A stretch of 64,000 nucleotides of DNA, from assembly GCA_026026165.1 (NCBI GenBank), contig JAPEUD010000016.1, positions 248,001 through 312,000 of the forward strand. The letters are read 5' to 3'. This document shows positions 1 through 64,000 of the stretch, one piece after another; within the stretch, counting starts at the first letter, position 1, and every line of letters starts with the position of its first letter. Made by a program: the position numbers and the translations under genes. This stretch comes from Sarea resinae (lineage: Eukaryota). The notes beneath the pieces were generated by a model. That model worked only from the letters and a program-made list of their open reading frames with translations. It ran no database searches and was not told the DNA's origin.

Positions 1-3000
1 GTGTTTCAAGGCGGATCCAAAGCGCTTAGCCTGTGGATGAGCCTGTTCAGTGCCACTCCGGAAAGCCATCTGGATGTGATGATGGCCGCCATTGATCCAC
101 ATGCGGTTCTGGAGCCATTGACGGGTGAGCCCGGGAGGACAGTACCGGTCAACGTGCAGCAAGACAAGCTCTTTTCTTGCAGTGGTCTTCATTCCCACGA
201 GGAATCTTTCAAACTCCCCAATCGCCGAAGACCCTTCAGCAAGACCAACGAGAAGGATGTAATCCGCTTGGCTGATACAGGTTTGGGTCCAAGGAGAGTT
301 GACATTAGTATCAGCAACATAAAGAACCATTCCATATTTCTCTTCCAAATCAGCCAGATACTGAGAAAGCTTCAGCTTTCCCATGCGACTAAAAGCGTGG
401 CGCCCGAGATGGTTTAGAATGGCGGCTTGATTCAAAGACGTAACTCCATTGAGACCTCCAACTTGAGACAGAGCATTCAGGAGCCGGCTGCCAAACTCAA
501 TGACAGGGACACCAGCCGTTACAGGTAGAATAGCCACGGTTCGAAGATTTGACGTCGAGGAGACTTGCGTGTTGGCAGCCGAGCTCTTCCGATCCTTGCT
601 TTGCTCAAATGACGGATCCTCAATCAGTTGCCTCATGCGCTGTGCGATCAGCTTTGAGATCTTGATTGTGATACCCGGGTACTCTAGAGCTAAGCTGTTG
701 AATAACGTTTTCGGAAACTTTGCCAATTCTGAATCTCGTATAGCATGCAAGGTTGCTGGACGCGTTGATTCGGTCATGACTTCCAGCTCTCCAACACTTT
801 CACCTTGACCGTATTCCCCAATAAACTTCATCTCTCCGTCTTCCTTTTCCAAAAGAGCACGGAGGCGTCCATTCAAGACGATGTAGATGGCATCGCTCTC
901 ATCACCCTGATGGTGTATCACTTGGCCGGCATTGACATGAATCCATTCAAGGGCAAAGTCAATGTGAAGAATGAGGCGAGGGAGAAGATTCGTCAGTCTC
1001 TTCGCCATGGTCAGTAATATGACTGGGTGCTTTTCGACAATCCTTTCGAGAGACTTCCGGGGCAGAAACCCGACGTAGACATCAGTCTTTGCTCTCACAT
1101 CGACAAACGAACGATATGATGAGACTGTTCCTATATAACCGGCAATACCTCCGGGTTTTATTATGAACAGACTTTTCCGATTCCACTTGGCGCTACTTCC
1201 AGTACCTGGGGTCGAACCTGAACGCTTAGTACCAGACTTTGAGGACTGCATCCGCCCGTTCGCCATCGAAGAGGACATGGACGGCATTGGAGCCCCGCCA
1301 GAACCAATGATATCATCATCCATGGGTGCGCTAACATCTAAAAATCCGTCGATAACGTAATAAAGGCCAGGATTGCGTTCGCCCTGTTCAACCAGCACTG
1401 CTCCCTTGGGGAAATGTACAATCTCAACATCGTCTCGGAGATCATTGGCGAGATCGGCGGTACCAGTATTCCATCCAGCGCTAACGGCGGAAGAAATCGA
1501 CTCTGAATCTGCATCCGTGGAACCATCATAGGGGTCGATAAATCCAAAAGCATTGCTGAAGACTGCCTTCTGTCTTCTCGAGTCGTAGGATATCAACCTA
1601 GGAGACTGCTCGACTGACTCGGCCCGAGGCAGAGCATTGTGATGTGTCGTCAGGCCGATCGCTTTCAAGATGCACTCTAGAATAGCTTCTCGGAAAATAC
1701 TGTCCTCATCCAAGGTCTCTGGTTGCTGAAACTGACCAGCGGACCCCAAAGACGGAATAGCAAAAGGACTCACGTTCCCACGCCCCATCGGGTTCACCGA
1801 TTCACGGCGTGGAGACTCTGCGGACTGGTATGCCTGAGTGAATGGATTGTTACCGAAAAAGCTCGGAGGGCCTCGCCGATCGAACCTAGACATCTGAATA
1901 TTGGTCTGGAGATCCCCAGGGCTTACGCGAGACCTTTCACGATCATATACCGAGTTCCTGGACGATGCTGGTTCACCAGGTGCAGGTGAAGGTAATATAC
2001 CCCGTGCTGCAGTTAATCTTGCCTGCGCAGCAACTTCCTTCCGAAGTGTGCTGCTTGCTCGTCTCCGTCTCCCGCTCGCGCCTGCATTGTGCAGAGCGAT
2101 GCCTTTCATCCCCTCCTCGGGGCCAATCCGTTCTATCTCTTTAAGAAATTTCTCTTTCAATCTCTCCAATGCCGTGCCACGTAAAAAGTCGGGTAGATCG
2201 CAGCTTGTATATTGATTCATCAGCTTTTCCGTCCGCAGGACTTCACTAGTCAGGCCAAGATAAGAATGCCCGGTAGCAAGGGTCACACGTTGCAACCGCG
2301 TGAGGATGACTTGCACGATATGGGCAGTAGCCTTGGGATATATGCGCGTTAGGCGTCGAAATGCACTGGCAGGGATTATAGCAATGGTAGTATCGACGGT
2401 AGCTCTTGCGACAATGTCAGGATGCACCGACTTGGCTTTCTTCGGTTGAGGCCGTACGGGCTTTTCCCTCTGCTGTGGTCGATTGTCCTCTGGGGTACTT
2501 GATTCTGTGTCTAGAGAAAGCGGAGGGACGCTCGGTAGTCGGCCACGGGCAGTTGGGCTAGCCAAGGATGATGAAGAGTATTTGTGCCCTTGAATGATCC
2601 TCGACGGAGTTTCCGGTCGGTTGTCTGGACTGTCCCGCCCGGACGTAGGCTCAAAGGTACCCTTTGGAGAGTCGACAATATTGGTCGCACGGGCAAGATT
2701 GGCGCTCGAAGACCGTGACTCGAGCCCGCTATCATCCTCGTCATTTAGCCGCAACTTGACGTCTTCAGTAAAAAGAGAGAGGATTGAAAATAGGGAAGAC
2801 ATTGGAGCTCCATTCTTGACCTCTGTCAGCAGTTGGTAACCCTGATGTCTATCTGGATCATGGTCGCCTTCATCATCAGAGTATTCTGAGTCGAGCCATG
2901 GCTCCATCTCAGAATCTCGAGTCTCCGGCTTTGACTTTACAAATATCTGTACCAGCCCATCCACCACAAGACAAAAGCCCTTTTCCTCCTCTAATAACAG

Positions 3001-3647
3001 AGATTCGCCGGCGATGAGCTTCCGGGTTTGCATCGTCCTCGTCAACTCGTGAAACACTGGCCTCTCCAGATACCCAAAGACCTTGATTGCACTCAGAAAC
3101 TCCTCGAGATAATTCGCCAATCCGGGCTTCGAGTCACCCTCCTGTGAGTCTGGAAAGAGATCTATCGGTGCCTCCTTTCTTTGCAGTTCCGGCGGTAGAC
3201 GCGCATACAGGTTCATGTATCGGTAGCGAACGATCCAGCTCACGGTGGAAGCAAAGGCCAGGAGGATGAGCATTCTGATCGCAGTCAGTATCTTTGGGAT
3301 GGGGCACTCATGGTGCGAACCTACAGCGTCGTAAAATTCATCGTCACGGTCAAGCTCGTCGAGAACAAGGTGAAAAGCCATGTCGGAAGGGTGATGGTGG
3401 AGAAGGTGACGAGCCAGTACAAGATGCTTGGGATGAGTCGAAAGAGTGCGATGATCAGACGACCAAGCAGCCCAAAGAATGAATCGTGGGTATCGACACT
3501 TTGACGCGCCGAGGCGATGATGGACTCTCTCGCCGAAAAGGCGGCGTTGGTGATGGAGCTTAGTATCTCGGAGCTGGGAGTGGTGGTGGTGATGGTGGTG
3601 GTGCTGCTGCTGGTCAAGAGCGAAGCCAAAGAGTCCGAGTTCGACAT
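1..3647 (-). CDS. NTE1: Lysophospholipase NTE1 (patatin/cNMP-binding NTE family), 5' part; continues beyond window start
   Basis: Exon 1 (3647-3325) has the typical hydrophobic N-terminus ([22 protein letters not shown]...MNFTTL). A GT-AG intron spans 3324-3275. Exon 2 reads [29 protein letters not shown]...[36 protein letters not shown], characteristic of fungal Nte1. Confidence 0.93.
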
Positions 3648-4154
3648 CTTGAGGTCCCAGATATGCCACTCGGCATGGAAAACACACCAAGACTAGAGTT
3701 GTATTATCGTGGATCTGGTGTTTTGGCGCATCCCAGCATCGCGGCGACGTGTATAGCGAAGCTCGAGCTGCAGCAAGGAGTAGATATCTTCAGGCGCCAG
3801 ACCTACGGTATTGGGAATATCGCCTGTTCGGTGGTGGTGATGGTGATATCGAAATGTTGCTGCGCTCGAGGTAGCTAGCTGTAGCTGCCAGCTTCTCAAG
3901 CGAGGGGTATAGCCAATGAGCAAGGCCATCTCAGCGCGTGCATCCATACCGATATATCAACGTCTCCCCTTTGCAAGAATTCATCGATGATCATTTGATG
4001 GCTGCAATAATATGGCACATTCTGAATATCATTGTTCTTTGTTTTGACATCTTTCGATATCAGCCTTCATTCGAGGTGCCCGTTACGTGAAAGATTACAC
4101 TCCTGCCGCACTCCTTTCTAGAATACATAGCCAAACCCAAAGCCCTTCCAGCGC

Positions 4155-6321
4155 CTAGAGACTACTATCGTGAATGCCCTGTGGACCCAGATCATTGTAT
4201 TCGACCCGTGACATGAAGCCCTTGTTCAGGCCCTGGTCGACCACGAAGATCACCTTGGCCGCCACCTGTGCACCCAAGAAGCTAGCTTCCTCGTAACCCG
4301 CATCCTTCCATTCTGAAAAGTATTCGGGAATCTTGGCAATCTTGACGCTCGTGGGTGTTTGTGCATGGGACGAATGCGAGTGCTGGCCGAAATGACTAGC
4401 CGAGGTGGAGGCGGCAAGGTTCGGGTTAGAGGCCGTGGTGGCGGCGTAGAGTAGAGGATTGACGCCAGCACTGCCGTGGAGAGCACCTGCAGCTTGAGGC
4501 TGAGGGGTGCTGGCTCCAGTAGCAAGAGGCGTTGATAGGTTCGATGGCAGCTCGGACGTGAATATGGTCGCGGAAGAAGGCGAGATGAGGTATTTGCTGA
4601 TGATGGTTGAGATGAGAGCATCCTTGAAACCTGTCACGTCCAATGATTAGATTTGGATTGATAACAGATATGGGCTCTCAAACCTCGGACTCTGCTTCCA
4701 TTGCCTAGGATGATCAAGGAATCCCACAGCTCGCTCCGTTTCCTGACGTCCTCGACCGCCAGGACAGTACGATGTACGACATCCGCAATTGATTCCAGGA
4801 TTCCGCCAGTCGCAGCTAGAAAGCGCTCTGTTCCCACTTTCACTTCTCTTCGAGAAACCTTGGACCCCTCGGGCTGTTCCTGCTCGGTTGACTGTGTTTC
4901 GTCGCCCTTAGGAGCTGCTTCTGAATTTGCTTCAGGGGCAGCAGTTGCATCGGCTGATCGGTTGAGTTCCTCCGCTGCGGCCTGGCCATTGGTTGGTTCA
5001 TTCTCGGCCGGCTGTGGTGTCTTTTGCCGTTTTGCGTCGTGGCCATCCCCATTTGCCTCATCCTCAGGGCGACGTCGTTCCTCAAGCCAGAATGTGTTGT
5101 GAGTTCTCTTGAAATTAGGCAGTCTGACAGGCTTCGCAGCTGCAGCTGCGGCATCACCAGCCTTTTTCGCGGCGATCCTCTCCGCCTTTTCCTTCTCTTT
5201 CTGAGCCAAAAACTCATTAGTTTTTCCACTTGTAACAATGGTCGCGACGTCCAGGACGCCCTCGTCTTCTTCGCCATATTTGCCTTCTTGGCCTTCATCC
5301 CCCACCTCAGTATCTGGTCCTGGTCCTCTAGGCGCTTCGCCACGAGCCGCAGCATTATCTCGTTGATTTGGGCCTGGTCCGGTAGCACCGGTTGACGCGA
5401 CAGCAGCCGGGTTGGAGGCACCCGCAGTAGATGGGTCTGAAGCTTCAGGAATAGGCACGCTCTGTGGCAACACTTCGCAAATCGGGCTTCGTTTGAGTTG
5501 TTCGCACATATCGTAGCTAAAGTCCTGTGCTTTTAGGAGCTCCAGAAGCTTCAGCGTCATGCTATCCCCTCCACAGCCAGGAACAGCAATTCCCCGACCA
5601 ACGTCATGGGTGATGAATTCGCTGACAGCTGTAACGTCGGTTTTCTCAAAGCCGACATCAATGATGGTCGCGGTGGGTATTCCGTATGCGTAACAGGCGG
5701 CAACAGCAGAATCCATCAGACAAAAGGCCGGTGTCTTGAACTTTTCAAAGAAGAATTGCGTCAGTATCTCATGATCTTGCGCCGTCCAAGTTGGCTGGGC
5801 GACGACGAGAATCGGCGTATGAAAAGGCGGGCTCAGAGTGTTGTAAATGTGCGTAAGAAGGGCAAAGAAGCAGGTCCAATCCACCACGCGGCCTTCTTTG
5901 AGAGGCAATACTGCGCCCTCCTCCGAGTCTGGATCTTCTTCATAGAGATTTCCTCCGTCTTCGCCGTCCATATTTCCCGTCGAATCTCCATTGTGTTCGC
6001 CAGTCGTCGGCTTGGCTGTTTCTCCTCCAGAACCGGCATCTGTCATCTGCGTATCCTCTTGCGCCTTGGCCTCGGGATCTTTTGTACTCTCCTTGGCTGG
6101 CTTCTTGGGACGGATCTTATAAGGCTCCCATTCTCCCTTCTTCTCAGCCGGAAACATGCGCGTCGGAAAGCGAAAACGCGCGGGCGTAAATGATTCTGGC
6201 AGGCCCAATTGCGCCAATGTGGTTTGCGAGCCAGGCGCAATGATCTATCCAGCTGTCAGACACGTACTTGACTCCACAGATGCAAGCTTACCAAGATATG
6301 TTCATCCTTGAACGGAGGCAT
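4155..6321 (-). CDS. ARP9: Actin-related protein Arp9 (RSC/SWI-SNF subunit)
   Basis: MPPFKDEHIL|IIAPGSQTTLAQLGLPESFTPARFRFP, with introns at 6291-6245 and 4683-4631. Actin-fold motifs IIDVGFEKTD and LWDSLIILGNGSRVRG|FKDAL; C-terminus EEASFLGAQVAAKVIF. Confidence 0.9.
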
Positions 6322-6621
6322 GGTGATGAGTGATGACTCTCTGAGGGCCCTGTTGGACGATATTTGCACTAGAAGACAAATGCTCTTGTCGCGCCAGATG
6401 TCGCAGATGCATAGGCACTCACGAACATTCACAGACGCGCATTTGCCGCAATGGTAGTCAAAGCTTACCGTATTTGGTCTTTATCTCACTACGGTAGCCA
6501 CCTTGGCCACTTCCCGCCATATTGTCAACGAAGCGTATCAGCAGAACAAGAGCTTCAACTACTCTATAATGCTGTAGAATGTCTATCATTTTCGTGAGGC
6601 TATCATATAGAACATAGGACA

Positions 6622-8823
6622 TCAAAACAAATATCTCCCGAATCCCCATCTCAATCTCTGTACCACACGCGCCTGTCGGGCAATCCCAACCCTGAGATCC
6701 ACCAGTTCCTCGACCTCGCCGACAAACTCCCGCCAGATATCCCCCGGAAGCAGCTGTTTGGCCAATTGTCGCAGGACATGGACTTCGCACAGGAGGAGAC
6801 CGTGGTCTTTGTACGAGAGAATGTTGCTGTTTGCGCTCGACGAGGAGCTCTGGGGAGATGCGGGCGAAGGGAGGGACGACGAAAGAATGCGGTCGATGTT
6901 GCGAAGGATGTGAAGAGTACGGGTGCGGATGCGGTTGGAGGATGGCTTGTCTTTACTGACGAAGCTGGAGAGGTAATGAAGTGTTGCAACCGACAGGAAC
7001 AGCCCGGGTGTAAGGGATATGAATCTAGATGAAAACGAATTAATTGATTGTCTCACCTTGCTCGAATAAGATCTTTTGAGTTGAGTCTCGATATGAAGAG
7101 AGGCATATGCGCTGGGAGGATTTTTGTATCATAAGACATACCCGAATACCAACTCCTGACTCTTTAGCAGAGCATCGATCCCTCCTATGGCGACCTCGAC
7201 ATCTACTTTTGTCTTCTGCACCTGGATCAATAGCGCACGGACCAAGTTGCCTCGCAAAGTGCCCATCAACGGATTCCGAAGATCATGCTCATATGCCTTC
7301 AATACAGGAGTGAGATCTCCCTCCTTGACTTTGGCGCTCAGAGCCGCGAGATCTGCGCTGCTGAGCGGGGTGGAGTTCTCGGGGTGGTCGACGGCAAAAT
7401 CAACGACCATGCGTTCCAGACTGGCTCTATCACCCTCGAGGCTGCGCTTGCTGATGATGGCGACTTCGCTGGCTTCGTCGTGACGGATGGTTTGTAGGAG
7501 CTTGCGCGTGGGCTCGACGACCCAATTGCCCCAGAAGTCGAGGGCTGTGCGTCCGAGATCACGGATCGAGGCTGCTATCTGGGCGCGTCGGTTCAGAAGA
7601 ATACGGATGATCGTGCTCGAAGAGAGAAGAAGGACGGCACTGGGAAGCCAGTAGCGGATCAGGATGTTCGGACGGCCGTATTGCGTGGTCAGCGTTCGAG
7701 TGGCGTGGCGGTGAGAAGGGATGTGCTGGGTAAGAAGATTCTGGAGCTTGAGGGTTAGGTTGGACGGCTCCGTGGCTGGGCTTGAAGATTGTATGATTTC
7801 CGGATCGTCAACACTGGCGAAGACGGTGTCTTCAAAGTCGGGGACGGGGACGGCAAGGTCGGTGACGTTGTGTAAGACGGTTTCCATCAGGGTGATGCTT
7901 TTCGCAACGACACTTTTCCATTCGTCTTGCTCGAGTTTGCTCGTTGAAGCCTTTTCGATCAGATCGCCCTCTTGATCCCCGTCAAATGTCAAACCCTCGT
8001 CCATCAGCACCCCTAGACCACTCGCGCTCATCTCGCGGAGCTTTCTTAGCCCCGCCTGTTTTTGCCTGGCTTCCGTCCTAATCAGCGCCAGAGGCGACAA
8101 CATGCGCTTGTGCACGTCCGTCATTGATCGATCTCGAATACTATCTTTGACGAGGCCGTAGAATTGCCTCCATCGATCCGTCAGGGATTCCATTGCTTGG
8201 CTCTTGAAGTCATTGGGGCTTCGCAGCCTTTCAAGTCGTTGTCGGGCATCTTGGAAGACCTCCTTTGATATTTTCCAGAACCGAATGGGCGAAGTCTGGA
8301 TCGAGTAGAGAGCCGTGTTGGGATATGAGCCTAGAATCTCGTCCCAGTACCAAATGTCGTTGCTCAGAGGGATGGTTTGCTCGAGGAGCACATTCAGGAT
8401 CAGCCCGTAGACCTGCGCGGTGGCTTTGCCGACAACCAGCCATTGTAGCTCTTGTTCGTATTTTGCTTCGACTGGGCTGTGTGTCGATGTAGATATAGAC
8501 ACCGAGCGTGTCTGTTCCAGAAGATCATAGATTCTGCCGCCATCGAGATGGGGTTGCGAAGTAGATGAGGTGGACAGAGACTTGACGATGGCTTGAAGTT
8601 GGACGAGACGCGGCGAGGTCAAAGCTTGAGGCTGCAGGCCAAGCTCAGACTGTTGCTGTAGTTCCTCGACGGGCGAAGCATCGGACGGGGTTTGTGGGGT
8701 CGAGGTTATCGACAGTTGCAGGCGGTCGAGCTGAGCGTCGATGCGACGGACCTGGCTGAGGAGGATTAGCTGAGACGGCTTGGAGAGTTCACTCAATGGC
8801 ACTTACTCGGCGACAAAGGACAT
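6622..8823 (-). CDS. NCA2: ATP synthase regulation protein NCA2
   Basis: MSFVAD|QVRRIDAQLDRL (intron 8806-8756). Nca2 motifs IRYWLP, FWGNWVVEP, SLERMVVDFA and LVRALLIQVQKTKVDVEVAIGGIDALLKSQELVFG. A second intron at ~7142-7025 precedes the last exon with HGLLLCEVHVLR. Confidence 0.9.
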
Positions 8824-8995
8824 GATGATTCACGATGCCTTTTGTCGGAGATCTTCAAGCCATGCGTATCATGAATTGCTCATTCATCTGAGAAGAAAGT
8901 GGTCGATCCGTGGATATTCCTACGCGACAATGGAACCTCGACGACAATGGGAATGACGTCGTCCGCAACACCTGCGGGCGCTCGAGCTCACCGCG

Positions 8996-9046
8996 AACAT
9001 CAACATCAACGTCAACATCAACATCAACGTCAACATCAACATCAAC
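8996..9046. repeat. Hexamer microsatellite (AACATC/AACGTC)n in the NCA2-PCBD divergent intergenic region
   Basis: About 8 tandem AACRTC units read directly. Confidence 0.9.
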
Positions 9047-9365
9047 ACCAACGACTCCTTCCTGTCGCAAATCAAGCCACAAGCAGAAATGGCCTTTGTG
9101 AAATTCGTAGGAGCATCATCAGATCCTTAATTGCTAAAATCCACACTTACATTGTCCAAGCAGAGTCCGCGACGTCTATCCCAAAGCTAGAGCGCAAACC
9201 CAGCTTCAACCCGAGCTCCAACCAACCAGCCCAGCCCATCCCGCCAGGCGTCCGTTGCTCGGGTCCCTGGGGACCCTGTATCCCCCACCTCCCACGTCTT
9301 CCACATGATAGAAAGCGGCCGCCCCCAGACATCTGCATTGTAAGGTAGCCACCTACTCAGAGGAG

Positions 9366-10439
9366 ATGTCAAATCCCCGCCTCCCTCTCCGGCTATCCGC
9401 GTCCCTGACGACCCTCCCAACACAAATAAGAGCGAGCGCAAGACCACCTCTTCATCTCCACCATACCTCCCCTATCACAAGTATTCAATCCCATCATCGT
9501 CATCATCATCTCTCTACGCTCCCCAGTTTCCGGAACATCAGAGCCAACTCCACGGATCTCCCTATCACCTCCCGCCCAAGAAGACTCTCCTCGACGCGCG
9601 CCTCGAGAATGGCAGCGGTAACAGAGCCCCAATCCCAAGAAGATAGCCCCTCGACCTCCTCCTCCCCGGAGCTCTCTGCTCTCCTTTCCCAAACGCCGCA
9701 CGCCTGGCGTCTCACAGCCAACGGCACGGGGATCGAGCGCGGGTTCCGATTCAAAACGTTCAAGAAAGCATGGGATTTCATGAGCGCAGTCGCCCAGGAA
9801 TGCAAGGGTGCGAGACATCATCCTGAGTGGTCTAATGTAGGTGTCTAATCTCCTTTTTCATTCCTGGCAGGTCTTTACCCCTTTTACGATATCCCTTTTC
9901 TCTCCTCTCGTTCTGCCCTTTGCCTCTATTAACTCATCCCATCCCATCTCATCCCATCTCGCTCCATCTCTACGACCTCCCACCGCACACAGCCCCTCCA
10001 TCCTCCCCCTCCCCAAAACAACAAAACAACAAAACCGCCGCCCCTCGCACACACCTCAGAATCCACTAACACCCCCGCCTTTCCACCGACCAAGGTCTAC
10101 AACACCGTCTTCATCCGCTGGACCACGCACGCGCCCAGCCCGGCCCATCTCTCGGCCAAAGACACACAGATGGCGCAAATCTGCGATGCGCGGGGCCGAG
10201 AATTCGACGAACTGGAGCCTTCGGCCGAGGAGGCTCAGGCCGCGGCTGAAGCGAAGGGAAGGGAGGAGGGGGGAAGGGCCGCGCCTGTAGATGGCAAGGG
10301 AGAGAAGAGCGGAGACGGAGAAGGGGATTTATTGGCCCAGGTCGTGTGTGCCGGCGGTGGCGAGGGGCGCTGCTGTGTTCCTCCGACTGGTAAAACCCCG
10401 ACGGGGAACGGCAGCGGGAGTGGGGATGCAGACAAGTAG
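9366..10439 (+). CDS. Pterin-4-alpha-carbinolamine dehydratase (PCD/DCoH family), probably with a mitochondrial presequence
   Basis: WRLTANGTGIERGFRFKTFKKAWDFMSAVAQECKGARHHPEWSN|VYNTVFIRWTTH...LSAKDTQMAQICD. Intron 9837-10094 (GTAGGT...CACTAAC...AAG). The start codon is uncertain. Confidence 0.88.
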
Positions 10440-11276
10440 TTCACCCCGTCTCACTGTCGACGCCCCCCAAAATCCCATTTAGCTACATGAAGTTGTCGAC
10501 GTCGTCGTTGTCAATGTTGTCGGGGTTCAAAAAGGGGGAAAGGAGGGAAGAAAACGGCGTGTAGGATCTTATGTCAGACTTAAGGAGGTAGGTAGAGCTA
10601 TATAGCCAGAGAGTCCTAGCTCTGTCTAGATTTACGATGGACGTGGAGTGAAAAACTCGCAACTCCGTGAGAAGGCGTATGGGATCCGATAGAAGGAGTG
10701 AGATGCCTGGCATTGAAGGAACAAGTGGAGAAGGAGGCCCGAATGAGCTGGTTATGCGGCAGGTCATGCATGCGTGCGTGGCGCACTGGACGGAGAGCTT
10801 CCCAGACATGTGCTGCGTGATTTGAGCGCACGGAACTCGAGTCATTGGAAGCAACAGCGAAGGCTTGCCTGGGGTTGAGATGGGGTTATGAGGATCTTCT
10901 TTGGTGGGCTGGGAAGAAGAATGGTGCGTGGATGATGTGGAGGGCGTCTACGAACGGCAATTGCTATCCCCAAAGCAGGATCGGCCTTCACTGGAAAGAT
11001 CGGTGTAGAATATGCTGCTGAGCCACCGTGATAGGTTGGTCCCGTCAGCTTTCATGTTCATCGCATTATACTTTTACCTTTGTCCAGTTGCGAGTGTGCA
11101 TTGGTTTCTTGGCGTGAGTCTGGTAAATCCAAGGTTCTTGTGCTTGCTCGGCTTGTGCGGTGTGGAAGCCTCCTTTTCTACCCGCTATCTATCTGAGGGA
11201 TTGTCTCGACCTTTGAAGCTTCTCTGTTCTCTATGCGTGGGTACTCTTGGCGTTGTTGTCGAGAAGCTTCTTCGAC

Positions 11277-14200
11277 CTATTTTCGCAGCGGTTCTGCCTC
11301 CTCTTCTCGATCTTCCCGTTCGAGCCAGTAGAGAAGTTCCTCGGCACTCCTCAAAGTTTGCCAATGCGTGTGACCGAGTACTTCCTTGCTGGATCCGATG
11401 TTCTGACGGATAAGTCTCGCCGCAGCTTCGGCTTTGCCTTTGTTATACAGCGAATATGCTCGTGCGTATTCCGTAAATAGAGTATCGGGATGCTTAGGAC
11501 CTAGTACTTCAGTCTGACCGTCTAATGCTCGTTGATACATCTGTTGCCACCTCAAACGGATCTTGATCTTCCAGGATATCCCCTAGGTCCTTGACGCTAC
11601 CGAGCGTCTTTGGATGCTTGGGGCCAAAGCTTTTCTCATACTGATCGACCAAACGCCAGCCCAGCAACTCAAGTTCGGAGGCTGCTCAGTGACTGTCAAC
11701 ACGGAAGCCCCATTCAGAGTGAGCTGCTCTGAGCCATCACACTCCATCAACTGAAATGCTCTTTGATGTGTTGCTTCCGCTTCTTCGTACTTTTTCTGCT
11801 GCATTAAAGCTTGATTCGGTCATGATCGACTTCATGGGTCCTTGACATTACAGTTATTGCCAATTTATACCACGGCTCTGCCTCTTCATACGCTTCCCTC
11901 TTACTCATACAAGATGCCATATCGCATAGGCTTTCTAGCGTGAGCTTATGATTCAACCTAAAATGCCTCCTTGATGCCTCAAAAACGTACACAGAGTACC
12001 TTCGAACCATCTAGAAGTTCCCCTGTGGGCTTTCCATGTGGGCAAGATTTTGTGTTTCCTCCCAGTTTGGGTGAGCACGAGCGCCGCACATGATCAAGGA
12101 AAAGTTATAGACCTCTGTCCGAAGTTTGTATGCCGCTTCACATTGTCTTTCGTCTATGGAGTAAGACCCTATTGGCCTAAAAGCAGTCCGCGGGATGAAC
12201 GCGCCTTCTCCAGCTGACAGATGAAAAGACCGTGGCGATATATACCTTGTAAATGAGTCTATCTGTCACATACGGCCATAGGTTGTGGAATATAGAGGAT
12301 CCCGTCCGCTCTCCTGTACTCAAACCACAAACCGGCGGATTAGTAGTTGGGTCGGTGACGACCAGCGAATACCCGCTGTTGTATGTTTTTTGTTTTGCAT
12401 TTTGTTTTTGATCCTGGGGAACTAATTCAGCACTATCAAATTTCTTGAGCCTGTTCTGGATTTTCAAGATGCTTTGAGCATGTGGCAATCGCTGCAGGCA
12501 GGTATTCCAGTGTTCGCCGTGAACACGTGTTGAAGAGGGCCTCTGAAGCCAACTTCTGATATTGACTTCTCGTTTGGTTTTCTTCGAGCCAATTCTGCGT
12601 ACATCGTTGCACGATTTGATGCATGGAGTAGGAAGACCGGCCCCTCTCTATTGCGATGAATGAGAAATTCAACAGGGTCGAAAGACTTTTTTCCAAATGA
12701 AACTCGCTTGGCTCTATAAACTCGAGTAGTGACTTAGGTATTTCGCGGCGATCCATCATAGCCATGAAACAGAGCATCTTAGCTGCAGATGGATCCTGCA
12801 GCCTGATTTGCTCGAAAGACAGCCGCCAATTGCCTGCCACAGAGCTTGGCGTGGAAACATCACGTCTCGAGTCATGGGCTTCATGGTTCAGTAATAGAGT
12901 TTGTTGAGCATTGTCGGTTTCGAGGAGGGCAATGAAATGCTTGACAGTAATCTGGCACGCATTGATGAACGCTGCAGCTTGCGTAATAGCGAGAGGGAGA
13001 TTCCCCAGTAGGTCTCTGAGTAGCGCTGTTATAATCTGGGACTCAGAACCATCGTGTTGGGTTTTGTGCCTGAACAACAACTCAGCGTCCTGCCATGATA
13101 ATGGCAATGCCTCGATGGTGTTTACTTTTTCTGCCAATTCCATGCCAATTCGGTTGTCTCTAGTCGTGAAAAGAATAGAACCTTTGGGGTTCTTTGGAAA
13201 ATATGAAACAAGTGGTCGAGATTGATGTTGTTCAAGTGATGGGATATGCTCTGTGGCGTCCACGAAAGTGTTCTTGATGTGCGCGTTGTCCATTACCATT
13301 AGCCACGGTTGGTCCGCCTTATTGAGCCAGTCAGAAACGAGGGGAAGGACGTTGATGTTAGGATCGTCCCATCCCGAGAGGCCAGCAAATCTTGCAATGT
13401 CTTTGTATGCCTGAACGAAACGGGCAGTGTCGCTAGCATGTACCCAATACACATTACCTTCAGGATGTCTGTCTTTAAACCTATAGCAGTATTCAATCGC
13501 TACTTGGGTCTTTCTGCATCGTCGTATAAGCAGATGAAAACACTCAAATGAGAACAGTCCCTTACCCAACTCCATAGATACCTGAGATCGCAACCCTTCG
13601 GGAGGTCTGGAATCTTTCATTGATGCGATTCATGATATCTTCGCGACCAACAAAATGATCGTCTCTGTCATATGGCACCAAGAAGTTCGTTTTCACGGCT
13701 CTGGTAGCTATTATGGTCAGCATAGGCACAACTAGTTGTCTTGTGTGATGTCGAATATGCAAAGAGGAGACCATCCAACTCTTCGATAGAAGACATCTGG
13801 GTTTGACTCCTCTGACGTGGAAAATGGTTTATAATGCACCGAGAACAATGGCATCTTTACCAGGTTCAGGGTGGAGGTCCCTCATCCACCTTTTGATTTC
13901 CGCAACAACCATAATAAAGCCATATTCCTCCGGGGAAACAAATTTTGTCATATTCGTATGATTAGCATGGATAGATATGTGATTGTAGGTCGGGATATTA
14001 GCAGAAGTTGAAGGGACAACCTGACGTAACACAGATGAGTGAGCAAGCCTGCGTCTCAATTATAATTATGGGGGAAAAGGGTATCTACCATAATGCCTTT
14101 AGTCGGGAGTTCTTCGTGGAAACAAGTAATCTGTATTGATCGCTCTCCGCGCCAACGTATTCGTAGCATTGATTGAAAGTCATATTGAATACGTTCCAAA

Positions 14201-15019
14201 ACCTGTGACTCAGGTTTGAGCACTCCAACGATATACGGGTTTGTGCTTAAGGGCCAAATGGATCTGGCCATCCCTTCAGCCCATTTCGCAAGATCTGACC
14301 CTGAATGCGGTGTGCCAAAGAAGACAATCCCACGAGTGCAATCAAAGATTCGTCCTTTGTGAGGCTCGACATTCTTGTAAGATTGGCAGAGGGCCTTGAT
14401 GTTACATTAGCTGCTGCTGCTTAGGAGCAGGCATACGAAGCGATTCACATCCTCACAGACAAGTCCTCCCAAATCATGAGCAACGAAAATTATGGGAACG
14501 TGATCCTGATGAATCGGCAATCAGAGGACAAACTTGCTCAAGCACAAGGACGCAATACACGCAATTTACCGTTTGATCGTCCTCTCGGAGTGCCGCAATC
14601 GCGGACAAAAGAGTACTAGAGTGATGGGCAAGTCGATTGGCTGAGACGGCCTTCCAGCCTATAAATCGGGAATCATATCCATATGTCATGATCCTGGCCT
14701 CGGGGATTTTGGCAGGGAGCAGCGCCTGAGGCCAAGGCTGGGCGGCGCCGTTGGCCGTCCACGTCTTTTCTCGGTGCCCATTCAGACCGTGGATGAATAT
14801 GATACTAGAGGTTCAACCACGGTCAGTCAAGTACGGTCTGATTTTCGGAAATTCTATGAAGCAAAGAGCTCACTCTACAGAAGGAATTTCAGGTCTGTGC
14901 AACACTTTCAGACCAAAGGGAGGACTTTCAGAGCTGCTCCCCGAGCTATTCCGATCCTGATCAGATGAATTTGAGGCGGTGGAAGACCTAAAAAGGCGAC
15001 GGATGCGATTCTGCGGCAT
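11277..15019 (-). pseudogene. Degenerate fungal NLR gene: SesB-like alpha/beta hydrolase - NB-ARC - TPR
   Basis: The N-terminus reads DIIFIHGLNGHREKTW...WPQALLPAKIPEARIMTYGYDS, IIFVAHDLGG and IVFFGTPHSGS. NB-ARC: HFVGRE, Walker A GIYGVG|KTQVA, WLMVMDNA, ILFTTRD, LPLAITQAAAFI and YSMHQIVQ. TPRs include YQRALDGQTEVLGPKHPDT. There is a frameshift near 12520 and in-frame stops (e.g. 12011-12013, 11804-11806). The 3' end is approximate. Confidence 0.85.
12268..12386 (+). rRNA. Dispersed 5S rRNA gene, full length (119 nt)
   Basis: ACATACGGCCATAGG...GATCCCGTCCGCTCT...GGATTAGTAGTTGGGTCGGTGACGACCAGCGAATACCCGCTGTTGTATGT. The ends pair (ACATAC/GTATGT), an oligo-T Pol III terminator follows, and ATATATA lies about 24-30 nt upstream. 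Confidence 0.96.
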
Positions 15020-16022
15020 CGTCCTTTCGAATTCTAGTCTTCGATTCGCATGGAGATGCTTGAAATCAGCATTGAAGGGGTCTCGTAGCTCAGGTAAAGA
15101 TCATGACCAGCAACGGGCTTTTGACAGGCGTTTGCAGAGCAGACAGGAAATGAACAAGGGAGAGCGATGCCATAAATACGCTGGCAATAGGCAGCTAAGC
15201 GCCGAGAAGGATGCCATGCAGGCAATGCAGGCCGACGGCACATGTTGCCAGGGGCACAGCCCCTCGACAGAGCGAGCTCTTTACAGGACTGAAATGACGG
15301 GTTCACAACCGATACATCTAGCAACGAAACGCTGAAACGTGAATCGCATCTTCAGACACTTGATGACATCCACTGCGCGAATGCGCATCGTGTCGCCCTC
15401 ATCGAGGAACGGAAGCCATATGATGTTTCGGCCAATGCTGATGCTGACGCTGATGGTGATGGTGATGCTGCTGGTTGTTAGCACGTAATAGCATCAATGT
15501 CAGTGATGCCAAGCAGAAGCACAGCAGCAGCAACATCTCGATCGACGGCCTCCATCATCTGGGCGGATCGCGGAGAAGAGATCCAGGGAATAGGCATAGT
15601 ACCCGTGCACTGAAAGTAGCACCTACAGCCCGTGACGACAGTGCGGCAGCGGTACTTCCATCTACACGCTATGCTTTGCCATGCCGCGCCGCACGACAAG
15701 TCCTCTTCTGGTATTTCCCGCCTCGTACCGTCCAGATGTATTCGTAACGCCGAGTGACCACCTCCACATCATCCTGGCCACGCTCAACAACAGGGAAAGC
15801 AGAGCGAAGAGCCGCAGATGATACGCAGACCTCATCATCACCATCACCATCACCATCACCATCATCGCCTTCAGCTCTCTGCAACCTCACGATCCACAAG
15901 TCATTACTCTCAGCCTCCACCAAAGAGCCATCATTGCCCATCTGCCTCCCCTGGACCGACTACCCTTCCTCAGGGGATCGTTGTGCTTGTCGGCTGTGCA
16001 TTTCCACCGCCTCCTAAAGTGA

Positions 16023-16912
<890 letters not shown>

Positions 16913-17026
16913 AGTGGAGGAGAGCCGAGATGCTGCAGACGGGAGCGGTGCGAGGTTGCCGATCAAGGGAAGATACCAGAGTAATGTTGGCAGAGAACAC
17001 AAGAGGGCGAGGATGGGCAATGATGT

Positions 17027-17029
<3 letters not shown>

Positions 17030-17058
<29 letters not shown>

Positions 17059-18240
17059 CCACATTTCTAAACAGGACTGAGAGCCAGCCACCACGAGGAA
17101 GCTAGAACAAGCCGGACAACATCAAGAGAGAGCGCCAAGCCAGCAAACCCATTCACCACGTATCCTTCCGACCCCGCTTCGTCAAATATCATCACTCAAT
17201 CACATTTCCAGCTCCTTCAAGCCCTGTACCAACCAACCACCCACCCACCCACGTATCTATACTCGGCCTCACTACTTTCATTTCGACCACACCGCTCAGC
17301 GCTCTTACCTTTCTCTCTCTCTAGCTAGCCGGCGTCTCTCTCTCTCTTTCTCCGTATCAGTCTTTCTCCCTCACTCTCTCTCTCTCTCTCTGTAGTCGGT
17401 GTTTGCATTTCCCATTCCATAGGCCGCTAATTTGTCATTTTTTTTTCTTTTCCCTGACTCATCCTGTTCCCATTCCATTGCGTCCGTGTTCCTTCCGTTG
17501 CATTTCCTTTGTCATCTCATTGCGTCGAGTCGATGCTCGGTGAGACTAAATAAACCTCCCTATCTATCGATCTATCCATTTACTCGTGTGTCTATATGTG
17601 TCTGCGTGTGTATGTATGTATACGTCTAACTCCCCCGTGTCCCCCGTGTCGGTCCTTCCCGCGTGCGTGCATACGTGCTAGTATCCAAGCCTCCAAGCCT
17701 ACAACCCTCAACTCTCAACCATCACTCCTCACTCATCACTCACATCCCCTACAGAATCCCCCTACAGAATCCCCCTATCCCCCTACAGAATCCCCTATAA
17801 TGAAAGTCTTCTCCAAACGAAAGGGGTTAGTCCACGTACCCAATTACGAAACCAGATTACGGAAAAGGGAAGCCAGTCAGGCGGGCGGGGAGAAGGGAGG
17901 GGGGGGGGATGGAAGAAAATGAAAAGGGGGGGAGGGGGCGGGAGATAGAGGTATAGGAGGTAGCGTAGTGAGAAAGGGGAAGAGGGAGAGGGAGAGGGAG
18001 AGAGGGAGAGAGGGGGAGGGGGGGATGATGGTGGTTTTGCCGAGACAAGTAAAATAAAAGCGAGAGGAAAGCAAAGGAAAAGGAAACTAGGTACTTACCT
18101 TACACATTACCTTTACCTTTTTCTTTACCTAGAGATACAGTAGGTAATCTATTTATTTTTAAGTCTTTTATACTCCGTATCTACTCCGTGTACCGTACTG
18201 TCCTAGTGAAATGTATGCCAGAGACCATAGTAGATGTAGT
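17030..18240. repeat. Low-complexity convergent intergenic region: (AG)n, (CT)n, G/A purine tracts, short tandem ATCCCCCTACAGA repeat (~17746-17798)
   Basis: Read directly from the sequence. Confidence 0.8.
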
Positions 18241-18632
18241 CGACGCAGACAGAGATGGACGACCATTATAGAGAATTCGTGCGGAGATCTTAGTGGGTAG
18301 GGATGTGTTTGGTGTTTGATGGCTTGCACTTGCTAGCGTGTGGCATCTGTGGAGGGTTGGAAGAAGGGAGGGGGCTGGATGGTGTGGAGCGGTGGGAAGT
18401 GTTTGCGTTTTTCAATGGTGTGTTGTGTCGGTGTGGTGGTAGCTTGTATTATGCAATTATGTTATCGATAAAATCTATCGTTGAGATTGAATTGTCCATC
18501 TGTTCTGTTCTGCTCTGTTCTGTTCTATGGCCCTATCTACCGGGGGTATCTTCCACATGCACGCGCGCCAGCACCCAAGTACCCGACGCACCGAATGCCT
18601 AGGTACTCAAAACAGCGGCTCCCAAAAGGAAA

Positions 18633-20164
18633 TCACCACAAGATCTCGGCCCCAACGACGCCCGCGTCTTCAGCCACCGCCTCTTCGGCATCATCTTCCG
18701 CGCCACCCTGCAGACTCGGACGAGGTTGTCGTCGGCGCCGGCGGAGACTAGGCACCACGCGGCGATGCCAGGCGCGCACGAAGCGGCGGGCCTCGGTCTC
18801 GGATGCCAGCGAGATGATCCAGTGCTGGGCGCCTGCGCGGGCACGGGCGCGTTCTTGGCCGCGTAGGAGGCCCTGGCGGTGGCGCGGGGGCCGTTTGGAT
18901 GGTTCGTCGCCTTCTTCGGGCGAGGTGGTGGGGTGCTCGTCGATTTCCGAGGCTGGGGGGTCGGACATTAGGGCTACGGGGGCGTCGACGCGCGAGATGG
19001 GTGGTTCCGAGGTGGATAACGACCAGGGCATTGCGCGGTCCTTGCCGTCGGTGTCGACGAGGTGGCGCAGCGTCGTCGGGGTCAGGGTCATGAGGGCTGA
19101 AGTCGACGAGGAGGAGAGCGTGAAGAGCACGCGGAAGGGGTGTTGCTTGTTGTGCGGTTTGGGGTACTGCGGGCGCGGACGATTGCTGGTGTCGCCTGTC
19201 ACCGTGGTAAAGCTAGAGCCCTGGTTCTGGTTCCGCAGCACCATCCGTTCGTAGCCGCCTCGTTCGACTAGTTGTTGGAGTTCGCGCTCTTTGGGAAAGG
19301 GTGCAGTGTGGATGGAGAATACGGGCGGCGTCGAGAGCGCCGTGAGCGTGTAGGCTGTCAAGAGGCTTCCGGCGTCGACGTTGGGGGTCGAAAGGGGCTT
19401 GTTCAGTGGGGTGGGGATGCTGGCGTTGGATTCGTAGAGCGCTAGTGTGCGCAGGGCTTTAAGGTTCGCAATGTATGCGTTTGCGGACGAGGGGGAGCGG
19501 AAGATGAGGTAGTAGTGTGGCTGGGGGGCGAGCGTTCGCGGGTTGCGGCCGGGTATTACTATAGCATACATTAGAAGGAACTTGATCGTCAACAAAAGAC
19601 ATAGACACCTTTCAGGATGTCGCCCTCGTTGCGCCAGCCAGAGATATGTTGGCCTTGAGGCACCAGGCGGCGGAAGTCGTCTTCCGTCAATGACAGGCTC
19701 ATATTTTTGATGATGACCACTGTAGTCGTATCTGGGCCTTTTGCTTGTTGTGTCTGCTTCTTGATTGTGGAGGTGTCGTTCGAGTGAAGATGGGGATCCT
19801 GGAGATCTTGAAAGTCCGACGAGAGAGCTAGTCGCGGGATGTGTCGCTCTGCGCGGGGTTTGGCCGAGCGTCCGGTCCACCATCTGGCTTTGGTGCTTTC
19901 GGGGAACAGTTCCTGGAGAAGAGATATAGCGGGTGTAGGAGGAGGCGTTGTTGGTGCTGGCGAGGGGGTAGACGTGGAGGCGGAGGGGGAGGGGGAGGAG
20001 GGAGAGGGGGAAGGAGATGAGGGACGGTTAGGGCGTTGTTGGTGCTTGGAGACGGTGGTATGAAGACATCGTGCTTGAAGAGCCCGAGTCTCAACGAGGG
20101 TCCAGGACGGGAGTAGGAATTGAGGAGGCAGATGAGGCAGATGAGGCAGATGAGGCGGTGGCAT
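18633..20164 (-). CDS. Conserved fungal hypothetical protein, probably mitochondrial (degenerate RRM-like blocks)
   Basis: Two ORFs joined by an intron at ~19608-19559 give VVIIKNMSLSLTEDDFRRLVPQGQHISGW...ILK|VIPGRNPRTLAPQPHYYLIFRS, with C-terminal WIISLASETEARRFVRAWHRR. The N-terminus has an RCLHTT presequence-like motif. Confidence 0.7.
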
Positions 20165-20899
20165 GCTGCTGTTGATGAGGTTGATGAATCGATGATATCT
20201 GATATCTTGGAGTTTCGTCCAAGTTCCCGCTGTCTACGCCCAGCTGCGTACAGTACAGTATGCCGAGTCTGGCATGGTCCCTCGGTCGAAGCTCAAGCTT
20301 ACCTCAGCAGGCTCAGACCATAGATCACGTGGACCCGGATTAACATCCGGCCCGTTCGGATGAATGACTAATCATTCCCAAAAGGGAAATCCACGAGATT
20401 ATAGTCTGAGGCAGATTTACCAACTTTGTATAGACTGAGCGCGAGTTATTAACGCGTTGCAGATATTTAACTTAGTATATCTCTGCAATTATATCTGCAA
20501 GCATCTTTAAAACCTAATCACCTATGAAGAATATATAAGGCTATGTAATAGTCTGTTTTACATCTTATAAGGATTATTAGTTTAGGATATCTTATGCCTT
20601 AAAGTCAAAAACGTGTTAGTAGGAGCGAGCGGCTTTAATTCTAGCAGATATGCTAATTTGTGACTGCTACAGCAATATCCGCTATATACCTGCAGCGAAT
20701 GATTTCTGATACACTCTAGGTCGATTATAAGCGCCTGTGAGGGCTGTTTTTATCTGTGCTACACCTGCACAACCACCTCGCTATCGACTATATCCGCTGT
20801 TGTTGCTTAGGTTAGATGCCGCTAAAGAAACACACCTGCAGAGAGTTATATAACCGCAAGGTAGATAAAGAGATAGAGCAACAACAGCGCGATAGAATA

Positions 20900-23227
20900 G
20901 CCTATAATAGACTGTCAACAGACAAAGAGCGTTAAATATAGAAGCTGCAAGATAACATTTAACAGCTCTATAATGCGGACAAAGAGGAACAACAAGAGGC
21001 TATTAACGCTATTATCTGCGCGATATATCTATATAGCAGACGGCTAGGGCAGCTGACAGCACTCTGCTAGTTGCTATATACTAAGCAAGACTTATTCCTT
21101 GTCGCTAAGACCTTGTTTAGAAAGAGCATGATAATGCAGTCGCTCCTATGCCTGGTCTGCAGGGCTATAGTTCTTATTATCCTTCTGTTAAATAAGATCG
21201 GCGAAGAGCAGACCGCGCAGATAAGAGGACTCACTAGTATAAAGCCTGTTTATATAACAGGAGATAATAACAACTATCTGCTGCTTAAGGCTATCTGCAC
21301 AGGCGAATATACCTATATCCTAATGTCGCTAGAACTAGCTGTCAGCCTAAAATTAGAGCGGATATAGAAGGATATTAGACTGCAGGCGCGGATATCGCTA
21401 GTGGTCTTAGATAAGGTGCATCTAGTGTTAAATTAGTCCTCCTTCTGCCGTTCTTATGCTAGTCTTAGCATACTGCGCGGATTACTCAGAACTAAGCCCT
21501 GGTTCGCCTGCACTGCAACGCTAGATAATGATACGTTCGCAGATGTACGCTGACTTGCAGGCTTTAGAGAAGATGTTAAGGTCGTCTGCACTTCTATTAA
21601 TCGTCTAGAACTAGCAATCGTCTGAGAATATATGTGTAGAGGCGACAAGCGATCGTTCAATTGCCTCTACTTTATTATTGAAGGCTGCAGCGCTAGTATC
21701 AGGGATACTCTATTGTCTGCCGCGGATGTAACGTCTAGGACTAGCGGACTAGACGCTATAGCATCAGCTGCGCTTAGTCTAGACTGTTCAGCATCAGGTC
21801 AATGTGCTAGTCAGTATTACCAGAATGATTGTCTAACTCTGCAGCAGATAACAAAGACAGTTGTCTTTATAAACAGCAAGCGATTGCTAAAGGAAGCTTG
21901 TGACAAGGTGCGCAGATAGTTGCAAGAGCGCGGATATCTAGCGCGGCTAGCAATGCAGACTATTAGAGTATACTATGCTACGCTTGCAACGAACGACAAG
22001 GAGCAGATATAGCATGAATTTTCAGAACAACTGTCTAGGATCTAGGTATTGTTCTGCTCTGATGCGGTTGCACAAGGAGCAGATATCGCGGATATCAAGC
22101 GTGTCATCTACTTTAGTCTGTTCTGCGACCGCCTTGCGAGCCTAGTCTAGCAACGTTTTAGTCGTGCAGCACGCGGCAGCGGTCAGAAGGGTAAGGCAAT
22201 ACTGCTTGTTAATGACTAGTGTAAGGGTCTAAAGGTGCAGACAAACCTTAGGGGTATTAGCAAGACTGACAGTCAGCAGCGGATCAGGGCTACTGCAGCG
22301 CAGACGCTTGTTTCCTTATCCTAGTCAAGTCAGCTGAGTTAAGAATACAATTGCAGAGATAGTGAGGATTCTAACAATATAAGTAATGTCTCTGTCTCTG
22401 CCTCAATCGCACTGCTAGACAAAGCAGACAGTCAACTACAGACTATGCGAGAATTGACTCTAGGAGGATCGCGTGTAGCCCTACCCGCCGAATTAAGGCC
22501 TTGTCCTACGGATTTAAGGCCTAGAAGCGTGTATAAACAGAGAGCAGACCTTCTACGTCCGCTATATAACTTTGCGAACAAGGAAAAGGCTTGCCTGCAG
22601 CAGATATTCCTGCAGACCTTTAACAAAGACTTAGCAGATAATAGCACTAAAGAGCCTGTTCCTAGCAGACGCTGCTGTTCGAACTGCAATCCAGAACTTC
22701 AGCTGTCTAAAAGGCCTGACTTTAGACTATTTAGCAGTGATATGCTGCAGTCAAAGAACAACAAGCACTTAATTAGCTGGATTAAGCAATGGATATTAGA
22801 CTAGGCGCAGACGAAATACAGCGATATGATTTGGATCCTAGTCCTAGGATGTGTGATTTCGTCTGATGTTGTTTAGCAGATATGCAATCAGAAGCATAGT
22901 ATCTACAACGCAGAAACGCTGCTTCGCTGTGCAGAATAGGATAGAGGAGACTTTAACAAGGCTGATCTAGACTTATTAGCAGCGTTTATCTGCGCGGATA
23001 GTCAGGTTCCGCGTTCATATAGGGATGCACTGATTATAGCCAATTCTCCTTTGTTACTAACGCCACTAGAGTCAAATCAACTGTCTGACCAGCTGCTAAC
23101 AGCCACTAATTATCGCTGTAAATCGATGACTATTAACAAGTTAGCGTCAGACAAGGCACTAAAGAGACAGCGGCTATTAGCTCCTATTAATATAAATAGA
23201 AATATCTGCAGCGAACAAAGGAAGTAA
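20900..23227 (+). pseudogene. RecQ-like SF2 helicase of the transposon (RIP stops)
   Basis: DLFLVAKTLFRKSMIMQ (motif I, AKTSFGKS-like), VVLDKVHLVLN*SSF (DExH), PWFACTATLD, VLFCSDAVAQGADIADIKRVI, QRFSRAAR (motif VI), and Zn-binding C...RRCCSNCNP. Boundaries are approximate. Confidence 0.85.
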
Positions 23228-23305
23228 ACAAAGGCAGACTAAATAGCAGTGAATATCTACAGCGAATAAAGAAGGTAAATAAAGGCGGACTAAATAACAG
23301 TGAAT
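23201..23305. repeat. 51-bp tandem duplication at the helicase 3' end
   Basis: Units start at 23201 and 23252 and differ only by G/A and C/T transitions. Confidence 0.85.
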
Positions 23306-23508
23306 GTAAAGCTATTCGCTTGTATAGCCGCATTAGTTAGCAGCACACCTTTGCATTCGACCTCTTTGTTCGTCTTATAACCCACCTAACTATAACATCC
23401 TTATCAACATCCTTATCAACATTATCAGCATCATTATTATCAACATCATCACTACCCTTATTGACAGCCTATTAGCAGCGATTATATTAGCGTTAAACAG
23501 CTACTAAG

Positions 23509-24849
23509 ATGCCGCCTAGTGAAGCAGACAATGATGAATTGAACTAGTACGTTAAGGCTGTGATTAAGGAGAGGGCCAGAGCACTAGGACCCTTGTAGGC
23601 TATAGCCTAAGGTTATTATCTAAGACAACAACTGACGTGATAACAGCAGAGAGATAGTTGAGACAAATAAGACAGTGAGAGTAGCAGCGAATGTTAGCAG
23701 ACTACTGTTATTACTTCTAGTATGTTGATCCGCCCTATAAATGACTTAGTCAGCCGCAGCTAACAAGACAGCTGCATTTCAGCCGCTAAGAGATAGAGGC
23801 AGCAGAAGAGGTGGCTGCCTACAATAAGAACCCGCGTTCAGATGATCTAGCAAGCGTTAAGAACATAGCCGCTCCTCCTAGTGATACTGTACTGTCTATG
23901 CCGCGTAGCCTGCCATCTCTGCCGTCTGATAAACTATCTTCGCCGCGGTCACCGATGTCTCTGCAGTCTCTGCCGCCTTAGACGCTGTCTCTGCCGCCCT
24001 AGACACCCTCTCTACTAGCTCAGCCGGCTCAACCGGCTCAGACACCCTCTCTAGATAGTCTGCCACTAAGCCAGTCCACTTTTCAGGATAGTACGTGGGA
24101 CGTCTGCCGTCTGATTCAGCCTGACTAGCTAGCCCCTGATCTAGCCGTGTGGGATAGCCTTTCAGAGACTCGCTAAAAGGCATATGCTCACGCTAATCTC
24201 ATTGTGAATGATCTGTACTAGGGCGTTTCACTCACTAGGAAATGCGAAAGGTGCGTTAATAAGGGCATTCTGTGCATGATCTATTAGAGTAGGCTGAAAA
24301 GGCGGATAGTAAAGCTAAGGGACAACTGTGCAGGGTGCTGTGTAGCGGGCAAACCGTGCCGCTATAATGCAGACGCGGACGATAATGACAAAGACGATGA
24401 TGCGCAGCCTGTAAGCAGATTAGCAATGCAGATATCAAACATCACTGACCCTGTATTAGGAGCAACCTCCTCTGCAGCAGGTGACACGTCAATCAGCTAA
24501 ACAAGCAAATGATAATCAAGATAATAGTCCACTGCAAAAGAAGGTATGACAGATCTATCCGCACTTATTAGGCATGAGCTGACGTAGTATATAGAGCTGC
24601 AAGAAGGACAGTCGAAAGCCTATTAAGGAGAGCGATGTCACTAAGCAAGCACCTGTACAGCCTACCGCAACGCCTTCGACGAATATCTGCACCAGCAGCG
24701 AATCAATCATGCTATCCGCACTAGGACAGAGTGCTATAGAACGGCGGGTTGCAGACCTAGGCGCAGAAGTGACCCACCTTAGGGCAGAAGTGGCGCGGGT
24801 ATCTAGAAACATCCTTGAGATATTGGCTATCGTCTGCTGTAGGGCCTAG
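23509..24849 (+). pseudogene. Transposon accessory ORF with Zn2Cys6-like cluster and C-terminal coiled coil (RIP stops)
   Basis: KCERCVNKGILCMIY*SRLKRRIVKLRDNCAGCCVAGKPC (C-x2-C-x6-C-x17-C-x2-C-x6-C, 24243-24359) follows a GCTAAT...TAG acceptor at 24221. The tail reads IERRVADLGAEVTHLRAEVARVSRNILEILAIV. The 5' part and start are uncertain. Confidence 0.6.
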
Positions 24850-25029
24850 TAGTTAGCTTAGTAGTTAGTTTATTAGCGTGTCAGTGCTGTCACACGTTTT
24901 CTAGTATCAAATCGAGTCTTTTGCCTGCGAACATAATATCACAGAGTGATGATATTAGAACATTACACTATAGAATATCCGCTGTGCCCTAGCCGCACAC
25001 GCTACATATCCTGCGCCTAACGAGATGTC

Positions 25030-27845
25030 AATATGACTGTATATTGATAGCAGATATACAAGTAAATGCTCACGTCTAAGCCCACTAAGGCTTGCACTGT
25101 ATCCTCCTTAATATCTCTAACAACTTAGTCGCCTAGTTCTATATATCTGCTGTTAAACAAAGGTAATCCTCTGCGCGCTAATTGATTAACGCCTAACTGC
25201 AGTAGACTAGGTGCAACATGCGCGGATAAGCGATCTTAGCGGCGGATGATTGAATCTTAAGCGATTAGATCAGCGAGACTTTTGATATCTTCTGCAGCAG
25301 ACCTGTCTAGATAAGATGCGTTGATCTGCTCGCCAAACGAGAATTCAAACTGAGCCTGCAGCGGAGCAAGATAGCTGCTTATTAACACCGACTATTTAAA
25401 CAGCGCTGTTACATCGAATGTTGAGTTGCCTTTCGTCTGCAAAAGGGTCTTTAGCTCAAGGTTTAGGAGTTCGTTCAATCGATCGACCTTGAAGAAGGCG
25501 TCTAATCTAGTATAGTTGCTGACAAGACTGTTCGCAAGGATCGCCTGCTGCAGATATTGATCACAGATAGGAGTAGATATTAGCCGCTAAAGACGAATCA
25601 TTTCTCGCGAGTAGTTGTGCGATAAACTCCTACTGAAATATAGACAGCTACAAGCAATAACGCGGCGGAGCAACCTAATATCCGCGCGTTTAATGGCATG
25701 CCTTAACGTTATATATGTCTCGACGTGGTGTAAGAAGCAGACATGATTAGAATACTCTAAATCATGCAGCAAACGCTGTTTATAAGAGCTTCGCTTTTGA
25801 TTAGGCGCTGAAGAAGCTATATCTGCTAGGTCCTTGCTTGTTTCGTACTAGGCTAGTTCCTAATAGGCGGTAGTAGAAAAGACTCTTTAGCGGATATCCT
25901 CTACCTGTCGAAGAAAATCCGCGGGACTTAGTCAGCGGATATATTCAGCTATCTGACCTTTATGCCTGTTCTTAAATCTAGCAGGCAAATCCGATATAAA
26001 TAGAGCAACGATCTGCGCCTGAAAGCTATGCCAGACTAGTTCTTACTAGTAGTAGAATAGCGCTTTATCCGCGGGTATATTCTGACAGCTAAGGAAGTTG
26101 ATATGCGAATAGAGGGTTAAGTATTGCTAGATATTACTCTCTCTGCTATAATGTGACCTGACAATCAATGCTAAAAGGTTTATCTGCAAGTAGAAGAGAC
26201 TAGGCACTAGTAATGCCTAGGCGAGGCGATTGTAGGCATCTGCTGCCTCTACCCGCTCAATTTAGCAAGAGCAGATAAGGCTTGCTGTTTTCTGATCTCT
26301 GAATATCAAGACCAACTGTTTCTCGAAGTTGACTGTATCTTAGCTGAGCTGGCAGACGAATATGTTGTCAAGCACATTATATGTGCCTGAAATAGAACCC
26401 TTACTCTTAGTGATTAGTCCTAGTGTGAGATGCTCTGTCTGCAAGGGCAGAAGAACATTAACGCATAGCATCTGCAGGAATTAAACACTATCCGCTGCGA
26501 ATATAGCCTCTGTCTGTTCTAGAAACGCTGCGCAGATAGAACTAGCAATAAGGTGAGTCAATATCTTGGTCTATGTCTTGTCTATGAAATTCCTGTCCGC
26601 CTTAAGCAGATCTATTACCTCTATACAGATATCTAGATAGTACATGTCTTGAGTGAGTGGTCTGTTTAGCAAGCATTGTCTGCGCAGTAGCTTTCTAGTC
26701 GTGTATAAACGAAAATCTCTGGTATTACCCACAGTCTAGTGTCGCACCCTTTGTTGCCACTCAAAGTTATTGTAGACCACTGTGAAATCCCACGTCCGCG
26801 CCGCGGAGGAGATATTTGCCTTGTTTTAGTTAGCTGGGTCTGCTGAATAGAAGGCGTTAATATCACGTTCCTTGCTCTGCTCTAATATCCGCAGCTTCTG
26901 CATATCAATTGTGCAATATCTGTCTACAAGTCTAAGGCTATGCAGCACGCTTAACGCTTAGCAGGTCAGCCCTGTATCCTTTAAATATAGTCCTAACAGG
27001 CGCGCGAAACAGTTTATAGAAGTCCTTAAACAGCTAAGGCTTAGTATTGATGTAGTCATGACTATTCAGCCTTTATCTGCTAGGGTTCTCTGCTGATACG
27101 CAGTGCTAGACTGTTTTGCCTCTGCTGCACCGCGGATAAGACGTGTAAGCATAGGCGCTGTCCGCTTAATAGTGTCTGCAGTGCTAGAGACATTAAGCTC
27201 CTTAAAACCTAGGTCCTTATTGTATCGCCTAAACAACAGACATTCGCCCTGCAGCCTGTCTAGCTTATTGCAGACAAGAGTAATAGCGCTGTCAACAACT
27301 ACAGCTCAGCCTTTGTCTGCACTAATCAGAAGTGTACAAAGACCCTTATAACTAAGGATAAGGTTAAGAAGGTCTTCTCTTCTCTTTATCTGCCGCCGCT
27401 CGTTACATTCTATAGTGCTCTCTAGCTAGAGTTGTATAAAGTAGATAGGCGTTATCTGCTATTCCTACAGTTGCCTTAGGATGCCTTAGACCTTTTCCTC
27501 TAGGCTTAAACGCTTGGTTGTATCAGGAGATAAAGTAGAAGGAGAAGATAACAGTAGCAGATCAGATATCTTAGGCGATAAACACGAATATAATAGTAGA
27601 TATGCAGGCGAATCAGATAACTCAGGCGTTAAAAGCGAATCTAAAGACAATAATAGCGAATCAGGCACCTTAAGCAGTGATAGCAGATGTATTAATAACA
27701 GTGGTGATAGTGGCGAATCAAGATTAGGCTATGACTGCGGTGCAGATAGTAGAGTTTGCAGTCTCTAAGGTGTATCTGCAGCGGATAAAGCCTCTGTCCT
27801 GCGGCGCTTCCTGCTAGTTCTAGAAAAAGGAGCGGATGCTGACAT
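25030..27845 (-). pseudogene. DUF6589-type (Academ-like) transposase (RIP stops)
   Basis: ATG at 27845 with a KRRR NLS. VVYNNFEW..VRH*T (YDN motif), SKGSISGTYNVLDNIF, LIFRDQKT (GDQxT), VPSLFYLQINLL (PGLFH), HSFQAQIVA, YITLRHAIKRADIRLL...HNYSREM, ILANSLVS and FFKVDRLNELLNLELK. The 3' end is approximate. Confidence 0.8.
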
Positions 27846-28370
27846 TCTAATCGAATATAGAGCAGATCTAGACCTTTCTTTTCAGCCTCTTTTTATTGCA
27901 GACAGCGTTGTGGTTGCAGATATCTTATGGTTTAAAGTTGATGATAATCGCCTCCATACAAATGACCCGCTCAGCCCATACAAAGTCGGTCAAAAGTGCC
28001 TCAGACCTCTGGCTGGTCAATTGCCTAGTTAGGCAATAGTGGTCCGTGCTTAGCGGACCACGTGACCGAGCGAGGTCTGAGCATGCTGAGGTAAAGCTCA
28101 AGCAAGCGACAGACGACTCCGGAGGTCGGGCAGACCCTAGACGCAGATCCCATCACAACGAATTTCAACCGTCCAGGCGTCAAATACTCTCCCATGCCCC
28201 TCTGACCCCTCCACCTCCCAACAACATCAACTGCACCGCTGCACCCACGATGATCAGAGACGAAGGACATTTCCTGCCCTTTTGCATATTCGCGCTGGAT
28301 TCTGGAACCCGATTTGCTCAACCCTTCCGAGAATCAGGTTGATCCTACCATCACCCGCACTACCCCCACC

Positions 28371-30691
28371 ATGGGGGACCCTCCTCGATTCACCGTCCGC
28401 CCGTTCTCGAAACCGGCTCGGACAGACCTCAAGGATGCATTTCGCGTCCATCTCTCCGCAGGGGCCTTGCTACAGCTGAGACTGCGTGCAGGCGACCCCT
28501 GCAGAGTCCTCTCTGTCGATGGGCACGGCGGGCCGGCGATCGCATGGACGGCGCCGGAGAAGATTCAGGACACCTTGGTGCAGACGTCAAAGGTGCTGCA
28601 GAGTATCTACAAACTGAAGTTGGGAGACAAATTGGCCATCTCAAAGTGCGATGGACCTATAGACGAGGCTTCAACGGTGTATCTGCAAGATGTCACCTCG
28701 ACCGAGGGCGATGAGGATGGCTCAGAGGGGTCGGCCGAGAAATCGCATTGGGAGTGGTTCTTGGAATATACTTTGGGTACGCGCGCACACTGCACACCTT
28801 TAGGCCTGGGAAATTGAATAATACTAATCGACTTTCAGAACGAGCGGAATATCTGGTCCCTGGCATGGCGTTTGAGAACGTCGAATTAAAAGGTATGAAG
28901 AAGGCGTTCAAAATAATAAGAATAGAAGGTCATAATGCTGCGGTTCCTTCGATGGGGATATATCGATTTCAAAAAGGATCTCGGACAAAAATTCAGCAGC
29001 AGGGCACGGACGAATCTTCTGCGGTACAAGCATCGTCGCATAGCTTTGTGATTTCTCCAGACGGCATTGGCGGTCTATCCCGGCAGGTCCGGCAACTCAA
29101 TGAACGGCTTCAGACTTTGGTCAACGACGCTCAGGGGCTGAAGATGCCCTCTTACTACAGACGCCGAGGGGCGGTTTTACTCTACGGTCCCGCAGGCACA
29201 GGCAAGACGTTGCTGCTCAACAAGATTGCTGCGCTCTCCTGGCGCAGAGTGCTCCATGTCGACACCTCCATCATCGGCCGGTATACGGGAGATAGCGAAT
29301 CTTCGATACGCAAAATCTTCACAGAGGCCGTTCGCAATCAGCCAAGTATCATCATCATGGATCAGCTGGAAGCTATAGCTACAAAGGGGTCCCGGTCCGA
29401 GAGTCCAGGGATGAGCAACATTGCGTTAGCTTTGGCTGCAGAGCTAGACAAGTTGGAAGGAACTCGTGTCTTTGTTGTGGCGGCCACCCGCAAGCCAAAC
29501 GAGATTGACGAGGCGTTGAGGACTCCTGGTCGATTGCAATACGAGATCGAAATACCCATCCCGGATGCGAATGCTAGGATTGAGATTCTCAAGAGCCTCA
29601 GGGGTTTGCCGTCTAGTGACCCGGATGGCATGTCTGAGGCTCTCGGGGAACGTACTCATGGGTACGTCGGTGCTGACCTGGATGCCGTCGTGCAATTGGC
29701 TGCCGAGAAGGCTCGGTCGAGATACATTATACAAGGCTCCCCTGAGCTTGACGCAGAAGGAAGAGTAGTAGAAGTGCAGCAGGATGACTACGAAAACGCC
29801 CTCGTCGAAGTCCGGCCGACGGCGATGCGAGAGGTATTTCTCGAAGCGCCAAAAGTGCGATGGAGCGACATTGGCGGCCAAGAAGAAGTCAAGCAGCATC
29901 TCCGCGAAGTGGTCGAATGGCCGTTCAAGTACCCCGAGCGGATGCGCCGACTCAACATCGACACCAAGAAAGGACTTTTGCTGTACGGGCCGCCGGGCTG
30001 CTCCAAGACGCTGACGGCAAAGGCGCTCGCCACCGAGGCCGGGCTCAACTTCATTGCGGTCAAGGGCGCCGAGCTGATCAGCATGTACGTCGGCGAATCG
30101 GAGCGCGCGCTGCGAGAGGTGTTCCGGAAAGCGCGCGCCGCGAGTCCCAGCATCGTCTTCTTCGACGAGATCGACGCCATCGCGGGCACGCGCGACGGAG
30201 GGGCAGGAGGCGGCGGCGGCGGCGGCGGCCAGCACAGCGGGCTGAACGTGCTGACGACGCTGCTGAACGAAATGGACGGCATCGAAGCGCTCAAGGGCGT
30301 GCTCGTACTCGCGGCGACCAACAAGCCCGAGGTGCTCGACCCGGCCCTGATGCGACCAGGGCGGCTCGACACGATCCTGTACGTGGGCCCGCCGGACCTG
30401 GCGGCGCGCCGGGAGATTCTGCGGATCAAGACGCGCGCCATGGACGTGGGGGCCGACGTCGACGTCGACGAGCTCGCCGCGCGCACCGACGGCTACTCGG
30501 GCGCCGAGATCGTCAGCATCTGCGAGCGCGCGGGCTATGCGGCGTTTGGCGAGTGCGAGCGCGACGGCACCGAGGTGGCCATCTGCGAGCGGCATTTCGC
30601 GTTGGCGTTGGACAAGGTGCAGCGGCAGATATCGGCGCTGGTGCGGGCGCGGTATGAGAATTGGAGTGTCGGGGGCGCGAGGAAGCTGTAG
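28371..30691 (+). CDS. AFG2: AAA+ ATPase Afg2/Drg1 (SPATA5 family, 60S biogenesis)
   Basis: Two AAA modules: LLYGPAGTGKT and LLYGPPGCSKTLTAKALATEAGLNF, with FFDEIDA and ALMRPGRLD. GPPGCSKT is typical of the Afg2 D2 domain. Intron 28777-28838. Confidence 0.9.
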
Positions 30692-30719
30692 TTTGTGTAG
30701 TGTAGATTGATAAATAGGG

Positions 30720-31990
30720 GTAGAGTACCTATATATAGTATCGTATAGTATCATCTCAATATCATCTCGATACAAGTATCAAGTGCTTAGAGACTAGTTC
30801 CTTTCTACTTGAGCTCTCTAACTCATTTCACCTTTGTATCTTACCTTTCTCTCTCTCTCTCTTTCTCTTTCTCTTTCTCTACACTTGTACTTGTGCTTAT
30901 ACTACTCTGAAGTAGAGTAGGTGTAGATACAGTATAAGCAAGTTGTAAGGTAGTAGTAGATGTCAGCGCTTATGCAGGCGTGGTATGAGCATTCAAGTGT
31001 CAGGGGCGCGAGGAAGCTGTAGTGTCTGTGTAGGTAGGTAGGTAGTAGATTGATAAACAGAGAGGAGAGCTGCTTGTAGTTAGTGTTTATATAGCTAGGT
31101 AGATAGATAGAGGTAGATGACCTATAGTGTTAAGCCAATATCTAGCACTAGACTCTTATACTATATTCTTCTCTTCTAACACCCTCTTATTCTCTCTCTC
31201 TCTCTTTCTCTCTCCTCTCTCTTTCTCTCTCCTCTCTCTTTCTCTCTCCTCTCTCTTTCTCTCTCCTCTCTCTTTCTCTCTCCTCTCTCTCCTTGTTTCT
31301 TTCTTTCTTTCTACATACTAGACAAAGTTAAGATCATGTCTGTACCTACCTACCCTACCTGCCCACCTACTTTTCTACTTACCTACTTTTCTACTTGCCT
31401 TACCTACTTACCTTGCCTACCTTACCTAGCTTACCTTCGACTCCAAGATAGATACGTAGAGAGAGAGAGAGGTAGATACCTAGAACAATAGATAGATATC
31501 TAGGTAGAGGTAGATAGATAGGTATATAGACAGGTAGATGATAAGCAGCTAGCTAACTAATGACTAGTTTACTTTACTCTAATTAATTTGCTTGCCTTGC
31601 TTGCCTTGCTTGCTTGACTTGGCTCCTTATTCGTATGCCATAAGTTTTCCCTTTTCTTTCTTTCTTGATGGAAAAGAGGAAAGTAGACACCAGGGAGAGA
31701 GGGGTAGAGGAGAGGGGGCTAGAGAGGAGAGGGTAGAGGGGAGAGGAGGAGAGGAGGAGAGGAGGAGAGGAGGAGAGGAGGTTGCGCTATCTTACTCTGT
31801 GTGTGCATTTCCAGATGAGAAAGATGCTACGCCGTCTCCCTATTTGAACGCCTACCCACACCCACCCCCCTCTTACATACATACTAACAGACCAACTAAC
31901 CACCCATCCCCTCCCACCCTCCTTCCTCGCCTTTACCGTCCTCATACCCTCCCCACCCTACCCTACCCTCCCTACCCAGCTATCTCACAC
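30720..31990. repeat. Low-complexity convergent intergenic region: (CT)n with internal duplications, (TACC)n, TAGA/TAGG-rich and GA tracts; includes a degenerate copy of the AFG2 3' end
   Basis: Read directly from the sequence. Confidence 0.8.
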
Positions 31991-32028
31991 CCCCACCCCA
32001 CCCCCACCCAACGCACAGCCCGACGACA

Positions 32029-35000
32029 TCACGCACCAACGAGCGCAAACTCGGCCACCGTAGCCCCCGAGGCATTTCGACTGCGCGGATACGCCTGGTT
32101 GCCCGCGATAGTAAGGGTCACGTAGCGCCCGCTCCAGACGGGCGGCACGAGCGAGACGTTGGTGGTGTTGGAGGTGTAGGGTACGATGGCGTTGGCGTTG
32201 GCTCGGGCAGCGTTCAGGGGCGCGCTGATGGTGATGTTGGAGGAGCTGGAGACGTTGACTGCGGCTGCAGTGGAGGAGGAGGAGGAGGAGGAGGAGGAGG
32301 AGGAGTTGTGGAAGACGACGGCGTAGGAGACGGGCGGGGTCTGGGCCCAGTCGAAGAAGAGGCCCGAGATGGGCTTGTAGGCCTGCTGCTGGTGTTGGGC
32401 CGAGGCGGAGGCGAGGTCGATGGTGATGGAGGTCGAGACGTTGGAGAGCGTGGGCTGCCATTTGGTGCTGCCGGCGCCGTCGACGGCCGCGAGCGGGAAC
32501 TGGCCGGCCTCGTAGGCGTCGGGAGACGTGACGACGGCGGCGCATTGCGCCAGGTTGCCCGGCACGGTCTGCTGGGTGCTGGGCTGGCGGTTGGCGATGG
32601 TGGTGCTGGCGTTTGCGTGCAGCTGGAGCGTAAGCGTGGTCGTGTTCTGGGTGCCGATCTGGATCGGGATGGCCGAGGCGGCGAACGTCCCGTTGGCGTT
32701 GGGTAGAGGAGACGACAAGCGGGTGAGGGTGGTGTGGTTTTGGTTGGAAAAGGCCGAGATGGGCCAGCCTTGGTAGTAGATGGTGCGATATCGCAGCTGG
32801 GGGATCTGGGGCGGCAAGGCCGGGTCGATGGAGATGCCGTCGATGCGCAGACGGAGGCCCAAGTATCCAAAGACGGAAACCTGGTGGTGGCCGCCCATGC
32901 CGGTCAAAAAGGGGAATGCCGGATGCGTGCCCCCGTTCGCCGTATAGTCGTCCACGAGCTGCTCGGAAAATTGGTACCAGGGCCCGCGGGCGTAGGGCTG
33001 GCTGGCGTAGAGGTCGTACGTATAGGAGGAGCAGCCTGCAGGAGATATCCCGTTGGCGATGATGCCAAAGACGCCGTAGGTCATGCCGGGGCCGTTGAGA
33101 GATTGTTTTCCTGCGTACTGTTCGGAGACGTCAGTGTTGAATCTTTCGGGTCTCATCTCAATCACTCACATAGTCGAGATCGTTTAGGGTATAATTGTTG
33201 GGATACGCCAAGGGGTAATCGATAAGAACTACATCCGCTTGCTTGACATTGATGCTGCCGTTCATGCCGGTGTACTCCAAGATGATATCCGCGTGGTCGT
33301 TCATCGGGAGGTCGATATCAGAGGTCTGCAGAGTGAATGTCTGGTTTGAGGAGATGTTGAACATCTTGCGTAGCGTGTTGGCGTTGTTCAAAGTCGTCGA
33401 TATCAATGCCTGAGTATAGCCACCATTGTCGACAAAGTTTGCATATTCATCCTGCGACAAAAATTAGCAGCGTCTTGCAGACTCAAAGAAAACCTACGGG
33501 ATCCGTAACGTTGGTGACGGCCCATTGCCCCGTCGAGGCATTCTTCTCCAAGAGGTCAGAATAGAAGATGGCAATAGAATTGTAGACCGGAAAGAGTTGA
33601 CTCTTGAAGAATTGACCATCGCCAGTCACGATCCAGTAATTCAAAAGCTCCGTGGCAATATCGCCGTTGATATGATATTCGTAATCAAAACAAGGCCCCG
33701 TAGCAGTGCAATTGCCGAATCTCGCGCTGGTCCAGGGGAAGACGGCGCCCTCCGGGGAGAAGCGTCCCGACTGGTTCTTTGACGATGTAAAAGCGGTCGC
33801 GAGATTCCTTTGAGCTTGCGGATATTTGGCCACGCGATAGTTGGCGATCTGTTGAGCGGCTTGGGGATGGGCGACGACCAATCCCGGCGCCATCCACGTC
33901 TCAGAGTCCCAGAAGACCTGTCCTCCGTAAGAATCAGAAGCCAGGCCCGCCACGGGGATGCTGTTGCTGTTGATCGGCGCGTTGCCTGCCGCCGTCGTTG
34001 CATTCGCACCGACTGTATTCTGAAGCAGATGAAATGCATTCGTGACGGCCAGAATCGCGAGATCGATGACGTTGGGGTCCGACGGAAGCGTGCCGTTTTC
34101 TGGGAAGCTGAAATCATCCACGGAGTCAGGGGTCAAAATGCTGGTCCATTCCTGTGCATGCGTCGACAACGACTGCGAGAATCCTGCTGTCATTGCCGAC
34201 TGTGAAGCATTGCGGGCCACCATCTGCGGATTGACAAAGGCATCGGTAGAAGCAATTCCAACGTATTTCTCCATGACCGTCGTCTGACCTGCCTTTAAGC
34301 TGGCACTAACTGCCTGAGCGATAGAGGAGTCATTCGTTCCTATATAAGGCGCTCCTGTAAGCCGGTTACGGGAACTCATATCGATTGTACCATTCATCGA
34401 GCTCATGGTAGAATAAACGTAGGCGGTGATGTTGCTGATCCCAACTGGTCGAACGGCGGTCCAAATGGTCGATGAATTCTGCTCATGTGCTTTGTCGACG
34501 AACACAGTCCGGACAGCGGCAGTGCCGTCGAGTACATCCGCAATAGTGACATTGGTGTCATTTGACGGCGTTATCGTCAGTTGAACGAATCCTTGATTCA
34601 CGCTGAGTTTGTGGAGGAACAGAGAGTATTGGATATCCAGGGACAATCCGCCAGAGCCGATCGGTGTCCACACAAAAGACCATGTCATCAAAGCATTCCG
34701 AATATCCAGCGTAGAGCTAAAGTTTGATATCGTGGACTTTTCCACAGAGGCGTTGAGCACTTGACCATTGGGCATTTCGACTACCAGGCCACCCCAGTGT
34801 GGTATACCACTGACCACACTATCCCCTCCATACTGATCCAGCCATGGGAAATTACTGCCATTTGTCGAGGGCTGGGAATCATAAAAGCCGGCAATACCCG
34901 CAAAGGACTGTCTTCTGGTGAACAGTGGCCAACCTTCAATATCGTCGCCGTCCACGGATACGTCAATGTCAAAAAAGGGTCCAACAGCAGCAACGTTCAC

Positions 35001-35390
35001 GCCCAGGTAGCCATTGGCAAGAGACATGCGAGATTGGTAATGGCCTTGGTCCAGATCCGTAGTGGTGATTCGCCAATTCTCATTATCCCAGGTGGTATTT
35101 GCAAAGCGCGTCGGATATACGGAACTATTAGAAGAAGCGGAACGGCTCGAGAGAGCAGATGATCCTGCGTTCTGACCCGTTCCAGCGTCTCCAATATTTC
35201 TGGCGCCATGTCTCCGAAAGTTCGGGGCTTCCTGCGATAGAGAAACGAGCGTCGACAAAATTGAGGCTAACAGGATCCAATGCATTTTCAACCCAGTCTT
35301 TTCCCGCAGAGTCCTTGCTTTGAGCGGTTTCTGTTCACCAGATGTGGCTGTGGAACTTTGAGCTCGACGAAGACCCTGCATTCCCGCCAT
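32029..35390 (-). CDS. ATH1: GH65 acid trehalase (Ath1/TreA-like)
   Basis: HYQSRMSLANGYLG, SDSYGGQVFWDSETWM, GPCFDYEYHINGDI, TNVTDP|DEYAN, VKQADVVL, GPGMTYG and HPAFPFLTGMGG. Introns at 33497-33452 and 33169-33118. An alternative ATG at 35285 directly precedes the hydrophobic signal. Confidence 0.92.
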
Positions 35391-36105
35391 GTCGAGACAT
35401 AGACATGGCCTCTTACTTATAGGCGCAGGAGAAACGGCAAATTGAGGAAACGACTGGGGACATCATCGTCCTTATGAGGGAAAGGCGGGGTGCCGCACGC
35501 GAAGAAGAGCAATAACTACATAAGCAGTCCCGATGCCAAAGCATGTCGCAACCGCAACGAGGACAGGCCGAGCAATGAGGCCGCCACACCGCGTCAGTCC
35601 ACCTTACGTACACTGGATGGTCATGCCTCACTTGCTCTTGGAGTGCGTGATCTTTCGTCCGCCGTCGGAGCTTCAGCTGCTTTGCGCTTGTTACGCCGCG
35701 CCTTGCCGGACCGGGTTACGCTACCAACCCGCCAAGGCGGTGAACCGATCGCTTGGCTGCTGCCCATTGCGGGGTACCGCGCCACCAGGGGACGCCACCA
35801 CAACGAGCTCCAATCCAGTAGATGACGACTGGCAATTGCAGACAAGGCATATGAAAATAGTCATAGAAGATTGATGATGAATGATACAGACTGAATTGTT
35901 AAAATTCGCCGCTCCCTACGCTCTCCCTTCTAGGTGTCCCTCCTTTCTATGTCCCGCTGAAGCAAATGTTGAAGATGGGAGATCCAGCGCTATATCCGCT
36001 GAACATTTGACTGAGAACCCAAAATTGTTGAAAACGCCTAATCTGTCCCTCTACCACGTGCTAGGTTTTCCTTCTCCCCTTTTAGAGACCAGGAGCTCCG
36101 CCTCA

Positions 36106-39100
36106 TCAGGTGGCGGCAGGTGCTGCGGCACCGGTCATGCCATCTATCGTTTCGACAGGCCCACAGGAACAGAAGAGATTCATGTCTCCATAAGCTAGTT
36201 CAAATTAGCGTTGTCAATACAGGAACAGATGTCAATGATGCTCACCGTCATCCAATCGTGTCACCGTCGGCCAGAACTTCTTCTCCCTCAACCACGGAAC
36301 TGGATACGCTGCCTTTTCTCTCGAGTATGGTCGATCCCACTCATCGACCAAGAGGTCTTTCTGCGTGTGAGGGGACATCCGAAGCATATTGCCTTCTCTG
36401 GGTTGCTCGCCCTTTTCGACCGCGGCAATCTCGTGTCGGATTGAGATGAGGGCGTCGCAGAATCGGTCTAGTTCCGCCTGGCTTTCAGACTCCGTAGGCT
36501 CAATCATCAAGGTGTTCGCAACGGGCCAAGACATTGTCGGAGCGTGGAAGCCATAATCCTGGAGTCGTTTGGCGACATCAATCGCCTCAATCCCAGCAGT
36601 CTGCTTGAAACCCCGCACGTCGAGGATGAACTCGTGTGCGCAACGGCCGTTTTCGTTGGTGTAGAGAATCGGATAGTGAGGCCGGAGTCGAGAAAGGATG
36701 TAGTTGGCGTTCAAGATGGTGATTTTCGTGGCATGCGTGAGACCTCTTGCTCCCATCATCTTGATGTACGACCAACTGATGGGCAATATGCTTGCACTGC
36801 CAAAAGGCGCACCGCTGACGGGAGCGATAGCCTTCTCGCCCCCTGTCTGGACGAGTGGATGGCCAGGAAGTAATGGAGCAAGATGAGCTTTGACCCCAAT
36901 CGGGCCAACACCGGGTCCTCCTCCACCGTGCGGGATGCAGAATGTCTTGTGTAAGTTGAGATGGCAGACATCGGCGCCAATTTCACCTGGTGAACACAGA
37001 CCGATTTGCGCGTTCATGTTTGCGCCATCCATGTAAACTTGACCACCGTGGCTGTGGACAAGCTCGCAGGCTTCTTTGACGTCCGGCTCGAAGACTCCAA
37101 ATGTGCTTGGATAGGTGATCATGATTGCGCCAAGCTCTTCGCTGTATTTTTCGCACTTTGCTTTGAGATCAGCCATATCCAGATTGCCCGTCTTAGTATC
37201 ACATTTGACAGTGACGACCCGCATGCCGGCCATGGCAGCACTCGCGGGATTTGTTCCGTGCGCAGACACAGGAATGAGACAGATATCTCTCTTCTTGCCA
37301 GGCTGCATCTCTAAGTATTTGCGAATGACACGAAGACCGGTAAATTCGCCCTGAGCTCCGGAATTCGGCTGGATGGAGACTGCGTCGAAGCCTGTAATCA
37401 CGGCCAGATCCTTTTCCAACTCGTCGATCAAGATCTTGTAGCCCTTGGCTTGCTCCGGAGGCACGAATGGGTGGATTGAGGCAAACTCGGGCCATGATAT
37501 TGGAGCCATTTCTGTAGTGGCATTCAGCTTCATGGTGCAAGATCCAAGAGGAATCATCGAATGGGTGAGAGATAGATCTTTCGATTGGAGATGGTGGATG
37601 TAGCGAAGGAGTTCGGTCTCGGAGTGATATGAATTGAAGACGGGGTGTGTCAAGTAATCAGACGTTCTCTTGAATACCGTTGGTAGGGATAGGGAGTGGT
37701 TTTCGGACGTAATATTCAATGATTGAGCGAGCTTCTCGACATCAAGCTTGGTGCTCTTTCCGGAGAAGTATTGAAAGATGGACAGGATATCTTCCAGATC
37801 GGCCTTTTCTATAGTCTCGTCGATAGTGACCCCGACCCTGCTGTCATCCACTATTCTCAAATTGATTTTCATTTCCTTGGTAGCCCATGAAGCAATCTCT
37901 TGAGATCTTCCCTCGCCGACGTTTACTATGATGGTGTCGAAGATTGTCTTCTCCCTACCTCCCTCTGGCTTGGTTCCCGTGCTGAAGCCGAGCTGGTTGA
38001 TCCCTTCGTTTAATACGTTCGTCCCCATCATGACCCTCTCCGCGATCGCTTTGAGCCCTTTTGGACCATGATATATTGCATAGAATGCGCTCATGTTCGC
38101 CAGCAGAGCCTGAGCGGTGCAGATGTTGCTTGTCGCTTTCTCGCGTCTGATATGCTGCTCTCTCGTCTGCAATGCCAGTCGCATGGCTCGATCCCCTAGC
38201 CTATCTTTGGAGACACCGACCAGTCGTCCGGGTATCTTTCTTTGATGCTTTTCGTTGACGGCGAAAAAGGCGGCGTGAGGCCCACCAAATCCAAAAGGCA
38301 CTCCAAATCTCTGTGCATTCCCGAAAGCAATGTCTGCCCCAAACTCACCTGGAGGAGCAAGGACAGTCAGTGCCAGAAGATCGGTGGCGACACTGAATGT
38401 TCCCCCAGACTTGTGGATGGCGTCAGACAATCCTCTGAAATCCTCCACGCCTCCCTCCGTATCAGGATACTGGGCTAGAACGCCGAGGAAGCCGTCCCCA
38501 GCCTCCTTTACCAATTTGAAATCGTCCGCCAAGACGTCTCCAACTTTGATGGCGATGCCAAAACCATCCGCTCGAGACTGAAGCACAGCTATGGTTTGAG
38601 GATGGCAAAGGTGGGATACGATAAAGACCTTGTTAGGCTTCTTTTGCTTAGACATTGGCAGGACGTTCATTGACAGGGTCATTGCTTCCGCCGCCGCAGT
38701 AGGCTCATCTAGGACGGAAGCGTTCGAGATTGAGAGGCCGGTAAGGTCAGATACCAACGTCTGGAAGTTCAAGAGCGATTCGAGGCGGCCTTGGCTGATT
38801 TCGGGCTGGTATGGCGTATAGCTGGTATACCAGGCCGGACTTTCAAGCACGTTCCTCTTGATGACTTCGGGCACTCTGGTTCCCGCATATCCACAGCCAA
38901 TGTAGCTCCGAAGGACGGTATTCTCCTTTGCAATATCTCGGAGGTGTGCGAGGAGTTGGCTCTCACTAAAGCCTTCCTGGCTGGAAGACTTCTGCCCATT
39001 GCCCAGACTGTTCGATAGAGGTCCTTCGATCTTCAGGTCTCTCGACGACAAGATCTTCGCAGGAAGGACTTGCTTGACGAATTCGTCAAGCGAAGCAGCA

Positions 39101-39417
39101 GGCGGCGAGAGATTCTTCAGCATCTGTGCCGTCGAGGATGGCGACGGGCCAATGTGCCTTCGAGGAAAGGAATCCAGAGGGGCAAAGACCGAACGGCCAG
39201 GATCGGTGGGGGCATTGAGCGGATCCTCATTGGTAGTATCTGCCGCCGAGCTTGAGTAGAAAGTTCTCCGCTGGGATCCCCGAGCGACGTGCGAGGCTCG
39301 CACACATGGTCGACATGCTGTGAGAGGTGACGATCGAGCGTGATGGATCGATCGACTTGCGGGGGAGATTGGGAGCCGTCGAATGCTCCAGCGCATCCGG
39401 AGACCTGACGACGCCAT
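36106..39417 (-). CDS. GCV2: Glycine dehydrogenase (decarboxylating), glycine cleavage P protein, mitochondrial
   Basis: [54 protein letters not shown]-lysine motif [18 protein letters not shown]. Intron 36245-36195 precedes [11 protein letters not shown]. Presequence starts [10 protein letters not shown]. Confidence 0.96.
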
Positions 39418-40357
39418 GCTGACTGAAAATGCTGGGAGATGAGGGCCAGATGGTCGAGTCGCCTTCGAGTCGCCGCTCGATTGAGGATGTACTGGCAACA
39501 AGAGCAGAATCTCTCTCGCACCCGCACCGCCCGTGAATGATTGCTGAGGAGAGAGAGGGCTGGCGAGAAGATTTGATGCGATGAATCTTCTGGTGGGACA
39601 GTGACTCGTAGTGGGACGGTGGGACGGTGGGCTGGTGGGCTGGTGGGCTACGGCATGGAAAGATGCCCCGGTATTTTGGTTCAGAGAATAAGCTCGAGGC
39701 CGATTCCCTCGAGCGCGCACTACGGGAACATGCTACGGGGGAGCTCTACTTGTTCCGCACCCGTTCAGCAGCAGAGGGCAGAGTACCGAGTACTGGCTGT
39801 ATGGAGGACGTAGAGCCGAGTAAGGGTTTGGCTGATAAGGCCAGGCGTCCGGCGACGGCGTACGCAGTAAGTACGGCGTCCAGGCGTCAAAGGTGGAGCC
39901 GATAGCGAAGGCTCGGGACTGACCGGCATGCGATCAGTGACTCTCTCTCTCTCTCTTCTGATTTCCCGTCACGAGCAGATCATGATGTTTTTCATCATTC
40001 AGGACGACAGCTCCGAGTAGAGGAGATGCAAGAAGAGATTCACCTCTCGATGAGAATGGTAATAGCTGCAACGTGGAACAGTCGATGGGATCCGTGGGCC
40101 TTCTTTTCTTACTCCGACCACGGAACGAAGCTCGGGCGCGACCACCTCCTCGGGCGCGCGCTTCTCGCTTCACCGCCTTTGACGACGAGACGACGGGATG
40201 CACGCTTGCCTCTGTTTACGTAAGCGGCAGATACGGCTACTGGGTCATCATCGATGGTGGGTATCGTTAGAGATCGATAAGGTGACCTACGTGCTGGACT
40301 GTCGCATGCGTACCTGCATGCTGGTGCCTAAGGCGCCACGATGTGACGCTTCTGTAG

Positions 40358-41076
40358 TTGAACTTTGATCCGTCATCTCTCCCAAGCTTTGCTGTGACCG
40401 CCATCGCCATCGCCATCGCCAAGAGAGAATGCAAGCAGACGCCTTCGAGCCGCGTCAATGGGTCTGGCGCGTCAAGCCCGCTCTCCAACTGGGAGCCGAT
40501 CTCCTCGCACGCGATCGAGGTCAAGCTGGCCAACATGCAGGCCGCCATGCGCGCGGGCGCCGACGTCAACGAGCTGGACCACGAGCCCTTCCCGCACCGG
40601 AACTGGGGCCGGCCGCTAAACTGCTGCGTCGACGACCACCTGGGCGACATGCGCCTCACGAGCCAGAACCTGCCGCTCGTGAAGCTGCTGCTGGACGGCG
40701 GTGCCGATCCGCGACTGGGCGCGCGTGGCTTGGATGAGCACGGTGTGTTCCGGCAGAATAACGGCAGCCCGTTGGACGACCTCAGGGAGATCTTGGCCGC
40801 GGGCGAGGACGCCGCGCCCGAGTGGAGAAGAGATTTCTACCGCGAGGCGCTGGCGTTGATGGAAGAGGCGGCGAGAAAGCTTGACGGTATGTCTACCATT
40901 TTCCGAAGTTGGATCTGGGCGTGCTAGATGCCTGCTTGCGGCGGGGAGAAGAAGCGGAGAGCGGAGACGGCTGATGCGATGTTCCGAATTCTTTTACAGA
41001 GAGGGACGCGGCAAGGGCAAAAGCGGGCTCCCAGGGTCTGTTAGCATCTTTGAGGCGTTCACTAGGTTTTGCCTAG
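40358..41076 (+). CDS. Small ankyrin-like protein (5' end uncertain)
   Basis: AGADVNELD...WGRPLNCC...NLPLVKLLLDGGADPRL...SPLDDL with GC-rich coding bias. An intron at ~40888-40998 leads to a TAG at 41074-41076. An upstream exon may be spliced via 40221-40357. Confidence 0.6.
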
Positions 41077-41779
41077 CTGTCGCTCTTCAAGGCATCATTC
41101 CATCGTCTGTGTTCCGTGTTCGTTGGAAAGCTCGACCGATCGATATGTAAGACATTGTATCAACCAAAAATGCATAAATCTACTGGCAAGTAGTCAGACA
41201 GCAAGCAGCCACTTGTCTGACATATCGCACGTGCAAACATTGATCACTCAGTTCTGATCCCTACTATGTACTCAGTTCAACAAAAGCACCATAGGCATTT
41301 GAAATCCCATCAATCCATTCATATTAGATACAAGGTTGAAAAGTCGACTCTTATCTACCCCTGAACCATCCATCCATCGTCTCCTATCCATCGCTCCAAC
41401 ATCATCTCTCTATTCATCAAAACGAGTGAACGAGCCAATGAGCGAGTGAGTGAATGAAGGAAGATATTAAATAACGCCAGGACCCAACCAGAGCCTATCA
41501 ATCGAAACCATCGCTGTCTAAATGTTGATCACGACTCCAATCTAAGTCGGGACCAATCTAAGCAACAGAAGACAAAGAGATGCATCTGCTCCCGTTCGAG
41601 GTCAATAAGGTATAATGTCGCCGGCCACTACTTGGACAAAGTAGGGCACGGGCAAAAGGGGCTCCTCCGTCTCTGCTAAAATGGCGCAGGACGAATGGGC
41701 CATCATCCTCGTTTGTACAATGGGTGAGCACTCGTTGCCCATGATCTCTTCATATCATCGATCCCTCGGTACCTCCCAT

Positions 41780-42849
41780 CTACTGCGCCTTCTTGGCATC
41801 CTTGGTCGCATTCCTTTCTCTCCGTCTCTTGGCGTATTCCGGACCCGACTCGGTATCCAAACAATAGTCCCACCACCTGAAGCTGCTCGCATAGTTGCCA
41901 ACAAACTTCTCGTGGTGCACATCGTGGTGCTGTGCGCCGGCCCAGAAAGGCAAGAAGTGGTGCAGACTCCAAGGGAATTCGTAGCCAGAGTGGGAGTCAA
42001 CGGCTTGGAAAAGTCGCAAGGTGATCCAGATGTACATCGTCAAGATATGGAGATCCTTGGTGATCGCGCACCATATGATAGGAGTGCCGACGGTACCAAG
42101 ACCGAGGACCATGACTTCAATTGGCGAAGCATACTCGGCGGCGAGACCAAAGGGGGCCGAATATTGGTGATGAATCTTGTGAATGTAGCGGTAGAGGGGA
42201 CCCCAGTGCATGGAGCGGTGAGTCCAGTAGTGCCAGGCGTCCTCGACGACGAAGAAGATGGCAATTTGGTAGGCCATGGTCAGCCACGAGGGGAAAGGTA
42301 CGCCGTAGGACATGCCGAAGAAGACGGCCATCGGATGGAAGAACCTAGAAAATCAGCAAATATCTCCGATGAGACACAAGAGGTAGGGCTCACCAGATCT
42401 GGGGCAGCTCGACGGTAAAGTGGCTGATCAAGACCAGCTTCGCGCACTCCCATTGCTCCCGAGCAGTTGGGATTTTTTGCTGCTTCGGTCAGGACAGGGT
42501 CGGTAAACAGATGGCATTGTCACGTACGTTCTGCAGCTTATATCGATTGAACCACGGAATGGCATCAATGATGATCCACGGCAGAGACCGACCAAAGTAG
42601 ACAAACTCGTGCATGAAGAAGGACATGAGGCCGGTGGCGAGGACATCGTTGCCCATGTAGGCGTACCACGCCGCCCAGAGCCTCTCAAAGACATTCAGCG
42701 AGACATTGTACTTTGAGATTTCGTCGAATTGACCCCAGTAGGAGTCGGCGGCCGAGTAGATGGCGGTCCCGTTCCTGCGATCAAAGAGTCAACGTGTGGG
42801 ACTTTCGAGGATTGTTGACACGACACGGTCAAGGAGAGTTCACTGACAT
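41780..42849 (-). CDS. ERG25: C-4 methylsterol oxidase
   Basis: [20 protein letters not shown]; His boxes [41 protein letters not shown] and HHDVHHEKF. Introns at 42847-42775, 42527-42480 and 42393-42345. Confidence 0.96.
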
Positions 42850-44536
42850 GTTGAGGACTCAGCCAAATGGCAGGTTTCCAGTGGATGAAAGAGCGCAGCA
42901 GCTGGACGATGGTGATGAAGACTGAACGGGAGGAGGAGGAGAGGAGAGGAGAAGGAGACTGAAGGGAGGGAGAGGGTGGGAGCAATGAGGTGAAGCGGTG
43001 GAGTCGAGATGGAGGGAGGTGAAGGAGAAGAAGAAGTTGGGCAGATCTCGGTAGATGTAGTCGTCGATAATCTGCGTCGATGGGGTACTACGAAGTAGTC
43101 GGGGGAAGTACTCATCGTACTGCTCACCACTACCGCCGGTACCACGCACGGCACCACGACCAGAATGAGCTGAGTTTGGCCATGTCAGGAACCAAAACTT
43201 CCGAGCGAGACGAGAGTGGAGCTAGCCCGGAAGCGAGCCTATCCAGAGGACGGACGAGCGAACGAGGAGACACGGCCGGCCACCACCATTGTGCCTGCAG
43301 ATCATGTATCGCGGCCCTCGCCAGAAGTACCGACTACGAGCCACCACCAGGGCGCGCGAGGGACGACGAAAGTGGCGAGACGGCGGCCACCCGACGCCTG
43401 TCAAGGTGTCCCGACTGCCCACTCGGACTGTCGACTTGCCGGGCGGTCAGCTCATCTCTGGCCAGGGAGAGGGTCAGAGGTACCCGCCCGCGACCCCGCA
43501 CCAGACCCAATCCGCCACCCATCCTCCCGTCTCTCCGCGGTACTGTGGCCCTGCCCACCGGCCACGGCCGCGTACTCAGAGTGCCCATTCCTCACCAATC
43601 CTCCTCCCCAACACCCTACGACCGGATGTACCGTCGCCCATCTCTGACCGCTCTCCAGTAGCCCCGACCCAAGCACGAAGTAGATGGTACGAGCTCCCCA
43701 CCCGTCCCCAATCTGTTCCCTTTGAATGGAGCCCTGGAGAGCGTGCAGCAGGGACCCTGGCCATCAGTACATCAGATAAGTACCACGATAGGGGGGACTG
43801 CGCCGTACCACGAAGTACTCCGTACTTCATACTCACCATGGCAATGTCCGTGATCAAGCTACCATACCCTACTATTGTTCCATTTCCCGCCTACTACTAC
43901 GTAGTGATTGATCCTGGGGTAGCGGCCCCGTCGTATTGTGGATGGGGATTCAACAAAAATTCATCACCACACAATCATCACATCATGACTACCTTACCTA
44001 CTGAGCCCCGGCCGGCTCAATATGCGTGCACCCCATGGTCGGAGATACTGCTGCCAAACCGAGCACTTCTCAGGGCTTTGGCCCGAACTTCCTTCCTCTT
44101 CAGAGGAGCATTGCAGGCACGGCAGATTCCGATGATCCCGGCCGCATGCACGGACAATCGACAGCACCAATCGGGACTAGCGGCCCAACGACCCTATCTT
44201 GACTTCTCGAAACCGATCTCCATGACGCTTGCTCCTTCGAGACGGACTCGCTTCTTTCCTATGTATCATCATTCGCAGTACGGAGTGGTGGGGACGTCCG
44301 AATGAGGACTTCCAGAGTAGACTCTCTGGGGCGTCATCCTTGGAGAAGACATCGTGAGAGACCTTTGTTGAAATCAAGTGAATCAGGTGTCAAAACGATG
44401 GAATGTGATGCGATCGTTCATTAAATATTTGAGACACGGGCACACCCAGAGCCATTCGAGGAGTTTGACTCTTCTAAATGATGAAAGATGGGATAACTGA
44501 GTGATTGGAATATGTGTTGTGACTGACGATTTCAAT

Positions 44537-45248
44537 TCACGGGTCGTCCATCTCCTCGTCACTGTTCGGACGGACCCCATCCACATTCGGACGGGTATAA
44601 TAAACACCAGCCTCCTCGTTCCAAACCGCATGTTGCGCCCGTTCCTGGAGAGCCAGAGAACGTCGAACATATCCTGCCACCTTCTTGATATACCCCTTCA
44701 TGGAAACCATCTTCTTCTCCAAGGCATCGACCTTGTCATCCAGATCGTCAACCTTCCCGTCCACGCCTTGGATCTTCGTGTTAAGAAGTGCGATCGATCG
44801 ATGGAGGGCGGCAACGTCAGCAGAAGCACCAGGAGAGGGCAAGGGGCTTGTCATTTCCCGGCGGCGAATGTGGTAGCGATTGCTGAACGTCTCGCACAAG
44901 GTCTTGAGTTCATCATAGGTTGCCCTGCCCTGCCCCACCTGGTGGAAGATCTCGCGGATATGATTGGCCTCATGCGTCATGTCTGCGGTTATCTATAGAT
45001 ACGTTAGCAAATCGACGGCGGGCTATTACCAGCTATAAGAAGAGGGACCTGACAGTACAGCACTCTTTGCCAATCAACACGCAACGAGAACACTTTCGGC
45101 CGAAAGCCGAGTCCTCATACCAACGACAACATGGCTCGTTGTCATCGATTGAAAAAGCCTGGCCTAGGCACTTGGCGCACCAGGGCAAAGACTCTCGTCC
45201 ATGGGAGCGAATGGCCAGGGCGCGTTCACCTGGCGTGGCCGGAGGCAT
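44537..45248 (-). CDS. Orphan ~216-aa protein with a divergent six-Cys Zn-cluster-like domain and coiled coil
   Basis: Exon 45248-45054 (WCAKC...PCC...KCSRCVLIGKECC) joins in frame, via intron 45053-44993 (GTCAGG...GCTAAC...TAG), to an exon with heptads IQGVDGKVDDLDDKVDALEKKM. A TATA-like box lies at ~45450, and there is a probable 5'UTR intron. Confidence 0.65.
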
Positions 45249-46279
45249 TGCTGTTGAAAGGGAACTCAGCTCAAAGACAATTAATCAACCACAATGGACC
45301 AGCTATCGTACGGGACCTACCAAGGCTAGATATTGCAATCAGTCCGAAGTGGTGGTATCGGAGGCGGCGATAGTGATGATAAAGACGGTGGTACTGAGGA
45401 GGGAGTTGTTGAGGAGGTGGTTCCTAGGCAGTGAGTGACTCAGGCCAATATATGCTGCCCGTGAACAGCAGGTAAACACGTATAAGTAGCACCAGGTGGT
45501 GAACCGCGCATCACCCTGAAACCCAAGCTCATTTTCCTGGGTACACAAGCTCAGTATAGGTAATCCGTATACACCGCGATGCCAGGAGCTCCAAGACAAA
45601 ACAGCTCTCCACGCTCCCTGCCATGGGAGGAAAACAACGAGGAAAAAAGAAAGAATGAAAGGGGAGCAGAACAAGTGCCTTGGGGAAATGCCATATGGGC
45701 GCCTGGGTATATGCCCAGCTCTCTTGCGCTATGAGTTGCCATTCTCCTGCCTGCCTCCTCTCTCTCTTGAAGACCTCGAGACTCCAGTTCTCATGGTGTG
45801 TGTTTGGACGAGTATCTGGAGCTGGGGAACCTCGCCGTTCACTTGCAAGCGGACGTTGCCTACGGCCAACGCATTGATGGGGCCTAGTATTATCGTGCTA
45901 TGAGGTAGAGTGATATGGACCCGATAGTGCTATCTCGACTCTAAGGTATCACGGCAGGCGGGTGGAGTAGGTGCCAGCATCTATCTAGCCGATGTTAGGA
46001 TGACCCGATGCTTGACCTCGGCTACCTTATACTGATCACAAAACTGCTTGCTCTTCGCGAGGCGAGTCCACGAACCATCTTCGAATTTGTTGAAAGGAAG
46101 TGAAGTAAACAAAACATGTGAAACAATCAAGCCACCGAAAAGTTGAAAAAAAAGGGCCCCTTATCCGAATCAATCTTCCAAGACGAAGACAATTTTTCGT
46201 GCACTCCAAATCAAATCGCTTCAAGAAGACTCAAAAACGGGCCCACAAAGAGGCCGAGAAACGGAAGAGAGCAACAGCA

Positions 46280-49200
46280 TTAGAAAAACATGCTATCACC
46301 ACCCATCAAATCACCACCGACGCCAACGGGTACACCACCACCCAGATGGTGCATCCGATCAAAGGCATCCGCCGTATCGACACCTACACCAACACCAACG
46401 TCGACGTGAGGATGATGGTGCATTTTCAGATCAACCCTGCCTTCGTCATTGACACAATCCATACCACCCACTCCGTCCATTCTCACGTCACCTCCTGGCC
46501 GGTTTCGTGCTCCATGCAAATCCCCCGTACCTTCCGCGACGGCAGAATGGCACATATGCTCGTTGGCGCCCCCGCTCCCACGGCCAGACGTTGCACACTC
46601 CTCGAGTCGCGTAGCCAGGATCACAGACGCGAGTTGCGCGATGTCCGATTTGCGACCTAGGTGTCGGAGTGCTTTGATACAAAAATCAGCCCGCGTACGG
46701 ATTTCGCGTAAGTTCTCGGGGGCTCGTGATGATGCTATATGTTGGGCCGATGAAGAGTGGTTTGCTGAAGGAGCTGAAGCTGAAGCGGTGGAAGAGGAAG
46801 AGGAAGAGTTGGAAGAGCACGAAGAAGTGGTGGAAGAAGATGATGATGGCGAGCAAGTGCAGTCATCACTTCCATCGAGTAACTCCAACAGCACGCATCC
46901 GGCCTTTGCAAAACTCCGGAGCAGTACATCCGTCCACGGCTCGGTCAGCAACGCCCCTTGACTCAATGCGAAGTGAAATTCGTGTGCCCGCTGGAAACTA
47001 GACTCATATTGGGGGCAAGAGGAGCGACCCAGATCAGTAACGGCAAAGGCATTCTGCTGTCTCAGCTCCGTCACGAAATTCGAAGTCATACGCCGACTAC
47101 GCTGCATGGGAGATCCACGTTCAGAGTCGTCAATGGCCTCGATAATGTCTGCAAGCAGGAAACCAGCGAGGTGCCAGTGACCCGCAAGGACGACGTACCA
47201 CGACTGGATTCGTGGAGGCAGGGCGTCATGATTGGTGACGCAGTCAAGGATAAAGGCGCCGTAGGTATCGTTCCAGTATTGGTAGACGCGAAGGGCGTCG
47301 TGAATTGTTTCCTCAAGTTGACCCGGGCCTTTGTTGCGGTAGACGAGAGTTTGGAGGTGAGTCACTTTGCGGAAGAGGAGTACCTTGATCGGCGCGGCAT
47401 CGCTGAGGGTGGCGGCTGCTTCTTCGTAGGAACAGGGCCAGCGGGCGATGGATTGGCCGTGTCGGGGACGAAGCGTCTGCATGAAGAACATGCCCCAAAG
47501 TTTTGTGGAGTCGGGTTCTCTTGTAATGCTGACAGCATCATCTGGAGTTGAGGTTTGGTTTTGATGTTGGCCGTTGAAAAGGGAATCCGTTTCGGCTTGA
47601 TGGTCTTGGCCTGGCTTGGGGAGCGACCAGGATGGCATTTGGAGGATGTCGCTATCTTCATCGGAGACAACAAGGGGCCGCTGGTTCATGGCTGCGGAGA
47701 GAGTGTCGAACATGATGCTGAGCCAGAACAAGAGGTCAAATGTTCGACGATCTCCCACGCTCAGAGGCTCGGCGGATTCTTTCTTGTGGCTCACGCAGGG
47801 CTTGTTCTGCTGTCTAGCTGTTTCGAGATCTAGTCTTTCTAATTTGCGACGGTAGGAAAACATTTGTCGGATCGCGGTCTCAAGGAATATGGGAGGTCCG
47901 TCTAGTTGAGTGATTTTTTCTATTTCAGAGGAGCCAGTCCTGTGCCCATTCGCACTGCAGGTCCCCGATGAAGCTTCCGAGTACTGCGTGGGGACTGGTG
48001 ATGGGAGCAGATTGTCAGAGGTCGGCCACGGAGAAGAGCTGAAAGAATCCGAAGCCCGTCGATTCCTCTTTTTGAAAGCTCGGATGTGCTGTTCTATCTC
48101 CAACGGCTTTTGGGTCAGAGCAAAGATTAGCTGAGCGAAGATGACTCGGAATGATTGGATATCCGCAGTATCTTGCAATGCCCTACGTGCCTGATGCCAG
48201 CATGTTTCTTGGATCGATCTATCAAATCCGACAGATATCGATGGCCCCGGGTCACCGTCATTAAACAGGTGATCGCCTTGATCATCCAGAACGCTTGCGG
48301 CGGAAGCTGCAGACAGATGGTCAAACTCATTGTCATCGCCCAAAAAGGTCATCTCGTCTGCTCTAGATCGATTTGAATGGGACCACTGCGTTGCAAATGC
48401 AATGATGACAGTGTGGAGGACTCTAGAGGCTGCCCTGTCTTCCGAACGGGTCAGATCACGATCTCGAAGGCCGGACGAATTACGATCCAGTCGACAGACG
48501 CGCGCACAAATGCGATTGGACCAGTTTGGCCCCCATTCGTTCAACATGGACTCGTGAGGATCAAAGCCAAGAGTCAGAGGAAAAGTGTTCGCACTGTAAG
48601 GACAGGTCCGCTCTGTTAGCCAGCAAGAAAGTGCGTTTTCCATGCTGTCATGATATATTCGGAGCAGACCATCGGTCATGGATGATCTAGTCACTGAAGC
48701 TGCTAGACGTTGTTGTGGCGAGTCGGACGATGGATCTGCCAGCGAGGCATATCCATATGGAAAGGGAAATCTATCCTTTGCCGGTATTAAAGAATGGGAG
48801 GAATCGTAAATGTGCGGGTAAATGTCCGAGTTCATAGAACTCTCTGACTGCAGGCTCTGTTTCCTTTTCGGGGTTTTCTTCTGCCCGCGTGACCTGCGAG
48901 GTGATCTTTCATCAGTGCTGATGACGGAAGGATCAGACATGGAATGTTCTTGGAACAGATTTGGCGGTGGTCGGTTGATATGATGATCATTGAAGAAAGT
49001 CGTCTCATTGTTCATGCCGCCATCGGCCAGATCATGCATATCTGGGAAAGCTGCCGGTACCTGGTGAGAAGCATGCATGTTCGCTGCAGAAGACAGCAAT
49101 GCATCATCTGGTGTTGACGTCGGGCAGTCTAGAGATTGGTCGCCAGCATTGGGGAAGAAGAGATCATTGGCATAAGCCATCAACGGTGATCTCAGGTGCT

Positions 49201-49788
49201 GACTGAAGTCCTGGCTTGATATCGGACTTGGGAGAAACTCAGGGCTGGACCTTTTCTCTTCGTTCTTTCTGGCCATTGCCGCTTTCGCGGGCCGTTTCGA
49301 TTCCTTGTCTTCGTCCAATTTTCTCTTCTTCCGCCGCGGAAGGATGTCTTTGTGCATGGCGCTGAGCCATTCAAATGTACATTCCTTTCCCGTCCGTACG
49401 CAGTTCGAGCACGCTCCAACATTGGGCATCGTGCTGCCACCTGAAAGATATGCACTGTCAGAGTCGTGTTGCTGCGGGTTTCGAGAATTCAACGAGGATT
49501 CATACCCATCTCAGCATCATGCTTTCCATTTAGCGAGTCCTCCAGAGACCAAAAGAGGGCTGGATCACTGGACGTGTCGGACAGAGATGAACGAAGATGT
49601 TGATTGTCCGCACTGGGAAACGTGACTTCAACAATGGCCGCGTCGCATGCTCGTTTGCCCTGTCGACACTGGTCACAGCTCCGATGCTGACGGCGACCAG
49701 TCTTGGAGCTTCGCCTCTCTCGCTGATGCAGAGCCTTTGCTGGTGCTACCAACAAAGGATGCGTCGTGGATGACATGGTCATGGCCAT
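46280..49788 (-). CDS. AlcR-family Zn(II)2Cys6 transcription factor
   Basis: RRQHRSCDQCRQGKRACDA...CSNCVRTGKECTFEWL, LLRIYHDSMENALSCWLTERTCPY, WGPNWSNRI, RIQSWYVVLAGHWHL and ALLTEPWT. Intron 49505-49441. Confidence 0.88.
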
Positions 49789-50724
49789 CTACCCCGGAGG
49801 AACTAACACGCTTCTGCTCGGTCTGAATTCGGACTTGATCGAGGATCGTCGAGGTGTTTCTATTCCGTTGAGATATCGATGTAGTTTATACTTGGAAATC
49901 CAGCTTCAAGTTTGATAGAGATGAAGCAAAATTATGATCATCCAATTCGTAGACGGGCAGCGACGACGGTGATGATCGTGATGATGATGAGGAAGAGAGG
50001 AGGAAGGGTATCTTGCGTTCCCGCTCTCCGAAAGAACGAGACAAAGACATGGAGACGCCGCGGGCTGAGGGCAGAACCGAGTTGAGATGGGGACACACGA
50101 GGCGGAAGAGAGGACTGTTCTGGGGTTCGACGGTTCTAGGGGCAAAAAGAGACGTCAAGGGACCGGGGTTACGTTTGCGGTGTTGGCAGGCGTGCGGCGG
50201 GGGCTGTACGCCGTATGTAGAGTAATACTTCGTACTCTGGAGTAGCTGGAGGCGGCTTTGCAGGATTTGCGGGGTTAGCAGGACGAACTAGTTGTTGGGG
50301 TTGCGGGGTGCAGGGGGCTATTGCAATAATGGGCGTTATCGCGGGGGTTCGGGACGCTCTGGGGGCGCTGGGGAGCGCTGGCGTCGGCGATCCGGCGATC
50401 CTCGTCGAAACGGACGGGCCATGGCTGGAGGTGGACGAGTGTGTACGCGAGACGGGCCCATCACGTCAAGAAAGTGCTTGGATACCCTCAGGGACCCGGA
50501 AAACAGTGGGAAGGTGGGATGGGACACGATGCGTGATTCGTGGACCGAAGAAGGCCCGTCGTTACGAGTGGAACACCACAATATATAGAGCTGGAGACCA
50601 AGAGGCTACGGAGTAGAGTACATCAACCCTAATACATACGCGGATGGCGCTCCACCTGCGCTTGGCCAACGGGTCACGGCCACTACCCCCTACTGACTCA
50701 GCCGTCCTGCCTGCCCGCATCCGA

Positions 50725-52123
50725 CTACGACTGCAAGGCCTTATATATCGCAGCTTCTACATTGACCCACATCCCCAGCACGTTGGCATCCACGAAAGGC
50801 AGTATCTGAGAGCAAACCATGCCCGCTACGCCCTTTTCTCGGTCGCACCACCACCAAAGGTTCGGCAGACCCGCCCAGAAAGCAGTTCCACTAGATCGCC
50901 CCGTTGCACCACCCGTAAGCATAAACGTCAGGCCCCAGCCTTGTGGCTGGTCGCCATTCGGATAGATGTCAGGGATGGCATTTGTCAGCTCGGGCTTCGA
51001 ATCAGGAATTCCTTGACGTCCGAAATGGGGGAATTCGGGAATTTGATTCGTGAACATCTCGTCCACAGTGGCCTTCTTAAGGATCTGCTTGCCATTCGTC
51101 GGCGAAGTGCCGTCGTTCAACAGCGTCGCTAGGATCTCTACAATACATGCATTAGGCGGAAACCTCTTGTTTGGGGGCATTCAAGTAGCTTACGGCAGTA
51201 TTCTTGCGGCTTTGCAAAGCATCCTGCTCCTCCACTGTTGAAGGTCGATTTGACTTCGGATTCATTTTCGACAATCAGTGGACGCCGCAGCAGATGGTCA
51301 CGGAACGTAATTTTGCCATCAGGCGCACGATAGTGCATATGTGCTAGGTGCTCCTTCATGGACTGAGTTGGGAACATGGAGATGTTCTTCAGCTCCAGGG
51401 GCTCGAATATGTTCTTGTGCATGTAATCGTTCAAAGAAAGACCGGTGACTCGTTCAAGAAGAATGCCTGCCCAGTCAATGTTGACCTGCTCGGTGACCAC
51501 ATCAGAGGTTTGCTTCAGAAAAGAGATCAATCCCAGAGACATACACCATATTCCCATCTGGAACCAGGCTGGTTGGTAAGTGGCTGCTTCATGTCGAAGA
51601 TATGTCCAGAGAATTCATCCCAACCAAAGGGGCCGCTGTGATCTCGTATTTTCGTGTTGAAGAAAGCATAGCCAAAGCCAGCTTTGACGGTGATCAGTAA
51701 AATCACTTTTACTCATGGCAGATCGAGCTCACCTGTATGCGAAAGCAGCATCCTCAGCGTAATCTTCTTCTTCTTCTCGGTCAAGGTGCCATCCTCTTGG
51801 AGAACCTTGACAGTTTTGAGTTCTGGAGCTAACGTTTCCACCTGTTCTGCATCATCGAGCGAGAGCTTGCCCTGCTCCACAAGTTGCATGCATGCGATAC
51901 CAGTGATCAGTTTGGTACAAGAGGCAATCCAGTAGATGTTGTCCAGAGTCATGGCTTCCGTACTCTCAAGACCACGGTGGCCCGCGGCGTGAGAGAACAG
52001 TTCTTTCCCATCCTTTCCAACGACAACTACAGTCGTTCCAGGAATGCTATTCTTCTTGTCGGCGCAAGCACTGTCGACAGTCTGACGAAGACTCGAAATC
52101 GTTTCGGTCGATAGTATGGTCAT
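50725..52123 (-). CDS. Class C beta-lactamase-fold serine hydrolase (LovD/EstB-like esterase/transesterase)
   Basis: IYWIASCTK (SxxK), ITLRMLLSHT|AGFGY, QPGSRWEYG|VNIDWAG, SGGAGCF and WAGLPNLWWWCD. Three short introns at ~51733-51684, ~51545-49489-type positions read as ~51545-51487 and ~51193-51142 (approximate). Confidence 0.88.
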
Positions 52124-54317
52124 GGTTAGAATTGTGTATATTGAAGTGGTGATTATCGGATTAGATGAAGAGCAGCTTCCGTACGAGGATCAGCAGCATA
52201 CTTGATTGCCTGCTCGGCCTGGATTGTTGCTTGATAGCTCGGTAAGTTTTCCCCTTCACTTCCCCACTCATCTCGGATCCCGGGTCCACAGAAGACGGTA
52301 CTCCAGGCATTGCAGTGCCCTTCTGGTGCAGAGTGACGCAAGCCTCTTGGCGTCCATTGGAAGATTCAGTATCCGAGCAGGGTTATGCCACGTCCTTGCC
52401 CGGAAGTCATCAAATCAACAAGAACAGGGCTGTCAAGACGTGGGGATGAACGGACGTCCAACTCGCTTCCGCTTCGCTTCTCCACTGCCCCGCATCCCCC
52501 GCAATTCATGGGAAGTAGCGCGACTCGGTCTTTCAATCCCCCACATAGAACACTAAATTGGGACGAATTAGAGGTGAGGATTTGGCGCTGCTGGTGTTTG
52601 CTTTCCTCGTGCAGAGCATTAATAATCGAGATCCGTCTCATATTGCCTTGGTCCGATGACATCTTGGGCTTATCTAGCGTTGATCTGAGGCATCTTCCGC
52701 CGTGCGGATCCGCATCAATCCTTAACGGTAACCGCACTTGGTGGGGTCTGGCTTGAGGAACTGCAGTGGCTGAATTTCTGATCCCAAGGAGTACGGTCAA
52801 TACGGCAAGAGGCCTCATCCACTGAAAATGCTTTGAGCGAAGACTCAACAAGCTCGTTCATTCTTCTGGGTAGCTTCCATCATTCCAGACTTTGGGGACC
52901 GTGAAAGTCAGCCACCAACGCCAAATATAAAGGCGGATCCGCATTGCTTGCACCCTTCCTGATATGGGAAGATCGATTAGCCGCGTTTTAGTAGGGGTCC
53001 CCTGACGGCCGATCTTTGCATTGCGTATCTTGAGATTGGGTTGCTTGATAATCCAGACCCAGAATCTGCCTTCGTGCGAGGCTACATCTCCGGGTGACCG
53101 CTTTATCTTCAAGCCGGTCATCTGAATATGCGTGGATCTGCTGTGCGCTGGGAGCTTGGTGGTGATCATTGAAGATGTAGTGGCCGCGCTCTTACAATAT
53201 GAGAATCCTGACCGAAGATCATCACAACCCGCACGAAAAGAAGGGCCCTTGCTTGCTGGTGGTATGCAGGTGACAATTATTGTAAGCTCGGGTATGGAAT
53301 GGCTGAAATTGATCGCACTGTTGCACGCTGCATACCTTGATTACCAACCTAAGCATACTACTGCGAGTGTTGTAACATTGAGCAGCTAAAAATCTTATCT
53401 GCGCGAAGAATTGTTACAGCCTCAAACGTAGACATCTCAGTAGATCCGCAAGGAAAGAGTTGATACACAGTCGACAGTAGTGCACAGGGCTGTGAAACCA
53501 ATATACTTCAAATGGTTGATTCGGTGATACGCTGCTCAAGCGGTAAACATGGCTGATATGAACTATAGAGATCAAGATCCTCTCAGGCTGCTAGATGAAG
53601 CTTATGTAAACATGAATATGGGAGGAATACGATTTTTCAACATTTATCGTCAAACGTCTCAGGCATTGTTTACACCGGGTGCTTCCTTCCTTTCTTTATT
53701 ACTTGGGTGGGAGAGGGGGATGGTACTGAAGGCCTAAATGGATTGGACGTTCCCTCCCTATTCGGGCAACCTCTCTGAATAGGACAGAGCTAACACCCAG
53801 GGAGATGGGTACTTTCCTTGCAGTAGGTAGTCATCAGTCTTGTCGAGGCTCACGACTATACAGAACACATCAACCTGTATAATCTAAAGGAGATCAAATT
53901 TGGCAGAGATATCATTGTTTTATTTCTTCAAGTATTTACTATATATGGAGCTATGTCTGAGTCCTGAATTCCTCGGTTGCACCGAACTAGCCGGTCAACC
54001 AGTACTACCTAATCATTTTCTGCGTCCGTCTGATCTCTGATGTTTCCCTAGTGTGTATATGTATGTCTCCCGGGAAGGGACGGAAAACAAAGGGCCCGAT
54101 ATCTGTGCTAATGCTCATGCTCATGCTCATGCTTATGCGGCCATGACTGCGAGCCCAAAGCGTGAGAAAGGAAATATGTGACGCAATGATGAGGTAGAGG
54201 TAAAAGGTCTCGAAGGTCGACACTTGCGGCTCGATGCAGCAGTGGTCTGTTTGCTTAATTGCAAGAAAAAAGAACTCCGTCCCTATGATACCAAGAATCT
54301 TCTTCATCATTCATCAT

Positions 54318-56578
54318 TCAATCGTTTAGCAGCCAATTTCCCACCATGCCCGCCGAATCTGTTGCACTGAAAAATTCAAATCCACCCCCACGATCTCCAA
54401 TATCCAGACCCAACGACTCGCTCGCAAAAGGCTGCAGTACATCCGTCGGCATATCAAACGGCATCTGTAAACCCCCATCCTGGGCCGTCTCACGCTCCGA
54501 GGGCGTGCGTAAACCCGCTAGCGTCCCTGCGGCTGAGAGCTCTGTCACCGTGGCAGGGACCACAGCGTTACTGCAGTTGCCCCCTGGAGTAGCTCCCATA
54601 CTGCCGTTGGCATTGAGGCAACTAACATTGTTCGAGGAAGAGGCAGAAGTGATATTAGTGCTCGTGGAATTGTTTCGGCCCCCGTTATTGTGGCTGTTGC
54701 AGAAGATAGCACTCCATTTCGGGCAGAGCTCAGGGCCAAACATGCTGAAGAATGAAAGCTGATCCGAACACATTGATGCCGGGCGGGAGGTGGATCCCGG
54801 TGGTTGGCGCGTCATAGCTTCGCTGAGTCGCTGGATGACATTTTGCGGTCCAAAGGCCGAGGGCCAAGTCTTGCCCAGCTCGCGGAGAGAGACTTTGATG
54901 GTTTCAAGTTCACGCTCCGAGGTGGCGCGTAGATCAGCAAAACGGTAGCAAGATAGTTGCTGTATTCCGGCCACGAGGAGATAAAAAGTGAAGATGGGGC
55001 CAAGGAAGCGAAGCTCGTCACGGGCAACAAAATCATCAAAAATGCCGGCGATGAAGGAAGAAGCCAAGACAGCGACACCTTGTGGGCGCTTATTGGGCGA
55101 GGTGGTGCGGTAGAGGATGCTGAGAATGGTGAAGTACGGAATATGAAGTTGTCGAGCCTCGAAGTTGTATGGCGCTAGCCTGCGCGGCTGGGTGCGGGAG
55201 TAAATGTGCAGGTCTTCGGGAAGCTCTCGTATCCAGCGCGTGACGTCTGTTTCAATGGCGACGCGCTTGGAGCGGGAGAGGTCGCCGCGGACGTAGCTTT
55301 CCGTGACGTTCCCGAGGATAGTGCAAACTTGGACGTAGGCTACGAAAAGGCGTGCATGGGGCTCTGAGGAGGAGAAATCGTCCAGCGTCAGGGGCCGAAC
55401 ATCACAATCGCCGTGGTCAATTGCTCTTGGTCTTCCCTGTCCAGAAGAGATCAGACAGTCTCTTGCCTAGAGGGATGTATTAGTCAAAGCTAGACACTTT
55501 CTCGTGCACAAAGAACTCACCCGTAGAGTCCACCACAGCCTTCTTCTCACAGCAGCATCTTTCGTGCCTGGTCGAGGCTCTCTGTGAAGGCCAATCTGGA
55601 CGGCAAGAGCGACGCCCATCCGAAGCCAAAAGGCGCTTGTATCCATCGATACATGCTCTGGCCCGCTAGGATTCCACCATTGCATCAAGCATATAGCAGT
55701 GATCACCGTCATTGTACTCTTCTCGTATCCCGAGAAAAAGAGCGCTTTTGCTCGTCGATATAATTCCTCACACGAAGCATAGGCTAACGGTTCCGAGCTG
55801 ATCCTGCTAGCGGCGAGGAAGACAGCTTGTTGAAGTAATATAGAAGATTCATTCTCTAATCTCGACCTACTCACAATAGGCATCCAAGGACTGCAGCGTA
55901 GCATGAAATCGTCTATTAATTTATTCCGTATGGATATAGGTGGTAGATCGAACGCATGCTGCATCTGGAGAATTTTCATATCTATGTCCGGTAGAGTCGC
56001 ATGGTGTGGAGGAGGATAATTCTTGGCCGTCTCTTCGTCTATCTGAACATCTCCATTGATATAGTCGCCGCGCCCCAGATAAGGCGTACTTTCAGGCACT
56101 TCTGGATTTGTGGATTGTACATCGAGTTGCGGAGGCCCCCATTCTGTAGGCGCAGGTGCCGGCCTTGGTTGAGATTCGGCGGGTTGGCTCAAGGGTGGGG
56201 GCGGTTTCTTTGGTTCTGGTAACGGGCTGAGCGTATAGCGTTTGCGCTTTCGTTCTCGCGGTCTATATCATGGTTCAGAATATTCCGCGCAAAAAGGTCG
56301 GGGTCGCAAATGGTACCGGCACTCGTATTGAAACGCTTGACAGTTAGAGCATGGCTGGCTCCCATCACCGGCTACATCGCAACGAATCTAATATCTCAAA
56401 GACGGTCAGCGCAATCAGGACGGACGGAATTGTAATTGCGCCATTGGGACTCCTGTAGCGGGCGAACCTTTCTTTTGTGGCAGATCACGCAAGCCCGGGC
56501 AGCGCGGGGCCTTTGAATACTATTACTGGAGGTTTGAGCAGAGGTAGAGGCGGAAGCGGACGCAGGCGTGGAACTCAT
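54318..56578 (-). CDS. Zn(II)2Cys6 transcription factor with fungal_trans middle homology region (CTF1-beta-like)
   Basis: RAARACVICHKRK|IRCDVAGDGSQPCSNCQAFQYEC|RPRERKRKRY; YRRAKALF, LMQWWNPSGPEHVS, QIGLHRE and RRRLWWTL. Three introns. Confidence 0.88.
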
Positions 56579-57335
56579 GGCCTGGCTGTTGAATCTTGGC
56601 GCGCACCTCCCTGACTTCGAGCGAGCAAAATGGGGGCCCGAGGAGCCAAGTGGGACTGTCGAAGCGGATGTCGCAAGCGGGAGGGAACAGACGAGGCATC
56701 AAGCATTCAGCATCTTTTCCATCAATCCGCAAACACTATATCTGGCGAGCAGAATAATTGTGAAGTTGCTAATCAATTCAATATAATTATGGAAGGAAAA
56801 GTCATTGGGTTGTGGGGTTGGTGGCTTGCGTATGGACCATGGCGGTTGGGCTCGATTCCCGTCCATCGTCCCTCCCGCGCGGCTTTCTCCACATAGTGGG
56901 AGAAGCGCGGGATGTCGCGATAAGACATGACGGCGGTGGCTGTTAATCTCAGTAGAGCAATAACCGATCTATCGTCTTGCGGCAATCCATGAATGAAAGA
57001 GCGATATATATGCGCCTTTTGTAGCAACAGAACATGAAATGCTGTTACGCTGTTGAGGGAAAAAGAAGGGGTGGCTCGTGAGTGTAACCTTCAGTGACAC
57101 ACTCCGTAGACTGTGAGACTGCAATTGATTGATCAAGAGATATGATATCAGCAGCAGCAGACCATGGCTCCAATTCTTTACTCTCGACACTCGAATGTGC
57201 AAAACAATTGAAAACTTCGAATCATTGTACTTTTCATATTTTCACGCGAGTGAATGAATATATAGTTATCATGTTCTTTAAATGAGATTGAAGTGCCATG
57301 ATGAAGCCCCCAACCGTGGTAACCATAAATGATAT

Positions 57336-59370
57336 CTATTCGTCTTCTTGGACAATCTCTTTGATACCTGCCTCGCCTCCAACACCACCGACACCCACTG
57401 CGGTCCTGAGCTCTGTCCCATTGCCGGTCCGTACCACTTCAACTACTCCTCCTTGAGACACGCCGTTACTTCCCGCTGTAGCAACTTCAGACATTTCTGT
57501 GTCGGCATTGCCAGAGGCAATCCCAGTTTCAGCGCCATTAGCAGAAGTTGCTGCTGCAACGACGGTGGATTGGACAATATTAGTGCCAGTGGTAGCATTG
57601 GTAGAGGAAGTACTGTGAGGACTGCCATCGAGAAGCCAGAAGTCGACTTCGTCAATAAGGTCGTACACGATGTCTTCGGCAATCTGTTCAGTATATCTTT
57701 CACTTAGGTCCCGAGCTGGCCTTCCTCTATTCGCACTACCATCACCGTCTCCTGTTCCTTCCATACTGATATCTCCATCCCCATCCCTCTCACTAGCCCC
57801 AACCTCTCCATTGATTCGGCTAACAGCCAGTCCCAATTCCAAGTCCTCTGGCGGACACCAGAACGAAGGTCCGAAATTTAACTCGACAGCCCCGCCCCGA
57901 AAAACACTCACGGCTGGGTAGTATCCCAAGGTTCCGTCATCTAAACCCTCTCGTGCGCCTGACCCAGGCTCGATTTTTGGTTTTGAGGCGGGAGGAAGAA
58001 ATGATAGGAGGGAGGAGAAGGGCGTGCCTATTAGAGTACCGTTTTTGTAGATCTTTATAAATGAAGATGGTAGGGTTCGAAGTGCTGGTGAAGGATGGTT
58101 AGGGTTAGGTGGCTGGGTGGCGGAGTTGTTTGGGTTTGATGAACTGGCAGATGAAGTCGTCGTGGCCGAAGGAGAAGGATTCATGAGATCTTCGAGTTCT
58201 TTAACAGGGTGGTATTCGATCTGTTCGAAATACAACAAGCCCCTGTACCGAATAGGGACTCGATCGCGAATTATGTCTAGGGCTTCACGAACGATGTTCG
58301 TGTTATCGTCCTCCAATTCGTCAGAAATGTCGACAGCGGGATTGTAGGTACCATCGACGACCTTGCGGTGTAAGGACAGCGATGGTAGATTAATCTCTAT
58401 GCCTATAACGTCGCCTTCGCAGATGGATTCGCCCGGCGGGAAGAAGTCCTTAGGACGCGACATATGGACTTTCTGACCATCGACGTCGCGAAGGCCGTAG
58501 CTGTAAGCGTCAAAGCCGACGGGAGCATCAAGGCTGGCTTCGCGCCGGGCCCAGCCTATGCGCACGTGGCCACCGCTGCCATCGTCTGCATTTTGTTGAC
58601 CAGGATTGATTGCATTTGTCGATGTGGGGTTTCTTATGCCGCTGAGGATTTTGCATTCCCAATACCATTTCCCTTCACGCACACCCACATTGGCGCGGGC
58701 CATGCGGAAGCCCTTGTCGGTTGTCACGGCTGTACCGGGTTGAGAAAAGAGGATATGGGACGAAGTATCTTCGAAATTAATGCGCGAGTGGAATGGTTCC
58801 GTTTCGGATTGGCGGTAGTAGAGGGAGGAAGGAAATTCAGGGTCGGCGATGCAGTGGGTGTAGCGGAAGCCTTTGCGGTTGTAAACACTGTATACGTGAG
58901 CGAAAAACACTGGCGAATGAGCTTAGGAGAAATTACTGCTCAGAACTTTCGTAGAATTGGATCTCCCCGTCACCTGGATAAGGTATGGCATGATGTGGAG
59001 TAAATATTGGAGCGCGGGGGACGTCGTAATCTGTTAGCTTTGGGGGTGGGAGCTTGTATCGTAGAGGAGTGAGAGCCGGAGGTGAGGCGGCGGTGACGGA
59101 TCCCTTGCGCTTGCGCTTGCTGCCCGTGTCCGGCGTGATTCCTCTCGTATCATGCAAGACTGACGCGCCTTTGGACTCTCTCTTCTTCAGCGACTCCTTT
59201 TTCTCGCGTTGTTCTCGAGTGGGAGCGCGTTCTCGGGGCTTTGATCGTGAAGGCGCAGTATCGGGATTTAGAGGCGAGGATACAGCTGGGATATGTTCAT
59301 CGTCCAATGGCCGTTTTGGGGGCATTGAAGAGGATGGCGACCCTCGGCCTGGTGACTGCGCATCTGCCAT
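57336..59370 (-). CDS. BRE2: COMPASS subunit Ash2/Bre2 (SPRY domain)
   Basis: FYESSEH|VYNRKGFRY (intron 58936-58888), GFRMARANVGVREGKWYWE, HVRIGWARREASLDAPVGFDAYSYGLRD, DDGTLGYYPAVSVF, and Sdc1-binding YTEQIAEDIVYDLIDEVDF. Confidence 0.92.
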
Positions 59371-59682
59371 TATGAAGATGGGCCGAGAGACATGCGATGT
59401 GGGATACGTCGTAGCTCTTGGTGTTCTTGCGTTGCAATAACGGTCCTCGGTCCTCGTCTGGCTTGGGATGCTCTCCGCACCTGGCTTGTAATTTGATTAG
59501 ATTAGATTAGATTAATCAAGTGATAAACTGATTAGCGACAATCGCCAACCAAAAAATGAATTTCGGGATCACACAGACATCAATTGTCCCCGCGAACATC
59601 ACAACCACATCTCTCGAATATACAACGGCCGAGTCTGGAATAGCAGCGACAGGCATTTCCACGTCTATTTGAAGACTTGACC

Positions 59683-61266
59683 ATGCCCAAAGCCACAACG
59701 CCTACGTCGGGCTCGCGACAAGCCAGACGGCATAATCCACTGTCCGAAGATTATCAAACGACGGGACCATTGCGCACGAAGTCTGGAAAGGCCAAATCCA
59801 AAAAGGGCGACGACGAAGATGAAGGAGACAAATTCGTGGATTCAAAGTCTTCGCGCCGGATTCTGAAATTTGGTCAAGAGCTGGTGGAAGAAGACCAAGC
59901 GGAGCAGAATACAGCAACCTCGAATACGGCATTCAACTTCGAGTCGCGATTTGGTGAAGACGATGATTCGGATGATGGACTACAATATAACGATGACGAC
60001 GCATGGGCAGCGGATGATGTCGAGGAGATTGTTGAAGAAGTAGTAAGTTTCTCTGTTGCCGGCGCATGGCCTCTCTAACCTAGCACTGCAGGAATTGGAC
60101 CCCGATGACCTAGAGATGTTCAACAAATTTCTACCTTCACATGAAGATCCTCTTCTACGGCAGGGGTGGAAACAAGGCGGTGAAAACGAGGAAGAAGAGG
60201 GCCAAGGTACCAACCTGGCTGATCTGATACTGGAGAAGATCGCTGCACATGAAGCAGCTCAAGCCGGCCTGCCCAGCGCCGAGGCGAATGAAATGCCCGA
60301 AGACGCTATAGAACTTCCCGCAAAGGTCGTAGAAGTCTACTCGAAGTGAGTCTTACAGGTCTGCCATATTCTATACAATTTGCCTAACAAAGACTTTAAG
60401 AATTGGCCTTCTCCTCTCCCGGTACAAGTCGGGCAAACTCCCCAAACCCTTCAAGATCATCCCGACGCTCCCACACTGGGAAGACCTCCTTTCTCTCACG
60501 CGCCCCGACTCCTGGACACCCAACGCCTGCTACGAAGCCACCAAGATCTTCGTCTCCTCGAAGCCAGCCATAACGCAACGATTCCTCTCAAACGTCATCC
60601 TGGACCACGTGCGCGAAGACATCCACGAAACCAAAAAACTCAACGTACACCTCTACAAAGCGCTCAAGAAAGCGCTCTACAAGCCCGCCGCCTTCTTCAA
60701 GGGCTTCTTGTTCCCTCTCGTCGCAGGCGGCACCTGCACCCTCCGCGAAGCCCACATCGTGTCATCTGTCCTCGCCCGCGTCTCCATCCCTGTCCTCCAC
60801 TCCGCCGCTGCGCTCCTCCGCCTCTGCGACATCGCCGCCGAGCAAACTTCCGTCTCTGCCGAGGGAGGTGGCGCAACCAATATTTTCATCCGCGTACTAC
60901 TCGAGAAGAAATATGCCTTACCCTACAAGGTAGTCGACGCGCTCGTCTTCCATTTCATGCGGTTCCGCGCCACCGATCCGGCCGACGCCCCTGCCGGTGG
61001 GCTCGATAGCTCGATGACCGGCGTCTCGGGCCCGGGAGCCAAGGACTTGAAATTGCCTGTGCTGTGGCACCAAAGTTTACTGGCGTTTGCGCAGCGGTAC
61101 CGTAATGATATCACCGAGGATCAGAGAGAGGCGTTGTTGGACCTGCTACTAGTGAGAGGCCACAAGGACATCGGACCCGAGGTGAGAAGGGAGTTGCTTG
61201 AGGGAAGAGGCAGAGGGGTTGTGGTTGAGCCGGTCGGAGTAGAAGGTGGTGATGATACGATGATGG

Positions 61267-61274
<8 letters not shown>
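59683..61274 (+). CDS. ENP1: Bystin / Enp1 (40S biogenesis factor)
   Basis: RRHNPLSED, SSRRILK, NLADLILEKI, SRYKSGKLPKPFK, KKLNVHLYKALKKALYKPAAFFKG, LLEKKYALPY and LPVLWHQSLLAFAQRY. Introns at ~60043-60091 and ~60346-60400. Confidence 0.95.

Positions 61275-61297
<23 letters not shown>
61267..61297. repeat. (TTGA)n microsatellite overlapping the ENP1 stop codon
   Basis: About 7.5 TTGA units. Confidence 0.9.
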
Positions 61298-61302
<5 letters not shown>

Positions 61303-62407
61303 ACGATTGATGAATCAAGTGATATGGTGGACATATCGGCGCTGGTTTCATTTTCCGCGTAGGTCGTTGTCGATCAATCCATCACATTGTCTCTACCTAC
61401 TCTAATCACCCACCCGTATCCATTTCATCATGATCATGTCCCTGCCTATTGTCCTCCACATTCAAAACCGCCTCGAGTCCTCAAACACATCCTCTTGCAT
61501 CGCTCTCGCTCTCTCAATTCAGGCGTCCGGCGTCTCAACATCTACATTCCCAGTTTCAATCGCGCCATCAATCCCGTTTAGTCTACTAGTCTAGCAACCT
61601 CCAAAAAAGAGAAAACAAAAGCAAAGTCCACTCCTAGGGTAGCCTCTGCGGTATCTGAGCTGTCCTTGTCAAGTGAGTCGGTCGTCGGTCATGCCCCCGT
61701 TCATATGTCTCGAGCAATACAGATAGAATCACAGAAACGGCCTCGCATGCTTGTCGGTGATGATGATGATGTGTGGGTGCGGGGCGCGGGGGTTTCTCCC
61801 AGTCTGCTTTTACTGAGATCGGGCAGTTTCGGATCTCAAGAGACCTTTACAGCACTGAGATCCTAGCCTGTCTTATGCGTACTCCCTGGCCTACGGACGA
61901 AGTGAGAAAGCAAGCCAGGAACCGAAGTTGAGTGCATCGTTTCAGTTGTATGTGGCTCCAGTGGACCGGTCAAGTATATAGATGGGAATGGTCCTCACCT
62001 CGATTACCAGAGATCTTACCTATGTAACCCCTACGAAGCAATTGTTTTCTGCTGCGAAGATACCCACGGGTACCTATTGGAGTAGTGGCTTATGTAAAGA
62101 AGATGTGTGGCCGATTCGAGTTTTGGACGTTTATCGTCGAACGTCTCATGGTTTGTTTACTCCGGCTACGTCCTTCCCGAAGTAGTAGTCGGCGGAGGAC
62201 ATTAACGCTCCTGAACTAAAGAAAGTTTCCTGTTCGGGCAGCCTTTTCTTGAATCACAACCAGAATCTGTCTGCTGTAGGAGACAAGAATGGGCTAGAGG
62301 AGCTCTTGAGAATTCATCAAATAATGAGCGAGCCAAATCTGAGCCCAACAATGCCTTTCGATCAACAGCCAACGTGTTATTCCTCGCTGATCCCATCCCC
62401 AGGCTAT

Positions 62408-64000
62408 TCATCTCGCACCTGAACTAAAACCAGCCCTTCCAATCCCACTTTTCTCACACATTTTCCTAAAGACGCCACCCGCCTCCCACAATTCCTTTGG
62501 CGTGCCTTGCTCCCCAACCTTGCCCTCCTCAATAACGATGACTCGGTCATAGCCCACGATAGTCCGCAATCGATGCGCAATGACAATCAGAGTGTTATCT
62601 CTGAAAGCTGTAGCCATGGTCCGTTGGATGACGAGGTCGGTATCCATATCTACAGAGGAGGTGGCCTCGTCGGCGACGATGATGCGGGTGTTGCGGATGA
62701 GGGCGCGGGCAAGTGCTAGGAGTTGGCGCTGGCCAAGGGAGAAATTAAGGCCTTCCTCTGATACAGGAGTCTCGAGGTGGATACGCTGGGTGGGAGAAGA
62801 TTGCGAAGAAGATGCGAGTGTATTGTTGGAATCGGAGTCCGAAGGGTTACCTCCATCAGCGGGTAGAAGATTTGCTTTTCTCAAAGCATTCCAGAGCTCA
62901 AGGTCGGTATGTTGGTTGAAAGGGTCAAGGTTCGAGCGAATGGTCCCCTTAAAGAGGGTGGGGTCTTGTGGGATGATGGTAAGGCGTTCACGCAGGTCCG
63001 AGAGGGGAATCGTGCTTATATCAATGTCGTCAATCGTTATTGTTCCTGCGGCAGGTTCGATGAGCCGGAAGAGCGCAGACATAATTGTGGATTTGCCTGC
63101 CCCTGTGCGGCCGACAACGCCGACGTGTTCCCCGGGGCGAACGTTCAGGGTCAAATCACGAAGAATGAGCGGAAGTCCATCTCGATAGCGCATTTGAACC
63201 TTATTGAAAGCGATCGCCCCTTCTTCTGGCCAGGAGGATGGTGGAGCTTTGATCGGTTCCCTAGGAGAGTCTTCCGCTTCTGCTCCGACTCCTGTCCCTT
63301 CTTCTTCCAAGGTCGTGTAGTAGTAATGAAGCCGCTCGGTTGCATTCATTGAATTCTCGACTTCAGCGAATTGCCGGACAGTTGCTTGCATGAGTTGGAC
63401 AACGGGTAAGACAGAGGACAGAATGACTCCCGCGATGCTAGGTGAGACGTTAATTTTGGATGTGGCGACTAGGATACCCGTCACGAAGACAAGAAGATTG
63501 CCAACACAATCAAGTCGGAATGTAAGCCATCTTTGATTCGCGACTGTCAGGTAATAGGCACTGTTCATGCTATCAATAGCTTCTTCGAGTTCCTTGACAA
63601 AAGCGTGCTGGACATTATATGCTCGGATGCATGCCACCCCAGCCAATGCCTCTCCAAATCGAGCAAACATATTGGAACGTTGGACGGCTTCGTGGCGCTT
63701 CATCTCTCGAGCAGATGCCCGGTAGTAGCCAGAGACGAAGACAAAGATCATGATCGAGGGTACAATCGCAATGGCGAAGTAGTAGTAGAAGACAATGGTG
63801 AGGATGAAGACTGCAACGATGCCAACTATGGTCATGAAGAATATACGCATAGAGTCCACAAGATTGTTATCCATGGTATCGACATCTTTTGCAAAGCGAT
63901 TCAGAATCCGGCCCATAGGCGTAGTCTCGAAAAATGACATGGGCGCATGGAGAACACGGTTTATCGCGCGAACATAGAACGCTTTGCTCGCTCGTGTGCC
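62408..64000 (-). CDS. ABCC/MRP-family ABC transporter (YOR1-like), 3' part: TMD2 + NBD2
   Basis: APMSFFETTPMGRILNRF, YYRASAREMKRHEA, NQRWL, ENSMNATERL; Walker A GRTGAGKS, signature NFSLGQRQLLALARAL, DEATSSVD, IAHRL. Confidence 0.92.
   Translation of the reverse strand, partial: GTRASKAFYVRAINRVLHAPMSFFETTPMGRILNRFAKDVDTMDNNLVDSMRIFFMTIVGIVAVFILTIVFYYYFAIAIVPSIMIFVFVSGYYRASAREMKRHEAVQRSNMFARFGEALAGVACIRAYNVQHAFVKELEEAIDSMNSAYYLTVANQRWLTFRLDCVGNLLVFVTGILVATSKINVSPSIAGVILSSVLPVVQLMQATVRQFAEVENSMNATERLHYYYTTLEEEGTGVGAEAEDSPREPIKAPPSSWPEEGAIAFNKVQMRYRDGLPLILRDLTLNVRPGEHVGVVGRTGAGKSTIMSALFRLIEPAAGTITIDDIDISTIPLSDLRERLTIIPQDPTLFKGTIRSNLDPFNQHTDLELWNALRKANLLPADGGNPSDSDSNNTLASSSQSSPTQRIHLETPVSEEGLNFSLGQRQLLALARALIRNTRIIVADEATSSVDMDTDLVIQRTMATAFRDNTLIVIAHRLRTIVGYDRVIVIEEGKVGEQGTPKELWEAGGVFRKMCEKSGIGRAGFSSGAR

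Follow-up and report, generated by a model that had tools for sequence, protein, structure and literature searches.

Positions 20299–28094 of the window, by which we mean the whole 64-kb stretch of Sarea resinae DNA that was analyzed, very probably represent a single AcademH-type copy of a cut-and-paste DNA transposon that is complete but dead. The element is 7796 bp long between ends defined by terminal inverted repeats (TIRs) and a target site duplication (TSD), and contains two convergent pseudogenes, a RecQ-like SF2 helicase on the left (plus strand) and a DUF6589-family transposase on the right (minus strand). It adds to the already known AcademH kind of element; what the analysis brings out is the exact position of the ends and their unusual folded-back structure. 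A sequence-only reading had described a full-length element in an ascomycete, and both parts of this description agree with our results: the two termini, the TSD, and both genes were found, and a protein encoded in the flank matches a Sarea resinae MAG protein at 100% identity, which places the host in the Sareomycetes (Pezizomycotina). All of the features then listed are present, but the ends given for the element (20402..28007) were misplaced, as a better TIR pair and the TSD lie farther out. The features are as follows.

20290–20298, no strand: left TSD copy, AGCTCAAGC, identical to 28095–28103 and directly adjoining the terminal repeat
20299–20319, plus strand: left TIR and true terminus, TTACCTCAGCAGGCTCAGACC, 21 nt with one mismatch to the right TIR
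20310–20412, plus strand: left-end palindrome, core arms 20312–20322 and 20400–20410
20402–20446, plus strand: left subterminal conserved block, previously taken for the TIR (inverted-repeat search, 26 nt at 85%; alignments)
20816–23182, plus strand: pseudogene of a RecQ-like SF2 helicase, a single frame of about 789 codons interrupted by 18 stops, start and end approximate
23183–25070, no strand: spacer between the convergent genes, no gene recognized
23201–23305: tandem repeat in the spacer, 51 bp x 2.1
23394–23449: tandem repeat in the spacer, 12 bp x 4.7
23967–24013: tandem repeat in the spacer, 21 bp x 2.2
25071–27845, minus strand: pseudogene of a DUF6589-type putative DDE transposase, a single frame of about 925 codons interrupted by 28 stops, C-terminal limit approximate
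27963–28007, minus strand: right subterminal conserved block, previously taken for the TIR (inverted-repeat search, alignments)
27997–28083, minus strand: right-end palindrome, core arms 28072–28081 and 28000–28009
28074–28094, minus strand: right TIR and true terminus (pair search; contig breakpoints in run X1, probably the sample behind the window assembly)
28095–28103, no strand: right TSD copy, AGCTCAAGC, read from the sequence

Ends of the element

The terminal pair 20299–20319/28074–28094 (21 nt, one mismatch; 0/100 shuffles with two matches) lies 103 bp (left) and 87 bp (right) outside the ends proposed earlier, and is flanked on both sides by the 9-bp sequence AGCTCAAGC as an exact direct repeat. 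Bases 20299–20324 match the element ends of six related loci (L057, L054, L049, L046, L041, and L029) at 96%. In run X1, three contigs diverge from the window sequence immediately after 28094, and contig depth goes up in the bin that holds 20299 and down in the bin that holds 28094. The TIR of about 45 bp in the sequence-only reading does include a real inverted repeat (20416–20441/27968–27993, 26 nt at 85%), around which the similarity between the two blocks spans about 45 nt, but it is subterminal and lies some 100 bp inside the element. Because this inner repeat is not the terminus, no TSD had been found next to it; the duplication flanks the outer pair. The ends are thus composite, with a conserved tip TTACCTCAG..CTCAGACC, followed by a palindrome and then by the subterminal block, which on the left combines the inner palindrome arm GTCTGAGGCA with a further conserved stretch. 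The element as a whole is bounded by TTACCTCAG...CTGAGGTAA with the 9-bp duplication.

The left palindrome has 10/11 pairs around a loop of 77 nt, and 4/100 shuffles were equally good; as a single strand, it is predicted to fold into a long imperfect hairpin (−26.4 kcal/mol, z −5.85), which was equaled in 0/200 shuffles. The right palindrome has 10/10 pairs around a 62-nt loop (0/100 shuffles equally good) and a predicted folding energy of −30.4 kcal/mol (z −8.43). Covarying palindromes that start 12–17 nt from the tip are present in 22/22 ends examined. Their common anatomy is a conserved tip of 12–13 nt, then a palindrome with arms of 10–22 bp and a loop of 28–77 nt. The palindrome sequence varies between the left and right end and from family to family, while the pairing is kept by covariation.

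Transposase and helicase pseudogenes

For the Pfam searches, the pseudogene frames were translated with stops as X. The DUF6589-type protein reported to read inward from the right end was recovered in the minus frame from 28109 (PF20231, E 1.3e-42), with a score of 146.4 bits against a Pfam gathering cut-off of 27. Its YDN, GDQxT, and PGLFH motifs, described as mutated, are seen as YNNF, RDQKT, and PSLFYLQ, the first of which replaces the first catalytic-candidate Asp with Asn. Among the 28 stops in this frame, 25 are TAA or TAG, and one TAG falls at an alignment column that has W in 12/12 relatives. When the read-through transposase served as query, a word-indexed protein search gave no match; finding the relatives required a full HMMER scan, which yielded 553 at E ≤ 1e-3.

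The relatives conserve the D of YDNF, the D of GDQKT, and the E of DRxNExLN; in 83 sequences, D453, D694, E698, and N701 are each kept in at least 90%. Fold comparison used an AF2 model of an intact relative, P0004 (pLDDT 82.4), in which the first conserved D is placed on a strand, the second just past a strand, and the E in a helix. The best structural match of this model is the P-element transposase (Z 10.0 over 362 residues, rmsd 7.7), followed by Hermes (Z 9.0), ISCth4 (Z 8.1), RAG1 (Z 6.9), and Transib (Z 5.0); all of the 29 highest-ranking matches are DDE transposases, and Foldseek E-values for the model are weak (best 2.9e-3). These are the structural elements expected for a DDE transposase, and the acidic residues D, D, and E are a candidate catalytic triad on a putative RNase H-like fold.

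The helicase, as had been read inward from the left end, matched Helicase_C in the plus frame from 20291 (E 1.3e-8; 1.9e-9 for the ORF alone), together with a weak RecQ_Zn_bind match (0.0084) under Pfam's cut-off. Both its Walker A motif (AKTLFRKS) and motif II (LDKVH) are degraded in the window copy, and 16 of the 18 stops in its frame are TAA or TAG. It shares 28% identity over 659 aa (E 4e-68) with the intact helicase of metagenome locus L001. Compared with solved structures, the latter matched RecQ first (2.6e-28), then RECQL5, WRN, BLM, RECQ1, and RECQ4, with RecQ-family helicases filling the top 37 of 49 rows.

The spacer between the two genes had no Pfam match, tblastx did not align it to any of the 65 related metagenome loci, and no Rfam family matched across 19500–29000. 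As a possible third gene, a Cys pattern in the spacer (CX2CX6C...CX2CX6C, about 24240–24360, plus frame) was considered and rejected, since it lacks a Zn-cluster match and its single match, EGF_Sp38_C at 0.052, is at chance level. In four frames, stop-free segments run across the empty site as reconstructed, which is uninformative about gene disruption because the flank is GC-rich. No empty-site joint was present among the contigs of X1 and X2, an air metagenome that contributed three small pieces only.

RIP-type hypermutation

RIP is recognized by C:G to T:A transitions limited to repeated DNA, and the evidence from this region supports it as the cause of inactivation. The many TAG and TAA stops noted earlier amount to 46 stops in two frames (18 and 28), 41 of them TAA or TAG, and out-of-frame readings of the same DNA have 63–79; these 46 stops notwithstanding, there is no frameshift in about 1700 codons across both pseudogenes. 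The region has a GC content of 0.44 versus 0.53 elsewhere in the window, and a TpA/ApT ratio of 1.24 versus 0.59 in the remaining window and 0.69–0.83 in the intact relatives L001, L013, and L014. CCA/TGG is depleted 5-fold and CTA is enriched 3.3-fold, the strongest single signal being CCA to CTA and TGG to TAG, i.e., a CpA context. RIP is indicated by TpA/ApT above 0.89 and (CpA+TpG)/(ApC+GpT) below 1.03; the element exceeds the former, while its substrate index of 1.19 is not below the latter because GCA/TGC is retained. The bias is confined to 20299–28094, and the composition borders coincide sharply with the termini.

Summed contig depth in run X1, a measure that does not equal copy number, is 3057–7507 on the element and 237–357 in the flanks (9–22 times). 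All 212 variant places in X1 are transitions, 189 of which are C>T or G>A relative to the window copy, and RIP is therefore supported. The inactivation by RIP put forward in the sequence-only reading is hence borne out by three lines of evidence, namely base composition, the contrast with intact relatives, and the restriction of variation among many copies to transitions. For the host, this indicates an active RIP-like process in Sareomycetes that unusually spares GpCpA.

Relatives in metagenomes and named fungi

With the transposase, 65 metagenome loci were fetched from a 5-sequence alignment. A homologue of the window's helicase accompanies the transposase in 18/65 loci, in 17 of them convergent and downstream; most of the other loci are contigs too short to tell. 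The relatives share the convergent transposase and helicase and the tip TTACCTCAG..CTCAGAC. Among 11 candidate terminal pairs (L015 being outside this count), a 9-bp TSD is exact in four (L032, the outer pair of L038, L054, and L055) and matches at 8/9 positions in three (the inner pair of L038, L041, and L044); L001 has an 8-bp duplication only, and the remaining three (L002, L013, and L014, the last with just 8 flanking bases) show no TSD. In the larger relatives (L041), a spacer of about 6 kb had no Pfam match besides DUF6589 and Helicase_C. L001, L013, and L014, from soil metagenomes, have stop-free frames of 760–947 aa, compared with 153 aa for the longest frame in the window, and these apparently intact relatives provide testable transposase–helicase pairs.

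Named relatives occur in several classes of Pezizomycotina (Sarea, Sclerophora, Ascosphaera, Ilyonectria, Metarhizium, and Fusarium), all labeled only as "hypothetical protein". DUF6589 clusters are most frequent in Basidiomycota, Mollusca, and Mucoromycota. For annotation, the exact ends, the TSD, and the signature TTACCTCAG..CTCAGAC are now fixed for a helicase-carrying transposon lineage, and this terminal signature allows RIP-degraded copies to be found.

Proposed mechanism and history

The transposase would bind the composite ends, from the tip through the palindrome to the subterminal block, excise the element, and insert it with a 9-bp stagger, which would generate the AGCTCAAGC duplication. 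The helicase may act as an accessory factor; as a guess, we favor a role in the opening or remodeling of the palindromic ends or, alternatively, in donor-site repair. The family would have multiplied in this genome before RIP-type C:G to T:A hypermutation struck its copies, probably producing the 46 stops and the loss of the helicase Walker A and DExH motifs and of the first catalytic-candidate Asp of the transposase, with no frameshift.

A tentative extension, which we regard as possible but rather doubtful, is that the ends of this lineage are structured DNA whose palindromes have to be extruded or melted before the transposase can act, i.e., that DDE transposition is helicase-assisted. If true, palindrome opening would account for the presence of a RecQ-like helicase in these elements, in contrast to almost all other DDE transposons. 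The conserved, covarying palindromes offer a concrete hypothesis on the purpose of the helicase.

Alternative explanations

The presence of two distinct inverted-repeat pairs with dissimilar intervening sequence could also mean that the inner pair (20402/28007) bounds the real element, nested in an unrelated short-TIR MITE that supplied the outer repeat and the TSD. This is extremely improbable, given that 22/22 ends of 11 related elements share the two-block layout, the tip, and the inner GTCTGAG block, that the inner pair has no flanking TSD, and that both the depth changes and the contig breaks just past 28094 fall at the outer pair. Nor is it at all likely that, instead of RIP, the decay reflects ordinary ageing or, in a silenced repeat, the generic loss of methylated cytosines by deamination. 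Such decay would fit the lack of depletion in the substrate index (1.19) and the lowering of C in several contexts (CCC, CCG, and TCG); it is opposed by the absence of frameshifts beside 46 stops, the sharp match of composition borders to the termini, the exclusively transitional variation among copies, the CpA context of the top signal, and the absence of the bias from intact relatives.

The third alternative accepts a genuine transposon but places the DUF6589 family in a separate superfamily that resembles AcademH and acquired its helicase convergently. Mutator-like elements make a 9-bp TSD too, the structural neighbors of the transposase belong to the generic DDE transposases that have an insertion domain (P, hAT, IS256, and RAG1), and the assignment to AcademH is drawn from shared traits, not from sequence comparison with Academ proteins. 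We nevertheless consider a separate superfamily unlikely, as the published passages ascribe exactly this set of traits to AcademH, namely a DDE-type transposase, a RecQ-like helicase in a gene of its own, and a TSD of 9 bp, and the DUF6589 taxa parallel those in which Academ is abundant, namely bivalves (PMC10294476) and Pucciniomycotina and Mucoromycota (PMC5751038, whose Table 1 lists Academ as "low copy, in most taxa"). Membership of the Academ superfamily, which we hold to be highly likely as part of the AcademH reading, is argued from the architecture of the element, the length of its TSD, and the taxonomic distribution.

Comparison with known transposons

The AcademH lineage of the Academ superfamily is reportedly the subject of Kojima 2020 (Mobile DNA 11:15). 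The present element resembles AcademH, as proposed from the sequence, in being bounded by TIRs, in encoding a DDE-type transposase and a separate RecQ-like helicase, and in its 9-bp TSD, within the 9 or 10 bp stated for AcademH in a passage of PMC10045372; both are also fungal elements of low copy number, with Ascomycota among the hosts. No tested feature differs, the likeness being to the descriptions in citing papers and not to sequences. The sequence-only reading placed described AcademH elements mainly outside Ascomycota, which does not hold: according to a passage of PMC10799480 (citing Kojima 2020), they occur at low copy number in Basidiomycota, Ascomycota, and Mucoromycota. A link between DUF6589 and Academ was not found in the literature searched, in which one paper mentions DUF6589 without connecting the two. 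AcademX presumably shares the transposase superfamily of this element, but carries an XPG nuclease and, according to the same passage of PMC10045372, makes a TSD of 3 or 4 bp; a Pfam search of all frames of the window element and of L041 detected no XPG domain.

With the P element, hAT (Hermes), IS256/ISCth4, and RAG1/Transib, the modeled relative appears to share an RNase H-like core whose second D and E are separated by a large helical insertion, whereas sequence identity to these proteins is just 8–12%. We know of no helicase gene in any of these elements. Helitrons carry a Pif1-type helicase fused to an HUH nuclease and are not known to have TIRs or TSDs, and Kolobok makes TTAA duplications. 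Like Helitron and KolobokH, which a passage of PMC10799480 names as other helicase-carrying eukaryotic DNA transposons, the present element encodes its own helicase; it differs from them in that this helicase is RecQ-like and separate, and in its TIRs and 9-bp TSD.

Element boundaries and gene content

The inverted repeat of about 45 bp that the sequence-only reading had placed at the ends of the element is present (20416–20441 / 27968–27993, 26 nt at 85%), but it is not the terminus; a stronger pair lies outside it. This outer repeat (20299–20319 / 28074–28094) is 21 nt long with one mismatch and has just two matches in the whole window; two matches were obtained in 0 of 100 shuffles. It is directly flanked on both sides (20290–20298 and 28095–28103) by AGCTCAAGC, an exact 9-bp target site duplication (TSD) where none had been reported, whose length would be 10 bp with the terminal A/T included. 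The outer repeat and its flanking duplication therefore define an element of 7796 bp at 20299–28094. The original finding is thus real and its interpretation essentially right, with the ends corrected and the TSD added.

GC content is 0.43–0.48 at about 20.3–28.1 kb, compared with about 0.53 in the flanks, which are rich in fungal genes. A six-frame translation of 20290–28110, with stops replaced by X, was scanned against Pfam. The proposed helicase, read inward from the left end, was recovered in the plus frame from 20291 (Helicase_C, E 1.3e-8, and a weak RecQ_Zn_bind match), and the DUF6589 protein, read inward from the right, in the minus frame from 28109 (E 1.3e-42; 146 bits, cut-off 27); the remaining four frames gave no Pfam match.

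Pseudogenes of the element
about 20816–23182, plus strand: helicase pseudogene, 789 codons, 18 stops (16 TAA/TAG)
27845 down to about 25071, minus strand: transposase pseudogene, 925 codons, 28 stops (25 TAA/TAG)

The other two same-strand frames of the same DNA contain 63–79 stops. Neither pseudogene contains a frameshift, and each can be aligned from end to end with intact relatives without a change of frame. Motifs conserved in the transposase alignment are YDNF, GDQKT, PGLFHLRMN, AIKxGDIG, and DRxNExLN; the window transposase has YNNF, RDQKT, and PSLFYLQ, and its helicase has AKTLFRKS and LDKVH in place of AKTSFGKS and IDEAH in an intact relative. In both proteins, the motif changes correspond to C-to-T or G-to-A mutations. 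Within the spacer that separates the two genes, a cysteine pattern, CX2CX6C-X17-CX2CX6C, occurs in a few-stop plus frame (24240–24360), with no zinc-cluster match in Pfam and no counterpart among relatives.

Host and RIP

The ascomycete host is supported by a flanking glycine decarboxylase ORF (36232–39732), which is 100% identical to a Sarea resinae MAG protein (next best, 77%); Sarea resinae belongs to the Sareomycetes, Pezizomycotina. Inactivation by RIP is likewise supported. TpA/ApT is 1.24 within the element versus 0.59 outside, CCA/TGG is 5-fold depleted, and CTA/TAG and TTA/TAA are 3.3-fold and 4.4-fold enriched, while the classical substrate index is still 1.19 because GCA/TGC is spared. 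At the one column with W in 12 of 12 relatives, the window has TAG.

Logan contigs of run X1, which is probably the source sample and is not independent of the window, were placed on 18800–29600 (1721 pieces: 695 at ≥99%, 591 at 95–99%, and 435 at 90–95% likeness). Summed contig depth, which does not equal copy number, was 3057–7507 over the element versus 237–357 in the flanks, and three contigs part from the window sequence exactly after 28094. All 212 variant places are transitions (96 C>T, 93 G>A, 12 A>G, 11 T>C). Within these limits of X1, the family is multi-copy with copies differing only by transitions, which is the pattern left by RIP.

Two further stretches of the window have unusual composition. 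A low-complexity intergenic region with TAGG/CTCT-type repeats (30800–31700; TpA/ApT 2–4, substrate index 0.45–0.8) appears RIP-like by the indices yet consists mostly of simple repeats, and gives way directly to very GC-rich DNA (0.62–0.72, 32000–33000). A second, mildly AT-shifted stretch (11000–14000; GC 0.45–0.49) has normal RIP indices and includes a minus-strand ORF (12436–13629) with a weak DUF7779 match (2.1e-6).

Relatives and fold of the transposase

With the read-through transposase as query, a full HMMER scan returned 553 proteins at E ≤ 1e-3, including 54 at E ≤ 1e-30, the best being 38% identical. Named relatives, all annotated as “hypothetical protein”, come from Sclerophora amabilis, Sarea resinae, Ascosphaera atra, Ilyonectria destructans, Metarhizium anisopliae, and Fusarium solani. 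DUF6589 is the sole Pfam domain in 15 of 16 scanned matches. The one exception is P0018, a 270-aa N-terminal piece without DUF6589 that is encoded on another contig of the Sarea resinae MAG and shares 49% identity with the region of the window transposase N-terminal to DUF6589. This similarity suggests that the MAG contains the family a second time, as a copy or a fragment annotated as a gene.

For the intact relative P0004, an AlphaFold2 model built from 83 sequences (pLDDT 82.4, pTM 0.82) has the first conserved D on a strand and the second just past one; the E follows about 245 residues on, within a helix. These three are putative catalytic residues. The best Foldseek matches were Hermes, P-element transposase, and RAG1, with weak E-values (from 2.9e-3). 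With VIA-align, the P element gave Z 10.0 (362 residues aligned, rmsd 7.7), followed by Hermes (9.0), ISCth4 (8.1), RAG1 (6.9), and Transib (5.0), and the top 29 matches were DDE transposases without exception.

Metagenome relatives

Scanning metagenome contigs with a five-sequence alignment yielded 65 loci, 18 of which contain a homologue of the window helicase (tblastn); those without a match are mostly contigs of 1–4 kb. In 17 of the 18, the helicase lies downstream of the transposase in convergent orientation, as in the window; in L049 it lies upstream. L001 (6191 bp) appears intact. Its transposase occupies two ORFs, and its helicase, of 835 aa with DEAD and Helicase_C domains, has RecQ (2.6e-28), RECQL5, WRN, BLM, RECQ1, and RECQ4 as best solved relatives, which fill the top 37 of 49 matches. 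The intact relatives L001, L013, and L014 have TpA/ApT of 0.69–0.83 and stop-free frames of 760–947 aa; a second group, L032–L055, is RIP-like by both indices.

The termini, TTACCTCAG, 3–4 nt, and CTCAG(A/G)C, are conserved among elements whose transposases are only about 30–38% identical to that of the window, and the first 26 bases of the window element match six metagenome ends at 96%. Among 11 candidate terminal pairs, four have an exact 9-bp TSD (L032, L038 outer pair, L054, L055) and three match at 8 of 9 positions (L038 inner pair, L041, L044), the mismatches being transitions. The duplication of L001 is 8 bp only, and none was seen for the candidate pairs of L002, L013, and L014, the last with just 8 flanking bases.

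Several copies show structural variations. In L038 (6892–19400 and 8255–19383), one element (8/9 TSD, T[A/G]AGCTTGC) is located within the terminal repeat of a second family copy, which has the 9/9 TSD CTACTTGCC; the pair looks like a nested insertion with the family's own TIR as target. L054 carries a 9.4-kb element (189–9592) with both conserved termini and the exact 9-bp TSD GCGTGTTAA; it has no helicase homologue by tblastn and may be a helicase-less derivative. In L055 (538–620), the left terminus is tandemly duplicated, with two TTACCTTAGTAAGCT.. tips 57 bp apart, and a 9/9 TSD is obtained when the outer tip is paired with the right end. In the larger relatives L032, L041, L044, and L055 (11–13 kb), transposase and helicase are separated by about 6 kb of additional DNA, which in L041 has no Pfam match; these four copies are heavily RIP-like (TpA/ApT 1.4–1.6).

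Palindromic ends

All 22 ends of 11 elements contain a local inverted repeat that starts from CTCAG, 12–17 nt from the tip, with arms of 10–22 bp and a loop of 28–77 nt; in 20 of them, no more than 1 of 100 shuffles matched or exceeded the score. At the nine positions past the conserved 7-nt core, agreement with an end's own partner arm averages 7.55 of 9, versus 2.64 with the partner arm of the same element's other end and 3.41 with the ends of other families, and several palindrome positions show three or four different Watson–Crick pair types. Folded as single-stranded DNA, the window ends reach −26.4 kcal/mol (z −5.85) and −30.4 kcal/mol (z −8.43), and four ends of L001 and L014 have z of −2.9 to −6.3. 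The inner repeat once taken for the TIR comprises the inner palindrome arm together with another conserved subterminal block. Of the element's features, only the terminal palindromes might be new.

Relation to AcademH

TSDs are given as 9 or 10 bp for AcademH and 3 or 4 bp for AcademX in PMC10045372, and PMC10799480 describes AcademH as low-copy elements of Basidiomycota, Ascomycota, and Mucoromycota. The accessible text of the single paper that our literature search found to mention DUF6589 does not link this domain to Academ. In the ESM Atlas, Basidiomycota, Mollusca, and Mucoromycota account for the most DUF6589 clusters, which parallels the taxon distribution reported for Academ. On architecture, TSD length, and distribution, the element fits AcademH as a candidate member, and it adds another member to an already known kind of helicase-carrying transposon.
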